DNA of 64,000 nucleotides from Candidatus Krumholzibacteriota bacterium (GTDB lineage: Bacteria > Krumholzibacteriota > Krumholzibacteriia > JAJRXK01). The stretch covers positions 32,001 to 96,000 of the forward strand of contig CAVXTH010000005.1 in the NCBI GenBank assembly GCA_963764625.1, written 5' to 3'. Both the position numbers and the translations under genes were made by a program. The number at the start of each line of letters is the position of its first letter. Positions within the stretch are counted from its first letter, which is position 1. Shown piece after piece: positions 1 through 64,000 of this stretch. The notes beneath the pieces are model-generated. The model had not been told where the DNA came from. It did no database searches and worked only from the letters and a program-made list of their open reading frames with translations.

Positions 1-467
1 TAAGCGGCATAGCAAATCGAGGGGTTTGGTACCACGCGGCATTCCTCGGACTCTGCCTTCAGACACGAACCCAGAGCGCGGCGAAATTCCGGAGTCTGGT
101 TGAACCAGTAGCAGCGCGTATCCACCAGCAGGTTCCCCCCCACCGTGGCCGTCTGGCGGATGAGAGGGCTCGCGATCTTGCGCACGGTTTGGGGGATCAC
201 GGGGTGGGTGGCGGCGATCGCCGCGTCGCTCGCAAGCTCGCTCAAGTTGACTCCCCCGCCGATGCGGGTGGGAGACAGCTCCTTGAGCTCTGCGATATGG
301 GTGAGACTGATGACTTCCTCTTTGGGATTCAGCTTGTTCTTGTAGTTGCAGAGAAGGTCGGTGCCGCCTCCGAGGAAATCGAAGTCCTGAAGTTCCTGGG
401 TCAAAGCCAGAGCTTCCTTCAGGGACTTGGGCCGATGGAGCCGAAAGCTCGGAACGTACATGGTCAT
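1..467 (-). CDS. hcrB: FAD-binding medium subunit of a xanthine oxidase-family enzyme, 4-hydroxybenzoyl-CoA reductase beta-like (runs off window)
   Basis: Not in the ORF track. Manual translation from ATG 467 gives MTMYVPSFRLHRPKSLKEAL...GGGTDL...IRQTATVGGNL, plus a Cys-rich insert RCYWFNQ...CLK...C...CY like the HcrB/PaoB [4Fe-4S] insertion. Confidence 0.8.
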   Translation of the reverse strand, partial: MTMYVPSFRLHRPKSLKEALALTQELQDFDFLGGGTDLLCNYKNKLNPKEEVISLTHIAELKELSPTRIGGGVNLSELASDAAIAATHPVIPQTVRKIASPLIRQTATVGGNLLVDTRCYWFNQTPEFRRALGSCLKAESEECRVVPNPSICYAA

Positions 468-487
468 GAGCTAAGAATTCCTCTGGG

Positions 488-2818
488 CTACTTGAGAGAG
501 GCAACGCCGTTCTTGAGTTTGGAACTTCTGGCCTTGGCTTCCAGGGCATCCAGAACGCGCTCGGGAGTAAACGGCAACTTGCGCAGGCGAATGCCGACCG
601 CGTCGTAAATGGCATTTCCCACCGCGGGAATGACGGGCGAGAGCGCGCCCTCGCCGCACTCCTTGGCGCCGTAAGGACCTTCGGGGTCGTGGCTCTCGAT
701 GATGATGGCCTCGATCGGCGGCGTGTCGACGCTGGTGGGAACTTTGTAGTCGAGGAAATTGGCGTTCATGAGCAAATTGTCCTTCTTGTACCGCATCTCC
801 TCCATCAGCGTCTGTCCCAGGCCCATGTGCACGCTGCCTTCGATCTGTCCCGCCACCGCCAGAGGGTTCAGGGCAAAGCCGCAATCGTGCGCGGCCCACA
901 CCTTCACTACTTTCACGAAGCCGGTCTCGAGGTCCACTTTCACTTCAGCGACGAACGCGCCGAAGGAATAGCTGGGCGAGAGTCCCGCCGCCGCGCCCTT
1001 GAAGTCGCCCCCCAGTTTCGGAGACTGATACCAGCCCTTGGCGATGAGAGCCCCGCCCTCGGACATGGCTTCCTCGAGCGCGTCAAAATAGGAAACCTCG
1101 ACTTCGGGCTCGTTCACGCTGGTGAGCTTGCCGCCTTCGAATTCCCACCGCGCGCGCGGACGTCCCGCGATGTGGCAGGCAGCCCTGGAGAGCTTTTCGC
1201 GGATGACCCGCGCCGCGTCCCGGGTGGCATTGCCCAGCATGAAAGTGACCCGGCTGCTGTAACTTCCCAAGTCGAGAGGCGCGGTGTCGGTATCTTGACT
1301 GCGCACCCGCATCATCGAGAGTGGCAGACCGAGTTCCTCCGCCACCACCTGCGCCATGACGGTGTCCGAGCCCTGCCCGATTTCGGCCGCCATGTTGTGG
1401 ATGGTGACTCCGCCGTCGCCGTCGATCTTCAAGTGCACCGTACAGTGGGGAAACCGCGTCCAGTGGATGGGAAGGTTGCTCCCACTGATGTAGAAGCCGC
1501 AGCCCACGCCCAGGCCGTGCCCGAAGGGCAACTTGCCCCAGCGTTCACGCCAGCCGCTGCGCTCCATGGCCTGTGAGATCCCATCGCGAATGCCGTTGCT
1601 GGTGATGCGGAAATGATTCTCAGTGAGCGTGTTCTCGGGGAGGAAATTGCGCAGCCGGAATTCGCAGGGGTCCTCCCCCAGTTTCTCGGCCAGCTCGTCC
1701 ACCGTGGTCTCGATGAGGTAGCGGGTATTGACGCTGCCGTGGCCGCGCATCGCTCCGCTGGGCGGGCGGTTGGAATACACCCTCCGCCCGCGATAGCGGA
1801 AGTTGGGAATCCGATACGGCCCCTGGCTGAGCACGCCGTTGTAGTAGGTCGTGACCACTCCAAAACTGGAGAAGGCGCCGCCGTCGATGAGGGCGTCGAG
1901 TTCCAGCGCGGTGATCCCTTCCTCTTTGCTGGCCGACATCTTGACTCGGGTCTCGGTTGGATGGCGTCCGTGATTGACCAGAAAGGTCTCCTCGCGGCTC
2001 ATCACGAGTTTGACGGGGCGTCCGGTCTTCTTGGCCAAAAGACAGACGATCATCTCGTGGGGAAAGGGATCGCTCTTGCCGCCGAAACCGCCGCCGATCA
2101 TGGTGCGCACCACGCGAATCTGGTGCATGGGCAGATCCATCACCTCGGCCAGCGCCCGGTGCACGTAGTGCGGCACCTGGGTGGGCGACCAGAGAGTCAG
2201 TCTGCCGTCGGCTTCGAAGTGTGCGCATACCGCATGCGGTTCGGTAAAGGCGTGATTCACTCCGGGAAATTCGTAGCGGTTCTCGATGAGGGCATCGGCC
2301 GATTCAAACGCCTTGTCGACGTCGCCGAATTCCTGCTCGACCTGCTTCATGATGTTCGTGCCCTCCACCGTCTTGCGGTGCAGGGCTTCGATCTTGTTCC
2401 CCAGCGCATCCGTCATCTTCTTCACCGGCGGAAGCGGCTCGTAGAGCACTTCGATCGCCTCGAGCGCGAGGTCGGCGATTTCCTCGCGGTCGGCAGCCAC
2501 CGCGGCCACGGCATCGCCCACGAAGCGCACGCGTTCAACCGCCATCGCGGTTTCATCCTTGGTGATCGGGAGAACCCCGAATTGCCCGGGGGCCTCCCTT
2601 CCCGTCACCACCGCCCGGACGCCTTTTATCGCGGCCGCTTTCTGGGTATCCACCGATACGACACGGGCATGAGCGTGTGGGCTGTGGAGAATGCGCGCGA
2701 AGAGCATGCCGGGCAGGCGAATGTCCTCGGCGTACTGGCCTTCGCCGGCCACTTTCTTCGCGCCGTCCACCAGCGGGGTTGGTTTGCCGATGAGATTGAA
2801 GTGCTTTTTCTCCCTCAC
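488..2818 (-). CDS. hcrA: Molybdopterin-binding large subunit, 4-hydroxybenzoyl-CoA reductase alpha-like
   Basis: GGGFGGK, GAMRGHG, EIGQGS, GSYSSR and GAKECGEG motifs; lies between the 2Fe-2S and FAD subunits in C-A-B order. Confidence 0.8.
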   Translation of the reverse strand: MREKKHFNLIGKPTPLVDGAKKVAGEGQYAEDIRLPGMLFARILHSPHAHARVVSVDTQKAAAIKGVRAVVTGREAPGQFGVLPITKDETAMAVERVRFVGDAVAAVAADREEIADLALEAIEVLYEPLPPVKKMTDALGNKIEALHRKTVEGTNIMKQVEQEFGDVDKAFESADALIENRYEFPGVNHAFTEPHAVCAHFEADGRLTLWSPTQVPHYVHRALAEVMDLPMHQIRVVRTMIGGGFGGKSDPFPHEMIVCLLAKKTGRPVKLVMSREETFLVNHGRHPTETRVKMSASKEEGITALELDALIDGGAFSSFGVVTTYYNGVLSQGPYRIPNFRYRGRRVYSNRPPSGAMRGHGSVNTRYLIETTVDELAEKLGEDPCEFRLRNFLPENTLTENHFRITSNGIRDGISQAMERSGWRERWGKLPFGHGLGVGCGFYISGSNLPIHWTRFPHCTVHLKIDGDGGVTIHNMAAEIGQGSDTVMAQVVAEELGLPLSMMRVRSQDTDTAPLDLGSYSSRVTFMLGNATRDAARVIREKLSRAACHIAGRPRARWEFEGGKLTSVNEPEVEVSYFDALEEAMSEGGALIAKGWYQSPKLGGDFKGAAAGLSPSYSFGAFVAEVKVDLETGFVKVVKVWAAHDCGFALNPLAVAGQIEGSVHMGLGQTLMEEMRYKKDNLLMNANFLDYKVPTSVDTPPIEAIIIESHDPEGPYGAKECGEGALSPVIPAVGNAIYDAVGIRLRKLPFTPERVLDALEAKARSSKLKNGVASLK

Positions 2819-3429
2819 TTGCCGCTCTCCTTCCCGCTCGGACGAGAGGGCCGCTTCCCCCTGAACGCTCCCAACACCGTGCCGCTACCATCGTCGTTGC
2901 GCCGGCCACGAATGCCAGTGCCCACGGGCACGTCGACTCCACCCTTTTCGCCCCGCAGCTCGGCTGCGGCCACCTGGACCGCGTCCACGATCTTCACGTA
3001 GCCGGTGCACCGGCACATGTTGCCGCTGATCGCCTCGCGGATCTCTTCTTCGCTGGGGTCGTCATTCTCGCGCAGGAGCGCGACGGAAGTCATGATGAAG
3101 CCGGGCGTGCAGAAGCCGCACTGGCTGCCTCCACTGCTCAGGAAGGCCTCCTGCACCGGATGGAGCTTCTCGGCCTCGTGGAGCCCTTCGATCGTGGTGA
3201 TCTCCCGGCCTTCCACCTCGGCCGCCAGGGTCAGACACGAGAGAATCGGCTTGCCGTCGAGCAGAACCGTGCAGCACCCACAGGTCCCCATGTCGCAGCC
3301 ACGGTGACTTCCGGTGAGTTGGAGTTCCTCGCGCAGCGCGTCGAGCAGCGTTGCCGCCGGGCGCAGCGCGAGCTGATGGACCGCTCCATTGACCCTGAGT
3401 GAGACCATGATTTTGCTGGAATTGGACAT
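2815..3429 (-). CDS. hcrC: 2x[2Fe-2S] small subunit (HcrC/CoxS-like)
   Basis: GCDMGTCGCCTV...C and QCGFC...CRCTGY motifs; stop overlaps the large-subunit start. Confidence 0.85.
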   Translation of the reverse strand: MSNSSKIMVSLRVNGAVHQLALRPAATLLDALREELQLTGSHRGCDMGTCGCCTVLLDGKPILSCLTLAAEVEGREITTIEGLHEAEKLHPVQEAFLSSGGSQCGFCTPGFIMTSVALLRENDDPSEEEIREAISGNMCRCTGYVKIVDAVQVAAAELRGEKGGVDVPVGTGIRGRRNDDGSGTVLGAFRGKRPSRPSGKESGK

Positions 3430-3483
3430 GAAGCGAATATAAACGATTGTTCGAGCTCTCTCCAGTGGATCCCCAGCATACGA

Positions 3484-3509
3484 AGGGCGGCTCCTGGTGG
3501 AGCCGCCCT
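3484..3509 (-). terminator. GC-rich hairpin, possible terminator after the lipoprotein gene
   Basis: Perfect stem AGGGCGGCTCC-TGGT-GGAGCCGCCCT; weak U-tail. Confidence 0.45.
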
Positions 3510-3564
3510 CACTGCGCGAGGCTTCGATTTCGGGCTCACCCGGCGCGGGGCGCCCGGAATGAAG

Positions 3565-4686
3565 CTAGTTCCCGGTGCCGCCAGTCGGCGGCGGATTGTC
3601 CACCACCGGCCCACCGCACTCCGCCTTCCACATGGCGCGGAAGAAGCCCAGACCCAGGTCGCTGCGGGTCATGTATTCACCGCTGAACTCGCCCTCGATC
3701 TGTCCGTACTTGGCCGCCCAGTGTCCAAAGAAGACGCCGGTGCCGTCATCCTTGGGTTCCCAGCTTCCCCGCAAAAGACCCCGAATGTGGCCGGCTCGAT
3801 CGATGATCTTGCCCGCGAAGACACGCTCCCCCGCGTCGTTCACACCCCAGCGTCCGCGCAGGTGGCCGTCCACGTCTCCGAATTGATTGACCCAGTGGCC
3901 CCGGAAGAATCCACCGTTGGCCCCGGGCACGCTCACCCAGTAGCCGCGCATGAAGCCGGAGGGGCAAGTGTCGAGCGTCTTTCCCTCGAAGGAAATCGAG
4001 TTGCCCTGATCGTCCACGCTCACCGTGCGATCGAGGCCGTCCAGATCAGCCAGGCTGATCGTGGTGGAGAAGGGCCCGGTCTTGAAGCTGAGCTCGCCGG
4101 CGAAGGCGCCGGTGTCGTCCGGACGCTGCAGAATGCACAGGAGCAAGCCATCGAAATGCGGCCCGGTATAGCTCTGCCACTGCAGGAGCTGGCGATTGGT
4201 GCGCGGCAGGAGATGGTCGACGGGACGCTCGAAGAGAATCGTGCGCTTCACCGCAATGGCGCCCCCGGTCACGCTCAGCGAGCCGCTCCAGTCGAGGGCC
4301 ATCGCGGGGCTCGCGGCATCGACACTCGGCCGGCCGTCGAGCTTGCCCCAGAGAATCCGCACCACGGTGCGCTTGAGCAGCGGGTTGTCCCTCAGAGCGG
4401 GATCACGATCGAGGACGCTGTCTTCGTCGTCCTGCGTCATGAGATCCTGCTCCATGCTCGCGGTCTCGCTCTGAAGCTGAGAATCGTCGAAGGCCGGGGC
4501 CTCATCAGTGTAGGCGAGGCCGCCGTAGGCCTGGTTCAAGTCGATCTGGTCGAGAGAATTCGTGCCGCCGATACTGGTATCGGCGGCGGAAAGGGGAGTC
4601 TCGTTCTTGGCACAACCCCCCGCGAACGCGGCGAGCAACAGGACCGAGATTCCCAGGCGGGCGAAAGAACGGGTGGTCATCATCAT
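3565..4686 (-). CDS. Hypothetical lipoprotein with repeated G-x-W beta-strand motifs
   Basis: Signal peptide ending AFAGG-C, GGAGG RBS, C-terminal repeats (RGYW, RGHW, RGRW, RGSW, FGHW). Confidence 0.75.
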   Translation of the reverse strand: MMMTTRSFARLGISVLLLAAFAGGCAKNETPLSAADTSIGGTNSLDQIDLNQAYGGLAYTDEAPAFDDSQLQSETASMEQDLMTQDDEDSVLDRDPALRDNPLLKRTVVRILWGKLDGRPSVDAASPAMALDWSGSLSVTGGAIAVKRTILFERPVDHLLPRTNRQLLQWQSYTGPHFDGLLLCILQRPDDTGAFAGELSFKTGPFSTTISLADLDGLDRTVSVDDQGNSISFEGKTLDTCPSGFMRGYWVSVPGANGGFFRGHWVNQFGDVDGHLRGRWGVNDAGERVFAGKIIDRAGHIRGLLRGSWEPKDDGTGVFFGHWAAKYGQIEGEFSGEYMTRSDLGLGFFRAMWKAECGGPVVDNPPPTGGTGN

Positions 4687-5052
4687 CTTCCTCCAAGCTC
4701 GGGCCGAAGCGAGCGGCCCATGGGGTTTCTGGGTTCGGGGAGAGCAAGGGGGAGGCCCGAGCCGGGGAAACCTGTTAACTAGATACGAATAAATTAGTTA
4801 GACGACCAGGCTCTGCTCCTATCTCGGGGCAAAAGCGTACGCAGAGGTACACCGTGGCGCTAGCCGTACACTGGAAGGAGTTGAGGGCGCCGTGCCCGCC
4901 CCCAGAGCGGGCGGGCTCTGCATCCGCACCAGCTTGACCCCCCCAGGGGTGCGCTGTCATTATGGAAGGCAAAGCTAGGCTCCCCCTTCCGGGCAGTCTC
5001 TCTGGGCATGAGGAGTTTCATGGGGTATTGAGAACGGACCTGATCTGACATC

Positions 5053-7080
5053 ATGTTGCACGCATCCTCTCCGCGCGGGCGATGCCTCTTCGCCGTCGCG
5101 CTCACTTTGCTTTGTCTTCTCTCGCTGGCTTCCTCCGCGTTCGGGGTGGAGTTTGTGGTGCCGGCAGGCGTGCACGGCGAGCTTCCGGCCCAGTTCCTCG
5201 CAAAGAGCACCATGACCGGCACGGGCAAGATTGCCACCGTCAACCAGACCCACTACGACGTTCTGCACTACGATCTCACTCTCGATCCCTCCTTCGACGA
5301 TCAGACGATCCAGGGCACGGTGCGCATCGACCTCGTGAGCCTGCTCGACGGGCTCACCGATCTCGAGTTCGACCTCTTTCAGAATCTCCAGGGAACCGGC
5401 GCCCATGACGATCAGGGGAATCCGCTGAGCTTCACCCACGAGAACGACTTGCTGACCGTGCAGCTCGCGGACCCGTTGTTCGCCGGTGACAGCCTGAGCG
5501 TCACCATCGACTACGAAGGTTCGCCCCAGCCGGTAGGATTTCTGGGAATGCAGTTTCTCCAGCACGATGGCACCCCGATCCTGGCCACCCTCAGCGAGCC
5601 CTATTACTCGCGTTCGTGGTGGCCCTGCAAGGATCTCCCCGACGACAAGTCGACGGTCACTCTCACCCTACGCGCGCCGCCCGGCTACTACTGCGCGGGC
5701 AACGGCGTGCTGACCTCCCAGGAAGTGCTTCCCAGCGGAGCAGGTACACTCTTCACCTGGGAGGAGGACTACCCCATCAGCTCGTACAACGTATCGGTCG
5801 CCGTGACCAACTACGTGGGGTGGACCGAGAACTGGACGAGCCCGAGCGGCACTCCGATGGTCCTGGAGTACAGGGTGTTTCCCGAGGACCTCAACAAGGC
5901 CCTCGTCGATTTCGCGTCCACACGGGAAATGCTCGACCTCTATTCAACGCTCTTCGGCGAGTATCCGTTCGTCAACGACAAGTACGGAATGGCGGAGTTC
6001 ATTTTCGACGGCGCCATGGAACATCAGACCATGACGAGCTACGGACAATCGCTCATCACCGGCGACAACTTCTACGAGACCCTCGTGGGTCACGAGATGG
6101 CGCACCAGTGGTTCGGCAACCTGGTCACGGTCAAGGATTGGAACGAAGTATGGCTCCACGAGGGCTTCGCCACCTACGCGGAGGCGCTCTGGGTCGAACA
6201 CAAGAGCGGGTTCGAGGCGTACCACCACTTCATGCTGTCGCATTCCGCCTATCAGATCGGCTTCTACGGTCCAGTGAGTCCGCCCATTCCCCTGTTCGGC
6301 GGAACCGTCTACCAGAAAGGCGCCTGGATTCTGCACATGTTACGCCACATGATCGGGGACAACGATTTCTTCCAGGTGCTCAAGACCTACTCGGCCTCGC
6401 CCAACTTACGTTACGGCGCGGCGAGGATCTCCGACTTCATTTCGATCGCGGAATCGGTGAGCGGCACCGAATTGTCCTGGTTCTTCGACGAGTGGCTCTA
6501 TCGCATCGGTCGTCCGGAATACCGGATGTCGTGGAGAAGCGAGAACCTGGGTGAGAACTACCGGGTGGTGGTTACGATCGAGCAGATGCAGAGCGGAGAT
6601 ACCTACCGCATGCCACTGGACTTCGTGGTGGACACCGCGGCGGGGAGTCAGACTTTCGTGGTGTGGAACGACGGAGCGTACCAGGTGGCCTCGTTCATCG
6701 TTCCGACGCAACCCACCGATGTCCGCCTCGATCCCGACGACTGGGTTCTGCGCTGGAACCAGAATCCCAATATTCCCACCTCGGTGCCACAGCTCACGGC
6801 GAGTCGGCTCGCGCTTCTCCCCAACGTTCCAAATCCCTTCAATCCCTCGACGCGCTTGCGGTTCACCCTTCCCGGGGAAGTTCCGGTCCAGTTGCGCATC
6901 GTCGACATGCGAGGCCGCACCGTCCGGCGTTTCCAAACCGATTCGATGGGGGCGGGACAGCACGAACTGATTTGGAGCGGGCGCGACGACAGTGGTCAAC
7001 CGGTGGCGTCGGGCGTGTATACCGTGGTGTTGCAGGAAGCGGACCAGACCGCGGCGCAGAGAATCACTCTGGTCAAGTAG
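5053..7080 (+). CDS. Secreted M1 family aminopeptidase with C-terminal FlgD-Ig/secretion-tail domain
   Basis: Signal peptide, GAMEH, HEMAHQW-x-LHEGFATY, YQKGA; tail PNPFNP...W.G.D..G..VASGVY. Confidence 0.92.
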   Translation: MLHASSPRGRCLFAVALTLLCLLSLASSAFGVEFVVPAGVHGELPAQFLAKSTMTGTGKIATVNQTHYDVLHYDLTLDPSFDDQTIQGTVRIDLVSLLDGLTDLEFDLFQNLQGTGAHDDQGNPLSFTHENDLLTVQLADPLFAGDSLSVTIDYEGSPQPVGFLGMQFLQHDGTPILATLSEPYYSRSWWPCKDLPDDKSTVTLTLRAPPGYYCAGNGVLTSQEVLPSGAGTLFTWEEDYPISSYNVSVAVTNYVGWTENWTSPSGTPMVLEYRVFPEDLNKALVDFASTREMLDLYSTLFGEYPFVNDKYGMAEFIFDGAMEHQTMTSYGQSLITGDNFYETLVGHEMAHQWFGNLVTVKDWNEVWLHEGFATYAEALWVEHKSGFEAYHHFMLSHSAYQIGFYGPVSPPIPLFGGTVYQKGAWILHMLRHMIGDNDFFQVLKTYSASPNLRYGAARISDFISIAESVSGTELSWFFDEWLYRIGRPEYRMSWRSENLGENYRVVVTIEQMQSGDTYRMPLDFVVDTAAGSQTFVVWNDGAYQVASFIVPTQPTDVRLDPDDWVLRWNQNPNIPTSVPQLTASRLALLPNVPNPFNPSTRLRFTLPGEVPVQLRIVDMRGRTVRRFQTDSMGAGQHELIWSGRDDSGQPVASGVYTVVLQEADQTAAQRITLVK

Positions 7081-7131
7081 CGTCTCCACCCCGTACGAAT
7101 CGGGGAGGGGAGCAGGCCGGCCAACTGTGCC

Positions 7132-7841
7132 GAGTTCATGCCCCAGTGGACTCGACCAATGACCTGACTGGGGGGTGTCGGCTGAATCACTCAAGGTGTC
7201 CGTCGAACGAGGGCCCCCGCCGTCTGGCGCTCACAGGGGATCGACCCTGAAGCCTGTCCGTGCACGTCAGCCGGTCCTGCTTCCAACCCAACCGAACCGC
7301 GCGGATGAGGGGAAGGGAACTCAGGAGGCAAACGGTCCCTGAGAGGGTTTCCCCTCCCGTCCACCTCCCAGTACCCCGCCTGAACCCTTGTTTGAAAGAC
7401 GCCAGAGGCCGGAACACAGACGCGACATCAACGAGAACCGGCGCCGGGAGCACAGTCAACCAAATGCCCAGGCATTCACCCGCTGAAGAGCCGCGCGACG
7501 GGAAGTGGACTGCCTCACAACTGGCAGGCACTTCGGCCCGCTCTTCAGTCTTCACGAGTCTCTTGGGAAATTCCGGGCCTAGGGCGAGACGCAAGGCACC
7601 TGGCTGAACCGAGCAATCTCGCGACATCGCGCCTCTTGAAACTTCCAGTCCCCACTGGGACTAGACCCGCTTCGATAGACTTGGACGTCGCCGGTGACTC
7701 GGGTGAGGAATGCTCCAGTTCCGTAAGGAAGTGCGGCGAGGGTGCAAACTCGGGGTCTGGAGTCCCCTAGTCTCCGTGGAGGTAATGGTCCGTAGACGAG
7801 CCACTGGATAGACAAACAAGTCTACTTCGCCATGAACTCCT
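7132..7841 (-). ncRNA. Candidate large (~710 nt) structured non-coding RNA, class unrecognised
   Basis: Promoter directly upstream; terminal helices GAGUUCAUG/CAUGAACUC (7839-7831 with 7140-7132) and CCAGUGG/CCACUGG (7807-7801 with 7149-7143); many internal stems whose G.U pairs work only on the minus strand; GAAA tetraloop; no credible ORF. Confidence 0.7.
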
Positions 7842-7847
7842 GTCGAA

Positions 7848-7876
7848 AAGTTACGGAAGCCATTCGGGGACGTCAA
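7848..7876 (-). promoter_or_regulatory. sigma70-type promoter of the large RNA
   Basis: TTGACG (7876-7871), 17-nt spacer, TAACTT (7853-7848); predicted +1 at about 7841/7840, the first base of the terminal helix. Confidence 0.7.
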
Positions 7877-7885
7877 CCCCCCCAC

Positions 7886-8749
7886 TCAACTCTGGCCGAG
7901 ATGGGTGGTAAACCACTCGGAACTCAAAGCCAGCGCGCGGTCCAGGGCGTCGGTCGTGCCCGCGAAGGGGTGAATCGCGTTCCAGGTGTGTCCGGTGCCC
8001 GGGATCATCTCCAGGTGGCAGCCGTCCGCCTCGCCGCGCCCCGCGCGGAGCGTCTGGGCATTCTGGGGATCGACCGCCAGATCATTCTCCGCCTGCAGAA
8101 TGAGGTGGGCCGCCTTCATTTCCTTGACCCCAGCGGTGAGGTCATAGCGCCGCGCGTTCTCGCGCGCATCTTCCACCAGAGTGAACCCCACCGCCATGCG
8201 CTGCTTCGTACGAGAATTCAGGAACTCCAGCTTGCCTTCCTCTTCCCAGTCGCGGAGCTGACGCTCGGTGTAGTGCAAGGCCTGGGAAATTCCGTTCCAG
8301 GTGACGAGAGCGGCGATCGCCGGATCCTCCCTCGCGACGACGATGGCGCTCAGGGCTCCCCGGCTGTGCGCGAGGAGACCGACACCAAGCCTACGGGTTT
8401 CTTCGGGAAGAGGAGACTCTCTTCGCAACCAGCTGAGGACATGCTCGAGATCCTCGATCTCCCGGGCATAGGTGTTGCGCTCGAAAAGATCCAGCCGATC
8501 GAACTCGCCGGGCCTCTCTCCGACTCCATTCAACGAGAAATCGAAGCAGACCGTGACGAATCCTCTGGTGGCCAAGGTGCGCCCGAGGTAGGGGAAGAAC
8601 CCCCAGTTCTTGAAACCCTTGAAGCCGTGCACGATTACGACCAGACCGAGGGCTTGCTCCTCGGCCGGCCGGCGGAGATCCAGGCGCAAGGGAAGTCCGT
8701 CCCTGCACTGAAGTTGGTGCTGGCTCTCTCTCAGGTTCATCCCTACCAT
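7886..8749 (-). CDS. Alpha/beta hydrolase (S9/dienelactone hydrolase-like)
   Basis: HGFKGFKNWG, nucleophile elbow AHSRG, catalytic D and GHTW; start is 8749 or 8740. Confidence 0.85.
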   Translation of the reverse strand: MVGMNLRESQHQLQCRDGLPLRLDLRRPAEEQALGLVVIVHGFKGFKNWGFFPYLGRTLATRGFVTVCFDFSLNGVGERPGEFDRLDLFERNTYAREIEDLEHVLSWLRRESPLPEETRRLGVGLLAHSRGALSAIVVAREDPAIAALVTWNGISQALHYTERQLRDWEEEGKLEFLNSRTKQRMAVGFTLVEDARENARRYDLTAGVKEMKAAHLILQAENDLAVDPQNAQTLRAGRGEADGCHLEMIPGTGHTWNAIHPFAGTTDALDRALALSSEWFTTHLGQS

Positions 8750-8798
8750 CCCCTTCGCCGATTTTCTTGAGCTTTCATCTCGTTCGGAAAGTGGTCGC

Positions 8799-9479
8799 AT
8801 GCGCGCGAATTCGCCAATCGAGGCGGCGGTTTTCGACCTGGACGGAACCCTGGTGGATTCGCGTCAGGCCATCGTCCATGCGGTCGCCGAAGGCGTTCGC
8901 CGCGTCTTTGAGAATCACGCGATCGACGATCACGCGCCCGACGAAACCGCGATCATGGATGCCATGGGCCTTCCCCCGGTGGAATACTACCGCAGAATCC
9001 TTCCTTCGCACCTGGCCCATCTGGCCGGCGAGGTCAAGGAGAGCGCCACCGCCGCCGAAATCGAAGTTCTGGCGCGGGGCGAGGGGAAGCTGTACCCGAA
9101 AGTACGCGAGACCCTGCAACAGCTGCGCGCGCGGGGCGTTCGCCTCGCGATCGTGAGCAACGCGCAGGAGCCGTATTTCCGCGCGTGTATACGCTACTTG
9201 AAGCTCTCGGATCTGGTGGAACACACCGAGTGTCACGAGGAACTTCCCGTGGGTGTCGGCGAAGGCAAGCCCGTGCTCTTGCGGCGGGCCCTCACAGAAT
9301 TGGGCGTGGAGGCGGCGCGCAGTGTGATGGTCGGAGACCGCAGGGAAGACATCGCCGCGGGCCAAGAACTGGGGTGCGCGACCGTCGGTTTGAGCTATGG
9401 CTTCGCGGGAGAGGGGGAACTCGAGGACGCCGATCAGGTGTACGCCGAATTCGAGCGCCTCCTGGAACTGGCGCGCTGA
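8799..9479 (+). CDS. HAD-superfamily hydrolase (phosphoglycolate phosphatase-like)
   Basis: FDLDGTL, SN, KP and VGDRREDI motifs. Confidence 0.88.
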   Translation: MRANSPIEAAVFDLDGTLVDSRQAIVHAVAEGVRRVFENHAIDDHAPDETAIMDAMGLPPVEYYRRILPSHLAHLAGEVKESATAAEIEVLARGEGKLYPKVRETLQQLRARGVRLAIVSNAQEPYFRACIRYLKLSDLVEHTECHEELPVGVGEGKPVLLRRALTELGVEAARSVMVGDRREDIAAGQELGCATVGLSYGFAGEGELEDADQVYAEFERLLELAR

Positions 9480-9567
9480 TTCCGCCTCGCCACAAGCGCA
9501 CGCCGAGTACCCTTCCGACACAAGCCCACCCCCCACTGCGCCTTTTGGAGAATGGCGCCGAGGTCCC

Positions 9568-10783
9568 TCAGGCCACTCCCAGCTGCGCCCGCAGCGTCTG
9601 CAGTCCTTGGGCCGCGTCTCCCTCGAAACTACCCTGCGCTCGCTGCGCCTGACCACCGCCCTTGCCTCCCAGGGGCTTCAGAGGCGCGGCTCAGAATCTG
9701 TCCGCAGTGCAGAGACTCCAGCCCGACTCCACGCGAGAGGATCACCCGCGAGCGCTCGCCCTGCGGCGCCACTAAGAGTATGAGCAGATCGTTTTCCTCC
9801 CGCAGGGCGTTCGCAACTTCCGTCGCAGCGCCGGCAAGGGAGGGCGGAAGCACCCGGGCCAGCACCCGCGCGGAAACTCCCTCCAGCACGCAGTCCTGCG
9901 CTTCTGTGAGCCAGCGCTGGGCGCTCATCGCCGCCAGCTGGGCAGCCAGTTCCGCCGTTTGCTTGGCGTTGGTCTTGAGATCCTCGCGCTGGCGTTCGAC
10001 CAACGCTTCCAACTCCGCGTCACCGGTGGTGAGAAGGCGCCCCAGGCGGCCCACGAGACGGTCGCGTGAACGCCGGTAGTGAAGAGCGCGACGGCCGCAG
10101 AGAAAGTGCAGCCGGATTCCCCCACGCACTTTCTCGCGCCGCTGGATTGCAATGAGACCAATCTCCGCCGTGTTCGCGCAGTGGGTTCCCCCGCAGGCGT
10201 TGCGATCGAAGCCATCGATCTCGATGACGCGAAGCTCGGTTTGCCCCGGCGGGATCTTGCCGCGATCGACACTGTCCACGTCTTTCGGATCACGGAACCG
10301 CACCTGCACCGGCCGGGCCTCTTGGATCACCTGGTTCGCCGCGTCCTCGACGCGGTCGAGGGTCGCGTAGTCGAGGTCCTCCACTTCCAAGTCCAGCGTG
10401 TTCCCCGATTCCCCCAGACGCGAGCTGGTGGTGGAAAGACCCAGTTCGTCTTCGAAAATGCGTGAGAGAACGTGCTGGCCGGTGTGCTGCTGCCGGTGAT
10501 CCGCCCGGCGGAGTTCGTCCACCACACCCTCGACCTGGGCGCCCACCGCGAGCTCCGATTCTCCGGTGACGAAGTGGATGATCTCTCCCTTTTCTTCGTG
10601 CACATCCACCACTTGGTCTCCGTTCAGGGTTCCGCGATCGGCCATCTGTCCCCCGCTCTCCGGGTAGAAACAGCTGACGTCGAGACGCACGCGGCGCGGC
10701 CCTTCGCCCTCGGACTCGACGGCGGTGATCCGGGCCTGAAACCGGCATCGGTAGGCGTCGCGGTAGTAGAGGCGTTCGGTCAC
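9568..10783 (-). CDS. AlaX-like alanyl-tRNA editing protein with DHHA1 domain (frameshifted near 9680)
   Basis: LYYRDAY, FYPESGGQMADRG, QQHTGQH, CGGTH. The DHHA1 motif LGGKGGG...AQG continues in a shifted frame to TGA at 9570-9568. Confidence 0.85.
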
Positions 10784-11016
10784 GGCAGAAGCTCCCTCCT
10801 GGAAAATGCCCGCCCGCCGGAACACGGGTGGGTTCTCTTCCGCCTCTCATCATACGCCAGGCGCCCCGGCTCTCAAATACCCCTGGATCCCCCGGGGGAA
10901 AGGTCCTGGGTTGGGGGCCGCAAACGCGGCCCAGCGCGCTTTCCGGCTTGATTTGGGTGCAGCTCTTGCATAGACTGAAGGCAAGCGTGGAGAAAGAGGT
11001 CTTGGGCTCGCTTTTT

Positions 11017-11047
11017 ATTGATATTGATTTGCAATTTCAATTAAAAT
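11017..11047 (+). promoter_or_regulatory. Fur box-like operator overlapping the feoAB promoter
   Basis: AT-rich inverted repeat ATTGATATTG-N5-CAATTTCAAT (13/19 match to GATAATGATAATCATTATC at 11020-11038); TTGATA-N18-TAAAAT. Confidence 0.7.
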
Positions 11048-11123
11048 GAGCTAGCTTGGGATTCACTGGGGAAGTCGTTGGGGGGACTCGCTCCCCTGTC
11101 GCACGCTGGAGGAAACGCTCACG

Positions 11124-11345
11124 ATGACTCTCGATCAGCTCAAACCAGGTGAACGCGGTGTAATCACCGGCTGGACCGAGCAGGAGCCCCCGAGCCGTCT
11201 GCTCGAAATGGGTCTTCTGCAGGGCACGCTGCTGGAGATCATTCGCCTGGCCCCCTTGGGCGACCCCATCGACATTCGGATTCGCGGCTATCACCTCTCT
11301 CTGCGCAAGCACGAGGCTGGACTCGTCGAAGTTCAGCCCCTCTGA
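11124..11345 (+). CDS. feoA: Ferrous iron transport protein A
   Basis: RLLEMGL..G, APLGDPI, LSLRKHEA; GGAGG RBS. Confidence 0.95.
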   Translation: MTLDQLKPGERGVITGWTEQEPPSRLLEMGLLQGTLLEIIRLAPLGDPIDIRIRGYHLSLRKHEAGLVEVQPL

Positions 11346-11352
11346 GATCTCC

Positions 11353-13506
11353 ATGCGCTGGACCACCGGCGGAAGTTCCGCCCCCACCCTTTCCGAGCAT
11401 GCGAAGGCTGTCCGACTCGTTGCGCTGGCCGGAAACCCCAACGTGGGAAAGACCACCGTCTTCAATCAGCTCACGGGTTTACGTCAGAAAGTCGGCAACT
11501 ACCCCGGCGTCACAGTGGAGCGCAAGATCGGCCAGGTCACCACCGAGGGTGAGCTCGCGGTACAGCTCGTCGACGTTCCCGGGACCTACAGTTTGAATCC
11601 GCGCTCGATGGACGAGGAGATCGCCTACCGGGTGTTGGTGGGCGAAATGCAGGGACAGGAACGCCCCGATCTCATCGTCTGCGTGGTCGATGCGGGAAAT
11701 CTCGAGCGGAACCTCTATTTGACGAGCCAGGTCCTCGATCTGGGAATTCCCACCATCATCGCCCTCAACATGACCGACTCCTCGGAGCGCGAAGGCGTTT
11801 TCGTGGACGCTTCGGCTCTGTCCCGCGAGCTCGGGGTCCCGGTTTTTCCCCTGGCCGCGAGCAGCGGCAGGGGAATCGACACGCTGCGGCGCAGCCTCGC
11901 GGGGGAATTACCTCAAGTTCCACCCCGGCGCTGGAAGGCGCCGCCGGCCCTGCAGAAAGAGGTCGACCATCTGGCCGATTGTCTGGCCGAGGACCTGCCC
12001 AGTCTCTCTCCTTCGGTACGCTTCGCCGACGCCCTGCGAGCCCTGGCGAACACGACGGCTCCCCGCTTCGAAAGCCATCATTCCGAGCGCTTCTGGAACG
12101 AGGTCGAAGCCTCACGCCAGAGCTTGCGCGCGCAGGGGACGCTGTACGAACAAGAGGAGATCATCGCGCGCTACCAGTGGATCACTCCTTTGGCCGCGCG
12201 GGTCATCCAACTCAGACAAGAGGAAAATTACCGCAGCGTCAGCGAGAGAATCGACTCCATCCTGACCCATCGCTTCCTCGGTCCGGCCTTTTTCTTGGCC
12301 GTCCTGCTGGTGGTGTTTCAAGCGGTGTTCAGCTGGGCCGCGCCCTTCATGAATTGGATCCAAGACGGAATGGGCTGGCTGTCGACTGTGGCCAGTGCCC
12401 ATTTGCCGGCCGGTCTCTTACGCGGTTTGATCGTCGACGGAGTGCTCTCGGGAGTGGGCGGTGTGCTCGTCTTCCTTCCACAGATCCTCCTCCTCTTCTT
12501 CTTCCTGGGGCTTCTGGAAGACACCGGATACATGGCCCGCGTCGCATTCATCATGGACCGTCCCATGCGCAAGGTGGGCCTCAGCGGTCGCTCGGTCGTT
12601 CCGCTGATTTCCTCCTACGCCTGTGCGATCCCGGGGATCATGGCCACCCGCACCATGGACAGCCAGCGCGACCGTCTGGTCACCATGATGGTCGCTCCGT
12701 TCATGACCTGTTCGGCGCGGCTGCCGGTCTACGCCCTGGTCATTTCCGCCTTCGTCCCCGCGGCCGGCCACTTCGGATTCATCAGCTACCAGGCCCTTGC
12801 CCTCATGAGCTTGTACTTGATGGGTACGGGAATGGCCGTGCTCGCCGCCGCGTTTCTGCGCCATCGGATCATCAAGGGCAACGCCTCCACCTTCGTGATG
12901 GAGCTTCCCCCCTACCATAGGCCCCGACTGCGCGACGTGGCCTGGCGCATGTCCGAACGGGCCAAGATCTTTCTCACCCGCGCGGGAACGATCATTCTGG
13001 CCATGAGCATCGTACTCTGGTTCCTGGCCGCTTTCCCGCAGGCCCCCACCGACCCGGCGGGGGGTCAGATCGATTCGGGCACCCAGCTCGCCAACTCCTA
13101 CATGGGCCGAGCCGGACATCTCTGGGAGCCCATGCTGAAACCGCTCGGCTTTGACTGGAAGATCGGGGTGGCGCTACTCTCGTCCTTCGCGGCCCGGGAG
13201 GTCGTGGTCAGCGCGCTCGGCACCATCTACAGCGTGGGCGATACTTCAGGCGACGTCTCCACTCTGGAAAAGCGTCTGGTGAACGACACCTATCCCGATG
13301 GGACGCGCGTGTGGTCGCCGCTGGTCGCGGCGAGCCTGCTCATGTTCTTCGTACTCGCCTGCCAGTGCATGTCGACCCTCGCGGTGGTGAAACGGGAGAC
13401 GAATTCCTGGCGATGGCCGCTCTTCATGTGGACCTACATGTTCGCCCTAGCCTGGATCGCGTCCTTCACGGTCTACCAGGGTGGCCTTCTCTTGGGATGG
13501 GGGTGA
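11353..13506 (+). CDS. feoB: Ferrous iron transporter B
   Basis: GNPNVGKT, GNYPGVTVE, DVPGTYS, NMTD, CSARLP, SFAAREVVV. Confidence 0.97.
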   Translation: MRWTTGGSSAPTLSEHAKAVRLVALAGNPNVGKTTVFNQLTGLRQKVGNYPGVTVERKIGQVTTEGELAVQLVDVPGTYSLNPRSMDEEIAYRVLVGEMQGQERPDLIVCVVDAGNLERNLYLTSQVLDLGIPTIIALNMTDSSEREGVFVDASALSRELGVPVFPLAASSGRGIDTLRRSLAGELPQVPPRRWKAPPALQKEVDHLADCLAEDLPSLSPSVRFADALRALANTTAPRFESHHSERFWNEVEASRQSLRAQGTLYEQEEIIARYQWITPLAARVIQLRQEENYRSVSERIDSILTHRFLGPAFFLAVLLVVFQAVFSWAAPFMNWIQDGMGWLSTVASAHLPAGLLRGLIVDGVLSGVGGVLVFLPQILLLFFFLGLLEDTGYMARVAFIMDRPMRKVGLSGRSVVPLISSYACAIPGIMATRTMDSQRDRLVTMMVAPFMTCSARLPVYALVISAFVPAAGHFGFISYQALALMSLYLMGTGMAVLAAAFLRHRIIKGNASTFVMELPPYHRPRLRDVAWRMSERAKIFLTRAGTIILAMSIVLWFLAAFPQAPTDPAGGQIDSGTQLANSYMGRAGHLWEPMLKPLGFDWKIGVALLSSFAAREVVVSALGTIYSVGDTSGDVSTLEKRLVNDTYPDGTRVWSPLVAASLLMFFVLACQCMSTLAVVKRETNSWRWPLFMWTYMFALAWIASFTVYQGGLLLGWG

Positions 13507-13709
13507 GCTCGGTGAACATCCTGCAATTCGTGGTCGTGATCGGGCTCGTGATTCTCGCCGCGGTCTATGCCGCGCGCCATGTCTTGCGCCAGTTCAATAC
13601 GGCCGATCAGGACTTCAGTGAGAGTGGAGGCGCGTGTTCGAACTGTAGTGCGAACGCGCTCGCGCGGAAGGCCAAGCGGATCGAGCCCTCACACCGCAAT
13701 TCGAGGTAG
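13503..13709 (+). CDS. FeoB-associated Cys-rich small membrane protein
   Basis: GTGA overlap with the feoB stop; N-terminal TM helix followed by GGACSNC. Confidence 0.7.
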   Translation: MSSVNILQFVVVIGLVILAAVYAARHVLRQFNTADQDFSESGGACSNCSANALARKAKRIEPSHRNSR

Positions 13710-14840
13710 GGCTGGCGAGATTCGCGCCAGCACTTCGTAGTGGATCGTCCCTGCCCATTCCGCGAGCGTCTCCGCCGTGAGCTTCTCGCCCTCTTGCGTT
13801 CCCAGAAGGACTGCCTCGTCCCCGAGTTCCACTTGGGAAAGATGGGTAACGTCCACCATCATCAAGTTCATGCAGATGCGACCGCGCACCGCGCACCGCT
13901 TTCCGTGCAACAGCACGTGGGCGCGACCGGACATGCTTCGCGAATAGCCATCCGCGTATCCCACCGGGAGAAGCGCCAGGCGAGTGTCGACCTCCGCCTT
14001 GTCGGTGCATCCGTAGCCGATGTACGAACCGGCCGGAACCGTTTTGAGTTGAGCGACCCGCACTTTCCAGCTGAGAGCGGGCCCGATGCTAAGCTCCTCG
14101 TCCGAACCCCCTTTTCGGGCCGAAACCAGAGTCGCCGAGCTCGGCCAGTAGCCGTAGGCCGAAATGCCGATGCGTGCGAGATCCATGTAGCGCGAGGGGA
14201 AGAGGATCGCGGCCGCGCTGCAACTCATGTGAATGGCCTGAGGACGCAGGCCCGACCGCGAGATTTGTTCCAACACCTCGTCGAAGACCCGAGATTGCTC
14301 TTCCGCATAGCTGTGATCGGTCGTGTCCTCGATGTTGGCGTAATGGCTGTGCACGCCGACCAACTCGAGTGCGGGTTCGCTCTTGATCGCCGCGAGACAG
14401 CTCGCCAGCTCCTCGCCGGTCACTCCCTGTCGCCAGGTTCCCGTCTCCACCTTGAGGTGGATCTTGGCCGGATAGCCGCTCTTCAAGGCGACCTGGGCCA
14501 GATCGCGCAAGCGCGGCGCATCGTACACCGTCAGGTCGAAGCCCGCCTCGATCGCCGCCTGCATTTCATCATCACCTAGAGGCCCCAGGATCAGGATACG
14601 CCGGCCGAGCGCCAACTCGGCCACGAGTTTGGCCTCGGTGAACGAATGGACGCAGAACCAGGAGGCCCCCCCCGCGGCAAACGCCCGCGCCGCGAGCTGA
14701 AGACCGTGGCCGTACGCATTGCTCTTCACCACCGGGGCGAGCGCCGTGTTCTGGGGCAGGTGTTTCGCGAAGGCCCGGAGATTTTGCGTCAAGACCTCGG
14801 TCTCGACTTCAACCCATTGCAAAGCCGCGATCGCGGACAT
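13689..14840 (-). CDS. alr: Alanine racemase
   Basis: VVKSNAYGHG, IGYG, GYADG, GRICMN, TIHYEV. Confidence 0.96.
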   Translation of the reverse strand: MSAIAALQWVEVETEVLTQNLRAFAKHLPQNTALAPVVKSNAYGHGLQLAARAFAAGGASWFCVHSFTEAKLVAELALGRRILILGPLGDDEMQAAIEAGFDLTVYDAPRLRDLAQVALKSGYPAKIHLKVETGTWRQGVTGEELASCLAAIKSEPALELVGVHSHYANIEDTTDHSYAEEQSRVFDEVLEQISRSGLRPQAIHMSCSAAAILFPSRYMDLARIGISAYGYWPSSATLVSARKGGSDEELSIGPALSWKVRVAQLKTVPAGSYIGYGCTDKAEVDTRLALLPVGYADGYSRSMSGRAHVLLHGKRCAVRGRICMNLMMVDVTHLSQVELGDEAVLLGTQEGEKLTAETLAEWAGTIHYEVLARISPALPRIAV

Positions 14841-14866
14841 TCTCGTCTCCTCGCCGCCGAGCCGGC

Positions 14867-15859
14867 TCAGTTTTCCGGGGGTGCCACACCTTCGAGATGA
14901 CCGTAGAGCTCGTGCCGGTGCCGCAGGAGTTTGAATCCCAATTCCCTGGCCAGCTTCTCCTGAAGCTCCTCGATCTTGTCGTTGCGGAACTCGATGATCC
15001 TCCCGCTCCTCTGACAGATCATGTGGTCGTGGTGCTCCAGCCCGCGGGTCTCGTAGCGGGTGCGACCGCCCTCGAAACTCCGGCTGGCGGCAAGACCCGA
15101 ATCGACCAGCAGTTTCAGGGTGCGGTACACGGTGGCGTATCCGATCTGCGGATCGCTCCGCTTCACTTCCGCGAGCAACTCGTCGACGCTGACGTGGCCC
15201 TCGAGCTTCGCGAAGATCTCCACGATAAGATCGCGTTGTCGGGTCGATTTCAAATGTTCCTGGGACAGGTACTTGCGGAAGGCGGTGGGAAGATTCTCGG
15301 CGGACCGGCGCTCGTGGGAAGCGGGCTGGGAGGTCTTGGAGCTGAAGGGTCGTCCAGCGAGTTTGTCCTGGCCGTCTTTGGAATTGAAGCGGCAGGGACG
15401 GCCGGCGAAGAAATCCTCACAGACTCCGTAGAGTTCGTGGCAGTGATTCTCGATGTGAAACCCGGCCGTCTTCGCCACCTCTTCCTGTAGCGCTTCCACT
15501 TCTGGCAGCTTGAACTCGATGACGAGTCCGCATTCCGCACAGATGAGATGGTCGTGATGTTCCTGGCCGCGAACCTCGTAGCGGCTCTCTCCGTCTCCGA
15601 AATGCCGCACGCTGGCCAGGCCCGAATCGACCAAGAGCTTCAGGGTGCGGTAGACCGTGGCGTAGCCGATGCCCTTTTCCTTGCGGGTAACCTCGCGCAG
15701 CAAGTCCTCGACACTCGCGTGCCCCTCCATGCGCGCGAACACGCCCACGATGGCCTCGCGCTGGCGCGTGCACTTCAGGTTTTCCCTCAGGAGATAGGCG
15801 CGGAACTCGTCGACCAGATCGGAAGAACCCCGCGCGTCAGGAGACTTTGTCTCTACCAT
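14867..15859 (-). CDS. Fur-family regulator with two tandem Fur domains
   Basis: Two copies of TRQR...H.SV..L...IGYATVYRTLKLLVDSGLA...HHDH.IC; ATG 15859 with GGAGG RBS. Confidence 0.9.
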   Translation of the reverse strand: MVETKSPDARGSSDLVDEFRAYLLRENLKCTRQREAIVGVFARMEGHASVEDLLREVTRKEKGIGYATVYRTLKLLVDSGLASVRHFGDGESRYEVRGQEHHDHLICAECGLVIEFKLPEVEALQEEVAKTAGFHIENHCHELYGVCEDFFAGRPCRFNSKDGQDKLAGRPFSSKTSQPASHERRSAENLPTAFRKYLSQEHLKSTRQRDLIVEIFAKLEGHVSVDELLAEVKRSDPQIGYATVYRTLKLLVDSGLAASRSFEGGRTRYETRGLEHHDHMICQRSGRIIEFRNDKIEELQEKLARELGFKLLRHRHELYGHLEGVAPPEN

Positions 15860-15906
15860 GGTCAAGCCTCCCCAACCGGGGAAATTCGAGGGCGCCAGCT
15901 CGATCT

Positions 15907-15956
15907 TGAAAATGACTATCAATGCCGAAACTAGGCGAGCCCCCGGGGGCTGTCAA
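15907..15956 (-). promoter_or_regulatory. sigma70 promoter and Fur box upstream of the tandem Fur gene
   Basis: TTGACA (15956-15951)-N17-TAGTTT; 7-1-7 box TGAAAAT-G-ACTATCA at 15907-15921 (12/14 match to TGATAAT-N-ATTATCA). Confidence 0.7.
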
Positions 15957-17464
15957 GCAGTCGCGGAGCTGGGCGCGTCCAGGGAGGTGATCAGCGCTTC
16001 CTGTCCGTCGTACTGGATCAGGATCGGCTTTTCCTGGTAAACGCTCTCGATGCAGACCGGCTTTCCCCACAGGGCGAAGAGGTTCGCCAGGGTGGCTTTG
16101 GCGTATTCGATGTCCAGCGGAATTCCCTCGTAGGTGTGCTTGAGAAAGAGGATCCCGTGCCCCTTGTGATCGGCGTCGACAACGGTGATCAGGGGGTGAC
16201 CCCCGTTAGTGAGTTGGGCCAGTAGCTGCTTCTTGATCTTGGCGAACTCCCGGCTCGCGATGACGTACTGATCCTTTTCCAGATCATACCGATAGATGAA
16301 CATGCGGTGTTCCTGGGCGAACTCCTCGGTGAGGAAGGTGTCGATGAAAGTGACGTCGTTGTGCACCGTACGCACTTCGAAGATCTTCTCGCGTCCCTTC
16401 CCGATTCCGGTATCCCAGTTCATGCGTTCCTTGTAGTTCTCGCAGTCCTCGTACGCGTTCCCGAAGCGGCCCTTGTTCCACCTCTCCTCGATGTCGCGGT
16501 AGAGATAGAGGCCCAGCTTGTAGGGATTGACCGAGTCGTTTCCTCCCATGGTGCCGCTGTGATGGTCGGCGAAATCCACGATCTCCGAGTCGTTGAGGAC
16601 TTTCTCCGTCATGAGTTTGGAGTGCCAATAGCTGGCCCAGCCCTCGTTCATGATCTTGGTCTGCCACTGTGGGGCGAAGTAGTAGGATTCGTCGCGGATC
16701 ATACCCAGGATATCCCGTTGCCAACGGGTCAACGGCGCGTGCTGCATGAGGAAGAGCAGAACATCGCGCTCCGGGCTTTCGGGAAACTTCTTGGGTTGCC
16801 GCTGCTTTTCTTCGCGCTTGCGTCTTTCCCTTTCTTCCTGCACCGCCGCGGTCGCGTTGATGAAGCTCTCCATGTACGACTTGGCTTCGAAACGCACGCG
16901 AGGCGCCGGCTCCGGTTCAACCGGAGCGGTCTCGTCCACCGACGTCCGTTTCTTGCTTCGAAACACGGAGTGAACGTCGATCAGACGCTCGAGGGATACA
17001 CACCGGTCGAGAAACTGCTCGACCTCGTCGAGTCCGAAGCGTGCGATGTAACGACGGATGCGCGAGGCGTGATTCGCCATGGTGTCGATCATTTGACGAT
17101 CGGTCTGTGAAAACCATACATTGTTCTTGAAGAAATCGCAGTGACCGTACACGTGACACATTACGAGTTTCTGGTCGACGAGATGGTTCTCCTTCATCAG
17201 GTAGGCGTAGCAGGGGTCGTTGTTGATGACCATTTCGTAGATCTTCGAGAGTCCGTACGCGTAGCCTTTGCTGAGCTGGTCGAAACTCATGCCATGCGAC
17301 CAATGGGGATAGCGGACGGGGAAACCGCCGTAGCTGGCCACTTCGTTCAGTTGGCGATAGTCGATGACTTCGAAGTTTAGCTCGAAGAAATCCAGGCCGT
17401 ACTCGCGCGCGTACGTCTCGATCTTCACCTTCCAGCCCCTCAGATCCTCGCTCAACTCCGACAT
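15953..17464 (-). CDS. spoVR: SpoVR/YcgB family protein
   Basis: RYPHWS.G, IYEMVINNDPC, HVYGHCDFFKNN, TKIMNEGWASYWH, NPYKLG. Confidence 0.95.
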   Translation of the reverse strand: MSELSEDLRGWKVKIETYAREYGLDFFELNFEVIDYRQLNEVASYGGFPVRYPHWSHGMSFDQLSKGYAYGLSKIYEMVINNDPCYAYLMKENHLVDQKLVMCHVYGHCDFFKNNVWFSQTDRQMIDTMANHASRIRRYIARFGLDEVEQFLDRCVSLERLIDVHSVFRSKKRTSVDETAPVEPEPAPRVRFEAKSYMESFINATAAVQEERERRKREEKQRQPKKFPESPERDVLLFLMQHAPLTRWQRDILGMIRDESYYFAPQWQTKIMNEGWASYWHSKLMTEKVLNDSEIVDFADHHSGTMGGNDSVNPYKLGLYLYRDIEERWNKGRFGNAYEDCENYKERMNWDTGIGKGREKIFEVRTVHNDVTFIDTFLTEEFAQEHRMFIYRYDLEKDQYVIASREFAKIKKQLLAQLTNGGHPLITVVDADHKGHGILFLKHTYEGIPLDIEYAKATLANLFALWGKPVCIESVYQEKPILIQYDGQEALITSLDAPSSATA

Positions 17465-17467
17465 GCC

Positions 17468-18574
17468 CTACCTACCCTTCCCGAGGAAGTCTTTGATGCT
17501 GTCTGGAATGTCGTCCTTGGTGTCGATCTGACTGGTGACCAGGTTCTCCGCGCCCTCGAGCTGCTTGTCCAATTCGCGTTTGAACTGGCCCGAACCGTAG
17601 GTGGATGTCACCTGGCCATAGGAGAATTGATTGACGGCCGGCAAGAGGGTCTCTTTCAAGAGTGCCAGACAACGTTCGGTATCGCCTCCGCCCCAGTTGT
17701 CCCCGTCGGAAAAATGGAAAGGATAGATATTCCATTCGTGCGGCGGATAATTTTCGTCGATGATTTCCGCGCACAAATTGTAAGCGCTGCTGATCTTGGT
17801 GCCACCGCTCTCGCGGGTGTGGAAGAAGGTGTGGCGATCGACTTCGTGGGCCACCGCGTCATGGATCACAAAGCGCGTCTGCAGGTTGGCGTATTGGCTC
17901 TTGAGCCAGGTGTCGATCCAGAAGGCCTCGATCCGCACCGTCTCCTTTTGCTCGTCCCCCATCGACCCCGAGACGTCCATCATGTAGATGATGACGGCGT
18001 TGGAGGCCGGCTGCTGCACCTTCACCGGAGCCCGGTAGCGCATGTCGCGACGAATGGGAATGACCATCGGGTCGAGCGGGTCGTAGGCTCCGGTCTGGAG
18101 CTGGCGCTTGAGCGCCTCCCGATAGCTGCGCTTGAAGTGGCGTAAGCCCTGGGGCCCCACCAACTGGATGCTGCTGTAGCGAGAGCGGGCCGAGCTGATC
18201 TGTTGCTTGCCCCTGGGCTCGATGCGGGGGAGCTCGAGTTCCTCTCCCATGAGCTTCGCCAACTCGTCGATGGAGAGCTCGACCTCCAGGACGTGTTCTC
18301 CCGGGGCGTCGCCGGCGGGACCGGCAGCGTCCCCTTCCTGGCCGGGGGCGGGCTGGCCTTCAGCGCCTTCGCCGAAGCCGATTCCCCCCTGCTCCTTGGC
18401 TCCAAAACGAAAGCGGGGAATTTCGATGGTGGGCACGGGGATGGACACGAGGTCCTTCCCCTTGCGTCCGATCATCTCGCCGTGCGAGATGTAGCGGCGC
18501 AGGTTCTCCTTGATCCGGCCACGGACGATATCCTGGAAACGGTGGAGATCACGATCGATGCGGCTGATCTGCAT
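17468..18574 (-). CDS. yeaH: YeaH/YhbH (DUF444) vWA-like protein
   Basis: [30 protein letters not shown]; lies between prkA and spoVR. Confidence 0.93.
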
Positions 18575-18588
18575 CTCGGCCGCCTTCG

Positions 18589-20652
<2,064 letters not shown>

Positions 20653-20706
20653 CGTCTTCTCCCGCAATTGGGGCCTCAAACTTGGGGGATCGTCCTACAT
20701 GCAGGC

Positions 20707-20722
20707 TGCAATCTCCATACCA
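20707..20722 (-). promoter_or_regulatory. sigma54 -24/-12 promoter of prkA-yeaH-spoVR
   Basis: TGGTATGGAGATTGCA (GG-N10-GC); E. coli yeaGH is known to be sigma54/NtrC-dependent. Confidence 0.65.
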
Positions 20723-20884
20723 AGCTCGAATCTGATGTCAACTGGTGTGATGACAAGCCGTTGCGCTCGCAGGGGTGCAAGGTCATGGAGTGGAACTCGC
20801 CGCTGACATCCTCAACTTAGCCATGGTGGGCGGGGGCCGTCAAGCAAACCGAAGCACGCTGTGCGCGGCCGAAACGGCCCGAGC

Positions 20885-21661
20885 TCAGGGAAGAATCTCC
20901 AGGCGCACCGCTTCGGAGTCACTGGCCGCCACGGTCCACAGGCCCTTCCCATCCCAGCTGAGACTCACGAATTCTCCCGGCCGGAAGAACGCGTCCCGGG
21001 CGATCACCGCGTCTCTACGGCCAGTGGTTCCAGTGAGCCGGTAGAGCCGGCCGGTGCTGGCGTCGGCCGACCAGAAGTGGTAGCCGTCGTAGGCCAGGCC
21101 GGTGGGATAAAACGCGGGTGCGGCGACTTTCTTCGACACTCGCCCTTCCTCGGTGTCCACCCGCAAGATATTGCGCGCATCACAGTCGACCACCCAGAGG
21201 TAGAGGCCGTCGTAGGCCATCCCGCCCGGATGATGACCGGGTGAAGGAAGGGTTAAGAGAACCGAGCCATCCGCGGGCGAAATCTGGTAGATCCCGCTGC
21301 TAGCTCCGAGAAGACTGCCGCTGCTCCACCAGTTCTCGCCGTCAGAGGCCAGGCCGGTTTCGAATTCGTTGGATTGCGCGGCCAGCACGGAGAGTTCCCG
21401 TGAGGAAGCGCGCCATCGCATGAGCCTGACCTGAAAACTGGAATCCGGCGCGGAGAGACCGGTGTTGCCCGTGGCCAGGAGCACGACCGCGTCCTTCTGG
21501 ACCAGGAACCCCCGCACCCCATCGGTCGGCAGCGGCATCCGCGCGTCCACCACGGCGCCGATCTCCGGTAGGGATTGGAGATCCACCGCATGGGCCGAAG
21601 AGGGCAGGCCACTCAGGAGCAGGAATACAGCGGCAAGAACGCGCGGACAGCTGGATTTCAC
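20885..21661 (-). CDS. Secreted beta-propeller protein (YncE/glutaminyl cyclase-like repeats)
   Basis: Signal peptide from GTG 21661 (VKSSCPRVLAAVFLLL...AHA); repeats P.G(L/M)AYDG..(L/F)W..D. Confidence 0.7.
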   Translation of the reverse strand: MKSSCPRVLAAVFLLLSGLPSSAHAVDLQSLPEIGAVVDARMPLPTDGVRGFLVQKDAVVLLATGNTGLSAPDSSFQVRLMRWRASSRELSVLAAQSNEFETGLASDGENWWSSGSLLGASSGIYQISPADGSVLLTLPSPGHHPGGMAYDGLYLWVVDCDARNILRVDTEEGRVSKKVAAPAFYPTGLAYDGYHFWSADASTGRLYRLTGTTGRRDAVIARDAFFRPGEFVSLSWDGKGLWTVAASDSEAVRLEILP

Positions 21662-21774
21662 GATGGACTTCGACCTCTGGCTCTCCGGTTGCACCCAGGA
21701 TTGGACTTCGCCGCGGATGGCTAACACGCTAGCGAAGAAGCGCGAGAGTGTCGACGCGATTCTCCCACCGAAAG

Positions 21775-21810
21775 GCAAACGAACGCCGGGTCCCTGAAAG
21801 GGACCCGGCG
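21775..21810 (-). terminator. Intrinsic terminator of the sRNA
   Basis: CGCCGGGTCCC-TTTCA-GGGACCCGGCG followed by TTCGTTT. Confidence 0.7.
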
Positions 21811-21949
21811 CACGGTAGCACAACGATTATCGCGATCCAACGGATGGCAGCGTTTCGTCCCTTACTGGCGTAGCGCTGAAAGCCCCTCGTATTCCTGACA
21901 CACCTCCAGCCGCCTCCGCCAGTAAGTAGACTTGTTTGCCTATCCGAAA
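21775..21949 (-). ncRNA. Candidate sigma54-dependent sRNA (~170 nt)
   Basis: Bounded by a sigma54 promoter and an 11-bp terminator hairpin; stems CUUACUGGCG/CGCCAGUAAG and GCUGGAGG/CUUUCAGC (two G.U); 5' 22 nt complementary to the large RNA. Confidence 0.7.
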
Positions 21950-21960
21950 ACATTCTAATG

Positions 21961-21976
21961 GCATATTGCGTGCCAG
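21961..21976 (-). promoter_or_regulatory. sigma54 -24/-12 promoter
   Basis: CTGGCACGCAATATGC versus consensus YTGGCACG-N4-TTGC; +1 at about 21949; AT-rich upstream region. Confidence 0.7.
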
Positions 21977-22132
21977 CAATTCGAGCGGATTCCGGAGAAA
22001 ACACTCGGAGCTAATCTATTGTCATGAAACTAGTTAGAACCACAGCCGGGGAGAGGGTCCCGCCCTACAAAAAACTAAACCATCAAGCAATTTAATGTTC
22101 CAGAAAATAATTTTACTTTTTGGGGAAAACTC

Positions 22133-22495
22133 TCAGAGCTCGGAGTGCCCTGTCTCGTCGGAGCTGGTCGCGGATTCGAACTCGACGGTGTCGGCGACTT
22201 CACCGTCATAGAGCAAAGTGTCAGGATCGCCCTTGAGAACGATACGCACCCGCGTGGACTGGTTCTTCTCCAGAGCAGCGATGACGCCCTTGATGAGATC
22301 GGTGCCCGACTGGACCGTGAGATCGATCGGCTCGCTGGTGTCGACGACCAGGACCTGAGTCGCCGAGGGCAGCTCGTGGGTTCCGGCCTCGAGGGTGGTC
22401 TTGATGGCCCATTTCGCCTCAGCCGGCCGCAAAGTCAGGGACGTGAAGAGTGCGACGAAGAGGAGAAGAACGGCAAGAATGCTGGCGCGGAACAT
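22133..22495 (-). CDS. Small secreted hypothetical protein
   Basis: Signal peptide ending AEA; GGAGG RBS; beta-rich mature part. Confidence 0.7.
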   Translation of the reverse strand: MFRASILAVLLLFVALFTSLTLRPAEAKWAIKTTLEAGTHELPSATQVLVVDTSEPIDLTVQSGTDLIKGVIAALEKNQSTRVRIVLKGDPDTLLYDGEVADTVEFESATSSDETGHSEL

Positions 22496-22610
22496 GAAAA
22501 TCCCTCCCCCGTAGGGTCCTCAGCAGCGTGGCCCCTAGTGTTCATCTACTATACGGCTTGTGGGCCGCCGAGCGAAACCCTTTTCTGGCTCGTTTTCGGC
22601 CAATGCACCC

Positions 22611-26933
<4,323 letters not shown>

Positions 26934-27029
26934 GCGCGCACGTACCGGTCGAAGGAAGAGAATCCGGGGAGAACGCCCCCTCTCACTCTACTCCAAGCGC
27001 GCCTGCGCCTTCAACCGACCGCGGTAACA

Positions 27030-27866
27030 TTATTTTCCGGAAGAATCGATACCGGTATCCGGGGTCTTGGATTGGGGCCGCCACCGCACGCCCAAGAGCC
27101 AGCCCCAGTCCATGGCACGACTCTCCCGGGGCCCGGTGGAGAGACTGGCGCCCAGGTTCAGGCCCAGGTCGGCCGCGGGAAACCAGCTCACTTCGCCCTC
27201 GATCCAGACGCTCTTGGGGGCCCCCGCCATGTCGTAGCGAGCCTGGAGCGCCCCGCCGGCGCGGGTTCCCATGCCGTGCCAGGCCGCCATCAGCCCACTG
27301 GGCGAGGGCCAGGAACCGTTCGGCCGTACAAGAGCGGGCTCGTTTTGGGGCGGAGGAGAGACCCGGCGCGCATACCACCCCACCCAAGCCCTTCCTGAGG
27401 CCCAACGGCCCATGGAGAGTCGGAGTCGCAGCCCGATCGAGGAGGCGTCGCTCGCCACCGGAAAGAGGTTCTCATCCCCCAGGGGCAAGGTTCCATCCAC
27501 GTCGAAGGCAACTCCCCAGGCGCCCGCGGGACCCAGGTGGGTACAGAGCGCCACCCAGGCCGGTCCACCTCCGTATTCGGTGGCCTGCGGACGGGACACC
27601 CCGGCATAGCTCACCCCCCCACCCACCGCGACGCGGCCGGCCAGATTCTTCCAGCTCTGCAGGCGGTACCATTCGACGCGCGAATCATCGGGAAGGGTGA
27701 AGACCCGCAGCTGAAGATCGACCGGCGGAGTCTGGTCGGGAAAGTCCAGGGAGTCGAGGGCCAAGGGGGGCAGGAGTTGCTGGCGGGGTGGAGCCGCGCT
27801 CGCCGCTCGCGCCAGCAGCACCGCCAAAACCAGAATCGAGAGCGGGATCCGCGCGGGGATCTTCAT
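27030..27866 (-). CDS. Secreted hypothetical protein, possible outer-membrane beta-barrel
   Basis: Signal peptide, alternating beta-strand pattern, GWLLGVRW near the C-terminus. Confidence 0.6.
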   Translation of the reverse strand: MKIPARIPLSILVLAVLLARAASAAPPRQQLLPPLALDSLDFPDQTPPVDLQLRVFTLPDDSRVEWYRLQSWKNLAGRVAVGGGVSYAGVSRPQATEYGGGPAWVALCTHLGPAGAWGVAFDVDGTLPLGDENLFPVASDASSIGLRLRLSMGRWASGRAWVGWYARRVSPPPQNEPALVRPNGSWPSPSGLMAAWHGMGTRAGGALQARYDMAGAPKSVWIEGEVSWFPAADLGLNLGASLSTGPRESRAMDWGWLLGVRWRPQSKTPDTGIDSSGK

Positions 27867-27909
27867 TCTGTGACCCGGCTGAAGGAGACGAGCTCAGTCT
27901 AGCAGACGA

Positions 27910-28293
27910 TCAACTCTTACCCATGATGAGTTGAATCTCGCCGTGTTCGCTGAAACGGACTCGAGCCGTCCGTCGATTTCCGGGAAGAACCACGATTTCC
28001 AGCACCACGCCATAGTCGTTCCAGCTGCGATGGTGGACGATGTCCCCCACCTCGTATTCGTAAGCGGAGTCGTACGGCACCGCCTTGCTGATGTCGATCT
28101 CGTCGAGGAGATCTTCACTCGGAGCCTGCGTGGCCCCCTCCCCCGCTTCCTCCATGTGGGGAAGGATGCCCTTGCAACGCGGGCACTTCAACCAGATGAC
28201 GCCGTCCTCGCTGGTATCGCTGACCACCGTCATTTCTAGGTGATCTTTGCAAACCGAACAGTACTGGCGCATGGCAGTGACCTGCTGTGGCAT
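27910..28293 (-). CDS. Small Zn-ribbon plus SH3-like domain hypothetical protein
   Basis: CSVC...CPRC; YEVGDIVHHRSWNDYGVV...VRF. Confidence 0.75.
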   Translation of the reverse strand: MPQQVTAMRQYCSVCKDHLEMTVVSDTSEDGVIWLKCPRCKGILPHMEEAGEGATQAPSEDLLDEIDISKAVPYDSAYEYEVGDIVHHRSWNDYGVVLEIVVLPGNRRTARVRFSEHGEIQLIMGKS

Positions 28294-28324
28294 GGTGATT
28301 GATCTTTCCCGTGGGGATCCCGCT

Positions 28325-28510
28325 TTACCTTCGGGATACGACGACCTTGCAGCAGTCCTCTGCTTCTTCCTTCAGGTTATAACGCATTCCGCAAACCAGG
28401 CAACGGTAAGAACCGTTCAACCGTCCCTCTCGTTCAGCCTTTTCGATCAGTTGATCGTAGCGCACGAAATGCTTTTCCTTCACGAGGGACGAGTCTTCGG
28501 ACTTGGTCAT
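28325..28510 (-). CDS. Small Cys-rich (zinc-finger-like) protein, 61 aa
   Basis: GGAGG RBS before ATG 28510; YRCLVCGMRY...EAEDCC. Confidence 0.65.
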   Translation of the reverse strand: MTKSEDSSLVKEKHFVRYDQLIEKAEREGRLNGSYRCLVCGMRYNLKEEAEDCCKVVVSRR

Positions 28511-28652
28511 TTTCCCTCCCTGAGACCGAATTCCATCATTCACATCTACCACACCGTTACTCAGGAAGTTGTTTATCTCAGAAGCGTATCAACGGTGGCG
28601 CGATCATACGTATTGGGCGCACGAGCGTCAAGCTGCTCGAACTTTCCATCGC

Positions 28653-29795
28653 TCATGAGATCGAATCCAACGCCTTCTTCAAATCCTCCTGAAGATCTTC
28701 TACATCCTCGATGCCCACACTGATACGCACGAGACCGTCGGTGATTCCCAGCTCTTCGCGAATCTCCTTCGGTACCGTGCCGTGCGTCATCATGGCGGGA
28801 TGAGAGATCAAGCTCTCCACTCCACCGAGGCTTTCTGCCAGAGTGAAGATTTCTACGCTTTTTACGACAGTTTGCGCCGCCGCGAGCGATCCGAGATCGA
28901 AGGAGATCATCCCGCCGAAACCACGCATTTGACTCCGTGCGAGCGCGTGCCCGGGATGCGACGGAAGCCCTGGATAGTAGATTTTTTTCACTTCTTTTCG
29001 CTCCGCGAGCCAAGCAGCAATGTGCTTCGCGTTGGCTTCGTGCTGGCGCATGCGCACCGCCAGCGTCTTCACGCCTCGCAGCGCGAGCCAACAGTCCCAA
29101 GGACCCGGAATCGCCCCGGCCGCATTCTGCAAAAACTTCAGACTCGCGTAGATCTCCTCGTCGCTCGTGAGCACCACCCCACCGACCATGTCGCTGTGAC
29201 CATTGAGGTACTTGGTGGTGGAGTGCACACATACATCGGCGCCCAGGGCCAGAGGGTTCTGGAAGTAGGGGCTCATGAAAGTGTTGTCGACCACAAGCTT
29301 CGCGCCTTTCGCGTGGGCCAGCTCGGCGCAGGCCTTGATGTCGGTGACGGTCAGGATGGGATTGGTGGGAGTCTCGACGAACAGGAGTTTGGTCTTCTCG
29401 GTGAAGGCCTTCTCCACCTGGGAGAGATCGCTGGTGTCGGCGAAGTGGAAGCGCTGGCCGAAACGCTTGAGCACCATTTCGAAGAGCCGATAGGTTCCTC
29501 CGTACACGTTCGAGGTGCAGATGATCTCGTCGCCACCGTTCAAGGTCTGCAGGATCGCGTGGATCGCTGCCGTCCCGCTGCCGAACGCCACTCCGTGACT
29601 TGCCCCCTCGAGGGCGGCAATACAGGCTTCCAGGGCCTCTCGGGTGGGATTCTGCGTGCGCGCGTATTCGTAGCCCCGGTGCTCACCGATTCCGTCCTGT
29701 GCATAGGTGGAAGTCTGGAACACCGGTGTCATTACCGCGCCGGTGATCGGTTCTGGTTCTTGCCCCGCGTGAATCGCGAGAGTCGAGAAGCCCAT
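28653..29795 (-). CDS. Cystathionine gamma-lyase/synthase (PLP-dependent)
   Basis: YARTQNPT, ETPTNP, VVDNTF, HSTTKYLNGHSD, AESLGGVESL. Confidence 0.93.
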   Translation of the reverse strand: MGFSTLAIHAGQEPEPITGAVMTPVFQTSTYAQDGIGEHRGYEYARTQNPTREALEACIAALEGASHGVAFGSGTAAIHAILQTLNGGDEIICTSNVYGGTYRLFEMVLKRFGQRFHFADTSDLSQVEKAFTEKTKLLFVETPTNPILTVTDIKACAELAHAKGAKLVVDNTFMSPYFQNPLALGADVCVHSTTKYLNGHSDMVGGVVLTSDEEIYASLKFLQNAAGAIPGPWDCWLALRGVKTLAVRMRQHEANAKHIAAWLAERKEVKKIYYPGLPSHPGHALARSQMRGFGGMISFDLGSLAAAQTVVKSVEIFTLAESLGGVESLISHPAMMTHGTVPKEIREELGITDGLVRISVGIEDVEDLQEDLKKALDSIS

Positions 29796-29798
29796 GTC

Positions 29799-31196
29799 CT
29801 AGTGTCCCTCCTGGACGAAGTCGATGAGATCGTATCGGGTGAGAATTCCGCTCACGTGACCGTGTTCCTCCACCAATACCGCGCCGTCCTTGCCGCTCAG
29901 GGTAGCGAGGATCTCGCTCATCCGCCGCGTGCCCTCTACGTGTGGGAGCGGCGGTTCCTGGAGCTCGCTCAGGCCTTGATTCATGCACTCCGGGTTGTCG
30001 AGCACCGCGGCCATGAGTCGACTGTCGGTCACCCGTCCCACCGGTGTTCCATCCTTCATCACCGGAAGCTGGCTCACTTCGTTCTGACGCATGAGCTCGA
30101 TGGCCTCGCGCACGGTGGCATTCAGGTCGACCGTGAGAAGAGTCTTCAGCTGCTTACCGCGACGGTGCAAGACGTCGCTCGCGGTGGCCGAGGAGGGCGA
30201 GAGGAAACGGTTCTCGCGCATCCAGTCGTCGTTGAAGATCTTCGACACGTACTTGCTTCCCGAATCCGGGAGAAGCACCACCACCATCTGCTCGGGTTTC
30301 ATCTCGCGCGCGAGCTCGAGGGCGACCGCGACGGCCGAACCACACGAGCCTCCCGCGAAGATCCCTTCCTCCTTGACCAGGCGGCGCGTGATGAGAAAGG
30401 AAGTCTCGTCGTTCACCCGCCGCACCTCGTCCACCGCGTCCCGGTAGAAGACGCTCGGAATGATGTCTTCGCCAATTCCCTCGACCTTGTAGGGCTGTGC
30501 TTCGCCGGTTTCCCCGGTGTCGTACCACTGCTTGAGAATGCTGCCCTGCGGATCGACGCCCACGATGCGCACTCTCGGGTTCTGCTCTTTGAGGTACCTT
30601 CCGGTGCCGCTGATCGTGCCGCAGGTGCCCAGGCCGGCCACGAAAGCGGAGATCTTGCCTTCGGTCTGGGCCCAGAGCTCGGGTCCGGTCGTCTCATAGT
30701 GCGCGCGTGGATTGGCGTCGTTGAAGTATTGGTTCGTCCAGACGCAGTTCTCGGTGGTCTCGGCGATGTGTCGAGCGATGGAGTAGTAGCTCTCGGGGTG
30801 GTCCGGGGCCACGTTGCTCGGGGTGACGATGACCTCCGCGCCCATGGCGCGTAGAAGGCTGATCTTCTCCGAACTCATTTTGTCGGGCATGGTGCAGATC
30901 AAGCGGTAACCACGCACGGCGCAGGAAAGGGCCAGGCCCATTCCGGTGTTGCCGCTGGTGCACTCGACCACCGTGCCGCCGGGAGCGAGCAGTCCCTGCT
31001 CTTCGGCCGCGTTCAGCATGGAAGCGCCGATGCGATCCTTCACACTTCCGCCGGGATTGAGCATCTCCATCTTCGCGTACACGCGCGCACCCTTGGGGTC
31101 GGGCATCTTGCGCAAGCGGACCAGGGGCGTGTTTCCGATGGCCTCGGTGACGTCCTCGAGTACGGGGGGAATGAAAGCGTCCTTTGGAACATTCAT
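29799..31196 (-). CDS. cbs: Cystathionine beta-synthase with CBS domains
   Basis: NPGGSVKDR, TSGNTG, GTCGT, YKVEGIG, KIFNDDWM, C-terminal CBS pair. Confidence 0.92.
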   Translation of the reverse strand: MNVPKDAFIPPVLEDVTEAIGNTPLVRLRKMPDPKGARVYAKMEMLNPGGSVKDRIGASMLNAAEEQGLLAPGGTVVECTSGNTGMGLALSCAVRGYRLICTMPDKMSSEKISLLRAMGAEVIVTPSNVAPDHPESYYSIARHIAETTENCVWTNQYFNDANPRAHYETTGPELWAQTEGKISAFVAGLGTCGTISGTGRYLKEQNPRVRIVGVDPQGSILKQWYDTGETGEAQPYKVEGIGEDIIPSVFYRDAVDEVRRVNDETSFLITRRLVKEEGIFAGGSCGSAVAVALELAREMKPEQMVVVLLPDSGSKYVSKIFNDDWMRENRFLSPSSATASDVLHRRGKQLKTLLTVDLNATVREAIELMRQNEVSQLPVMKDGTPVGRVTDSRLMAAVLDNPECMNQGLSELQEPPLPHVEGTRRMSEILATLSGKDGAVLVEEHGHVSGILTRYDLIDFVQEGH

Positions 31197-31370
31197 GGGC
31201 TCGGGGCAGGTTGCCCTCGCCTCCTTTCGCGCACGGAATCAGCGCCTAGAGCTTGCTTCACGACCCAGGGCTCGGGCGATCGAATCCGCGGGAAACTACC
31301 ATCAGAGCACCTCCTGCGTCAAGGCGACCCGCGCGGAAGGGAAAGGCTAATCTATTTCAATTCAAGAACT

Positions 31371-32198
31371 TCAGCCTTTGGCCGTGGCGGAAGTCGAGCG
31401 CGCGAAGGCGAGGACCTCGCCCACGGTGGAAAGCCCCCGGCTTCGCAGCTCGGAGAGCTCGTGCAGGAGCACGTGGGCGGTGGCGGTGGCGTCGGCGATG
31501 GCTCGGTGTTGGCGATCGAGAGGGACCTCGAGGCGGCGGGCGACCGCGCCCAGGCGAAAGGCACCCCACTCGGGATGCATCCTCCGCGAGAGCCGGACGG
31601 TGCAGAGTTGAGGCCAGGGATGAGGACGATGTCCGGACTCCCTCACCTGGCGCCGCAGAAAGGGATAGTCGAAATCCACGTTGTGGGCGACGAAGACACT
31701 GCCCTCCAAGAGTTCCAGGACTCGCGGGGCGATCTGATGAAAGCGGGGAGCGTCTTGCAGCATCGAGTCTTTGATCCCGGTCAGACCCTGAATCCATCGG
31801 GGGACGGGTTTCATCGGATTCACCAGACTGTGGAAGCTTCCCCGCACGCGCCCACGATCGACCCGCACCACGGCCACGTCGATGATGCGATCGATTCCCA
31901 AACGGCTGCCGGTGGCTTCGAGATCGACCACCGCGAAAGCGGCATCCTGCAGACGAAGATGACGATAGGGAGAGGATCTGAGTTCCCACAGTCCCCGGTG
32001 GGACTCGCTGAAGCGCCGATCGCGGGAAAGAAGCGTGTGCACCAAGAGCGGAAAAACCGATTCCTCGAGCTTGGGCTTGAACAGAACCCGGGCCAATTCC
32101 TCGCTGCCGACCGGTCGATTGACCCTCATGAAGTACTCGTGCGCACGAGTTCTCAGGCTCTCCAGGTTTTCCTTGCGCAATGGGGTGTGAGCATCCAC
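31371..32198 (-). CDS. DEDDh 3'-5' exonuclease (DnaQ/PolC-epsilon-like)
   Basis: VDLEATG, AHNVDFD, HRAIADA. Confidence 0.9.
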   Translation of the reverse strand: MDAHTPLRKENLESLRTRAHEYFMRVNRPVGSEELARVLFKPKLEESVFPLLVHTLLSRDRRFSESHRGLWELRSSPYRHLRLQDAAFAVVDLEATGSRLGIDRIIDVAVVRVDRGRVRGSFHSLVNPMKPVPRWIQGLTGIKDSMLQDAPRFHQIAPRVLELLEGSVFVAHNVDFDYPFLRRQVRESGHRPHPWPQLCTVRLSRRMHPEWGAFRLGAVARRLEVPLDRQHRAIADATATAHVLLHELSELRSRGLSTVGEVLAFARSTSATAKG

Positions 32199-32302
32199 CT
32201 CGAGCTCCGATGCACTTCCAATGGGGCAGAATCTCCTTTGATTCTACCACAAACCGAGCACCGAGTGGTTGCTGTCGCGTGGAATCGAGTCGCTCGTGTG
32301 AG

Positions 32303-33070
32303 TCAATCAGAGCCCAAGAGCTTCTGGACGCTCGACGGGATGCCGCTGGGAGAGGGCTTGCGCCCGAAGTCCACACACACGAGTTCGTCCTCGGTCAGCA
32401 GCGGAGGCGGAGAGCCCGGTTGCGCCTCGGCAGGAGCAAGCTCGGTATCCACCTTGGAACGCAAGAGTCCGAAGATGGGCACCGCGGAGGAGATCTGGGC
32501 CACCGCCACCGCCTGATTGCGGTACACCATGTCGCCGCGTCCCATCCTCACTCTCACTTCCCGGACTTCCTCCAGACGCACTTCCTCACGCGCGATCGTT
32601 CTTTCGGAGATGAGGGTGTCCGGCAGGGCCTGACGCTCGACGGTGGGATTTTCGAAGAGGTCCTGAAAATGCCGTTTCAAAAGACGGTTGGTCTTCAGGT
32701 TCTGAAGGTCTTGCTCCTCTACCGCCTCGCCGGGGAGAATCTTGAACACTCTGCGCAATCCGTCGAGGAGATCTCCCTGCCGCAGCGTGTCCAGGGGAGC
32801 CACGAGCAAGACGTACGATTCCGCCTCATCCAAGAACTTCAACCCGATCCAGTGTTCCCCCTCGTCGGTCGCGGCGAGGACCTCGCAGCGGAGGCTCTCC
32901 TTGGTCTGCTGACCCTCGGCCGTCTCGGTGCTCTGAAATTCCGCCCACGATCCCGGGCGAAGGTCGAGTTCGATGAGACCGCGGTGCCACCAGGAGAAGA
33001 TTTCCTGGGCGCGGCAGGGGCTAGCGCCGGCCAGAACGAAAAGCAGGAGAGTGGTTAGGACCCAGCGCAT
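32303..33070 (-). CDS. Secreted hypothetical protein
   Basis: Signal peptide MRWVLTTLLLFVLAGASPCRA from ATG 33070. Confidence 0.7.
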   Translation of the reverse strand: MRWVLTTLLLFVLAGASPCRAQEIFSWWHRGLIELDLRPGSWAEFQSTETAEGQQTKESLRCEVLAATDEGEHWIGLKFLDEAESYVLLVAPLDTLRQGDLLDGLRRVFKILPGEAVEEQDLQNLKTNRLLKRHFQDLFENPTVERQALPDTLISERTIAREEVRLEEVREVRVRMGRGDMVYRNQAVAVAQISSAVPIFGLLRSKVDTELAPAEAQPGSPPPLLTEDELVCVDFGRKPSPSGIPSSVQKLLGSD

Positions 33071-33156
33071 CGTCGATCGTTTTCCCCCCAAGAGCGAAAC
33101 GAACGCCCGGAGAGCCGAGTCTCCGGGCGTGGAAAGGGAAAGCACCCGTCGATTCC

Positions 33157-34518
33157 TCAGTGGGCGATGCGTGCCCAGTAGGTGTCGTAATCGAAGCTGG
33201 GATCGAATTCCGGGGTGTGACACTTCGTACAAGACTCCTTGGCCTGCTTTACCCACTCCCCATCGCGCGCGTGCATGCTGCCGTAGCCGTGGCAGGCCTC
33301 GCACTGGACGTTGAAGAGCGTGTTCCGCCCGTTGGCGGACACCGCGGGATCGAATCCGTTGTAGTAGTCCCATCCCGTCACGTGACAGCCCACGCATTCG
33401 GGATTGCTGGTCTGTCCCTTGGCCACCAGGGTCTGCCAGGCCTTGGCGTGCCCCGTATCCTGAAAGCTGGTGAAGATCGCCTTGTGGCAATTGCTGCAGC
33501 GCATCGTACCCAGGTACATCTCGCTCGTTTCCCCTTTGTCGGGACGGGGGCTGAGCTGGGAATGCTGGGACAACTTCTCGTTCGACTTGAGGAAGGTGTC
33601 GACCTCGGCCTGGACCTCCGCGATCTCCGGCGCCTGCAATCCGAGTTCGTGCAGAGTCAGAACCGCATCCTGGATGACACCCTTTGGAGTGACTTCCAGA
33701 TCGAGCTGACCCAGGTACTTGCCCTGGGGGTTGGCGGACACCAGGTAGATGTCGCCCACGCGGTTCAGGCGGCGGTACTCGCGCAGATCCGCGCCCTCGA
33801 CGCAGATATCGATGCCCGAACCCGAGCCGAGGTCGGTTAGCAGCTCGCGCGTGTCACGGGTGGACGCAGCCGAGAGCAGGATGATGAGATCACTCTTCTT
33901 CCTGAGTTCGGGCAGATACTTGTCCAGCGCGTCGCGAGGAGAGTCGATCACGAACTTGTCCACGTGCGCCGACATGGTGGTGATCGTGTAGCTCTGTCCG
34001 AGGACGGAGATGATCCCGATCCTGAGTCCGCCTTTTTTCACCACGGCGTAAGGATCGAAGAGTAGCTTACCGCCCTCGCCGCCCCGCAGATTGGCCGAGA
34101 TGTAGTGGAGCTTGCGCTTCACCGCCTGCTCCTTGAGGAAACTGAGACCGTAGTTCAGATCCCACTGTCCCACCGCCAGCACCGGATAATCCAGCTGGGC
34201 CACGTGGTCGAGCAAGAAGAGCGTCTGGGCTTTCGCGGCATCCGTACGACGGCCGTACATGTTCCCCGCGTCGAGGTGGAGCACGTTGTCATGATTCTTG
34301 GCGATGTCCTGAAATATGGCGGCCCTCCGGGCCAACCCACCGAGCGGCTTGTGTTTTCACCCACACGGGGCGATTTCACCGTGGACCGCCCCTTCGAAGG
34401 TGAGAGTCAGATTGACCATGTTCTCCTCGGCTTGCGACGCGGATCGAAGCGTCAGCACGCCGAGCGCCGCGGCGAGCGCAACGAGAAAGCTCGTTGCCCT
34501 CAGGGTGACTCGATGCAT
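33157..34518 (-). CDS. UshA/5'-nucleotidase-like selenoprotein fused to a tetraheme cytochrome c (c554-like); Sec at TGA 34359-34357
   Basis: Signal peptide, then GEIAPCG-[TGA]-KHKPLGGLARRA in frame with the downstream ORF; LDAGN; four CxxCH motifs (CSNCH, CVGCH, CEACH, CTKCH). Confidence 0.85.
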
Positions 34519-34701
34519 TTCCATCCTCCACGGGGAGTACAAAAGGGGCCCATACTTGCGCGGGTGAGCCGTCATGATACCAAGAGAATACCGCTGACCG
34601 CAATCTCGGCCTTGGATTGCCCGCCGGCAGCTCCTTCTCCCGGCCAGGACACCCGCCCGGTTTGAATGCCTGGACCACGCGTCAGGTTCCAAAATAGACC
34701 A

Positions 34702-34727
34702 GGGCCCCCACCAGAGAGCGGGGGCCC
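34702..34727 (-). terminator. Terminator after the HU gene
   Basis: GGGCCCCCGC-UCUCUG-GUGGGGGCCC followed by UGGUCUAUUUU. Confidence 0.55.
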
Positions 34728-34782
34728 CGTCAGGAATTGGACCTGGGGCTGGCTGGGGGCGGATCCAAGACCACGCGAGAGA

Positions 34783-35082
34783 CTACTTCCTCTTGTTCAC
34801 GTGATCCTTCAGAGCACGGCCCGCGCTGAATGCGGGAACGCGGCTCGCGGGAATGGCGATGGTGGCACCCGTCTGCGGGTTGCGACCCATCCGCTTCTTC
34901 CGCTTGCGGCTCTCGAAAGTGCCAAAACCCGTGATCTGGACCTTGCGGCCCCGGGTCAGCTCGGAAGCGATGATTCCCCTCTTCGGATCGGTGTCGAAGA
35001 GCATGTCGATAATCGCCTTGGCCTGACGGCCAGAGAGCTCGGACTTCGTCGCGAGCTTCGCGGTCAATTCGGTCTTGTTCAT
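34783..35082 (-). CDS. hup: DNA-binding protein HU
   Basis: MNKTEL, ITGFGTF, GRNPQTG, PAFSAGRALKD; AGGAGG RBS. Confidence 0.95.
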   Translation of the reverse strand: MNKTELTAKLATKSELSGRQAKAIIDMLFDTDPKRGIIASELTRGRKVQITGFGTFESRKRKKRMGRNPQTGATIAIPASRVPAFSAGRALKDHVNKRK

Positions 35083-35271
35083 GGAACAGACCTCCTTTCT
35101 TGAATTCCCAATAGACCCTATGGTGGGATCCTGTCAACGCAAAATGTCGAAAATGCGGCGGATTTCCGCGGCTCTCGAATCGGGCGAACGCTCCGAACCA
35201 GAGCTTCAGGATCCTCAGCTCAGCCAGCGAGCTCGTGTCCAGCTGACGGGCCGCAGCCGACGGAGGGGAAG

Positions 35272-38200
35272 CTAAAACGACCCGACCTGTCCGAAGTAGC
35301 CGCCGAGACTCTGGTTGCCCCGTTGAATCTTCAAGTCGGGGATGCTCCGCAGGTAGATGCGGAAAGAGAAGTCGGAGGAGTTGGTGACCGAGCGGCGGAA
35401 CTCGATGCGCCACTGGTGGATATCGCGACTCAGACTGTAGCTCTGGTTGGTGAAATTTCCGGTCTCCACGTCGAAGTTGGCCGAGTAATCCAGATTCCAG
35501 GAGATGGGCAGGATCGCGCTCATCCGGGTGGAGATGGTGGCACGAGTGGGACTGTTGCGGCCGTTGGTGATACTCGCGCGGGCGTTGAAATTCCAGGGCA
35601 TGGTGTTGTCTTTGCTGCTCCGCTTCAGCTCCTGTCCCCCCGTCTGTCCAAACCAACTCTCGTCCTCGCGCGAGGTGGCCAGAGTGTCCGCTGGTTCTCC
35701 GATGCGCTCCACCACCGCGTTCTTGGGCTCCTTTCGCTCCAGGAACAACCCGCCAAAATCCATCTTTCCGTCCAGCCGCAGGTTGGTGCTCACGGTGGTG
35801 GAGAGCACCTGAAAGCGATAGGGATCGATGGACTGGTTCATGGTGAAATCGACGGCGCGCGTGAAGCCGGGGCTCAGACGCACCGTGGATCCGATGTTGT
35901 CCCAATTCTGGCCGGCAGGATCGTCGGGCCGGTAGCTGGTGGAGAGATCCCAGGTGAGCAGGCGTTCGAGCTTGCGCATTTCCTCCTTTTGGCCGGTCCC
36001 CTCGTCGCTCACGAGCTCTGATTCCGGGGATCCGGCGACGGCTTTATTCGTGCCGGAGACGCCCGACCGGTCGGCGCTCGGGTGCACGGCGTACTTGAAG
36101 CTCAGCTCGTTGCCCACTCTAATGCCGATGCTCTGACTTGCGCTCTGCTTGTCGCCGAGCTGCGGCCGCCACGAGTGACTCACCGCGAGCGAGAATTTGT
36201 GCTTCACGCCGCGCAGCGCCCCCAGGTGAGTGTCGAAGATCCCGTAGAGGTTCGTGCTCAGAGAATTGCGCCAGGACAGGCTCGGCGTGGTGCCCTCTTC
36301 CAGTTTGTCAGTTTCCGAGTCCAGCTCGTAGACCTCTTGGGTCTGGACATTGCCGTCGCCGTCGAGGATGGGGTTGCCGCTGCCGTCCTTGAGAGTGTCG
36401 GTGCGCGCTAGGTAGGTCTGCGAGAAGGTCGTGCGCCGGGAGTAGGCTTCCGCGAAACTCCCCGAGGAAGTCAAATTGAACGGCCCCAGGCGATACTGGG
36501 GGTTGTAGCTCAGGCCCCAGTTTCCCGAGGCGCTCAACTCGTCCACTCGACCGATCTCGTGCCTCTCGCGTTGGACGTCGCCCCGGTAGCTCTGGCTGAA
36601 GGTCATGTCTCTCAGGAGCTGCGCGGGGGCGCTCCCCTCGCCGCGCCGGCGCGCGGGCCCCAAGAGAGGCCGGCTCTTGAAGCTCAGACTCACGCTGGGA
36701 AGGGTCTGGCGGTAAATGAGATGGTCGGTGGTGGGATCGTCGTCCTCGGCGTTCACGTACTGGGTACGGGTGCCCGAGAGGTTGAGTCTCGCCCCCGACT
36801 CGAACCCGCGGCTCAGGCTCAGATTGCTGCGCAACTCGGTGGGCAGAAGATCGGCCGAATTGCCAGTGATGGGATCGACGTTGGTGATGGTGTTGGACGT
36901 GAGGTTCAGATTCGACGTGAGATTCCAGGCGTCGAAGAGCTCGGGCTGGCGGTGGTTGGCGAGAAATTTCCACTCCTTGCCCTTCTGATTCTGCTTGAGA
37001 GTGGTGGTCCAGGTGAACTCCACGTCGCCGCTGTACTTATACCTTAGGTTGTAGCGATTGCGAATCTGCAGCGAGAGGTCCCTCCTCTCGTTGAAAGCCC
37101 CCTTGAATGTGAAGTCGGTGTACTCGTTCGTGGCCCAGTAGTAACCCAGATCGCGAATGTAGCGGCCTTCGCGTCCACTCACTCCCAGGTTCACGTTGGG
37201 AAACATGATCCCCGAGTGGCGGCCGGAGTCGATCTTCTTGAAGAAGAAGGGAAAGGCGAAGACGGGCAGATCGCTGATGTAGAAGGTGACCTGCCGCGCC
37301 ACCACGCTCTTGCCGATCTTCACTTTCATCTTCTTCGCGGAGAAGTGGTAGTGGGGGTGCTCGAGATCGCACGAGGTGAACATCCCTCCGCGCACCAGCA
37401 GGGTTTCGTCGTTCACGCGGCGCACGTGACGACCGTAGTAGAACCCGTCGTCATAGCGCGTGATTCCATGGTCCACCGCCCCAGTCTTGTAGTCGAAGAG
37501 ATAGCCCATCCTATCTCCCACCAGCTTGCTGCTCGTGTCGATGATCATGGGTTCACCCTCGGCGATCAGCTCCCTCTCGTTGGTGTCGAAGTCGATGGAC
37601 TTGGCAGTCAGAGTGAGGTCCTGGTGACTCACGAGCGCGGTGCCCTGGATCTTGATGCGACCCTTGGGAACCCAGAAAACGGTCGACTCGCCGGAGTACC
37701 CCACGGTGTCCGCCAGGTGGGAGAAATCGACGAGCCCATCTTGCAATTCGGGGCCCGTGGACTCTTCCTTCAACTTCAGGCTGTCCAGCTCCACCCCTTC
37801 CGCCTGGGCCAAACTGTCCAGGCGCGCGTGCCGCATCGCAGCGAGGGAATCGCGTTCGGCCCGAATGCGGAGCACGCGACTGCGGTCGAGGAAGTGGTAC
37901 TTTCCCTGACTCGAACCGGTGATGGTGACCCGCTCCACGCGCCCATTTGCGAAGGCGATCTCGATGGAATCCCCCTCGGCCTCGTTCACCGAGATCACGT
38001 CGGTCTGGTCCTCCGGCAAATAGACGCTCTGCGCGTGACCGCTCACGCTGGTACGCAGGACTTCGCCTTCCTTCAGATCGATGTACAGACTGTCCCCGTG
38101 AAGCTCGTTTGTCAGCGGGATGCCCTTGAACTGTGATTTGAGAGTGTCGGGGCTGGAGTCCACCAGACTGGCTTTCCCGAGGATCGCGATGTGCCGCAGT

Positions 38201-39156
38201 TCTCCCGACAGATAGCCGAAGCGAATCGTCGACCCGGTCATGACCTGATCTTCCTGCTTCACTCGGGGCGAACCCCTCAGAATCAGAAGATCCTCGCCGT
38301 AGAAATCCGCCGTGTCCGCGTCGGCGATGGTCTGACCCTGTTGAAAGTGCACCTCTCCGATCGCCCGGCTGTGCTCGTTCTGGGTATCGAAGCTCATCCA
38401 CTTGCTCTTCACTGCAGCGGTCGCGCCCTCTTGATGCCGGCTGCGCAGCGTGGGGAGCGAATCGACGTAGGCGTAGCCCGTGCCGCGTTCGAACACGGCG
38501 TGCTCCCCGGTCACCACGGTGTGCGCCTCCTCGTCGACGAGCTTCACCGCGCCGAAGGCCTTCAGGCGCTGGGCGGCGCGGTCGTAGAAAAGGCTGTCGC
38601 CATCGACCGTGGTGGTCGAATCGACGAGACGAGCCGAACCAACCAGAGCCATGGCGTCGCGATCCCGCCAGTAGATCCCGCGCTCGCCGGTGCCCTTCGA
38701 ACCGTCATTGGTGAGTAGGCGGACGTGGCCGTAGGCCCAACCCACGCCCTGGGTTTCCCCCACCCGCAAGGAATCGGCCCAGAGTTGGAGCGAGTCGGTG
38801 ATCGCGTGGACGTTTCCCACCACCCAGATGTAACGATCGCTCTCGTAGTAACGTGCGCGATCCGCCGTCACGTGGAGTTTGCCCTGCCTGAAATAGGCCT
38901 CGCCCACTCCGAAGAAGACGTACCCGTCGGAAGTGAGAAGTCGCCGTCCGCTCGCCGCGCCGTAGTACATGCGCTCGGCGGGCTTGGCCTTGGATGGGGT
39001 TTGGCTGGGGAGAGCGTTGGCGGCCAGGATCGCGGCCAGAGAGAGCACGCAGAAGAGCGCAAGCGTCCGTCGCCCGAACCTGAGGAATTGGGTCCTTGCC
39101 GGTGGCACACGAAATGAAGCCGAAAAGCGGCTCAAGTCAGGACTCCATCTCCCCAT
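35272..39156 (-). CDS. lptD: LPS-assembly protein LptD-like with extended OstA beta-jellyroll N-terminus (start uncertain)
   Basis: Repeated GxVxx/ADS beta-taco segments, FTSCDLEHPHY, LGYYWA, barrel ending RDIHQW...F.IY...IPDLK. Confidence 0.8.
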   Translation of the reverse strand: MGRWSPDLSRFSASFRVPPARTQFLRFGRRTLALFCVLSLAAILAANALPSQTPSKAKPAERMYYGAASGRRLLTSDGYVFFGVGEAYFRQGKLHVTADRARYYESDRYIWVVGNVHAITDSLQLWADSLRVGETQGVGWAYGHVRLLTNDGSKGTGERGIYWRDRDAMALVGSARLVDSTTTVDGDSLFYDRAAQRLKAFGAVKLVDEEAHTVVTGEHAVFERGTGYAYVDSLPTLRSRHQEGATAAVKSKWMSFDTQNEHSRAIGEVHFQQGQTIADADTADFYGEDLLILRGSPRVKQEDQVMTGSTIRFGYLSGELRHIAILGKASLVDSSPDTLKSQFKGIPLTNELHGDSLYIDLKEGEVLRTSVSGHAQSVYLPEDQTDVISVNEAEGDSIEIAFANGRVERVTITGSSQGKYHFLDRSRVLRIRAERDSLAAMRHARLDSLAQAEGVELDSLKLKEESTGPELQDGLVDFSHLADTVGYSGESTVFWVPKGRIKIQGTALVSHQDLTLTAKSIDFDTNERELIAEGEPMIIDTSSKLVGDRMGYLFDYKTGAVDHGITRYDDGFYYGRHVRRVNDETLLVRGGMFTSCDLEHPHYHFSAKKMKVKIGKSVVARQVTFYISDLPVFAFPFFFKKIDSGRHSGIMFPNVNLGVSGREGRYIRDLGYYWATNEYTDFTFKGAFNERRDLSLQIRNRYNLRYKYSGDVEFTWTTTLKQNQKGKEWKFLANHRQPELFDAWNLTSNLNLTSNTITNVDPITGNSADLLPTELRSNLSLSRGFESGARLNLSGTRTQYVNAEDDDPTTDHLIYRQTLPSVSLSFKSRPLLGPARRRGEGSAPAQLLRDMTFSQSYRGDVQRERHEIGRVDELSASGNWGLSYNPQYRLGPFNLTSSGSFAEAYSRRTTFSQTYLARTDTLKDGSGNPILDGDGNVQTQEVYELDSETDKLEEGTTPSLSWRNSLSTNLYGIFDTHLGALRGVKHKFSLAVSHSWRPQLGDKQSASQSIGIRVGNELSFKYAVHPSADRSGVSGTNKAVAGSPESELVSDEGTGQKEEMRKLERLLTWDLSTSYRPDDPAGQNWDNIGSTVRLSPGFTRAVDFTMNQSIDPYRFQVLSTTVSTNLRLDGKMDFGGLFLERKEPKNAVVERIGEPADTLATSREDESWFGQTGGQELKRSSKDNTMPWNFNARASITNGRNSPTRATISTRMSAILPISWNLDYSANFDVETGNFTNQSYSLSRDIHQWRIEFRRSVTNSSDFSFRIYLRSIPDLKIQRGNQSLGGYFGQVGSF

Positions 39157-40114
39157 TTTCGGAGAGAGCGTGGCGTGCGAGCAGAGCCGCTCCGATCGCC
39201 GCCGCGGGAAGCCCCAGCTCGGCGGACACCATGCGCACCCCCTTCCGGGCGGCAGACATCGAGCGCTCTTTCATGCTCTTGCGCGCCGGCCCCAGCAGCG
39301 CGTCACCGCACAGGGCCGCTCCCCCTCCGATCACGATGACATCGGGGTTGAAGATGTTCACGTAGCTCGCGCAGACCAGACCCAGAAGACGTCCCACGTC
39401 GGCCAGGATGGACGAGCTGAGGGGGTCTCCTTTCGCGGCCGCGGCAGCAATCGCTCGCGTCGAAAGTTCGCCTTCGGCCCGGCAGGCGGAGAGAAGTGCT
39501 TCCTTCTGCTCGTCTTGCGCCGCGTCGAGCCGACTCCCGGCAAGAACGGCGATCCCCTTGCTTCCCAGATAGGCCTCCACATGACCGGGCTCTCCGCAGC
39601 TACATTCCGGGCCGTCGACCTGGACGGTCATATGTCCCAACTCCCCGGCCACCCCCCGAGTTCCCCGGTAGAGCTTGCCATCGATGAGAATCGCTCCTCC
39701 CACCCCGGTCCCCAGGGCGAGAAGGATCGCGTGGCGCGCGCCGCGCGCCGCACCCAGATAGAGTTCGCCGTAGCCCATGGCGTTCACGTCATTCTCCGCC
39801 ACCACCGCCAGACCCAAAAGACCCTCGGAGACCTCGTCCGCCACCCGCCAGGTGCGAAGCTCGGGCAGATTGGGAGCGTCTTCGAGAACCCCCTGGTCGG
39901 TCAAAAGACCGGCTACCGCCACCCCGGCCGCCAACGGAGCTTCGCTTTCGCGTAACCAGGGCATCACCGCGTCCTGGAGCCTCTTCACGAAGTCCGACGG
40001 TCCGGAGAGTTCTCCCGTGGCAAAGCTGCACTCGCGCCTCACTGCATTTTCCGCATCCAGGGCGACCACCTTGCAGCTGCTCCCGCCGATATCGATGCCG
40101 AGGACTTCACTCAC
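39137..40114 (-). CDS. ROK family sugar kinase (glucokinase)
   Basis: GIDIGG, ENDVNA, LGTGVGG, GELGH, CSCG..GH.E. Confidence 0.92.
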   Translation of the reverse strand: MSEVLGIDIGGSSCKVVALDAENAVRRECSFATGELSGPSDFVKRLQDAVMPWLRESEAPLAAGVAVAGLLTDQGVLEDAPNLPELRTWRVADEVSEGLLGLAVVAENDVNAMGYGELYLGAARGARHAILLALGTGVGGAILIDGKLYRGTRGVAGELGHMTVQVDGPECSCGEPGHVEAYLGSKGIAVLAGSRLDAAQDEQKEALLSACRAEGELSTRAIAAAAAKGDPLSSSILADVGRLLGLVCASYVNIFNPDVIVIGGGAALCGDALLGPARKSMKERSMSAARKGVRMVSAELGLPAAAIGAALLARHALSENGEMES

Positions 40115-41493
40115 TCCTGAGCCTCCTGCTTCTGTTGCCTTGGGCGACGCCGAAGGGGTTTGCCTTCGTCCCACAGGCGGGGACGAGAACTTGCGTGGAT
40201 GTCGTCGACTCCGAGGCGATCGAGAGCCTCCGCCACCGTGAAGTTCGAACCGGTGAGTAGAATGGAGGGGGTTCCCCCCACCACACGGCGTTGCTTCGCC
40301 CACTCGCGCGCGTGGAGCAGACTCTCGCGCACGCTCCCTACTTGCAATACTTTCGAGTCCCCTCCTCCGGGCGCTGAGCTGAGCGCGCGGACGAGTTCGG
40401 CCGCGGGAAGGGAGCGATACCAGCTAGGCTCGGCGCAGAGAATCACCGCCGCGCTCCGACGGATCGTCGCCAGAACTCCGGCCAGCTTCTTGTCTCGCAT
40501 CACCCCGAGCACCAGCAATCGGTTCTCCTTCTTCCCCTCGTGGCCCCATTGGTGAAGGAGGCCCCTCAGGGCCGGCGTGTTGTGGGCGGTATCCACGATG
40601 AGCTCCGGCTCCTCTCCCACGACTTCGAAGCGATAGGGAAACCGGACTCGGGCGAGAGCGGCTTCGGTGTCGCCCCGGGGCCAACCGTAACGCGAACTCA
40701 GATCCTCATAACACGCTCTCACCACGGAGGCCAGCATGGCCTGATGCCGGCCACGTTGCGCCAGAGTTCCTTCGTAGGGAGAACAGCTTCCCAGGTCGAT
40801 CGCTTCGGCGCCGCGCTCGGCGAGAAAATCAAGAGCGAACGCGCGCAGATCTCGACTCATTGGCCCCAGGTAGAAGGGGCGGCCCCTCCTGGCGAGGCCC
40901 AGCTTCTCGCTGGCAATCTCGCGCAGGCTTTCCCCCAGAATGTGCTGATGATCCGCGCCCACCGAACAGAGCAGCGCGCCGAGCGCATCCACCGCGTTCG
41001 TCGCGTCCAGGCGTCCGCCCAATCCCGTCTCGAGCACGGCCAACTCCACTCCCTTGCGCGCGAAGTGACACAGAGACAGAGCCGTCATCGTCTCGAAGAA
41101 CGTGGCGCCTCGGGCGACGATCTTCTCTCGATGCTCCTCTAGCAGCGCGGCCAGCTCCGCGGTGGAAATCGGAACCCCGTCGACCAGCGCTCGCTCGTGG
41201 ATCTCGAGAATGTGCGGACTGGTGTAGAGGCCGGTCCGCATTCCCGCCGCCCGACTCAGAGCATCCAAGAGGATGGCTGCGGTTCCCTTGCCGTTGGTGC
41301 CCGCGATGACGATGCTCTGAAACTCCCTCTCGGGATGACCCATGTCCTGCAGCAGTGCCTTGATGGACGACAGTCCGAGGCGCATCCCCAAGCGGTGCAG
41401 ACCAAAAAGCCATCGCGCGGCCGGGTCGGTGGCACGAAATGGAGGGAGCAGTGCGTCGAGATCGAGGGATTCAGGAATGGGCTCCGGCCCCAT
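40111..41493 (-). CDS. folC: Folylpolyglutamate synthase/dihydrofolate synthase
   Basis: AGTNGKG, YTSPH, ETGLGGRLDATN, DTAHN. Confidence 0.93.
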   Translation of the reverse strand: MGPEPIPESLDLDALLPPFRATDPAARWLFGLHRLGMRLGLSSIKALLQDMGHPEREFQSIVIAGTNGKGTAAILLDALSRAAGMRTGLYTSPHILEIHERALVDGVPISTAELAALLEEHREKIVARGATFFETMTALSLCHFARKGVELAVLETGLGGRLDATNAVDALGALLCSVGADHQHILGESLREIASEKLGLARRGRPFYLGPMSRDLRAFALDFLAERGAEAIDLGSCSPYEGTLAQRGRHQAMLASVVRACYEDLSSRYGWPRGDTEAALARVRFPYRFEVVGEEPELIVDTAHNTPALRGLLHQWGHEGKKENRLLVLGVMRDKKLAGVLATIRRSAAVILCAEPSWYRSLPAAELVRALSSAPGGGDSKVLQVGSVRESLLHAREWAKQRRVVGGTPSILLTGSNFTVAEALDRLGVDDIHASSRPRLWDEGKPLRRRPRQQKQEAQE

Positions 41494-42385
41494 CGGACTC
41501 CTCCCGCCAAGGCTTCACGCCATCGCAAAAGAAACGAAGAGCCTCGAACACCTCGTGCTTGAGATTCTTGCGCTCCACGATGCGATCCACCATCCCGTGC
41601 TCGAGGAGGAACTCGCTCCGTTGGAAGCCGTCCGGGAGCTCGGCGTTGATCGTCTGTTGAATGACCCGTGGGCCCGCGAAACCGATGAGCGCGCCCGGTT
41701 CCGCGAAGATGACGTCACCCAGCATGGCGAAGCTGGCAGTGACGCCTCCAGTGGTGGGATTGGTGAGGATCGAGATGAAGGGCAAGCCCTCCTCCGTGAG
41801 CCGGGCGAGCATCGCGCTCGTCTTCGCCATCTGCATGAGCGAGAGGATCGACTCCTGCATCCGCGCTCCACCGCTACGGCTGAGAATGATGACGGGAAGT
41901 TCGTTCGTGATTCCATCTTTCACGCAGCGTGCGATCTTTTCTCCTACCACCGAACCCATGCTTCCCCCGAGAAACGAGAAGTCCATGATGGCGACCGCCG
42001 CCTTGACCCCGTGAATCGTGGCGAAGCCGGTGAGCACCGCGTCTTCCTTGCCCGTCTTGGCGCGATTCTCCTTGATGCGATCGCGGTAGCGTTTCGAATC
42101 CTTGAAATTCAACGGGTCACCGCTCACCAGACCGCGATGCATTTCTTCGAAGCTCCCATCGTCCACCAACAGGTGAAGGTACTGCTCGGTGGAAATGGCC
42201 ATGTGGTGGCCGCACTGGTAGCAGACCCACAGGTTGGCCGCGAGCTCTTTGTGATAGATGAGGTCTCCGCAGGACGAGCACTTGGTCCAGAGATTCTCCG
42301 GCACCTCGAGGTGCGGGCGCACCGGCTTGCCGTCTTTTCGCAGCTGCTCGATGCCCTTGCGCGCGCGTTTGAGCCAGGATGGCAT
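41471..42385 (-). CDS. accD: Acetyl-CoA carboxylase carboxyltransferase beta subunit
   Basis: LWTKC..C, GGSMGSVVGEK, GGARMQE, PTTGGVTASFA, GFAGPRVI. Confidence 0.97.
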   Translation of the reverse strand: MPSWLKRARKGIEQLRKDGKPVRPHLEVPENLWTKCSSCGDLIYHKELAANLWVCYQCGHHMAISTEQYLHLLVDDGSFEEMHRGLVSGDPLNFKDSKRYRDRIKENRAKTGKEDAVLTGFATIHGVKAAVAIMDFSFLGGSMGSVVGEKIARCVKDGITNELPVIILSRSGGARMQESILSLMQMAKTSAMLARLTEEGLPFISILTNPTTGGVTASFAMLGDVIFAEPGALIGFAGPRVIQQTINAELPDGFQRSEFLLEHGMVDRIVERKNLKHEVFEALRFFCDGVKPWREESDGAGAHS

Positions 42386-42484
42386 GGAACGAATCACTCC
42401 CCGTGTTCACCGAGAAACTCGGCGCCGCCTTCAATCTAGGCCCCTTCTCCACCTTTCGACAATCGCTTTCCCTGAGGAGAGCAG

Positions 42485-42973
42485 CTAGTGCGACGAATCG
42501 GGGTCCAAGGAGGGGTGGCTCGAGGACCCCAGGTGCTTGAGCATGACGACCGCATCCTCGCCCGTATCCGGATAATAGCCCCTTCTCAGCGCGATCTCCT
42601 TGAAACCGTTGCGCCGGTAGAATGCGCGCGCGGGGAGGTTCTCCTCGCGCACTTCCAGAGTGACCAGTGAGGCCCCGCTGGAAAGAGAATGGGACATGAC
42701 GGCTTCTAGAAGAGCCTGGCCAAAGCCCTTCCGCCGCTCGCTCTCCAGCACTCCGAGATTCACCACATGGAGTTCGTCGACCACGCACCAACAGAAGATG
42801 TACCCCACCGGCACTTCGTTCTTCAGAGCGAGGAGAGAGATGCGGGAGGCATCGCCACGAAGTTCCGCCGCGATCATCTCCCGGCTCCAAGGAGTGGGAA
42901 AGATGCTTCTCTCCATGCCGCGAATGGTGCTCAGATCGCCAAGAGTCGCCGGACGGATCTTCAGCTCGCTCAT
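42485..42973 (-). CDS. rimI: Ribosomal protein S18 N-acetyltransferase
   Basis: FPTPWS, RRKGFG, LEVREEN, RRGYY...EDAVVM; follows tsaB. Confidence 0.92.
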   Translation of the reverse strand: MSELKIRPATLGDLSTIRGMERSIFPTPWSREMIAAELRGDASRISLLALKNEVPVGYIFCWCVVDELHVVNLGVLESERRKGFGQALLEAVMSHSLSSGASLVTLEVREENLPARAFYRRNGFKEIALRRGYYPDTGEDAVVMLKHLGSSSHPSLDPDSSH

Positions 42974-43764
42974 CACGGATTCTCTTTGTCCGAGGGACTT
43001 CGTGGTGGTTGCTCGACCCTGATGCCAGTCGCGCGCTCCGCCTGGCTGGGTCCGAGATACACCGGAAGCAGAGCCGTCGGATCCGACCGCACGCACCACG
43101 GACATTTTTCGGCCACGGACAAGGCGAGCGTGCGCGCCATGGGGACGCAAGGTGAGACCTCGACTTCGTCCAGGAAGGTGGGGGCCTGCGCGCGGACGAG
43201 CTCGAGGGTCTCCGGTCCATCTGCCGAAACCAGTGTGAGGCGCGGTCCGTCGCGCAACTCGCGCTCCAGGGCGGGCGCCAGAGCGCGCCAGGCCCCACGT
43301 ACGAGCTCCAGCTCACGTCCTCGCGCCCGGTACGTCGCGGCGTACAGCGCGTCGCGGCCCGCCTCCATCAAGGCCAGGATCTGCAGCGGCTCCGCCAAGC
43401 GATCCGAAACAGGCGTCTTGGCGGCGATGGAACCGTCGGTTTCAAGAAGCGCCTGCCCGGCGAGAAGATCGAGGCTGGTGGCTCCGTAGAGGGGAAGTCC
43501 GCTCGCGTGGGCCAGACTCTTGGCGGTCATCACCCCGATGCGCAGACCGGTGTACGATCCGGGCCCGGTGACCACCGCGAGCTGAGTGATCTCGTCGCGG
43601 GTGCGACCCGCCATCATGAGGGCCCGATCGGCGAGCTCGAAAAACGCCTCCGCGTATCCCTGCGCCGGATCGTGCTCCACCAATGCGACCAGCTTCTCGC
43701 CGGCGACGAGGGCGATGGAGCCCCCCCGGCGACGGGAGGAATCGAGGGCCAGAATCAGACTCAC
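42973..43764 (-). CDS. tsaB: t6A biosynthesis protein TsaB
   Basis: ILALDSS, GPGSYTGLRIG, PVYL. Confidence 0.92.
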   Translation of the reverse strand: MSLILALDSSRRRGGSIALVAGEKLVALVEHDPAQGYAEAFFELADRALMMAGRTRDEITQLAVVTGPGSYTGLRIGVMTAKSLAHASGLPLYGATSLDLLAGQALLETDGSIAAKTPVSDRLAEPLQILALMEAGRDALYAATYRARGRELELVRGAWRALAPALERELRDGPRLTLVSADGPETLELVRAQAPTFLDEVEVSPCVPMARTLALSVAEKCPWCVRSDPTALLPVYLGPSQAERATGIRVEQPPRSPSDKENP

Positions 43765-44276
43765 GCACGCGCCCCCCGGGTCCAACCCTCCACCAACGCG
43801 GGAGCGAATTCGTCCTCCGAGTGGGTGAGGACCAGCTCCCGCAAGGTGCTCTGGCCTGCTCCCTGCGCGCCCACCGTGAGCTGAAGATGGAAGCAGGGAG
43901 CGAGAAGCTCGCGGATCGCTTCCGCCCATTCCACCAGGATCAGGGCTCCTTCCTCTCGCGCCTCCAGCAGGGACGCGTACAGATCTTCTTCGACCCGACC
44001 GTCCATCCGATACAGATCGGAGTGTACCACCAGGCTGATTCCGCTCGGGCCCGTGAGAGGATAGCGGTTTTCCAGGGTGAAAGTGGGAGAAGTCACGATG
44101 CGCTCATCCGCTCCCAACGCGGCCAGAACCCCCTTCACGAATGTCGTCTTCCCCGCCCCGAGATCTCCGGAGAGACAGACCACATCCGAGGGTAGGAGCT
44201 GGGCTGCCAACACTTCCGCCAGTCCCACCGTTTCCACCACGCTGTGGGTTTCGGCCGAAAGGCGCCGCAAGAACAC
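43761..44276 (-). CDS. tsaE: t6A biosynthesis ATPase TsaE
   Basis: GDLGAGKTT, TSPTF, HSDLYR, VEW. Confidence 0.95.
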   Translation of the reverse strand: MFLRRLSAETHSVVETVGLAEVLAAQLLPSDVVCLSGDLGAGKTTFVKGVLAALGADERIVTSPTFTLENRYPLTGPSGISLVVHSDLYRMDGRVEEDLYASLLEAREEGALILVEWAEAIRELLAPCFHLQLTVGAQGAGQSTLRELVLTHSEDEFAPALVEGWTRGARA

Positions 44277-44277
44277 G

Positions 44278-45831
44278 TCAACCCGCCGTGAGGGTGCAAC
44301 ATGGGATGATCATCTCCTCCAGCGAGATGCCTCCGTGTTGAAACGAGCCGCGGTACTGGCGTTCGTACTCGTGGTAGTTCGTGGGATACACGAAGTAGTT
44401 GTAGTCCTTGGCGCAGATGTAGTTCTGGATGGGACTCTCGCGCGGCAATCCGTAGTCGACCGGGTTCTTCATGACGAATGCGGTGCGACTATCGACGTTC
44501 AGGTTATCGCCGTACTTGTAGCGGACGTTGTTGGACGCCTCCTTCTTCGCCTTCACTCTTGCCGCCTTGCGGACTTGTACCGAGCCGTGATCGGTGGTGA
44601 TGACCACCACGTTGCCGGGGTTTTCGGACAGAGAACGCAGAAGATCGAAGATGGCGGAATGCTGGAACCAGGAACGCATCACGCTGCGAAACGCCACTTC
44701 GTCGGGCGCCAGCTCCATGAGCAGATCGTTGGTGGACCGCCCGTGGGCGAGGATGTCCAGAAAGTTGATCACCCCCACTACCAGCGGAACGTCACCCAGG
44801 CTGGGAATCTGCTTCGCCATGGCCTCGGTCTCTTCGATGTTGAACGTCTTGTAGTACTTGAAGCCGACGGAGGCGAGACCGATCCGTTCCAGCTGCGCCT
44901 GAAGTAACTGGGGTTCGAAGGCGTTCTTGCTGCGCTCTTCCTGCGCCGATCCCCGCCACCATCTCGGATACCGGGTGGCGATCTCCAGCGGACTCAACCC
45001 GGCAAAGATCGCGTTGCGCGCGAAGGGAGTAGCAGTCGGCAGAAAACTGTAATAGAGGCTCTCCTCCACGTGATACAGGGGCAAGAGGAAGCTCGCGAGT
45101 TGCCGCCACTGGTCAAGACGCATGCAGTCGATCACGAAGAAGAAGACCTTCTTGCCGGCGCGAAGATGCGGGGCCACCCACTTGGGCACCACGTCGGTGC
45201 TCATCACGGGCCGGTCGTCAGACCTCATCCACGACTTGTAGTTATCTTCCACGAAGCGCCCGAAGTTGGTGTTGGCGTCCCGTAGTTGTTCCCGATGGGT
45301 TTGCACCAGCGAAGTGTCCGACAGTTCACCCAGCCGCAGTTCCCACGTCACGAGTTTCTCGAAGATCCTCGACCAGTCTTCGTGGGTTCTAGCCTCCAAT
45401 CGCTCTCGCGTGAGTTCGTTGAATCCTCGCAGGTAATCCTGCGCCACCTGACGCGCCTGAATCGCGTCCTCGTCGAGGGTCTTCTTCAGGGAGAGGAGAA
45501 TCTGATTGGGGTTGACCGGTTTCACCAGGAAGTCGTTGATCCGTCGGCCCAACGCGCGATCCATGAGCTCCTCTTCGTCGCTCTTGGTGATCATGATCAC
45601 CGGCACGCTATCGTTGAGGTCGCGAATGCCCTGGAGGGTCTCGATGCCGTTGCGGCCGGGCATCATTTCGTCGAGCAAAATCACGTCGAAGCGGCGCTCC
45701 TTCAAGAGCGCCAGAGCGTCGTCCCCGTTGCTCACGCCCTCGACCTCGAAGCCCTTGGCCTGAAGGAAGAGAATCTGACTGCGTAGCTCCTCGATCTGAT
45801 CGTCGACCCACAGGACGGTACGTGTTGCCAT
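44278..45831 (-). CDS. porX: PorX-like response regulator with PglZ (alkaline phosphatase-fold) domain
   Basis: WVDD, LDEMMPG, MITKS, KPVNPNQILL, LPTATPFARNAIFAG, TDHG, FQHGGISLEEM. Confidence 0.88.
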   Translation of the reverse strand: MATRTVLWVDDQIEELRSQILFLQAKGFEVEGVSNGDDALALLKERRFDVILLDEMMPGRNGIETLQGIRDLNDSVPVIMITKSDEEELMDRALGRRINDFLVKPVNPNQILLSLKKTLDEDAIQARQVAQDYLRGFNELTRERLEARTHEDWSRIFEKLVTWELRLGELSDTSLVQTHREQLRDANTNFGRFVEDNYKSWMRSDDRPVMSTDVVPKWVAPHLRAGKKVFFFVIDCMRLDQWRQLASFLLPLYHVEESLYYSFLPTATPFARNAIFAGLSPLEIATRYPRWWRGSAQEERSKNAFEPQLLQAQLERIGLASVGFKYYKTFNIEETEAMAKQIPSLGDVPLVVGVINFLDILAHGRSTNDLLMELAPDEVAFRSVMRSWFQHSAIFDLLRSLSENPGNVVVITTDHGSVQVRKAARVKAKKEASNNVRYKYGDNLNVDSRTAFVMKNPVDYGLPRESPIQNYICAKDYNYFVYPTNYHEYERQYRGSFQHGGISLEEMIIPCCTLTAG

Positions 45832-45894
45832 GGCAGCTCCTGGATGAGGCTCTGGAAGAGAAGCTAGGTCAATTCAGTGCGATCCACTCGTTTA

Positions 45895-47172
45895 TCAACG
45901 AGTTTTGAGCTTGATGCGCAAGGTGCTGCCCTGCCCGGGCTCGGTCCAGGCCACGTCGATACTTCCCCCATGGTATTCGTCCACGATTCGCTTCACGAGC
46001 ACCAGTCCCAGACCCCAACCCCCCTCGCGGGTGGAAAAACCGGGTGAAAAAATCCGCCGCTGGACCGCCGGGGTCATCCCCTTCCCGTTGTCGGTGACGG
46101 TGATCACCACGTTCAGATCGCCCGGATCGTAGCGGCAGGAGACCCGCACTAGACCCCGGTCCTTGTCGATCGCGTCGAGCGCGTTCTTGATGAGATTTTC
46201 CAGAGCCCATTCCAGTAGCTCGGGATTGATCGGGGCCAGCGGAGTCTCTTCGACCGAGCTGATGAGTTCGACGTGGCTCTTGAGGTGGGGCAGGCGACGG
46301 TGGAAATAGGCGCAGGCGTTTTCCACCAGATGATCCACTCGCGCCGACACGAGCTTGGGACGGCTTCCGATCTGGGAGAAACGATCGGACACCTTGGCGA
46401 GTCGCTGGTGGTCGCGCTCGAGTTCTCCCAAGACCTGCCGCCGGTCTATGCTCGAAGAAGAACCGTCCGTGGCCAGCGCTCCTTCTTCGTCCTTTTCGCC
46501 TAGAAGTGCGAGCCACCCGCTCATGCTGGTGAGCGGGGTTCCCATCTGGTGAGCCGTTTCCTTGGCCATGCCCACCCAGATACTGCGCTCCTCGCTGCGT
46601 TTGAGATTGCGGAACGCAACCAGAGCGACTCCCATGAAGGCCACGATAAGGGCCGCTTCGAGCAGCGGCATCACGGTGAGCCGACGCGAGAGTTCGTTCT
46701 CGCCGTAGTGCAAGTAGAAGAGGGTACCCCCCTTGGGATCGGCGACGCTCAGGGGCTGCCCGTGACGATCGAATTCCTCCACCTTGGAAAGGAGTCGCAC
46801 GAGGGCCGGATCGCGCGGATTTCTGGGGTCCTCGTTCTGGAACTCGTCGGGGTTCTCCGGAAGGGGGATGCCCACCTGACTCGCGTTCCAGAACACCGGC
46901 AGACCCGCCGCATCGGTGAGAATGACCGGAACCGAGAGCTCGTCCATGGCCTCCCGGAGCTCGCGCAACTGGTTGGGATTTTCTGAAAGCAGCCGCTCGG
47001 CGGCGAGGTCCGCGAGAAGCCGAGTGGTCAACCCCGCCTGGCGTTCCACCGCCTGGTTGAGGCGCAGGGAGAAAACCACGATTGCCAGTACGATGACCGC
47101 GAGTCCCAGGAGCAGGTAGCTCTTGAGGAGCGCCCGGACCGTGGGACCTCGCAAGACGGCGGATGGCATCAC
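45895..47172 (-). CDS. Membrane sensor histidine kinase
   Basis: Two TM helices, H-box AKETAHQMGTPL, ENLIKNA, DNGKG, GFST, GWGLGL. Confidence 0.93.
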   Translation of the reverse strand: MMPSAVLRGPTVRALLKSYLLLGLAVIVLAIVVFSLRLNQAVERQAGLTTRLLADLAAERLLSENPNQLRELREAMDELSVPVILTDAAGLPVFWNASQVGIPLPENPDEFQNEDPRNPRDPALVRLLSKVEEFDRHGQPLSVADPKGGTLFYLHYGENELSRRLTVMPLLEAALIVAFMGVALVAFRNLKRSEERSIWVGMAKETAHQMGTPLTSMSGWLALLGEKDEEGALATDGSSSSIDRRQVLGELERDHQRLAKVSDRFSQIGSRPKLVSARVDHLVENACAYFHRRLPHLKSHVELISSVEETPLAPINPELLEWALENLIKNALDAIDKDRGLVRVSCRYDPGDLNVVITVTDNGKGMTPAVQRRIFSPGFSTREGGWGLGLVLVKRIVDEYHGGSIDVAWTEPGQGSTLRIKLKTR

Positions 47173-47185
47173 TCATCAGCCCCGA

Positions 47186-48448
47186 TCAACCGATGTATTC
47201 CACGCCCCCCATGTAGGGTCGCAGAACCTCAGGGACACGGATCTTTCCCGTGCCGGTGAGATGGTTCTCCATGAGCGCGACGAGAACGCGGGGAAGCGCC
47301 AGCCCGCTTCCATTGAGCGTGTGCACGAAGATGGGCTTTTCGCCCTTGGCCCGCCGCCAGCGAATTTGGGCCCGCCGGGCCTGGAAATCGCGGAAATTGC
47401 TGCACGAACTCACCTCGAGCCAGGCGTCGACTCCCGGCGAGTAGACCTCGAGATCGAAACACTTGGCGGCCGCGAAGGAGAGATCTCCGGTGGCGAGTTT
47501 GACCACTCGATACGGCAGATCGAGTCCCTCGAGGAGATCGGTGGCGTTCGTCACCAACTCCTCCAACTCGGACTCACTGTCCTCGGGTCGACAGAAGCGA
47601 ACCATTTCCACTTTGTGAAATTGATGAACTCGCAGCATGCCGCGGGTGTCCTTGCCGGCGCTGCCCGCTTCGCGGCGGAAACAGGGGCTGAACGAGACAT
47701 AGCGGCGCGGGAGCTCGCTGGGGCCCAGGATGCTCTCCCGGTGGATGTTCGTAACGGAAACTTCGGCGGTGGGAATGAGCCACAGACCGTCGCCGGTGGT
47801 CTGGTACATGTCATCCGCCAGCTTGGGGAGCTGTCCGGTGCCTAACACCGCGTGGTCGCGTACCAGGTAGGGGGCATTGATCTCCTGGTAGCCCTGCTCT
47901 CGGTGCACGTCGAGAAACCAATTGATGAGTGCGCGCTCGAGCCGGGCCCCCTCTCCCTTGAGGAGAATGAACCCGCTGCCGCTCATGCGCGCCGCGGCTT
48001 CCAGGTCGAGAATTCCCAGGCGTTCCCCGATCTCCCAATGAGCTTGGGCGTGCTCCAACTTCTTCGGCTCTCCCCAGCTGCGAACCACCTCGTTCGCCTC
48101 TTCCCCACCGCGCGGGACGTCGTGGTCGGGAAGGTTGGGAATGCGCAGCTCGAGGTGCTGGAGTTCTTCGTCGAGCTCGACGAGCCGCGCTTCGCCGTCC
48201 TTGATCTCGTCCGAGACCTTCTTCATGGCGGCGATTGCCTCGGCGGCGTCCTGTCCGCTCTTCTTGGCCTCGCCAATTTTCTGGGAGGCTTGATTTCGCT
48301 CGGCCCGCAGGGCCTCCACCTCCACCAGGAGTTCGCGCCGTTTGTGGTCGGCGGAGAGAAAATCGTCCAACTTGGCCGCCTCGTTCTTGTCGAGGATCCC
48401 CTGACGAACCTGGGCTTCGTGTTCCCGGATGAAGCGACGATCGAGCAC
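47186..48448 (-). CDS. serS: Seryl-tRNA synthetase
   Basis: PTAEV, CFRREAGS.GKDTRG..RVHQF.KVE, EVSSCSN, HTLNGSGLA. Confidence 0.97.
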   Translation of the reverse strand: MLDRRFIREHEAQVRQGILDKNEAAKLDDFLSADHKRRELLVEVEALRAERNQASQKIGEAKKSGQDAAEAIAAMKKVSDEIKDGEARLVELDEELQHLELRIPNLPDHDVPRGGEEANEVVRSWGEPKKLEHAQAHWEIGERLGILDLEAAARMSGSGFILLKGEGARLERALINWFLDVHREQGYQEINAPYLVRDHAVLGTGQLPKLADDMYQTTGDGLWLIPTAEVSVTNIHRESILGPSELPRRYVSFSPCFRREAGSAGKDTRGMLRVHQFHKVEMVRFCRPEDSESELEELVTNATDLLEGLDLPYRVVKLATGDLSFAAAKCFDLEVYSPGVDAWLEVSSCSNFRDFQARRAQIRWRRAKGEKPIFVHTLNGSGLALPRVLVALMENHLTGTGKIRVPEVLRPYMGGVEYIG

Positions 48449-48578
48449 GATGATTCTCCCCGATGGCTTGCGTTGCGGCGGGAGCTGGGGTATGAAGACC
48501 CCTGGCATCCACTCCGCGCACCAAGCTAGCCGAGGGCGGTCCGCCCAAGCAAGAAATCATCGAAAGGAAGGGCCCCGC

Positions 48579-49334
48579 ATGCGGATCGACCCCAGCGCGT
48601 ATCGGGAAAGCGACCCCTGCGACCGGCTCATCCTGGCCCTGGACAGCTCCAGGCGCGAGGACGCCCTGCGCTTGATCGAGACGCTACGACCACGGCCTCG
48701 CTGGGTGAAGGTCGGGCTGCAACTCTTCACCGGGGCCGGTCCCACCGTGGTCGAGGAATTGGTGGAGCAAGGGCTGCGGGTGTTCCTGGACCTGAAATTC
48801 CACGACATTCCCAACACGATGGCCGGTGCAGTAGCGAGTGCTCGCGCTCTGGGGGCACGCTTTTGCACCGTGCATGCGTCGGCCGGCGCCGGGGTGCGCA
48901 GCGCGGTGGAGGCGGCGGGCGAAACGAGAGGGGCGACGAAAGAGAACGCGCTTCCTCCGGCGATTCTGGCGGTGACGGTGCTGACGAGTTTCGCCGCGGA
49001 CGAGCTCCCCTTCCTGCTCGATTCCCGTCAGAGTGGACGCGACCTGGTCCTTCGCCTGGCTTCGCAAGCCCTGCAGGCCGGGGCGTGCGGACTGGTGGCA
49101 TCCGCCGAGGAGATTCTCGCGTTGCGCGAAGCGGTGGGCGACGAGCCCCTGCTGGTGATTCCCGGCATCCGTCCGCGTGGAGCCGCGCGGGGGGATCAGA
49201 GTCGCGTGGCGACCCCAGGCGAAGCGCTGCGACGCGGCGCCGATTTTCTGGTCATCGGCCGTCCCATCACCCAGGCCGAGGATCCATCCCGCGCAATGGC
49301 CGAGATTCTGGACGAGATGTCGGGTGCGTTGTAG
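48579..49334 (+). CDS. pyrF: Orotidine-5'-phosphate decarboxylase
   Basis: LALD, KVG, DLKFHDIPNT, PGIR, IGRPI. Confidence 0.96.
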   Translation: MRIDPSAYRESDPCDRLILALDSSRREDALRLIETLRPRPRWVKVGLQLFTGAGPTVVEELVEQGLRVFLDLKFHDIPNTMAGAVASARALGARFCTVHASAGAGVRSAVEAAGETRGATKENALPPAILAVTVLTSFAADELPFLLDSRQSGRDLVLRLASQALQAGACGLVASAEEILALREAVGDEPLLVIPGIRPRGAARGDQSRVATPGEALRRGADFLVIGRPITQAEDPSRAMAEILDEMSGAL

Positions 49335-49397
49335 GCTGCTGATGGTAGCTTGGGCGCGTTGCCTGAATTCCGAAACCGGGCTCGAGGAGGTCGCGGC

Positions 49398-50006
49398 GTG
49401 AACACGGATGCTTCTGCTTTCGATCGACATTTGAAGCCCGATGAAGTGCGCGAGCGCTTGAGCGAATTGGGCGCGATCCTAGAGGGGCACTTCAAACTGA
49501 GCAGCGGACTGCACAGCAATCGCTATTTCCAGTGCTCCAAGGTCTTGCAATACCCGGACTTGGCTAAAGAGCTGGGACGACTCCTGGCGGAGCGGTGCAA
49601 CGAATTGGAGATCGATCTGGTGCTCTCTCCGGCGGTGGGGGGAATCCTCATCGGTCACGAGGTGGCGCGTGCCCTCGGCCGACGACATCTCTTCTGCGAG
49701 CGCAAGGAGAAGCAGTTGCAACTGCGGCGTGATTTCACGCTGCGCAAGGGAGAAGCCGCCCTGCTCGTGGATGACGTTCTCACCCGTGGCACCGCGCTCG
49801 CCGAAATGCGAACTGTGGTGGAGAGGCACGAGGGAACGGTGAAGTCGATCGCGGTCATCGTGGACCGGCGCGAGGAGATGGTCGCGCTCGATCTTCCGGT
49901 GCATTCGCTTCTGCGCGAAGAAGTCCGAACCTACGATCCGGCACAGTGCCCTCTCTGCAAGAAGGGCGTACCGCTGGAGTCCCCAGGTTCCCGCCACGAT
50001 GCCTGA
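49398..50006 (+). CDS. pyrE: Orotate phosphoribosyltransferase
   Basis: GHFKLSSGLHS..Y.QC, VDDVLTRG; GGAGG RBS. Confidence 0.94.
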   Translation: MNTDASAFDRHLKPDEVRERLSELGAILEGHFKLSSGLHSNRYFQCSKVLQYPDLAKELGRLLAERCNELEIDLVLSPAVGGILIGHEVARALGRRHLFCERKEKQLQLRRDFTLRKGEAALLVDDVLTRGTALAEMRTVVERHEGTVKSIAVIVDRREEMVALDLPVHSLLREEVRTYDPAQCPLCKKGVPLESPGSRHDA

Positions 50007-52068
50007 TCGTTCCACTCGTCTCTCGCAGCTATTTTGGGCTCTGGCGATCGTCCTCTTGATTGCCTCGAGCCTCTACGCCTTGAGAGTTCCACGAGCCCCC
50101 AATTCCGACCGCTACGACTACGCGGGACGAGCTTACCAGTTCACCCAGGGCCACGATCTCTCCTCCCTGATCGTCTATCCCCTGCGGATGAGCTTTCCCG
50201 ACCACGAGGTGTGGCCGCCCTCGAACCTCACGCGTCCTCCACTGTGGCCGATTCTTCTGATCCCCGAAGTGCGTTTCGGGCTCGGCGCGGGGAGCGGAGT
50301 CGTGATTTCCGCCGTTCTGACCGCGCTTCTTCTGGTTTTCTTCGGCACGAGCCTGAGCAAGGAGGGAAGGCTGGCCGGCAGCTTCGCCGCCCTCGCGTTC
50401 ATGTCCTCCTTCACCACCTGGAGAATCGTGGCCGAGGCGGGGCCGGAGATGGCGATGGCGCTGATCCTCCTCATCCTGTGGAACTTCCGCCCCAAAGGGC
50501 GGGGCATCATGGCGCATCTGGCGTGCGGATGCCTCTACGGTCTACTTCCCCTTCTCCACCCCACCGGCTGGCTGTTGGCCGCGGCAGCCTTCTTCGCGCG
50601 TCCGGGGCGCTACGAGCGGGCCGGTCTCGTGGTGCTTCTCGGCGGCGCGCTCACCGCCGGGCCCTGGTATCTCCACATCTGGCTGAAGACCGGCAATCCC
50701 CTCGGGCTCTTGCAGTCCTACGCCGAACTGTCGCGCAACCTAAATGACCCGGGTGGGCTGGGTGCGTATCGCGGACTGGTGCCGGTGCCCACCTCAGAGG
50801 TCCTGGCCCAGCGGGGCGCGGAGGTGGCGCGGCTGGGTCTGCACCGTTTGAAGCTGCATCTGCTGCTGTGGAACCACTGGCTGAATTGGCCGCTCACCGC
50901 CGTGGCCTTGTGGGGCGCGAAGCAGAGAGTGGGTCTGGCCCTGCGCGACGTCTTCTTGGGCATCACGGTCTTTGCCATTTTGTCGCCGTGGAGCGGCGAA
51001 TTCAGGCCCCTCTTGCCGCTCCTTCCCGTCGCCTGTCTCTGGGTGGGCGAAGGGATGGCCGCGCTGGCGAAGACCTTCGCACCGGCCGTGATCCTGTGTT
51101 TCGCCCTGGCGGCGGTCTTCGGTCCCTGGCTTCTGCCGCCCGGCGCGAGCGCGACTCTCTTCACCGACGCGCGCACCTGGCCGCTGGCGGTGCGCCGCCC
51201 TCCGGACACGATCGTGCAGCAGCTGCAAGGCGCCGGCGATGCGAACGCGCCGTTTTTCTGCGACAGCTCGGTTCTCTCCTGGGAAGCCCGCCGCAGCTGC
51301 GTCTTCTTGCCCGAGAGTCCACGCGTCTTGCGCCAACTGCAACAGCAGGCGCCGCTGCGCCACTCGACGATCCTCGCGCTGGGGCAGGGACGAGCCTCGC
51401 GCTGGCTGACGGGAGACGGCTGGAGCGCCTTTTTGGACAGCTGTACCGTGGTCGCGTCGCAACCCGAGGGAGCGCTGATCCTGGAGATCCCGCCGCCGCG
51501 AGCCGCGATGAGCCGGGCGGAGCCAAGCGATTCGACCCAGGTGAGAAACGTCGAGGCGAATCGAACCAGCGTCGACCAGAGCCACCCATTGCCGGCGGAG
51601 TTCGTTCCGCCTCACCTCACGGAAATCCCGGTTCCCCCCGCCTCCCGCTTTGGACTCCGCTTGCGCCGCAGCGCCCTGAAAGCTCTGCTCCGTCTGACCG
51701 CGGCCGCGCAAGAGGACACGGTGGAGCTACGCGTGGTGAGCGCGTACCGCTCCTACGAGCGCCAGAGAGTGCTGTACGAACGAGCCCAGGCGCACTACGG
51801 GGAAAACCAGCGCTGGGTGGCCGCTCCCGGGACCAGCGAACATCAGCTCGGCACCACGGTCGACTTCGCGGATGCGGCGTTGCGGCACGCGGTCGATCCC
51901 TCCTTCGCGGACACCAGGGAAGGAAACTGGCTGAAGTCCCACGCGGCCGCCTTCGGATTCGAGTTGAGCTATCCTCCCGAGACGGCGGAGAACAAGGGCT
52001 ATCATCCCGAGGCCTGGCATTATCGCTACCTCGGTCCGCCGGGTCCTGCGAAGGCGTCGGCGCCGTGA
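49999..52068 (+). CDS. Multi-TM GT-C (ArnT/PMT-like) protein fused to a VanY/M15B D,D-carboxypeptidase domain
   Basis: N-terminal D..DY...A and RPPLWP with many TM segments; C-terminal SAYRS, SEHQLGTTVD, EAWH. Confidence 0.7.
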   Translation: MPDRSTRLSQLFWALAIVLLIASSLYALRVPRAPNSDRYDYAGRAYQFTQGHDLSSLIVYPLRMSFPDHEVWPPSNLTRPPLWPILLIPEVRFGLGAGSGVVISAVLTALLLVFFGTSLSKEGRLAGSFAALAFMSSFTTWRIVAEAGPEMAMALILLILWNFRPKGRGIMAHLACGCLYGLLPLLHPTGWLLAAAAFFARPGRYERAGLVVLLGGALTAGPWYLHIWLKTGNPLGLLQSYAELSRNLNDPGGLGAYRGLVPVPTSEVLAQRGAEVARLGLHRLKLHLLLWNHWLNWPLTAVALWGAKQRVGLALRDVFLGITVFAILSPWSGEFRPLLPLLPVACLWVGEGMAALAKTFAPAVILCFALAAVFGPWLLPPGASATLFTDARTWPLAVRRPPDTIVQQLQGAGDANAPFFCDSSVLSWEARRSCVFLPESPRVLRQLQQQAPLRHSTILALGQGRASRWLTGDGWSAFLDSCTVVASQPEGALILEIPPPRAAMSRAEPSDSTQVRNVEANRTSVDQSHPLPAEFVPPHLTEIPVPPASRFGLRLRRSALKALLRLTAAAQEDTVELRVVSAYRSYERQRVLYERAQAHYGENQRWVAAPGTSEHQLGTTVDFADAALRHAVDPSFADTREGNWLKSHAAAFGFELSYPPETAENKGYHPEAWHYRYLGPPGPAKASAP

Positions 52069-52904
52069 AGCGGGTGATCTTGGTGTTCGCGTCCGGGCTG
52101 AGCCGGCGTTTCCTGACCAGCGAGGCGATGCCCTGGCTCAGCGCGGCCCAGGACCCGCGCCACGTGAGCGAGCTGGCGCCGACCTTTCCCTCCCTGCCCG
52201 AAGTCGTGAGCTACTGCGCTCTGAGCGGTCAGCTTCCCGCGGTGCACGGATGCGTTCTCACCCGCGACCTGACGCGCGCGCCGCACGAGAAGTTCGAGCC
52301 GCAGCTCCGCGTGGTCGCCGAAGGACAGCTCCTGGAGCAGGCCCGCGCCCACGGCCTTTCTTCGGACCAGCGAAGAGAAGCGGCCGCGGCGTTGGATGAG
52401 CAACTGCGCGAACTCTTCGAAGCCAGAGAGGAGAACGACCTGCTTCTGGTCGCGGGACTCTGCGACGCGCAGCCCGTCGACGAGCGCATCGCCTGGGAGT
52501 CCCTTCCGCGCGACGCGGACTGCCGCTTCGCGGCGGAGAGCGCGATTCTGCAGGTGCGCGTTTCCAAGTCCTCGAGCCTCTCCCGTGTGGGCGAAGCTCT
52601 CCTGCGCACCCGCGGCGTCGAACGGGTGCTCCACGGAGATGCCCTCACCGCATTCGGGGTCGATGAGGAAGCGGGCACGCAGCTGCTGGCGCTCGCTCGC
52701 GAGGGATTCAGCTTCGAGGAAGAACGCGCGGCGGTGGGAAATCCCCGGGGTACGGCGGAAGAAGAGAGCGTGCTGGTGGCGCTGGGCTCGAGTGCTCGCA
52801 CGAGCTGGCCGGCCACGCTCCACGCTCTCCGGCTCGCCCCCAGTTTGGCCCGGTACTGGGGACGACCGGAGTCTGGCTACGCCGACCGACCCTTCGCCCT
52901 CTGA
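52065..52904 (+). CDS. Degenerate alkaline phosphatase/nucleotide pyrophosphatase-fold protein
   Basis: GTGA overlap; VILV..SGL, PTFPS, SGQLPAVHG, LAPSLA; canonical metal ligands apparently missing. Confidence 0.55.
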   Translation: MKRVILVFASGLSRRFLTSEAMPWLSAAQDPRHVSELAPTFPSLPEVVSYCALSGQLPAVHGCVLTRDLTRAPHEKFEPQLRVVAEGQLLEQARAHGLSSDQRREAAAALDEQLRELFEAREENDLLLVAGLCDAQPVDERIAWESLPRDADCRFAAESAILQVRVSKSSSLSRVGEALLRTRGVERVLHGDALTAFGVDEEAGTQLLALAREGFSFEEERAAVGNPRGTAEEESVLVALGSSARTSWPATLHALRLAPSLARYWGRPESGYADRPFAL

Positions 52905-52953
52905 GCCGCCCGGGGACGCGTTCTCTGGGGACAGTCATGTGGTTTTTTTTCGC

Positions 52954-52986
52954 CTGCCAGAACCCTGTCAATCTGGCAGTTTCATT
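52954..52986 (+). terminator. Possible terminator of the pyrF operon
   Basis: CTGCCAGA-N10-TCTGGCAG followed by TTTCATT. Confidence 0.45.
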
Positions 52987-53133
52987 CAAGATCTTGGTAG
53001 TAAAGAACTTGCCGATGATCGCCGTCCGGAGGGCGAGGAGGAGCCCTGAGGGCCGTCATGGAGAGTTCGAACTCTTGGTGAGGAAAAGCCCCGAATTCTT
53101 CTAGCCACCGTCTCACGCGTCTACTATGCTCTA

Positions 53134-53255
53134 ATTTGCGGGCTGCCTCCTATTGGCCACTCGGTTCGGCTAACCACGTTTAAAATCCGGGACAGCCTTC
53201 GAGGCGGCTCGCAGTACTTGAAAAGGCCCGAGACCAATGGTCCCGGGCCTTTTTC
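53134..53255 (+). ncRNA. Candidate ~120-nt structured sRNA
   Basis: TACTAT -10 at 53122-53127; 13-bp stem 53137-53149/53201-53213 with two G.U pairs; inner hairpin UUGGCC/GGCUAA; terminator follows. Confidence 0.45.
53220..53255. terminator. Bidirectional intrinsic terminator
   Basis: GAAAAGGCCCGAGACC-AAT-GGTCCCGGGCCTTTTTC. Confidence 0.8.
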
Positions 53256-53275
53256 CATGTGACGCGAACGCAGAC

Positions 53276-55434
53276 TCAGCTCTGCGGTTTGGCGAAGATC
53301 GCGAGATCGATCTTCGGATTGAGCTCGATGCTCTGTGTATCCACTGTCATGAGGGGTTCGCCCCCATGCGTCACCGACACCTTTTGCGGGAAGAGAATTC
53401 CGCCGTAATCCTTCCAATCGCTGAAAGTGGATTCCTGCAGACCCATCGTTTGCGTGATCATGTGCTTCGCCATGTCCGCCTGCTTGAGGGGCATGTGCGA
53501 AGTGGGGTCGAAGTAGAGTTTGACCCACTTTTTGTCACTCAGCCACACGAGCACCACGTCGGCGTTCGCATCTCCCACTTTCTCGGCGGGTAGAGCTTGA
53601 AGCTGGAAGGAATCGAAGTGTCCCACGATGTAGTGGACGTCTTCGATGATTCCCTCGCGCTGCTTCGCTGCCTGCTCCCCCCCACGTCCTGAATTCCCTG
53701 CGGTCCCTTGGCCCAAGCTCCGTCGGCGGACACGGCCTGCACCATGTCCCCCATGGGCATGTTGATTTCCACCCGTGAGCTGCTCGGGTAGAGAGTCCAG
53801 CTCTTCAGGCCGATTCCGATGGTCATACCCTGCACGCTCAGGCTCGCCTTGTCCTCGCGGTGAATGCTCTTTAGCTTGGAGAGTTTCTCTCCGCCCAAGG
53901 CCTTCTTCGCGGCCGCGAGAATGGAGCGACCCTTCTCGATCGTCTCCGCGGTTGGCTCGGGGAACTCGGGACCTTTCGGCTCGGGGATACTGATATCCAG
54001 ATTCTCGACCGGGCCGAATTCGGTCAGATCTCCATCCCACTCCGAGGTCTTCCCCACCGCGACGATGGCGAAATCCTCCGGATGGATGCGGCGCTGGGCC
54101 ACGTCCTCCACGTTTTTCGCGGTGACGGCGCGGACCTTGTCCGGGTACTGCTCCAGGAAGTCGCTGGGGTAGCCCAGGAACTCGTAGGTCTGCAGACGCC
54201 TCAGGGTCTGGCTCTTCTGAACGAAATTGAAGACATAGGAATTGAGCATGGCCTCCTTGGCCTTACTCAGCTCGTCCGGGCTCACTTCAGAATCACGGAT
54301 CTTGTCGATCTGCTGCAGAACCGCCCCCAGGGCCTTGTCCACCGTGGAGTTCTTGGTCCCGCAGTACGCCATGAAGGCGCCCTCGTGGGCCATTCCCACG
54401 CCCGGCGCGCTCCCCACGGAATAGGCCAGCCCCAGGTTACTCCTCACCTCGTTGAACAACCGGGACGAGAAGCCTCCCCCCAGGATTCGATTCATGACGA
54501 TCATCGAGTAGTAATCGGGATCGTCCATCTTCATGCCGATCTGGCCCGCCGCGAAGTAGCTCTGGGTCACGTCGTCCTTGTTGGCGACCAGCACCTGGCG
54601 CGCCTGCGCCTTGGGCACCTTGGGCAGAGGAGGCACCGGATTGTCGACTCTCGGCCAATTCTCGAATTTACCCTTGAGCTCGTCGAGCATCTGGGCCGAG
54701 TCGAAGTCCCCCCACACCGCGAGCATCATGTTCTCGGGGTGATAGAAGTACTGGTAAAAATCCACGAGGTCGTCGCGAGTGATCGCGTCGATGGTCGCGT
54801 ACTCGGTGTTGCGCGCGTAGGGGTGCTCGGGTCCCCAAATGGCCTTGGGGATTTCCCGGCGCAGAATCGACATGAGTTCGTCGTTGCGCCGCGCGATGGA
54901 GGCCCGCTGCGAGGTCTTGGCCAGGTCAATCTTGTCGTCTTCGAATGCGGGATGCTGCAGAACGTCGCTCACCAGCTCCAGCCCGCGCTTGGCATCCTTA
55001 CGCAGGAAGGAGAAGCTCACGGTGCCCTCCGTGTCGTCGACTTCGCTCTCGATCGAGGCGCCCATGCTCTCGAGCAACTCATCGAGATCGTCTCCGCTCA
55101 TGGTCTCGGTTCCGCCGGTCCGTAGGACTTCGCCCTCGATCTCGGCCAAGCCGACTTTCGCGGCGGGTTCGTAGACCGAACCGGTCCGGATCAGGACACG
55201 GCCTTCGACCAGCGGCCACTGGTGGTCTTCCATGAGATAGATGACCATGCCGTTGGCCAGTTCGTGCCGCTGGTAGTTGGGCACCTCCACCTTTCCCAGT
55301 TCGGGAAAGTGGAAGTTCTCCCACGGCTTCTTCGCCGCCTGGGCGTCGGCGACGCAGAGCGCAAGCAGAAGGGGAAAGAGGGCGGCCACGGCAAGCGCGG
55401 CCGATAGGCTCCGGCTTACTCTAGCTCGCATCAT
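53276..55434 (-). CDS. M16 peptidase non-catalytic subunit with C-terminal LolA-like domain (frameshift at G7 run, 53677-53683)
   Basis: LANG, GSVYEP, ILGGGFSSRLFNEVR..LGLAYSV, no HxxEH; reading continues in ORF 53276..54040 after the G-run. Confidence 0.85.
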
Positions 55435-56935
55435 CGGCTCCCTTCTCCTCGGTCACGATGGTTCCGACGGTCAGATTCTTCTCGATCAAGTAGGTCTTGC
55501 ACAGCCGAGAGAGGTCGTCGAGCGTCACCGTGTCGACTTCGCTGGGATAACTGAGGGCTCGCTCCCAGTCTCCCAGGATGACCTGCGCACTGCACAGAGT
55601 CCGCGCCATGCCGGTGTTGGACCGCACCTGGCGGATCCAATTGGCTTTCAGCCGCGTCTTGGCCCCCTCGAGTTCCTCGGCGGTGATTTCACCAGACTTC
55701 ACTTTCTCGATTTCCTTCAGAATGCTGCTCTCGCACTGTGCCGCGGTGTACCCCTTGGCCGGCACCGCGAAGGTCAAGAAGAGCCCGGGGTAGAGTTGAC
55801 CCGGGAACCCGGTGAAGGCGCCAACGCTCACCGCGGACTTCTCGTCCTTCACCAGCTCCTTGTACAGGCGGCTGCTGCGGCCGTTGGCCAACACTTCGGT
55901 CAGCACGTCGAAGGCCGCGTCATCGGGGCTCGAGGCGGCCGGCTTGTGGTAACCCATGATCAACAGCGGCTGGCCTGGATCCTCCAGGGTCACGGTGCGT
56001 TCGGCGATCTGCGGCGGCTCGACGGTGCGAACCGGCTCGGGAATCTTTTCCGCCTTCCACGGTCCGAAATACTTCTCCGCGAGCGACTTCACTTCCTTGG
56101 GATCGACGTCGCCTGCGAGACAGATGACGATATTGCCCGGCACGTAGTACTTCGCATGGAACTTGAGCGCGTCGTTGCGCGTGAAGGCCTCGAGATCGCT
56201 CATGTGCCCCACGGTGGGCTGGCCGTAGGGATGGGCTTTGTACGCAGTGGTGATGAATTCCTCGAGGAGACGGCCGAAGGAACTCGACTCGGTACGCATG
56301 CGCCGTTCTTCCTCCACCACGTCGCGCTCCTTGTAGAATTCGCGCAGAATCGGGTGGATGTAACGCTGCGATTCCAGGTAGGCCCACAACTCCAGCTTGT
56401 TGCTGGGAAGATTGTAGAAGTAGGTGGTCACGTCCGACTGGGTGCTGGCGTTCAGACCGGTGCCCCCAGCCTGCTCCACGATGCTTCCGAACTCGTTCTT
56501 CACCACGTACTGGTCGGCGGCATCCTCGGCCGCCTTCATCGCATCTTTGGCCTTTGCCACCTCTTCGTCGGAGGCCCCGCTCAGCTTGGTTTGCCACCAA
56601 GCCGCTTGGGCCTCGTCCACGGCGTCGAGCGCCTTCTTCTCTTTGGAGTAGTTGGTGGTGCCGATGATGTCGGTACCTTTGAACGCCATGTGCTCGAACA
56701 TGTGGGCCAGGCCGGTGATGCCGGGAACTTCGTTCACCGACCCCACTTTGCACATGGACACGTAACTGAACACGGGCGATTCGTGGCGTTGAACCACGAT
56801 GAATCGCAGGCCGTTATCCAGTGTGAAGGTGGAAATGTTCTTCTCGAGCTCGGCGGTGTCTTGGGCCAGGGCCGAGACAGCACCTTGCGCCAAAACCGTC
56901 AGCAAGAGAAGACAAGTCAGGAGTGCGCGTCGCAT
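55421..56935 (-). CDS. M16 family zinc peptidase, catalytic subunit
   Basis: Signal peptide, GLAHMFEHMAFKGT, LNAST, ERDVVEEERR. Confidence 0.94.
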   Translation of the reverse strand: MRRALLTCLLLLTVLAQGAVSALAQDTAELEKNISTFTLDNGLRFIVVQRHESPVFSYVSMCKVGSVNEVPGITGLAHMFEHMAFKGTDIIGTTNYSKEKKALDAVDEAQAAWWQTKLSGASDEEVAKAKDAMKAAEDAADQYVVKNEFGSIVEQAGGTGLNASTQSDVTTYFYNLPSNKLELWAYLESQRYIHPILREFYKERDVVEEERRMRTESSSFGRLLEEFITTAYKAHPYGQPTVGHMSDLEAFTRNDALKFHAKYYVPGNIVICLAGDVDPKEVKSLAEKYFGPWKAEKIPEPVRTVEPPQIAERTVTLEDPGQPLLIMGYHKPAASSPDDAAFDVLTEVLANGRSSRLYKELVKDEKSAVSVGAFTGFPGQLYPGLFLTFAVPAKGYTAAQCESSILKEIEKVKSGEITAEELEGAKTRLKANWIRQVRSNTGMARTLCSAQVILGDWERALSYPSEVDTVTLDDLSRLCKTYLIEKNLTVGTIVTEEKGADDAS

Positions 56936-57065
56936 CTGCCCTCCTCAGGGTTAAGAAGCCGGTGGGGACGAAAAAAGCGGAGACATGACCACAAGACAGG
57001 TCTCTGGTCGCGCCTACAGGCGAAGCAGGGTAACAACGATTCCGCTCGGGGGTCAAAGTCAACTT

Positions 57066-57668
57066 TCATGTTCGTTTGCCCGAGACGCAGGGAGAATCGG
57101 GGTCGTAGAAGCGCAAGCGCAACTCTTGGCCTTCACGCACCCCAATTCGGCGAGAGGTGGCCACGCGCCGCGGTGGCTCGTAGGGCCAGATCCCCAGCTC
57201 ATCTCGGGTGAGATCCAAACCGTTGTGGCGCAGGTCGAGGCCGAGGGCCTGGCACAGCTTGGCCGGGCCGTTCGCGATTTCCGCGCCCCGGCGCCCTCGG
57301 CGCGCGCCCATCAGCCCGGCTCCGAGCAAGACCTCGCCGGCACGCAGCAGAACCGCTCCCGCGACGCCCTTTCGTTCCGCGACCACGTTCGAGCAGTAGT
57401 GCATGCCGTAGGTGAAATACACGTAGAGGTGGCCGGGAGTTTCAAACATTTCGCGATTTCGCGCCGTCATCCCGCGATGAGCGTGGCTGGCCGGGTCGCG
57501 CCCATCACCCAGATAGGCCTCCACCTCGACCAACCGAAGCGCCAGGGTGAGACCGCCAACGCGCAGGACCAGCGCACATCCCAAGAGATCCGGGGCGAGA
57601 ATCTCGGCACCGCGGGCGAAGAACCGTCGTCCCAAGCGCCGGTAGGCGGGAAATTCTCCGCGCCCCAT
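57066..57668 (-). CDS. mpg: DNA-3-methyladenine glycosylase (AAG/Mpg type)
   Basis: VEVEAY, DPASH, YVYFTYGMHYC, AVLLRA, NGPAKLCQALG, RIGV. Confidence 0.93.
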   Translation of the reverse strand: MGRGEFPAYRRLGRRFFARGAEILAPDLLGCALVLRVGGLTLALRLVEVEAYLGDGRDPASHAHRGMTARNREMFETPGHLYVYFTYGMHYCSNVVAERKGVAGAVLLRAGEVLLGAGLMGARRGRRGAEIANGPAKLCQALGLDLRHNGLDLTRDELGIWPYEPPRRVATSRRIGVREGQELRLRFYDPDSPCVSGKRT

Positions 57669-58513
57669 CAGTTGATCACGTACTCCTTGCGCCCGAACAC
57701 CATCCCTCCGAGGAACGTGAACAGGGTCACGACCCCCAACAGGATGAGCAGCGAACCCCAAAGCGGCAGGCTGTATTCCACCGCGAGCAGATTCTTGACG
57801 AAGTCGGCCAGCGACGCCTGGACGTCCTGACGGCTGACGATGAGATTGCGCAGGTGCCATTCGAGGGTCCACATCTGCAGCCGGGTCGGAGCCACGCTCA
57901 CTGTGCTCTCCCAGGCGAAAATGTAGAGGATTCCCCAGATCAAGGGCTTCTTGAAGACGGTGCCCATGAAGGCAAAGATGGCCGTGTAGCAGAACACCGC
58001 CAAGAGAATCACCAGGAAGTAGTTGGTGTACACTTCGATGAACTCGAGGTTGATGGCCTGGGTGTTGCCCAGCACCATCAAGAGGAAACACACCGCAAGA
58101 GAAGCGACCAGCACCAGGGCCGAGACGCTCTGTACCGCCAACAAGCGGCCGGCATAGACCGCGCCTCGCGCGAGCGGACGGGTGAAGAGATAGGTGATGG
58201 TTCTCCCTTCCACCTCGTCGTGGATCGTGGGCACACCGAAGAAGAGGCTCACCAGGTAGACGAGCGCCTTGAGATAGACCAGTCCGCCGATGTTCGCGAA
58301 GAACTGCGTCGGCGAGATTTCCTTGGCGCCGTAAATACGCCAGATGATGGTGAGGACGAGAGGAAACACCACGGCCATTCCCAGGAACACGAGGCGCTTC
58401 CTGCGCACGAGCTCCTTGACGGCGGCGTTGTACACCAGACCAATCGTGCGCGACGGATCGAGAGTGGTCGGCGGGCTTTCGCCGTAAGTTGCTTCGAGCT
58501 CTCTTCCGTTCAC
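57668..58513 (-). CDS. ABC-2 type transporter permease
   Basis: DEVEGRTITYLFTRPL, about 6 TM helices. Confidence 0.88.
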   Translation of the reverse strand: MNGRELEATYGESPPTTLDPSRTIGLVYNAAVKELVRRKRLVFLGMAVVFPLVLTIIWRIYGAKEISPTQFFANIGGLVYLKALVYLVSLFFGVPTIHDEVEGRTITYLFTRPLARGAVYAGRLLAVQSVSALVLVASLAVCFLLMVLGNTQAINLEFIEVYTNYFLVILLAVFCYTAIFAFMGTVFKKPLIWGILYIFAWESTVSVAPTRLQMWTLEWHLRNLIVSRQDVQASLADFVKNLLAVEYSLPLWGSLLILLGVVTLFTFLGGMVFGRKEYVIN

Positions 58514-59478
58514 TTGCCGTCCTCCACCAGATACTCGAACAGGCTCTTGAGGTTGTCGTCGAGAGTGGTCCACGAGTGAATTCCCATCTCGCGCCGCAAC
58601 GCCACTTCGGGCAACCACCGGTAGAGTTCCCGGGGCAGATCGGATTCGAGAAGCAGCGTGGTCTCCGACATCACCCTCAGTCCCTGGACGTCTTTGAGAG
58701 CGATGGATTCACGCGCCAGATCGCGCGGCGCTTCGCAGTTCACTTCGATCCGGTGCGGATGCCGCTCGATCGCGTCGCGAATCTCGCCGATGTCCCCGTC
58801 CGCCAGGATTTGACCGCGATGAATGAGCAGAATTCGCGAGGTCATCGCCTCGACTTCGTGCAGAATGTGACTGCTCACCATGACCGTCTTTCCCTCGGCT
58901 CCGAGCTGCTCGATCAGGCCCATCGATTCTCGCCGGCTGACGGGATCCATGCCGTTGAACGGTTCGTCGAGGAAGAGGATCTGGGGATCGTGCGCGAGGG
59001 CTTGCGCGAGCTTGATTTTCTGGCGCATGCCCTTCGAATAGCCCTTCACCCGCCGGTCGGCCGCCTCGGTGAGGTGAGTGCGCTCTAGCGCCAGCGCCGC
59101 GCGCTCCCCGGCCTCCTGCTTGCTGAACCCCTGCAGACGGGTGAGATAGACCAGCATTTCCCGCCCGGTCATCGACTCGTAGAGGGCATCGGGCTCGGCC
59201 ACGAAGCCGATGATGCGGTAGAAGCCCCGGTGGTGCGCGAGGTCGTGGCCGTACACGCGAACCACCCCGGCGCTGGGCTTCAACTGACCCGCCAGCAGTT
59301 TGAAGAGGGTGCTCTTGCCCGCCCCGTTGAGCCCCAGCAAACCGGTGACCCCGGGTGTCACGTCCACCGTGAGATCGTTGACCCCGATGACCTGACCGTA
59401 CCAGCGCGACAGGTTCTGGGTCTGCAGCACGACGGGGGTGGTCGAGGGTGGGGACGAAGGCGGAGTGGTCTGGATCAA
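58510..59478 (-). CDS. ABC transporter ATP-binding protein
   Basis: GLNGAGKST, YSKGMRQ, LDEP, SSH; TTG start overlapping the upstream stop. Confidence 0.92.
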   Translation of the reverse strand: MIQTTPPSSPPSTTPVVLQTQNLSRWYGQVIGVNDLTVDVTPGVTGLLGLNGAGKSTLFKLLAGQLKPSAGVVRVYGHDLAHHRGFYRIIGFVAEPDALYESMTGREMLVYLTRLQGFSKQEAGERAALALERTHLTEAADRRVKGYSKGMRQKIKLAQALAHDPQILFLDEPFNGMDPVSRRESMGLIEQLGAEGKTVMVSSHILHEVEAMTSRILLIHRGQILADGDIGEIRDAIERHPHRIEVNCEAPRDLARESIALKDVQGLRVMSETTLLLESDLPRELYRWLPEVALRREMGIHSWTTLDDNLKSLFEYLVEDGK

Positions 59479-60332
59479 AGCACGACCTCCACCGGATGGA
59501 TGCGTCGGCGCAGAATCAGGTAGCAGCCAATCGCCACCGCCAAAAGCACGATGAGACTGAAAAGAGGGTGATAGCCGAGGGGGCGGTCCGCGCCGAAGAT
59601 CCAGGCGCCCACCTGCTTGAGATTCGCGTCGACGTTCAAGAGGCTCCAGAGGGACCAGCCGGTGAGCATCTTGAGGATCCGGGTGACGCCATCCACCACC
59701 AAGAGACCCCACAGGAGAACCCAACTCACGGCGATGATCGCGCTGCGCTGTGCGACGGAGGAGAGCATCAGGACCATGAGTCCGGCCGCGAGCGCCCACA
59801 ACGTGCAGTACACCACGGCCAACAGCGGAGCGGCCCACACCGTCGCGAAGTAGCCTTGCTGGACGCTCACCGCGATGGCAAACAACCAGAGCAGGAGCAC
59901 CGGGACCAAGCTGACCGCGAACACGAACGCGCTCACGATGCCCAGCTTGCCCAGGATGTAGTCGTTCGGGGTCAAGGGGCGTGAGAAGTAGATCTGGAGG
60001 GCGTGAAAGCGACGGTCCTTCGAGATGAGATCGGTTCCCGAGAGCAGAACGAACAGGATGACGAACACCGACTGGCCCTTCAGCGCCGAATAGAAGAAGC
60101 TGAGACCCGTCTTGAGCAGACCGGAGGATTGCAGCACGCTTCCCGCGCGCAAATCACCGTAGAGGACGACGCCGCGAATGAGGACGGCCGCCCACGCGAA
60201 GACCAGCAACAAGAGAGTGCGTCGCCGCTTGATCTCGGCGAGAAAACCACGGCGAAGAATCGGCCAGAAGCGCAGGGGGCGCGCCTGGATCTCCCCCTCC
60301 CATCGAGTGTATCCCTGCTCGTAAATCGGCAT
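59475..60332 (-). CDS. ABC-2 type transporter permease
   Basis: DRRFHALQIYFSRPL..DYILGK, about 6 TM helices. Confidence 0.88.
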   Translation of the reverse strand: MPIYEQGYTRWEGEIQARPLRFWPILRRGFLAEIKRRRTLLLLVFAWAAVLIRGVVLYGDLRAGSVLQSSGLLKTGLSFFYSALKGQSVFVILFVLLSGTDLISKDRRFHALQIYFSRPLTPNDYILGKLGIVSAFVFAVSLVPVLLLWLFAIAVSVQQGYFATVWAAPLLAVVYCTLWALAAGLMVLMLSSVAQRSAIIAVSWVLLWGLLVVDGVTRILKMLTGWSLWSLLNVDANLKQVGAWIFGADRPLGYHPLFSLIVLLAVAIGCYLILRRRIHPVEVVL

Positions 60333-61258
60333 CAGTCGATCGCCTCGAAGAATGTGTCTTCCACCGTGCGGCCCGCCGGCAACAGATGCCGGATCTCGAG
60401 TTCATCCCGCAGCGAGAGCGCCGCGTGAAAAATGGGCTCGGGTCCGTCCACGCCTTCTTTCAGACGCACCCGGATTCCGTTCTTGATGGGGCTGAAGTCG
60501 TGACCTTGTCCCCTCAGCGCCTCGCCGAGCGATTGCAGATCTCCCCGGCCGCGGACCTCGTAGAGCATGTGTTCGTGCAGTGAATCGCGGCTCACCGGCT
60601 CCTGGGACATGAGCCGGCCCTCCTTGAGGATGAGCACGCTGTCGCAAGTCTCCTGCACGTCGGGCAAGAGGTGGCTGCTCAGGACGACGGAAACCCCCTT
60701 GGTCTGGCTGATCTGCCGGATGAGAGCGAGCATGGTCTCCCGCCCCGGAGGGTCCATCCCGTTAGTGGGCTCGTCCAGAAAGATCAAGTCGGGGTCGTGG
60801 ACCAAGGCCTGCGCCAGCTTGAGTCGTTGCTTCATTCCCTGGCTGTAGGTCTCCAGATCGCGGTAGCGCGCCTCGCCCAGTCCCACGTAGTAAAGGACCT
60901 GATGCGCGCGCTGCATGGCATCCTTGGAACTCATGCCGGTAAGCTCACCGGCGTAGCCCGTCAGCTCGACCGCGTTCATGCCCGGCACCAGGCATTCGCT
61001 CTCCGGGACGAGCCCGATGCGCCGACGCAGGGTCAGAGGATCGACCGCGGGATCGATCCCCAGTACCTGGGCTTTTCCGGGCTCGAGGGGGAGGAGCCCC
61101 AGCAGTGTGCGCAGGAGGGTGGTCTTGCCCGAGCCGTTGGGGCCCAAAAGACCCACAGCGCCGCCCGTAAGCTCGAAATCGAGCCCGTGGAGCACCATTT
61201 TCTCGCCATAGGACTGGCTGAGAGCGGAGCAGCGGAGGATGGGGTCGATAGAGGACAC
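60332..61258 (-). CDS. ABC transporter ATP-binding protein
   Basis: GPNGSGKTT, YSQGMKQ, LDEPTNGMDP, SSH. Confidence 0.93.
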   Translation of the reverse strand: MSSIDPILRCSALSQSYGEKMVLHGLDFELTGGAVGLLGPNGSGKTTLLRTLLGLLPLEPGKAQVLGIDPAVDPLTLRRRIGLVPESECLVPGMNAVELTGYAGELTGMSSKDAMQRAHQVLYYVGLGEARYRDLETYSQGMKQRLKLAQALVHDPDLIFLDEPTNGMDPPGRETMLALIRQISQTKGVSVVLSSHLLPDVQETCDSVLILKEGRLMSQEPVSRDSLHEHMLYEVRGRGDLQSLGEALRGQGHDFSPIKNGIRVRLKEGVDGPEPIFHAALSLRDELEIRHLLPAGRTVEDTFFEAID

Positions 61259-61434
61259 GATTCGCCTCTGTACGCGCTTGGCTGGCGGGAAGTTGCGGAG
61301 ATTTGGGCTCGTGGCGACGGGGCTAGGGCCGCGCGCCGGACCGGACGAAACTAGCGCAGATCTCCCCCCCTGTCATCTGTTCGCGCGCGGACTCCTGGGC
61401 TCGGGAAGCGGGGAAACCAGAGGAATTGGCCCAC

Positions 61435-61464
61435 TTGTCCGCCCGGCATGCGCCGTGCTATAAT
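61435..61464 (+). promoter_or_regulatory. sigma70 promoter (extended -10)
   Basis: TTGTCC-N18-TATAAT with TG at -15/-14. Confidence 0.55.
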
Positions 61465-61591
61465 TTCACCAGTTCCTGACACCCTATCCCGTCCCGGGCG
61501 ATTCCACACCCGCGGCGGGTATTACTGCTCCTCGTGGGATGAAACCGGCCTCCCTGAGACCAGGCTTCGTCTCCTGAAAAGGAATCAGTCC

Positions 61592-62383
61592 ATGGATCAC
61601 CGCGGTCGCGGTTTCGCTCGTCTCCTTCCTTTTTTCCTGTTGGCTCTCTTCGCCGTGCCCGCGCACGCGGTGTTCGATGTGCCCTGGGGGACTTCCTGGG
61701 ATGGCATCGCGCTGCAGGACGTCATCGACAACTATCTCAGCTCACAGTTCCCCGCGACCTACTCGCCGGGTGACGTGGACGCACTCACCATGTACGAGGG
61801 GTATCTGGCAGGTGACGCCGACCTGAGCCCCACTCCCTACTGGGAGGATTCGGACTTCACCAATCTCATCGTCAAGGAGCTCGCCGGCTACCAGTGGAAC
61901 AACACGATGGGCTGGTACGAGATCGGCTATCCGGACATCGACGGCTTCAACGATGGCGTGATCTTCACCGGCGACGAGGGGCCGGGAAACACGCAGACCG
62001 TCAGCTTCAGTTCGCCCACCCGTTTCGGCTTTTGGCTGAATCCCAATGGTGATCAGGACGCTCAGGGCGCTCCGGAACCCGAGAAGTTCTATACCGATCG
62101 CACTCTGAACGACCCGGGACCGGATGGAAGCGGCACCCTCCATGGCCCTCAGGGGGGAGACCCCCAGTGCCTCATCTACAACGTGTCCTATCTCTACGGA
62201 CGGCCGGCTTACATTCTGGCCTGGGAGGATCTGGACTCGGGACTCGAGATCAACGCGAGCCCCGAACCCAACTACACCGACAACGACTACAACGATCTCG
62301 TGGTGTTGATCCTGGCCTCGTCACCGGTACCCACGCAGTCCCAGTCGTGGGGACGCGTGAAGTCTCTGTTCAACCAGAAGTAG
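61592..62383 (+). CDS. Secreted acidic protein (DUF4114-like) with C-terminal SWGxxK sorting-like motif
   Basis: Signal peptide ending AHA; WEDL...DNDYNDLVV; ends PVPTQSQSWGRVKSLFNQK. Confidence 0.8.
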   Translation: MDHRGRGFARLLPFFLLALFAVPAHAVFDVPWGTSWDGIALQDVIDNYLSSQFPATYSPGDVDALTMYEGYLAGDADLSPTPYWEDSDFTNLIVKELAGYQWNNTMGWYEIGYPDIDGFNDGVIFTGDEGPGNTQTVSFSSPTRFGFWLNPNGDQDAQGAPEPEKFYTDRTLNDPGPDGSGTLHGPQGGDPQCLIYNVSYLYGRPAYILAWEDLDSGLEINASPEPNYTDNDYNDLVVLILASSPVPTQSQSWGRVKSLFNQK

Positions 62384-62416
62384 AGCCCCGCGCTCCGGGC
62401 CCGTCCCCACCGCGGA

Positions 62417-64000
62417 TCAGTGAAGATCCGCGGTGGTAGACTCGGTCTTCGCACTCTCAGCCAGCTTGCGGGTCTTGTATTCCTCCGCCAGACGGAAGAG
62501 GTCCTGCTTGTCCTTCGCCTGGGCCAGGATCTTCACCGCTTCCCACAACTGCCCGTCATCCTTGATGGAAACGTGATAGGCCGCCTCCGAGCCGTTGAAG
62601 TGCCGCTGCAGTTCGCGCAGGATCCCGCTCTTCACGTACCCCAGATTGTCATTCATGAGCTTCTTGTCCCAGCTCAAATCGAATTCCTTGAGGTACTTCT
62701 TGAGATTCTCGCGTTTGGCGGCCATGGCGTAGAACCCGTCGAGGAGCTTGGGAGTCACTTCGAAGTTCGCCGGTAGACTCTTGTGGTCGACGGCGTACTC
62801 GGTGGCGAAAGTGAAGAAAATGCCGTCCCGCTCCAAGCAGACCTCGGCGTCGTTGAGCAGGGTGGGTTCGATCTTCACGTCGGGGGTGATTCCTCCGCCC
62901 CCGTAGACCTGCCGGCCCATGTCGGTGAAGTAGACCTCACCTGAGGGGTGCTCCACTTCCGGATTCTGCCCGCTCAAAGAGTCGGTCTGGCTGGCGTCCT
63001 CCAGGGAATCGGCGTCCGCCTTGGCTTGGGCGTCGACGAGCTCGCCGTCGCGAGTCCGCTTACGATGAATCGAACGGCCGCTGGGAGTGTAGTAGCGGGC
63101 GGTGGTCAGCTTGAGGGCCTTGTCGGGAGGCAAATCGAAGACGGTCTGGACCGAGCCCTTCCCGAAGGTGTTCTGCCCCGCGATCAGGCCCACGTCGTGG
63201 TCTTGCATGGCGCCGGAGAAGATTTCACTGGCGCTGGCCGACGAACCGTTGACGAGCAGCAAGAGGGGGGTCTTGCTCCAATCGACTTCGTCCTCATCGG
63301 TGGCGTAGTAGCTCAGGTTGTTCCGCATGTAGCGGCCCTTGGTATAGACGATGAGCTCGCCCTGCTTGAGGAAGAGCCCACTCACGTCTTTTGCCGCGGT
63401 CAAGAGACCGCCGGGATTGAAGCGTAAATCGATGAGCAGGCGCTTCATCCCCTGCTTTTCCAGCTTCTCCACCGCGGTGCGCAACTCGTCGGCGGTGGTG
63501 CGCGCGAAGTTGGTGATGCGGACGTATCCCACCTTGGCGTCGTCATCGATCATGAACACGTAGGGAATGCTCTCGAGTTTGATGATGTCGCGCGTAATGG
63601 TGTAATGCCGGGTCGTGTCTTCGCCGGCCCTGCGGATTCCGATCGTCACCTGAGTGCCCTTGGGCCCTCGCAGTTTGTCCACGGCATCGTTGGTCTTCCA
63701 GCCCTTGGTGCTCTCGCCCTCGATCTCGACGATCTGATCGCCGCCCTGAATGCCCATGAGATAGGCAGGCGTGCCCTCGATCGGTGACACCACCGTGATC
63801 CATCCGTCGCGCAGGGTGATCTGAATCCCCAGCCCGCCGAATTCACCCTGGGTGCTCGTCATCAGGTCGTCGTAGGACTCGGGAGTCAACAGCTGGCTGT
63901 GCGCGTCCAGCTTGTCGAGCATGCCGTCGATCGCCGAGTTGATGAGATCCTCCGGATCGAGCTCATCCACGTAGTTGCGGGTGATTCGCTCGTAGACACG
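62417..64000 (-). CDS. ctpA: S41 C-terminal processing protease (5' end outside window)
   Basis: PDZ FGGLGI, DLRFNPGG, SASASEI, FGKGSVQ, TARYYTPSGRSI, GGGITPD. Confidence 0.94.
   Translation of the reverse strand, partial: RVYERITRNYVDELDPEDLINSAIDGMLDKLDAHSQLLTPESYDDLMTSTQGEFGGLGIQITLRDGWITVVSPIEGTPAYLMGIQGGDQIVEIEGESTKGWKTNDAVDKLRGPKGTQVTIGIRRAGEDTTRHYTITRDIIKLESIPYVFMIDDDAKVGYVRITNFARTTADELRTAVEKLEKQGMKRLLIDLRFNPGGLLTAAKDVSGLFLKQGELIVYTKGRYMRNNLSYYATDEDEVDWSKTPLLLLVNGSSASASEIFSGAMQDHDVGLIAGQNTFGKGSVQTVFDLPPDKALKLTTARYYTPSGRSIHRKRTRDGELVDAQAKADADSLEDASQTDSLSGQNPEVEHPSGEVYFTDMGRQVYGGGGITPDVKIEPTLLNDAEVCLERDGIFFTFATEYAVDHKSLPANFEVTPKLLDGFYAMAAKRENLKKYLKEFDLSWDKKLMNDNLGYVKSGILRELQRHFNGSEAAYHVSIKDDGQLWEAVKILAQAKDKQDLFRLAEEYKTRKLAESAKTESTTADLH

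Follow-up and report, generated by a model that had tools for sequence, protein, structure and literature searches.

Two complementary 22-nt segments, 14 kb apart in an uncultured bacterium of the phylum Krumholzibacteriota, raise the question of whether two distant loci communicate by RNA base pairing. The window analyzed is a stretch of 64,000 nucleotides, and its plus strand at 7806-7827 (copy A) reads exactly as given in the original prediction. The reverse complement of copy A recurs at 21924-21945 (copy B) with a single mismatch. This 21/22 inverted match is real, and its two copies are the only ones in the whole assembly (3,566,213 bases) with up to four mismatches allowed. When the window was shuffled 100 times with dinucleotides preserved, no shuffle contained two matches at three or fewer mismatches. 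A multi-copy DNA operator or repeat, the alternative against which the prediction itself had warned, is ruled out by these two copies and by the palindrome core TAGAC-N6-GTCTA, whose single genomic occurrence is copy A.

The one difference between the 22-mers becomes a G.U pair in the minus-strand reading of the two loci, as originally predicted. Each 22-mer can fold into a hairpin of 5 bp closing a 6-nt loop, and that of copy A is present in the MFE structure of the large RNA in which it lies. In a thermodynamic scan with the first 24 nt of the small RNA (sRNA) as query and both genome strands as target, the copy-A site reached -36.8 kcal/mol, leading the next trans site (-25.4 kcal/mol) by 11 kcal/mol among 1655 seeded candidate sites. 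Similarly, the seed duplex energy was matched by just 0-2 of 250 random genomic segments in each of the seven genomes tested. The features of both loci are collected in Table 1.

Table 1. Features of the two RNA loci and neighboring genes, in window coordinates
Feature	Position	Strand	Details
Structured 3' domain of large RNA	7109..7285	-	conserved; closed by 16-pair helix
Large non-coding RNA	7111..7841	-	~730 nt; 460-950 nt in relatives
Segment in 3' domain apical loop	7196..7213	-	complementary to sRNA P2 loop; weak here, 7 + 5 bp
sRNA-complementary site (copy A)	7806..7827	-	~+15 to +36 of large RNA
Sigma70-like promoter of large RNA	7848..7876	-	TTGACG, 17 nt, TAACTT; predicted start ~7841
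prkA - DUF444 (yeaH-like) - spoVR operon	15953..20722	-	Pfam; own sigma54-type promoter 20707-20722
Structured sRNA	21774..21945	-	172 nt as modelled
Terminator-like G+C-rich hairpin	21780..21814	-	ends sRNA, ~120 nt before next gene
P2 apical loop region, sRNA nt 42-65	21881..21904	-	nearly invariant; complementary to loop in large-RNA 3' domain
sRNA seed (copy B)	21924..21945	-	family-conserved part is nt 1-17 at 21929-21945
Sigma54-type (-24/-12) sRNA promoter	21960..21975	-	TGGCAC, 5 nt, TGC; predicted start ~21947-21950
1440-aa TPR + sigma54-interaction AAA+ + HTH_8 activator	22611..26933	-	Pfam; Sigma54_activat/HTH_8

Two structured RNA genes assigned to the minus strand

Both loci behave as minus-strand non-coding RNA genes, as had been predicted, and this assignment is supported by structure, conserved promoters, and patterns of substitutions and indels. 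The sRNA opens with the 5' seed, continues through a long P2 hairpin whose apical loop is invariant and a linker containing an invariant GAUCGCG, and closes with a terminator hairpin; a model of it (R1) matches all ten genomes of the order. In its alignment (A1) of 44 pairs, 96.6% of cells pair, compared with 88.8% in shuffles (0/500 reach the observed value), and both sides have changed at 16 of the 44 pairs, with shuffle and slide controls far lower. The terminator hairpin (helix 3) has 15 pairs, nine of them with both-side changes, and it was not called by a simple scan because its U-tract is weak. Invariant U.G or G.U pairs at 48-63 (10/10) and 46-65 (9/10) would be A.C on the other strand. 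No contig from the four RNA-library runs was located at the sRNA locus.

Taken by itself, the sigma54-type pattern is no more frequent in the window than chance predicts (13 matches versus 21.9 expected). The GG and GC elements of the sRNA promoter and their spacing are kept in 10/10 family genomes and 10/10 metagenome loci, and in all of these TGGC-N7/8-TGC sits 14-16 nt before GGAU. The genome encodes rpoN (Sigma54_DBD, 217.9 bits), and of the 16 loci examined, 15 have the activator gene adjoining the sRNA. Judged by its promoter, rpoN, and the neighboring activator, the sRNA likely belongs to the sigma54-dependent sRNA genes, with the 1440-aa activator as the likely cognate enhancer-binding protein of its promoter. 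The promoter motif of the nearby prkA operon is seen in six of eight loci examined.

The large RNA occupies an 805-nt gap separating convergent genes. Its promoter scores below the threshold of a consensus scan, and TTGAC-N17-TAnnnT is kept in 10/10 genomes at a constant distance from the copy-A site, which ends 69-72 nt from the -35 box. A second promoter-like hexamer pair (7846-7819) is not conserved and would start the transcript inside the 22-mer. Among relatives, indels are nearly all of 1 nt and substitution phase is flat, which is a non-coding pattern, and the ORFs of the large RNA match no Pfam family. Its minus strand folds at -324.5 kcal/mol (z -1.76) versus -293.3 (z -0.84) for the plus strand. 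Contigs from all four RNA-library runs lie on 7111-7802, 7368-7817, and other stretches, these contigs being strandless and drawn from libraries that may hold DNA. A single 719-nt contig lies on 7111-7802, and together the contigs span the large RNA almost end to end; they stop at 7802 and 7817, short of full coverage of the 22-mer at 7806-7827.

The 3' domain is conserved over 177-184 nt, and further conserved blocks lie well beyond the sRNA sites. Its alignment (A2) comprises 47 pairs, 13 with both-side changes, a number reached in 0/500 shuffles and far above the slide control. Here too, invariant U.G or G.U pairs at 17-176 (7/7) and 28-164 (6/7) would be A.C on the other strand. The corresponding model (R2) matches seven of the ten family genomes and none of 141 further genomes of the class sample. 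A search of the window with 4227 Rfam models gave no matches at gathering scores, the sRNA had no match in Rfam 15, and with the E limit raised to 5 both searches gave nothing beyond chance-level hits. The genome encodes RNase P and 6S RNA elsewhere. The large RNA does not qualify as a CsrB/RsmZ-type protein sponge, since its GGA count is at genomic background (18 in 778 nt versus 16.4 +/- 4.7 in random 780-nt genomic segments); A.GGA, AGGA, and CA.GGA.G are likewise not enriched.

Complementarity in relatives

Co-occurrence in relatives and compensatory covariation between the 22-mers had been proposed as checks of the original prediction, and both are found. The sRNA and the large-RNA promoter with its 5' site occur in 10/10 genomes of one Krumholzibacteriia family; neither RNA was convincingly found outside that family. 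Wherever both were located, they lie on the same contig and strand, 7-21 kb apart in relatives. Over duplex positions 1-17, 153 of 170 cells pair in the ten genomes. Both sides have changed at positions 5, 11, 13, 14, and 16, through few events (~5-6) among genomes that are kin. Position 5 goes from A-U to C-G in G004, position 11 to G-C in G007, and position 14 to G-C in G001 and in G008/9; position 13 has A-U, G.U, and G-C variants, and position 16 is U-A in G000 and C-G in seven genomes. The summed energy of the cognate duplexes is -263.9 versus a permuted mean of -226.7, and only 18 of 100,000 permutations reach the cognate sum. Upon cofolding, the seed-site duplex appears in the dimer MFE of six of nine genomes and is absent from it in three.

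Two details of the earlier proposal do not hold across the family. The hairpin-to-hairpin kissing geometry is restricted to G000, G002, and G003, the only genomes in which the 22-mers form 5' hairpins; the other seven retain GGC/GCC of the arms or nothing, and the conserved element is instead a linear seed of the 5'-proximal 13-17 nt. The wobble argument for strand orientation stands for this genome, where the difference is G.U on the minus strands, but is not general, with 11 G.U and 7 A.C cells (~5 events each) at positions 1-17 of the ten genomes. Because the two kinds are about equally frequent, covariation alone cannot separate RNA pairing from the recognition of two DNA sites by a single protein.

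A second, putative contact involves the P2 loop of the sRNA, which is complementary to the 3' domain loop in seven of ten genomes. Both sides are predicted apical loops, and the segment at 7196..7213 falls within columns 83-116 of the A2 consensus, which are unpaired. In five of the seven genomes no other part of the large RNA offers a better site than this one. The site is significant in three, with 0/250 random segments reaching it in G001, G004, and G006; 6/250 do so in G002 and 12/250 in G005, and it does not exceed background in the genome of this window (133/250) or in G003 (66/250). Furthermore, the sRNA model independently matched the G004 3' domain in antisense. Genus g4 lacks both the 3' domain and the second site, although its sRNA loop stays invariant. 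Since the loop shows no variation even in genomes whose large RNA has no complement to it, at least one further partner of the sRNA must exist.

Probable antagonism and its alternatives

The reading we consider probable is a trans base-pairing pair of sRNA and large RNA with mutual titration or co-degradation. The pair is most likely of an already known general kind, base-pairing regulators, made of two new RNA families. The activator-dependent sigma54 promoter would yield the sRNA, whose first 13-22 nt would pair ~15-36 nt into the sigma70-driven large RNA made from the same strand, and in seven of ten genomes the P2 loop would add the contact with the apical loop of the 3' domain. Antagonism would be stoichiometric: the steadily made large RNA would titrate the sRNA until the sigma54 signal, probably the same starvation or stress response as that of the prkA-yeaH-spoVR operon, becomes strong. 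A duplex of 14-22 bp would then inactivate or remove both partners, probably via RNase III, given that no Hfq was found and that the duplex is long; the 96%-complete genome contains RNase III, and Hfq was not found in it. The original prediction had the sRNA act on the large RNA, and the large RNA may equally be a buffer of the sRNA.

Given the ambiguity of covariation, both 22-mers might instead be DNA operators of one repressor, placed just downstream of both promoters, co-regulating the two genes and co-varying through shared protein specificity. The inverted repeat TAGAC-N6-GTCTA in copy A, imperfect in copy B (G000, G002, G003), and the position of both sites within ~40 bp downstream of a promoter suit this idea, as do G.U-type and A.C-type differences that are equally common, as DNA would give. 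We nevertheless regard operators as very unlikely: most genomes keep only GGC/GCC of the palindrome and conserve the asymmetric GGAUAGGC part, there are just two sites genome-wide, parallel changes at ~5 positions would require repeated shifts in protein specificity, and the complementarity of the sRNA loop to the 3' domain is left unexplained. The chance is slimmer still that the sRNA is a mere terminated 5' leader of the secreted-protein gene at 20885-21665, its complementarity being a by-product with no regulatory use. That gene does lie downstream at 14 of the 16 sRNA loci examined, with a weak U-tract after the hairpin and no separate promoter called between terminator and gene. A leader, however, does not account for complementarity to a distant RNA kept by compensatory changes in ten genomes, nor for a terminator hairpin itself maintained by nine covarying pairs, and a leader-derived sRNA could still act in trans.

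Accepting the pairing as real, it is possible, albeit unlikely, that control runs in one direction, as in the original prediction, the large RNA being functional (protein-binding or catalytic) and the sRNA a dedicated trigger that remodels or destroys it via its 5' end and 3' domain loop. The conserved domain and blocks beyond the sRNA sites are consistent with this, both of the best-conserved single-stranded parts of the sRNA match the large RNA, and G000 has no comparably strong mRNA site, the next hits lying mostly within coding regions. On the other hand, the large RNA has no function, partner protein, or family match to its name, and genus g4 keeps the sRNA loop invariant with neither 3' domain nor second site. 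More specifically, and rather doubtfully, the large RNA could represent a new class of RNA, acting as a machine or as a scaffold for proteins, with the sRNA as its dedicated trans switch, clamping 5' end and 3' loop together so that it is remodelled or destroyed when a PrkA-type starvation program is on. Were this so, it would represent RNA-on-RNA allosteric control of a large non-coding RNA.

Relation to known RNA pairs

Outside a few cultured phyla, next to nothing is known of regulatory RNAs, and here two new RNA families with promoters, a likely activator, and a co-evolving interaction emerge from sequence alone in Krumholzibacteriota. The original prediction knew of no system with this layout. 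The qrr genes depend on sigma54 and LuxO. Dedicated sRNA sponges have been described, for example QrrX, a sponge of the Qrr1-4 sRNAs of Vibrio cholerae (PMC9732341). A LysR regulator activates QrrX, which is small and associates with Hfq, and turnover of its duplexes is mainly by RNase E (PMC9732341). The two systems would share an sRNA with a sigma54 promoter under an enhancer-binding protein and a separately transcribed, dedicated non-coding RNA that pairs with and inactivates it. Like an sRNA and its sponge, the present RNAs have seed complementarity above chance that is conserved and co-varies in relatives. In contrast to QrrX, the partner here is 460-950 nt long, contains a structured domain that is conserved, and has a promoter that looks constitutive; Hfq was not found, seven genomes have two candidate contact sites, and the sequences are unrelated (no Rfam hit). 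If pairing occurs, the sRNA/anti-sRNA principle would reach an Hfq-less lineage and an anti-sRNA partner several hundred nt long with its own structured domain.

The GlmY/GlmZ system of enterobacteria has sigma54 promoters and neighboring glrK/glrR genes. GlmY and GlmZ form a two-RNA hierarchy, the fate of one RNA being set by the other (PMC4152352). The resemblance would lie in such a hierarchy and in an sRNA gene beside its sigma54 regulator, whereas GlmY and GlmZ are homologous and communicate via the protein RapZ rather than by pairing; the RNAs here are complementary, not similar. True pairing in the present case would link an RNA circuit to a sigma54 activator and to the PrkA-YeaH-SpoVR module, which is widespread but poorly understood.

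Campylobacter jejuni lacks Hfq. Its CJnc190/CJnc180 pair sets an sRNA against an antagonist RNA, the two being complementary over an extended stretch, and RNase III acts on their duplex (PMC8687705). The present pair is alike in these partners and their complementarity and probably in the use of RNase III, but CJnc190 and CJnc180 are described there as cis-encoded and overlapping, whereas the loci here are 7-21 kb apart.

The plasmid kissing complexes RNAI/RNAII and CopA/CopT are cis-antisense RNAs of full complementarity that control replication. Complementary hairpin loops recall them in the 22-mers of three genomes and possibly at the second site; here, by contrast, the loci are separate and chromosomal and a linear 5' seed is conserved. 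A class defined by cis-encoded full complementarity does not accommodate loci 14 kb apart with 13-22 complementary nt plus a second patch. OLE, GOLLD, and ROOL are large bacterial non-coding RNAs of unknown function. The large RNA is like them in its several hundred nt, conserved structure, narrow lineage, and abundance in RNA libraries, and differs in matching none of the 4227 Rfam models; we know of none among these RNAs with a dedicated pairing sRNA. Since it is present in salt-marsh RNA libraries, these predictions are open to testing with environmental data already available and with RNAs transcribed in vitro. The host lineage consists of uncultured salt-marsh and sediment bacteria.

The sRNA and large-RNA genes

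The inverted match between the 22-mer at 7806-7827 (copy A) and the reverse complement of that at 21924-21945 (copy B) is real, with one base different; two such matches arose in 0/100 dinucleotide shuffles of the window. The original prediction held that many genomic copies of the 22-mer would speak against an RNA pair. That objection falls away because the whole assembly (9 contigs, 3,566,213 bases, with the window at C5:32001-96000) contains no further copy beyond these two, even with 4 mismatches allowed, and a single TAGAC-N6-GTCTA core.

Copy B lies at the start of a putative sRNA, and the -24/-12 elements of its promoter have a fixed spacing across the family alignment. The aligned sRNAs share a 5' stretch, GGAUAGGCA(A/G)ACA(A/G)GCC, a long hairpin whose 20-nt apical loop is invariant, a linker carrying an invariant GAUCGCG, and a G+C-rich hairpin at the 3' terminus. 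The consensus fold (RNAalifold) has 44 pairs, 16 with both sides changed, and 96.6% of cells pair as opposed to 88.8% in column shuffles (0/500 reach the observed value) and only 37-51% when the partners are slid. Two invariant U.G pairs (10/10 and 9/10) fix the strand. A housekeeping or otherwise known RNA was rejected: neither RNA had a match at Rfam gathering scores in the window, relaxed thresholds gave only Pospi_RY, IRES_Bag1 and sbcD fragments (E 0.09-3.2), tRNA and tmRNA genes are absent, and RNase P and 6S RNA are on another contig.

Copy A is the site in the large RNA. The 805 nt between the M1 peptidase and alpha/beta hydrolase genes contain no Pfam-supported ORF. Indels between relatives are nearly all 1 nt, substitutions are even over the three phases (59/51/50, 53/53/48, 17/25/24 and 50/45/61), and open frames vary from genome to genome; the region is thus non-coding. 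A protein-coding reading of 7081-7885 was rejected accordingly: ORFs 7187-7627(-), 7260-7607(+) and 6406-7194(-) match no Pfam family, and the plus-strand ORF 7832-8770, beginning right after copy A, is a shadow of the hydrolase gene. The region as a whole is 79% identical in two relatives (G002 and G003), and its last ~180 nt are conserved in two others (G001 and G004). Within the 3' domain (7109-7285), 13 of 47 predicted pairs change on both sides (0/500 shuffles reach this), and invariant U.G/G.U pairs (7/7 and 6/7) would be mismatches if read from the opposite strand. The minus-strand fold of the large RNA has -324.5 kcal/mol (z -1.76; 0/20 shuffles equal it) versus -293.3 kcal/mol for the plus strand (z -0.84; 4/20). 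A CsrB-like sponge was ruled out, as GGA motifs are not enriched.

Two further features overlap copy A. At 7821-7840 (-), G000 (the genome of the window), G002 and G003, but none of the other seven genomes, carry AGGAG and, 3 nt on, a frame of three codons (a start, two more and UAG) that overlaps the beginning of the 22-mer. A consensus promoter scan gave TCGACA-16-TAGACT at 7819-7846 (-), with its -10 box within the 22-mer; relatives do not conserve this promoter-like pair, which, if used, would place the RNA start within the complementary site.

Genes, promoters and RNA-library contigs around the two RNAs (window positions)
Feature	Position	Strand	Remark
M1 peptidase	ends 7080	plus	flanks large RNA
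Large-RNA promoter TTGACG-N17-TAACTT	7876-7848	minus	22-mer begins ~15 nt past predicted start
Alpha/beta hydrolase	7886-8800	minus	ends 7886, flanks large RNA
prkA-DUF444(yeaH-like)-spoVR operon	15953-20722	minus	beyond downstream secreted-protein gene
sRNA -24/-12 promoter TGGCAC-N5-TGC	21975-21960	minus	22-mer starts 14 nt beyond
120-aa signal-peptide protein	22133-22495	minus	no Pfam family; between activator and sRNA in most relatives
1440-aa TPR/Sigma54_activat/HTH_8 protein	22611-26933	minus	upstream of sRNA in 15/16 loci examined
X5 RNA-library contig	7111-7802		one contig of 719 nt
X4 RNA-library contigs	7024-7330, 7368-7817
X10 RNA-library contig	7327-7593
X8 RNA-library contigs	7124-7274, 7426-7595

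Co-inheritance and predicted pairing across the family

BLAST with the stretch starting at copy B found 10/61 related genomes, namely all nine other members of the family plus its own, and 0/51 genomes of other families. A covariance model of the sRNA (R1) detected one copy in each of the 10/10 genomes of the order; among 151 genomes of the class it returned the ten family genomes and one marginal match in another family (G149:C192:1693-1811, locus L045; 23.8 bits, E 0.0086). Scanning for exact copies of the loop core turned up 6 stretches in a species-genome collection, all titled Candidatus Krumholzibacteriia/-ota or 'uncultured bacterium', and 10 in metagenome contigs. All 16 loci carry the whole sRNA, except one with its cut 5' part. 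The ten metagenome copies have an identical seed start and the same promoter type. The metagenome DNA available around them contains neither a large-RNA site nor a 3' domain, so these loci contribute sRNA and promoter data and add no sRNA/large-RNA pairs.

The large RNA was traced by several routes. A covariance model of its 3' domain (R2) matched 7/151 genomes in the class sample and 6/151 in the phylum sample, which does not include G002. A pattern search with the seed complement in G005 and G006 found a TTGAC-N17-TAnnnT promoter and then the site, on the contig and strand of the sRNA at a distance of 21 kb and 16 kb, respectively, with the 3' domain present in both. For the genus g4 (G007, G008 and G009), a degenerate pattern, together with BLAST from a G007 query, located the promoter and the site as well as internal blocks common to the three, on the contig and strand of the sRNA in G007 and G008 and on a separate contig in G009. 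The 3' domain is absent from all three, where R2 with lax filters gave nothing convincing (best E 1.2).

Co-occurrence and covariation, the check put forward with the original prediction, both came out in its favor. Both RNA genes are present in 10/10 family genomes, and in all of them the site ends 69-72 nt beyond the opening base of the -35 box. Ungapped pairing of the seed (sRNA nt 1-17) with the site fills 153/170 cells, and both sides change at five duplex positions: 5 (C-G in G004), 11 (G-C in G007), 13 (A-U, G.U and G-C), 14 (G-C in G001 and in G008/9) and 16 (U-A in G000, C-G in seven genomes). These changes come from ten related genomes and amount to ~5-6 independent covarying events; all evidence is computational. 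Mean duplex energy is -29.6 kcal/mol for cognate and -24.8 for non-cognate combinations, the cognate target ranks first among the ten in 5/10 genomes, and 18 of 100,000 permutations reach the summed cognate energy (with G009, which duplicates G008, left out). Among 250 random genomic segments matched in length, 0-2 reached the seed duplex in each of seven genomes, and full-length cofolding kept it in 6/9. The 5' hairpin kissing geometry stressed originally is restricted to 3/10 genomes. Taken together, these comparisons demonstrate two predicted RNA genes that are co-inherited, with structures and strand backed by G.U pairs, conserved promoters and co-evolving complementarity.

When the reverse complement of the sRNA was aligned locally to the large RNA, a second patch emerged, in which the conserved segment CCCUCGU...CUGACAC of the 3' domain matches the sRNA apical loop; the patch has 40 aligned nt in G004, 34 in G001, 37 in G005, 23 in G006 and 24 in G002. 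Both segments lie in apical loops of their consensus structures, the patch outranks every other large-RNA site for the loop in 5/7 genomes, and in G004 R1 independently matched this place on its antisense strand. Compared with 250 random segments of the genome, the match is clear in G001, G004 and G006 (0/250), weak in G002 (6) and G005 (12), and at background in G000 (133/250) and G003 (66/250). In neither orientation do the two patches run collinear with the sRNA, so a simple inverted duplication does not account for them. A trade-off is apparent: the seed duplex has 22 nt in G000 and G003, where the loop match is at background level, and 14-17 nt in G001, G004 and G006, where it is strongest. 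This inverse relation is suggestive only.

The invariant GAUCGCG of the sRNA linker (21830-21839, -) contains the palindrome UCGCGA, and a conserved block of the large RNA (7611-7632, -) contains GUCGCGAGAU in G000, G002, G003 and G005 and CUCGCGAGAU in G006. The two could represent a third contact or a dimerization motif; six-base palindromes are frequent at this G+C content.

Genomic setting and RNA libraries

The genome encodes rpoN. A secreted protein of 260-310 aa lies downstream of the sRNA in 14/16 loci examined, and the prkA operon has its own sigma54-type motif, TGGTAY-N5-TTGCA (20707-20722), in 6/8 loci. These conserved neighbors and the operon's own motif make the sRNA a separate unit within an apparent sigma54/PrkA stress locus. 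The first ~600 N-terminal aa of the activator are without a Pfam match. Farther along, a 351-aa protein (14867-15922, -) has two FUR-family stretches (tandem Fur) and lies beside alanine racemase and opposite feoB (11353-13506).

Twenty public runs, including six RNA libraries, are listed with words of the large-RNA stretch, and four of the RNA libraries were examined. Their contigs establish the presence of the large RNA in such libraries but no more, as they reveal neither strand nor ends. Because the runs were selected for containing the large RNA, their depth gives no measure of its rank among genes. In one X5 contig, non-matching letters, presumably the end of a sequencing adapter, stand immediately before 7111. 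An RNA end at 7111, directly beyond the helix that closes the 3' domain, is at best weakly hinted at by this, and an X4 contig continues to 7024. The four runs have no contig on 21452-21985, which holds the sRNA; several nearby bins are empty too, and uncovered parts are uninformative. Library preparation may also have removed a 170-nt RNA, or its promoter may have been off. Contigs of 4/4 libraries lie on 22068-22497, at the gene for the 120-aa secreted protein.

Proposed action and alternatives

Pairing of the sRNA with the large RNA in vivo is probable. The adjoining activator would switch on the sRNA, and probably also prkA, under some stress. The 5'-proximal seed would then anneal to the 5'-proximal site, the start positions of both being predicted, and a loop-loop contact with the 3' domain may aid annealing in most genera. 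Because Hfq was not found in a genome that is 96% complete, RNase III is present and the duplex spans 14-22 bp, Hfq-independent annealing with RNase III-type coupled decay would be expected; such decay is offered tentatively. The large RNA, produced steadily, would act as a threshold on the sRNA and would be cleared once the signal is strong.

Other readings account for part of these data. Were both 22-mers a shared DNA operator, parallel changes at both sites would likewise follow, and the mismatch types (11 G.U versus 7 A.C cells in the duplex, ~5 events each) are compatible with that. However, an operator fails to account for the asymmetric conservation, the two-copy count and the second patch, and we consider it improbable. 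That the sRNA is a mere leader of the downstream gene is very improbable, since a pure leader leaves the co-variation of sRNA and site unexplained. Pairing of the two RNAs also accommodates, as a sub-case, a 'trigger' version with the large RNA as a regulated machine, which is rather unlikely. The loop is invariant in genus g4 though the large RNA there lacks its complement, which says that the sRNA would have another partner. Similarly, the additional structure conserved in the large RNA points to a role beyond binding the sRNA.

By analogy, the pair would act in the manner of an sRNA and a sponge RNA dedicated to it. It belongs to no described family, having no Rfam match, GGA sponge signature or cis-antisense layout. 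What is new lies in both RNA families, in how large and structured the partner is, in the two-site design, in the occurrence in an Hfq-less candidate phylum, and in the tie to a sigma54 activator and PrkA module. Searches of the open literature (subscription journals lay outside the scope) turned up no study of Krumholzibacteriota non-coding RNAs; a single match names both 'Krumholzibacteri' and 'sRNA' and apparently concerns CsrA variation. The nearest known case is Qrr/QrrX (PMC9732341).

The eight next-best seed sites inspected in G000 are mostly within coding regions. At C9:849163 (-), a 9-10-nt seed match (GCGCCUAUCC) lies directly before a Shine-Dalgarno-like GAGGAG and a possible TTG start, making this a candidate mRNA target of the sRNA seed.

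What the first reader, a model, noticed from the sequence alone, without database searches (positions are those of the whole stretch)
7132..7876. ~710-nt highly structured orphan ncRNA with its own promoter and paired ends
Seen: an 800-bp gap between convergent genes with TTGACG-N17-TAACTT, whose +1 coincides with a long irregular 5'/3' closing helix (GAGUUCAUG/CAUGAACUC; CCAGUGG-CUC/GAG-U-CCACUGG; GACCA/UGGUC; ACCU/AGGU; GACU-A-GGGG/CCCC-C-AGUC). Internal stems include CUAGUCCC-AGUG-GGGACUGG (7664-7645), CUGAAGAGC/GCUCUUCAG (7548-7540 with 7491-7483) enclosing GAAGUG/CACUUC and CUGCC/GGCAG, and GGAGGUGGACGG/CCGUUUGCCUCC (7368-7357 with 7335-7324, three G.U) enclosing GAGGG-GAAA-CCCUC. The G.U pairs consistently favour the minus strand. 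It lacks RNase P, tmRNA and group II intron signatures. Its size is in the range of OLE/ROOL/GOLLD/MISL RNAs, but I cannot assign it to any of them.
Basis: partly seen in the sequence, partly recalled or inferred. Interest (0 to 1): 0.85.

Follow-up and report, generated by a model that had tools for sequence, protein, structure and literature searches.

The report
Novel large structured RNA gene
This gap holds a conserved, transcribed non-coding RNA gene (about 730 bases here, 410-900 in relatives) that matches no catalogued RNA family and occurs only in a few uncultured salt-marsh bacteria; its function is unknown, and new large structured RNAs are rare.

Summary
The feature is real. The 805-bp gap (7081-7885) holds a minus-strand non-coding RNA gene with its own promoter (TTGACG-N17-TAACTT, 7876-7848).

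- **Distribution:** it is present in 7 genomes of three genera of one Candidatus Krumholzibacteriota family and on one metagenome contig. Predicted lengths are about 410 to 900 nt.
- **Non-coding:** substitutions show no codon periodicity, and there are many 1-nt indels. The gap is more conserved than the neighbouring peptidase gene.
- **Known families:** no Rfam match. RNase P, tmRNA, 6S and SRP RNAs lie elsewhere in the genome.
- **Expression:** salt-marsh RNA libraries hold contigs covering 7111-7817. One contig stops at 7111 against adapter letters, one base past the rod's closing helix.

The function is unknown. My best guess is a stable trans-acting scaffold RNA of an unidentified RNA-protein complex. 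I tested Y-RNA, CsrA-sponge, riboswitch and coding readings and found no support for any. It is a new RNA family with a narrow distribution and moderately high interest.

The parts
7871..7876 (-). -35 box TTGACG
   Evidence: Read. TTGAC[GT] is at the same place in 8 of 8 homologues.
7848..7853 (-). -10-like box TAACTT (family consensus TAnnTT/TAnnGT), 17 nt after the -35 box
   Evidence: It matches TATAAT at only 3 of 6 positions and is not called by the consensus scan. It is supported by conservation, not by consensus strength.
7111..7841 (-). Predicted RNA, about 731 nt. The 5' end is inferred from the promoter. The 3' end comes from an RNA-library contig.
   Evidence: RNA-run contigs cover 7111-7802 (X5, one 719-nt contig) and 7368-7817 (X4). 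The X5 contig abuts adapter letters at 7111. The 5' end is not mapped.
7792..7825 (-). 5' hairpin: stem 7825-7820 with 7797-7792, enclosing a 22-nt loop
   Evidence: The stem is kept with compensatory changes across genera. In one search, pairs 22/53, 23/52 and 25/50 each show 2-3 sequences changed on both sides.
7805..7819 (-). Nearly invariant loop motif UUGUUUGUCUAUCCA
   Evidence: It is identical in the window, G003, L039 and the other-genus G005. G006 has one change, and AUCC is invariant in 8 of 8. No conserved internal partner was found.
7645..7664 (-).
   Evidence: 4 of 6 pairs have compensatory changes among the 4 long forms of the genus.
7483..7548 (-).
   Evidence: The outer helix is 44/44 cells paired with 1 compensatory pair. 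The inner helix is 44/48 cells paired with 2 compensatory pairs.
7315..7377 (-).
   Evidence: 74/76 and 20/20 cells paired within the genus. The cap stem covaries in other genera: GUGGG/CCCAC in G006 and GUGAG/CUCAC in G005.
7699..7707 (-). 5' strand of a predicted long-range helix that closes the variable central domain (pairs with 7296-7288)
   Evidence: In RNAalifold of the long forms, 31/32 cells pair with no compensatory change. Comparable pairings were seen by eye in the short forms. This is the weakest part of the model.
7288..7296 (-). 3' strand of that long-range helix
7112..7280 (-). 3' rod domain, 169 nt: the most conserved part, a long irregular hairpin
   Evidence: Covariance-model hits in 7 genomes and L039. 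On the fitted alignment 92.4% of cells pair and 24 of 58 pairs are compensatory. On the unfitted alignment the figures are 86.3% and 20 of 58. 0 of 500 shuffles reach either result.
7267..7280 (-). 5' strand of the rod's closing helix (GCAGGACCGGCUGA)
   Evidence: This helix of 13 modelled pairs (12-14 per sequence by my hand count) is present in 8 of 8 sequences, with 98.1% of cells paired and 4 compensatory pairs.
7112..7124 (-). 3' strand of the rod's closing helix (UUGGCCGGCCUGC)
   Evidence: C-to-U changes here keep G.U pairs only on this strand.
7084..7112 (.). GC-rich hairpin between the RNA's end and the convergent peptidase stop codon. It has no U or T run.
   Evidence: Read. The terminator scan finds 0 sites in 6900-8100. 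The hairpin is not conserved in sequence among relatives.

Best explanation
This is an independent gene for a stable, structured, non-coding RNA of a previously undescribed family.

**How it is made**
- It is transcribed from its own sigma-70-like promoter on the minus strand.
- No intrinsic terminator is present. I infer that the transcript ends, or is trimmed back, at the base of a very stable GC-rich helix, position 7111/7112.

**Architecture (shown by comparison)**
- A 5' hairpin presents a nearly invariant 15-nt loop.
- A central region varies in length. It is about 350 nt longer in this genome than in two species of the same genus, and it differs again in two other genera.
- An invariant 170-nt 3' rod has helices conserved in sequence on both strands.

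**How it most likely works (inferred, about 40% likely)**
- It acts in trans as the scaffold RNA of an RNA-protein complex.
- The rod would be the protein-binding and stabilising module.
- The 5' loop would be the site that recognises a partner.
- The centre would be tolerated expansion.

**Shown versus inferred**
- Shown: conservation, a non-coding substitution pattern, covariation, the strand, independence from its neighbours, and presence in RNA libraries.
- Inferred: the exact 5' end, 3' trimming, trans action, and any protein partner.
For: **Homologues**
- A blastn search hit 4 of 4 same-genus genomes and 0 of 36 other relatives.
- Covariance models add one genome each of two further genera of the same family: G005 at 36.7 bits and G006 at 30.7 bits. 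With the 8-sequence model these score 107.6 and 93.4 bits.
- One of 16 metagenome pattern hits is real.
- The gene is single-copy in its own genome.

**Independent gene**
- The promoter box is present in 8 of 8 homologues.
- Neighbours differ between lineages. Upstream is an alpha/beta hydrolase here, a HAD hydrolase (divergent) in G001, and an SDR in G006.
- Downstream is a convergent M1 peptidase in the genus. In G005 and G006 it is a convergent 219/231-aa protein whose homologue in this genome lies about 340 kb away.

**Non-coding**
- Against G003, substitutions by position mod 3 are 49/47/46, with twelve 1-nt indels and one 8-nt indel.
- The flanking peptidase gene gives 82/37/21 (third codon position first) and no indel.
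- The gap is 80.5% identical and the peptidase gene 76.7%.
- The internal ORFs have no Pfam hit and are not kept in relatives.

**Structure**
- 3' rod: 92.4% of cells paired against 82.8% in shuffles, and 24 of 58 pairs compensatory against 9.5 expected, 0/500.
- On an alignment not fitted to the model: 86.3% against 81.5%, and 20 compensatory pairs against 6.4 expected, 0/500.
- Whole fold of the 4 long forms: 235 pairs, 16 compensatory against 5.4 expected, 0/500.
- The 5' hairpin stem covaries across genera.

**Strand**
- G.U cells number 76 and A.C cells 10 in the rod. Pairing is 92.4% on this strand and would be 78.1% on the other.

**Expression**
- Three salt-marsh metatranscriptome runs hold it.
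- X5 has one 719-nt contig at depth 36.3 covering 7111-7802. 25 loose letters abut position 7111. I recognise them from memory as the tail of an Illumina read-1 adapter.
- X4 has contigs at 7368-7817 and 7024-7330.
Against: - Only about six independent lineages exist, all in one bacterial family. Covariation statistics on related sequences overstate support, and the shuffle control does not correct for relatedness.
- The interior of the rod folds differently in the two consensus predictions. Only its closing helix and some inner helices are firm.
- Folding energies are unremarkable. The whole RNA gives z = -2.63 from only 20 shuffles. The rod gives z = -1.34 on the RNA strand and -2.02 on the opposite strand.
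- The -10 box is weak by the E. coli consensus and is not called by the scan. That scan calls another site instead, 7846-7819, which is not conserved in relatives.
- Contigs cannot show strand, true ends or level, and RNA libraries can contain DNA.
- The 3' end rests on one contig of one run, and an X4 contig runs on to 7024. The three RNA runs may come from one campaign.
- No partner protein, ligand or target was identified. No gene is conserved beside the RNA across genera.
- The RNA-protein scaffold mechanism is inference from architecture alone.
Confidence: 0.8

Rival explanations
1. It is a ribozyme or an RNA-only self-assembling particle, as found for some other large ornate bacterial RNAs, rather than a protein scaffold.
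For: - It is large (about 410-900 nt), with many conserved helices.
- Several helices are conserved in sequence on both strands, which suggests tertiary contacts.
- No conserved protein gene lies beside it.
- GOLLD, ROOL and OLE RNAs form homo-oligomers, according to the abstract of PMC12286853 seen in the listing.
Against: - No catalytic-core motif or family match was found.
- The central third to half of the molecule is dispensable in two species.
- Nothing here tests catalysis or assembly.
Confidence: 0.15
2. It is a trans-acting regulator that works by base pairing or sequestration. The invariant 5' loop would pair with target RNAs, or repeated motifs would soak up a regulatory protein.
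For: - A 15-nt loop is almost unchanged across three genera and has no conserved partner inside the RNA.
- GAUCC is over-represented in the longest homologue: 6 copies in G005, reached by 0 of 200 shuffles.
Against: - No long complementary site exists in the genome. With up to 2 mismatches over 15 nt there are only 2 other sites.
- Pairing with the rRNA operon is no better than for shuffled loops.
- GGA motifs are not enriched in any of 7 sequences, so it is not a CsrA-type sponge.
- ACGGA and GAUCC enrichments are not family-wide.
Confidence: 0.2
3. It is a cis-acting element: a long 3' UTR of the upstream hydrolase gene, a leader or riboswitch, or an antisense or terminator element for the convergent gene.
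For: - It starts 10 nt after the hydrolase stop codon.
- Its 3' end lies 5-57 nt from the stop codon of a convergent gene in all 7 genomes.
- One RNA contig (X4) runs from the RNA into the end of the peptidase gene.
Against: - The hydrolase gene is missing in G001, yet the RNA and its promoter remain.
- Neighbours on both sides differ between genera.
- No gene follows it on the same strand in any genome, so it cannot be a leader.
Confidence: 0.05
4. One reading: the 5' and 3' ends pair in a long irregular closing helix, at least in this species.
For: All 36 pairs exist in the window and appear in its minimum-energy fold.
Against: - Across 8 homologues 67.3% of cells pair, against 64.9% in shuffles. 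Compensatory pairs number 7 against 6.0 expected, reached by 191 of 500 shuffles.
- In the closest relatives the 5' strand changes while the 3' strand stays fixed.
- Its 3' strand is the descending strand of the supported rod.
- It is absent from both consensus folds.
Confidence: 0.1
5. It is not an RNA gene at all, but a decayed protein gene, a mobile-element remnant, or a chance-structured GC-rich spacer.
For: - GC-rich DNA gives long spurious ORFs and stable folds: 146-aa and 115-aa ORFs lie inside it.
- Folding z-scores are modest.
Against: - It is more conserved than the flanking coding gene, with no codon periodicity and many frame-breaking indels.
- It is single-copy.
- It has a conserved promoter and covariation.
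- It was not found in viral contigs with the pattern used.
Confidence: 0.02

Closest known systems
OLE, ROOL and GOLLD RNAs (large 'ornate' bacterial non-coding RNAs)
   Same: It is several hundred nucleotides long, has many conserved helices, is an independent non-coding transcript with no assigned biochemical function, and has a lineage- or habitat-restricted distribution.
   Different: - It has no covariance-model match to any of them or to any Rfam family.
- It comes from a different phylum.
- No conserved partner gene lies beside it, whereas OLE lies with its partner protein genes (recalled).
- It is not in viral contigs with the pattern used.
- Its length varies twofold through a dispensable centre.
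- Oligomerisation was not tested.
6S RNA (and other rod-shaped RNA polymerase-binding RNAs)
   Same: The 3' domain is a ~170-nt irregular rod closed by a long helix, similar in size to 6S RNA, and it is held at appreciable depth (36.3 for one contig) in one RNA library.
   Different: - The genome has its own 6S RNA elsewhere, at 55.7 bits.
- This locus has no 6S match even at E = 10.
- The consensus rod has no large two-sided central bubble.
- The rod is only the 3' quarter of a longer RNA.
Housekeeping structured RNAs with variable expansions (RNase P RNA, tmRNA, SRP RNA)
   Same: It has a conserved core with lineage-specific insertions, and a mature end that appears to be defined by a stable helix rather than an intrinsic terminator.
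   Different: - All three are found elsewhere in this genome above their family cut-offs.
- This RNA was found in only three genera of one family among the 208 genomes of the phylum searched by pattern and the 151 searched by model.
Bacterial Y RNAs (Ro/Rsr-associated)
   Same: A conserved closing helix carries a GGCUGGUCC-like strand, which I recall resembles the 5' end of animal Y RNAs. The rod also has a UUCGAUCC stretch resembling a tRNA T-loop in two homologues.
   Different: - No TROVE/Rsr gene was found in 0 of 10 genomes of the family, while the control genomes rang.
- It is far larger than Y RNAs.
- It has no Rfam match.

Membership tests
Any Rfam 15 family (4227 models, including OLE, GOLLD, ROOL, HEARO, raiA, group I/II introns, 6S, RNase P, tmRNA, SRP) | Covariance-model score at or above the family's gathering score | tested here: not met
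   - 0 matches in the 64-kb window at gathering thresholds.
- In 6900-8100 there are only 3 matches, at E = 2.1-5.5 and 12-19 bits, against cut-offs of 37-49 bits.
- 0 matches at E <= 0.1 in five homologue loci.
6S RNA | Match to the 6S model; a rod with a large central bubble | tested here: not met
   - The genome's 6S RNA is at C6:723021-723200, 55.7 bits.
- There is no 6S match at this locus.
- The consensus rod has 58 pairs in 171 positions and no two-sided central bubble.
RNase P RNA / tmRNA / SRP RNA | The genome's copy of the universal RNA | tested here: not met
   All three are found elsewhere above their cut-offs: 301.3 bits, 158.3 bits and 77.8 bits.
Y RNA | Co-occurrence with a Ro60/Rsr (TROVE domain) gene | tested here: not met
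   PF05731 was found in 0 of 10 genomes of the family. The control rang in Deinococcus and Bacteroides.
CsrB/RsmZ-type protein-sponge RNA | Many GGA motifs beyond chance | tested here: not met
   GGA counts are 7-18, against shuffled means of 8.3-18.2, in 7 of 7 sequences. Whether a CsrA gene is present was not tested.
Riboswitch or other 5' leader | A regulated gene downstream on the same strand | tested here: not met
   The next gene downstream is convergent in all 7 genomes.
Independent structured ncRNA gene (generic) | Own conserved promoter | tested here: met
   TTGAC[GT]-N17-TAnnnT is present in 8 of 8 homologues. The transcription start is not mapped.
Independent structured ncRNA gene (generic) | Non-coding substitution pattern | tested here: met
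   Substitutions are 49/47/46 by position, with 13 frame-breaking indels. The flanking gene gives 82/37/21 and no indel.
Independent structured ncRNA gene (generic) | Compensatory base changes above controls | tested here: met
   0 of 500 shuffles reach the observed values. The caveat is that there are few, related sequences.
Independent structured ncRNA gene (generic) | Discrete transcript on the predicted strand | tested here: inconclusive
   RNA-library contigs cover 7111-7817, and one ends at 7111 against adapter letters. Contigs cannot show strand or exclude DNA.
Large ornate RNAs as a functional kind (OLE/ROOL/GOLLD-like) | Homo-oligomeric assembly or a membrane RNA-protein complex | not testable with these tools
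   This needs native gels, cryo-EM or pull-downs.

The most novel reading that the evidence does not exclude
This is the founding member of a new class of large ornate RNA, the first from the candidate phylum Krumholzibacteriota. Its conserved core (5' loop hairpin plus 3' rod) would carry out a biochemical function of its own, such as catalysis or RNA-only assembly, rather than merely binding a known regulator.
Probability: 0.15. Interest if true: 0.85.

Novelty: categorically new. Interest (0 to 1): 0.62.

Why it matters
- Bacterial non-coding RNAs longer than about 400 nt with conserved, intricate structure are few. As I recall, those whose function is known are ribozymes or cores of essential RNA-protein machines.
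- The unexplained ones (OLE, GOLLD, ROOL, raiA) are studied intensively, as the papers listed show.
- This adds a new family from an uncultured phylum with no described non-coding RNAs. Full-text searches for Krumholzibacteriota with 'noncoding RNA' found no paper.
- The family has natural short and long forms that already define a minimal core of about 410 nt. That makes it a practical target for structure probing and cryo-EM.
- Limits: it is narrowly distributed, its hosts are uncultured, and nothing yet points to its function.
- I chose 'categorically new' at the level of RNA family only. The general kind, large orphan structured RNAs, has precedents.

Tried and rejected
**Known RNA families.** Rfam scans were run at gathering and permissive thresholds. 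RNase P, tmRNA, 6S and SRP RNAs were located elsewhere in the genome.

**Wider distribution.**
- The 3'-rod models found nothing outside three genera of one family in 151 genomes of the phylum.
- They found nothing in the three genomes of the fourth genus, even at E <= 1.
- In that genus there is no RNA beside the homologue of the gene that neighbours it in G005 and G006, and the 5' motif is absent with up to 2 mismatches.
- The 5' motif pattern hit two genomes of another family, but the hits lie inside what reads as a coding region and have no rod. That reading is by eye only. The protein's identity is not tested.
- The genome-collection pattern gave 7 hits, 4 of them real. The metagenome pattern gave 16 hits, 1 real. 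Viral contigs gave 0. These patterns need exact matches, so divergent relatives would be missed.

**Function leads with no support.**
- Y RNA: no TROVE gene.
- CsrA sponge: GGA is not enriched. ACGGA is enriched only in the long forms of this genus, and GAUCC only in G005.
- An internal partner for the 5' loop: best case 5 columns, mostly G.U.
- A genomic target of the loop and pairing with the rRNA operon: both no better than chance.

**Promoter type.** It is not clearly enriched genome-wide: 8 matches against 3 for the reversed control.

**Alternative promoter.** TCGACA-16-TAGACT at 7846-7819 is rejected. Its -35 box is not kept in relatives, and an RNA contig reaches 7817, beyond the start it would give.

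**Coverage gaps.**
- In the RNA runs most of the flanking genes have no contig. X5 has none apart from a 36-nt partial piece. X4 has one 149-nt piece in the hydrolase gene. X8 has one piece at 6880-7082.

**Other points.**
- Folding z-scores are not decisive for structure or strand.
- Literature: no paper holds Krumholzibacteriota together with 'noncoding RNA'. A looser search gave nothing relevant. Nothing was found for 'MISL', so I could not compare with that name. For papers I saw only search listings and abstract starts and read none. Supplements were not consulted.
- The convergent 219/231-aa neighbour in G005 and G006 looked to me like a DJ-1/ElbB-type protein, but Pfam gave no hit, so I leave it unassigned.
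Full report
**What is there**

The window has an 805-bp gap, 7081-7885. It lies between a + strand gene (5053..7080) and a - strand gene (7886..8800).
- The + strand gene carries M1 peptidase domains plus a C-terminal FlgD_ig domain.
- The - strand gene is an alpha/beta hydrolase.

That includes TTGACG (7876-7871), 17 nt, TAACTT (7853-7848) on the minus strand and the three internal stems. The two ORFs inside the gap (146 aa on the minus strand, 115 aa on the plus strand) have no Pfam match.

**It is conserved and does not code**

A DNA search of 40 relatives found the gap's sequence in 4 of 4 genomes of the same genus and in 0 of 36 others. It is single-copy in its own genome.

| Comparison with G003 | Identity | Substitutions by position mod 3 | Indels |
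|---|---|---|---|
| The gap | 80.5% | 49/47/46 | twelve 1-nt, one 8-nt |
| Last 600 nt of the peptidase gene | 76.7% | 82/37/21 (third codon position first) | none |

The internal ORFs are not kept in relatives. The gap is therefore under purifying selection that is not selection on a protein.

**Family and distribution**

- Two genomes of the genus (G003, G002) have full-length copies at about 79% identity.
- Two others (G004, G001) share only the first ~150 nt and the last ~200 nt. They lack about 350 nt of the centre.
- A covariance model of the last 170 nt found weak full-length matches in one genome each of two further genera of the same family: G005 at 36.7 bits and G006 at 30.7 bits.
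- Reading those loci showed the same promoter box, the same 5' motif and recognisable central hairpins. They are true homologues. With the 8-sequence model they score 107.6 and 93.4 bits.
- Predicted lengths, from promoter to the end of the rod, are about 731 nt here and about 726 and 730 nt in G003 and G002. They are 413 and 423 nt in G004 and G001, 904 nt in G005 and 765 nt in G006.
- Nothing was found in the three genomes of the fourth genus of the family. Nothing was found in the other families of the phylum: 151 genomes by model and 208 by the 5' pattern, whose two outside hits lie in coding sequence.
- An exact-pattern scan of one genome per species of bacteria and archaea gave 7 hits. 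Four score as real. Three of their record titles name Candidatus Krumholzibacteriota or Krumholzibacteriia, and one says 'uncultured bacterium'.
- A metagenome scan gave 16 hits, one real (L039). Viral contigs gave none.

**It is an independent gene**

The promoter box TTGAC[GT]-N17-TAnnnT is present in 8 of 8 copies. The neighbours change between lineages:
- The hydrolase gene upstream is absent in G001, where a divergent HAD hydrolase stands instead.
- G006 has an SDR upstream.
- The convergent downstream gene is the M1 peptidase in this genus.
- In G005 and G006 it is a 219/231-aa protein of no Pfam family. The two are 42% identical to each other, and the homologue in this genome lies about 340 kb away.

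No gene follows the RNA on its own strand in any genome. This rules out a leader or riboswitch, and a fixed cis role for one neighbour is unlikely.

**Structure**

*3' rod.* The last ~170 nt (7280-7112) form a self-closed irregular rod. Its closing helix has 13 modelled pairs (12-14 per sequence by my hand count), GCAGGACCGGCUGA with UUGGCCGGCCUGC, and is present in 8 of 8 sequences. Its outer pairs covary.

| Alignment | Cells paired | Shuffled | Compensatory pairs | Expected | Covariation score (shuffled) | Shuffles reaching it |
|---|---|---|---|---|---|---|
| Fitted to the model | 92.4% | 82.8% | 24 of 58 | 9.5 | 0.339 (0.160) | 0/500 |
| Plain MAFFT, not fitted | 86.3% | 81.5% | 20 of 58 | 6.4 | 0.217 (0.141) | 0/500 |

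*5' hairpin.* The stem (7825-7820 with 7797-7792) covaries across genera: GUAGAC/GUCUAC here, GUGGGC/GUCCAC in G004, CGGGC/GCCCG in G005 and GCGC/GCGC in G006. It presents a loop whose first 15 nt, UUGUUUGUCUAUCCA, are nearly invariant.

- The 7664-7645 hairpin has 4 of 6 pairs compensated.
- The 7548-7483 domain has 3 compensated pairs.

*Whole fold.* The consensus fold of the four long forms has 235 pairs, 16 of them compensated against 5.4 expected (0/500).

*Caveats.* There are about six independent lineages, and relatedness inflates these controls. The two consensus folds disagree on parts of the rod's interior.

**The closing helix fails**

It is present in this sequence and in its minimum-energy fold.
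- Across the eight homologues only 67.3% of cells pair, against 64.9% in shuffles.
- Compensated pairs number 7 against 6.0 expected (reached by 191 of 500 shuffles).
- The covariation score is 0.124 against 0.114 (reached by 112 of 500 shuffles).
- In the nearest relatives the 5' strand drifts (UUCAUG, CGCAUG, UGCGUG) while the 3' strand is fixed.
- That 3' strand is the descending strand of the supported rod.

Neither consensus fold contains the helix. The ends are most likely not paired with each other.

**Strand, ends and expression**

- *Strand.* The rod has 76 G.U cells against 10 A.C cells. It would be 92.4% paired on the minus strand and 78.1% on the plus strand. The conserved promoter also lies on the minus strand.
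- *Terminator.* No intrinsic terminator is found.
- *Runs.* Near-identical sequence is held in salt-marsh DNA runs and in metatranscriptome runs. I laid three RNA runs and one DNA run on 6000-9000.
- *X5.* One 719-nt contig at depth 36.3 covers 7111-7802. Its first 25 letters lie on nothing here. I recognise them from memory as the tail of an Illumina read-1 adapter, so many fragments ended exactly at 7111. That is one base past the last pair of the rod's closing helix.
- *X4.* Contigs cover 7368-7817 and 7024-7330.
- *X8.* Pieces lie at 7124-7274 and 7426-7595.
- *Limits.* Contigs cannot give strand or level, RNA libraries may hold DNA, the three runs may be one campaign, and the X4 contig runs past 7111. 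I read this as presence in RNA libraries over nearly the whole predicted RNA, plus a hint of a discrete 3' end.
Eight fall in pairs that are valid in the window, and 7 of those keep the pair through a G.U intermediate.

**Known families excluded**

- There is no Rfam match in the window, none in the region beyond three chance-level hits, and none in five homologue loci.
- The genome's RNase P RNA, tmRNA, 6S RNA and SRP RNA are all elsewhere, above their cut-offs.
- A Y-RNA reading was prompted by a recalled likeness of the closing helix strand. It fails because no TROVE/Rsr gene is found in 0 of 10 genomes of the family.
- A CsrA-sponge reading fails because GGA is not enriched in any of 7 sequences.

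**How it probably works**

*Shown:* a single-copy, independently promoted, conserved, structured, non-coding transcript. It has a fixed 5' hairpin loop, a fixed 3' rod and a dispensable, expandable centre.

*Inferred:* a primary transcript from about 7841 is trimmed back to, or ends at, the stable closing helix at 7111/7112.

- Helices conserved in sequence on both strands, together with an invariant exposed loop, point to recognition by a macromolecular partner. So does tolerance of large insertions between them.
- My best guess, about 40%, is a trans-acting scaffold RNA of an RNA-protein complex.
- A base-pairing or sequestering regulator is about 20% likely. I found no target for the loop in the genome or the rRNA operon beyond chance and no internal partner.
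- A ribozyme or RNA-only assembly is about 15% likely. Nothing here tests it.
- Cis-acting, artefact and paired-ends readings are each at or below 10%.

**Novelty and verdict**

No catalogued family fits. Full-text searches found no paper on non-coding RNAs of this phylum (listings only). It is a new RNA family within the loosely defined company of large orphan structured bacterial RNAs. Interest is moderately high. Such RNAs are rare, and this one has a natural minimal form, but it is confined to a few uncultured species and nothing yet indicates its function.

Noticed in passing
window 20814-20843 (-), upstream of ORF 18589..20679 (-): A second TTGACG-N17-TAAGTT box, of the same type as the RNA's promoter, lies about 135 nt upstream of a PrkA serine kinase gene (Pfam AAA_PrkA 6.5e-87, PrkA 1.6e-83). 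This suggests that this box type is a working promoter in this organism. Genome-wide there are 8 matches against 3 for a reversed control.
   Followed up: partly
window 5053-7080 (+): The convergent M1 peptidase carries a C-terminal FlgD_ig domain (1.9e-11). I recall that such a domain is often a secretion or sorting tail in this superphylum. This was not tested.
   Followed up: no
window 7877-7885 (-), and the same place in relatives: A run of 6-7 G stands directly before the -35 box in the window, G003, G002 and L039. G001 has 4 G and G005 has 5 G there. The run is absent in G004 and G006. Its role is unknown.
   Followed up: no
window 7823-7840 (-): A Shine-Dalgarno-like AGGAG is followed 3 nt later by a three-codon mini-ORF: AUG GCG AAG UAG here, AUG GUG AAG UAG in G003 and GUG GGU AAG UAG in G002. 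It is not kept in the short forms or the other genera, so it is probably meaningless.
   Followed up: partly
L027 (G005) 1501-2411 (-): The longest homologue holds 6 copies of GAUCC (reached by 0 of 200 shuffles) and 10 of AUCC (1 of 200). Three of the GAUCC copies occur as UCGAUCC, the motif that is invariant in the rod. This may be a repeated binding site in the expansions.
   Followed up: partly
L051 (G046) and L052 (G132), genus g31: The 15-mer of the RNA's 5' loop also occurs in two genomes of another family, inside what reads as a protein-coding region on the opposite strand. This is a chance or coding match, not an RNA homologue.
   Followed up: yes
L027:784-1443 (+) and L044:789-1484 (+): In G005 and G006 the RNA converges on a 219/231-aa protein with no Pfam hit. 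The two are 42% identical over 167 residues. A homologue sits inside a 733-aa open frame at C5:376305-376925 of this genome.
   Followed up: partly
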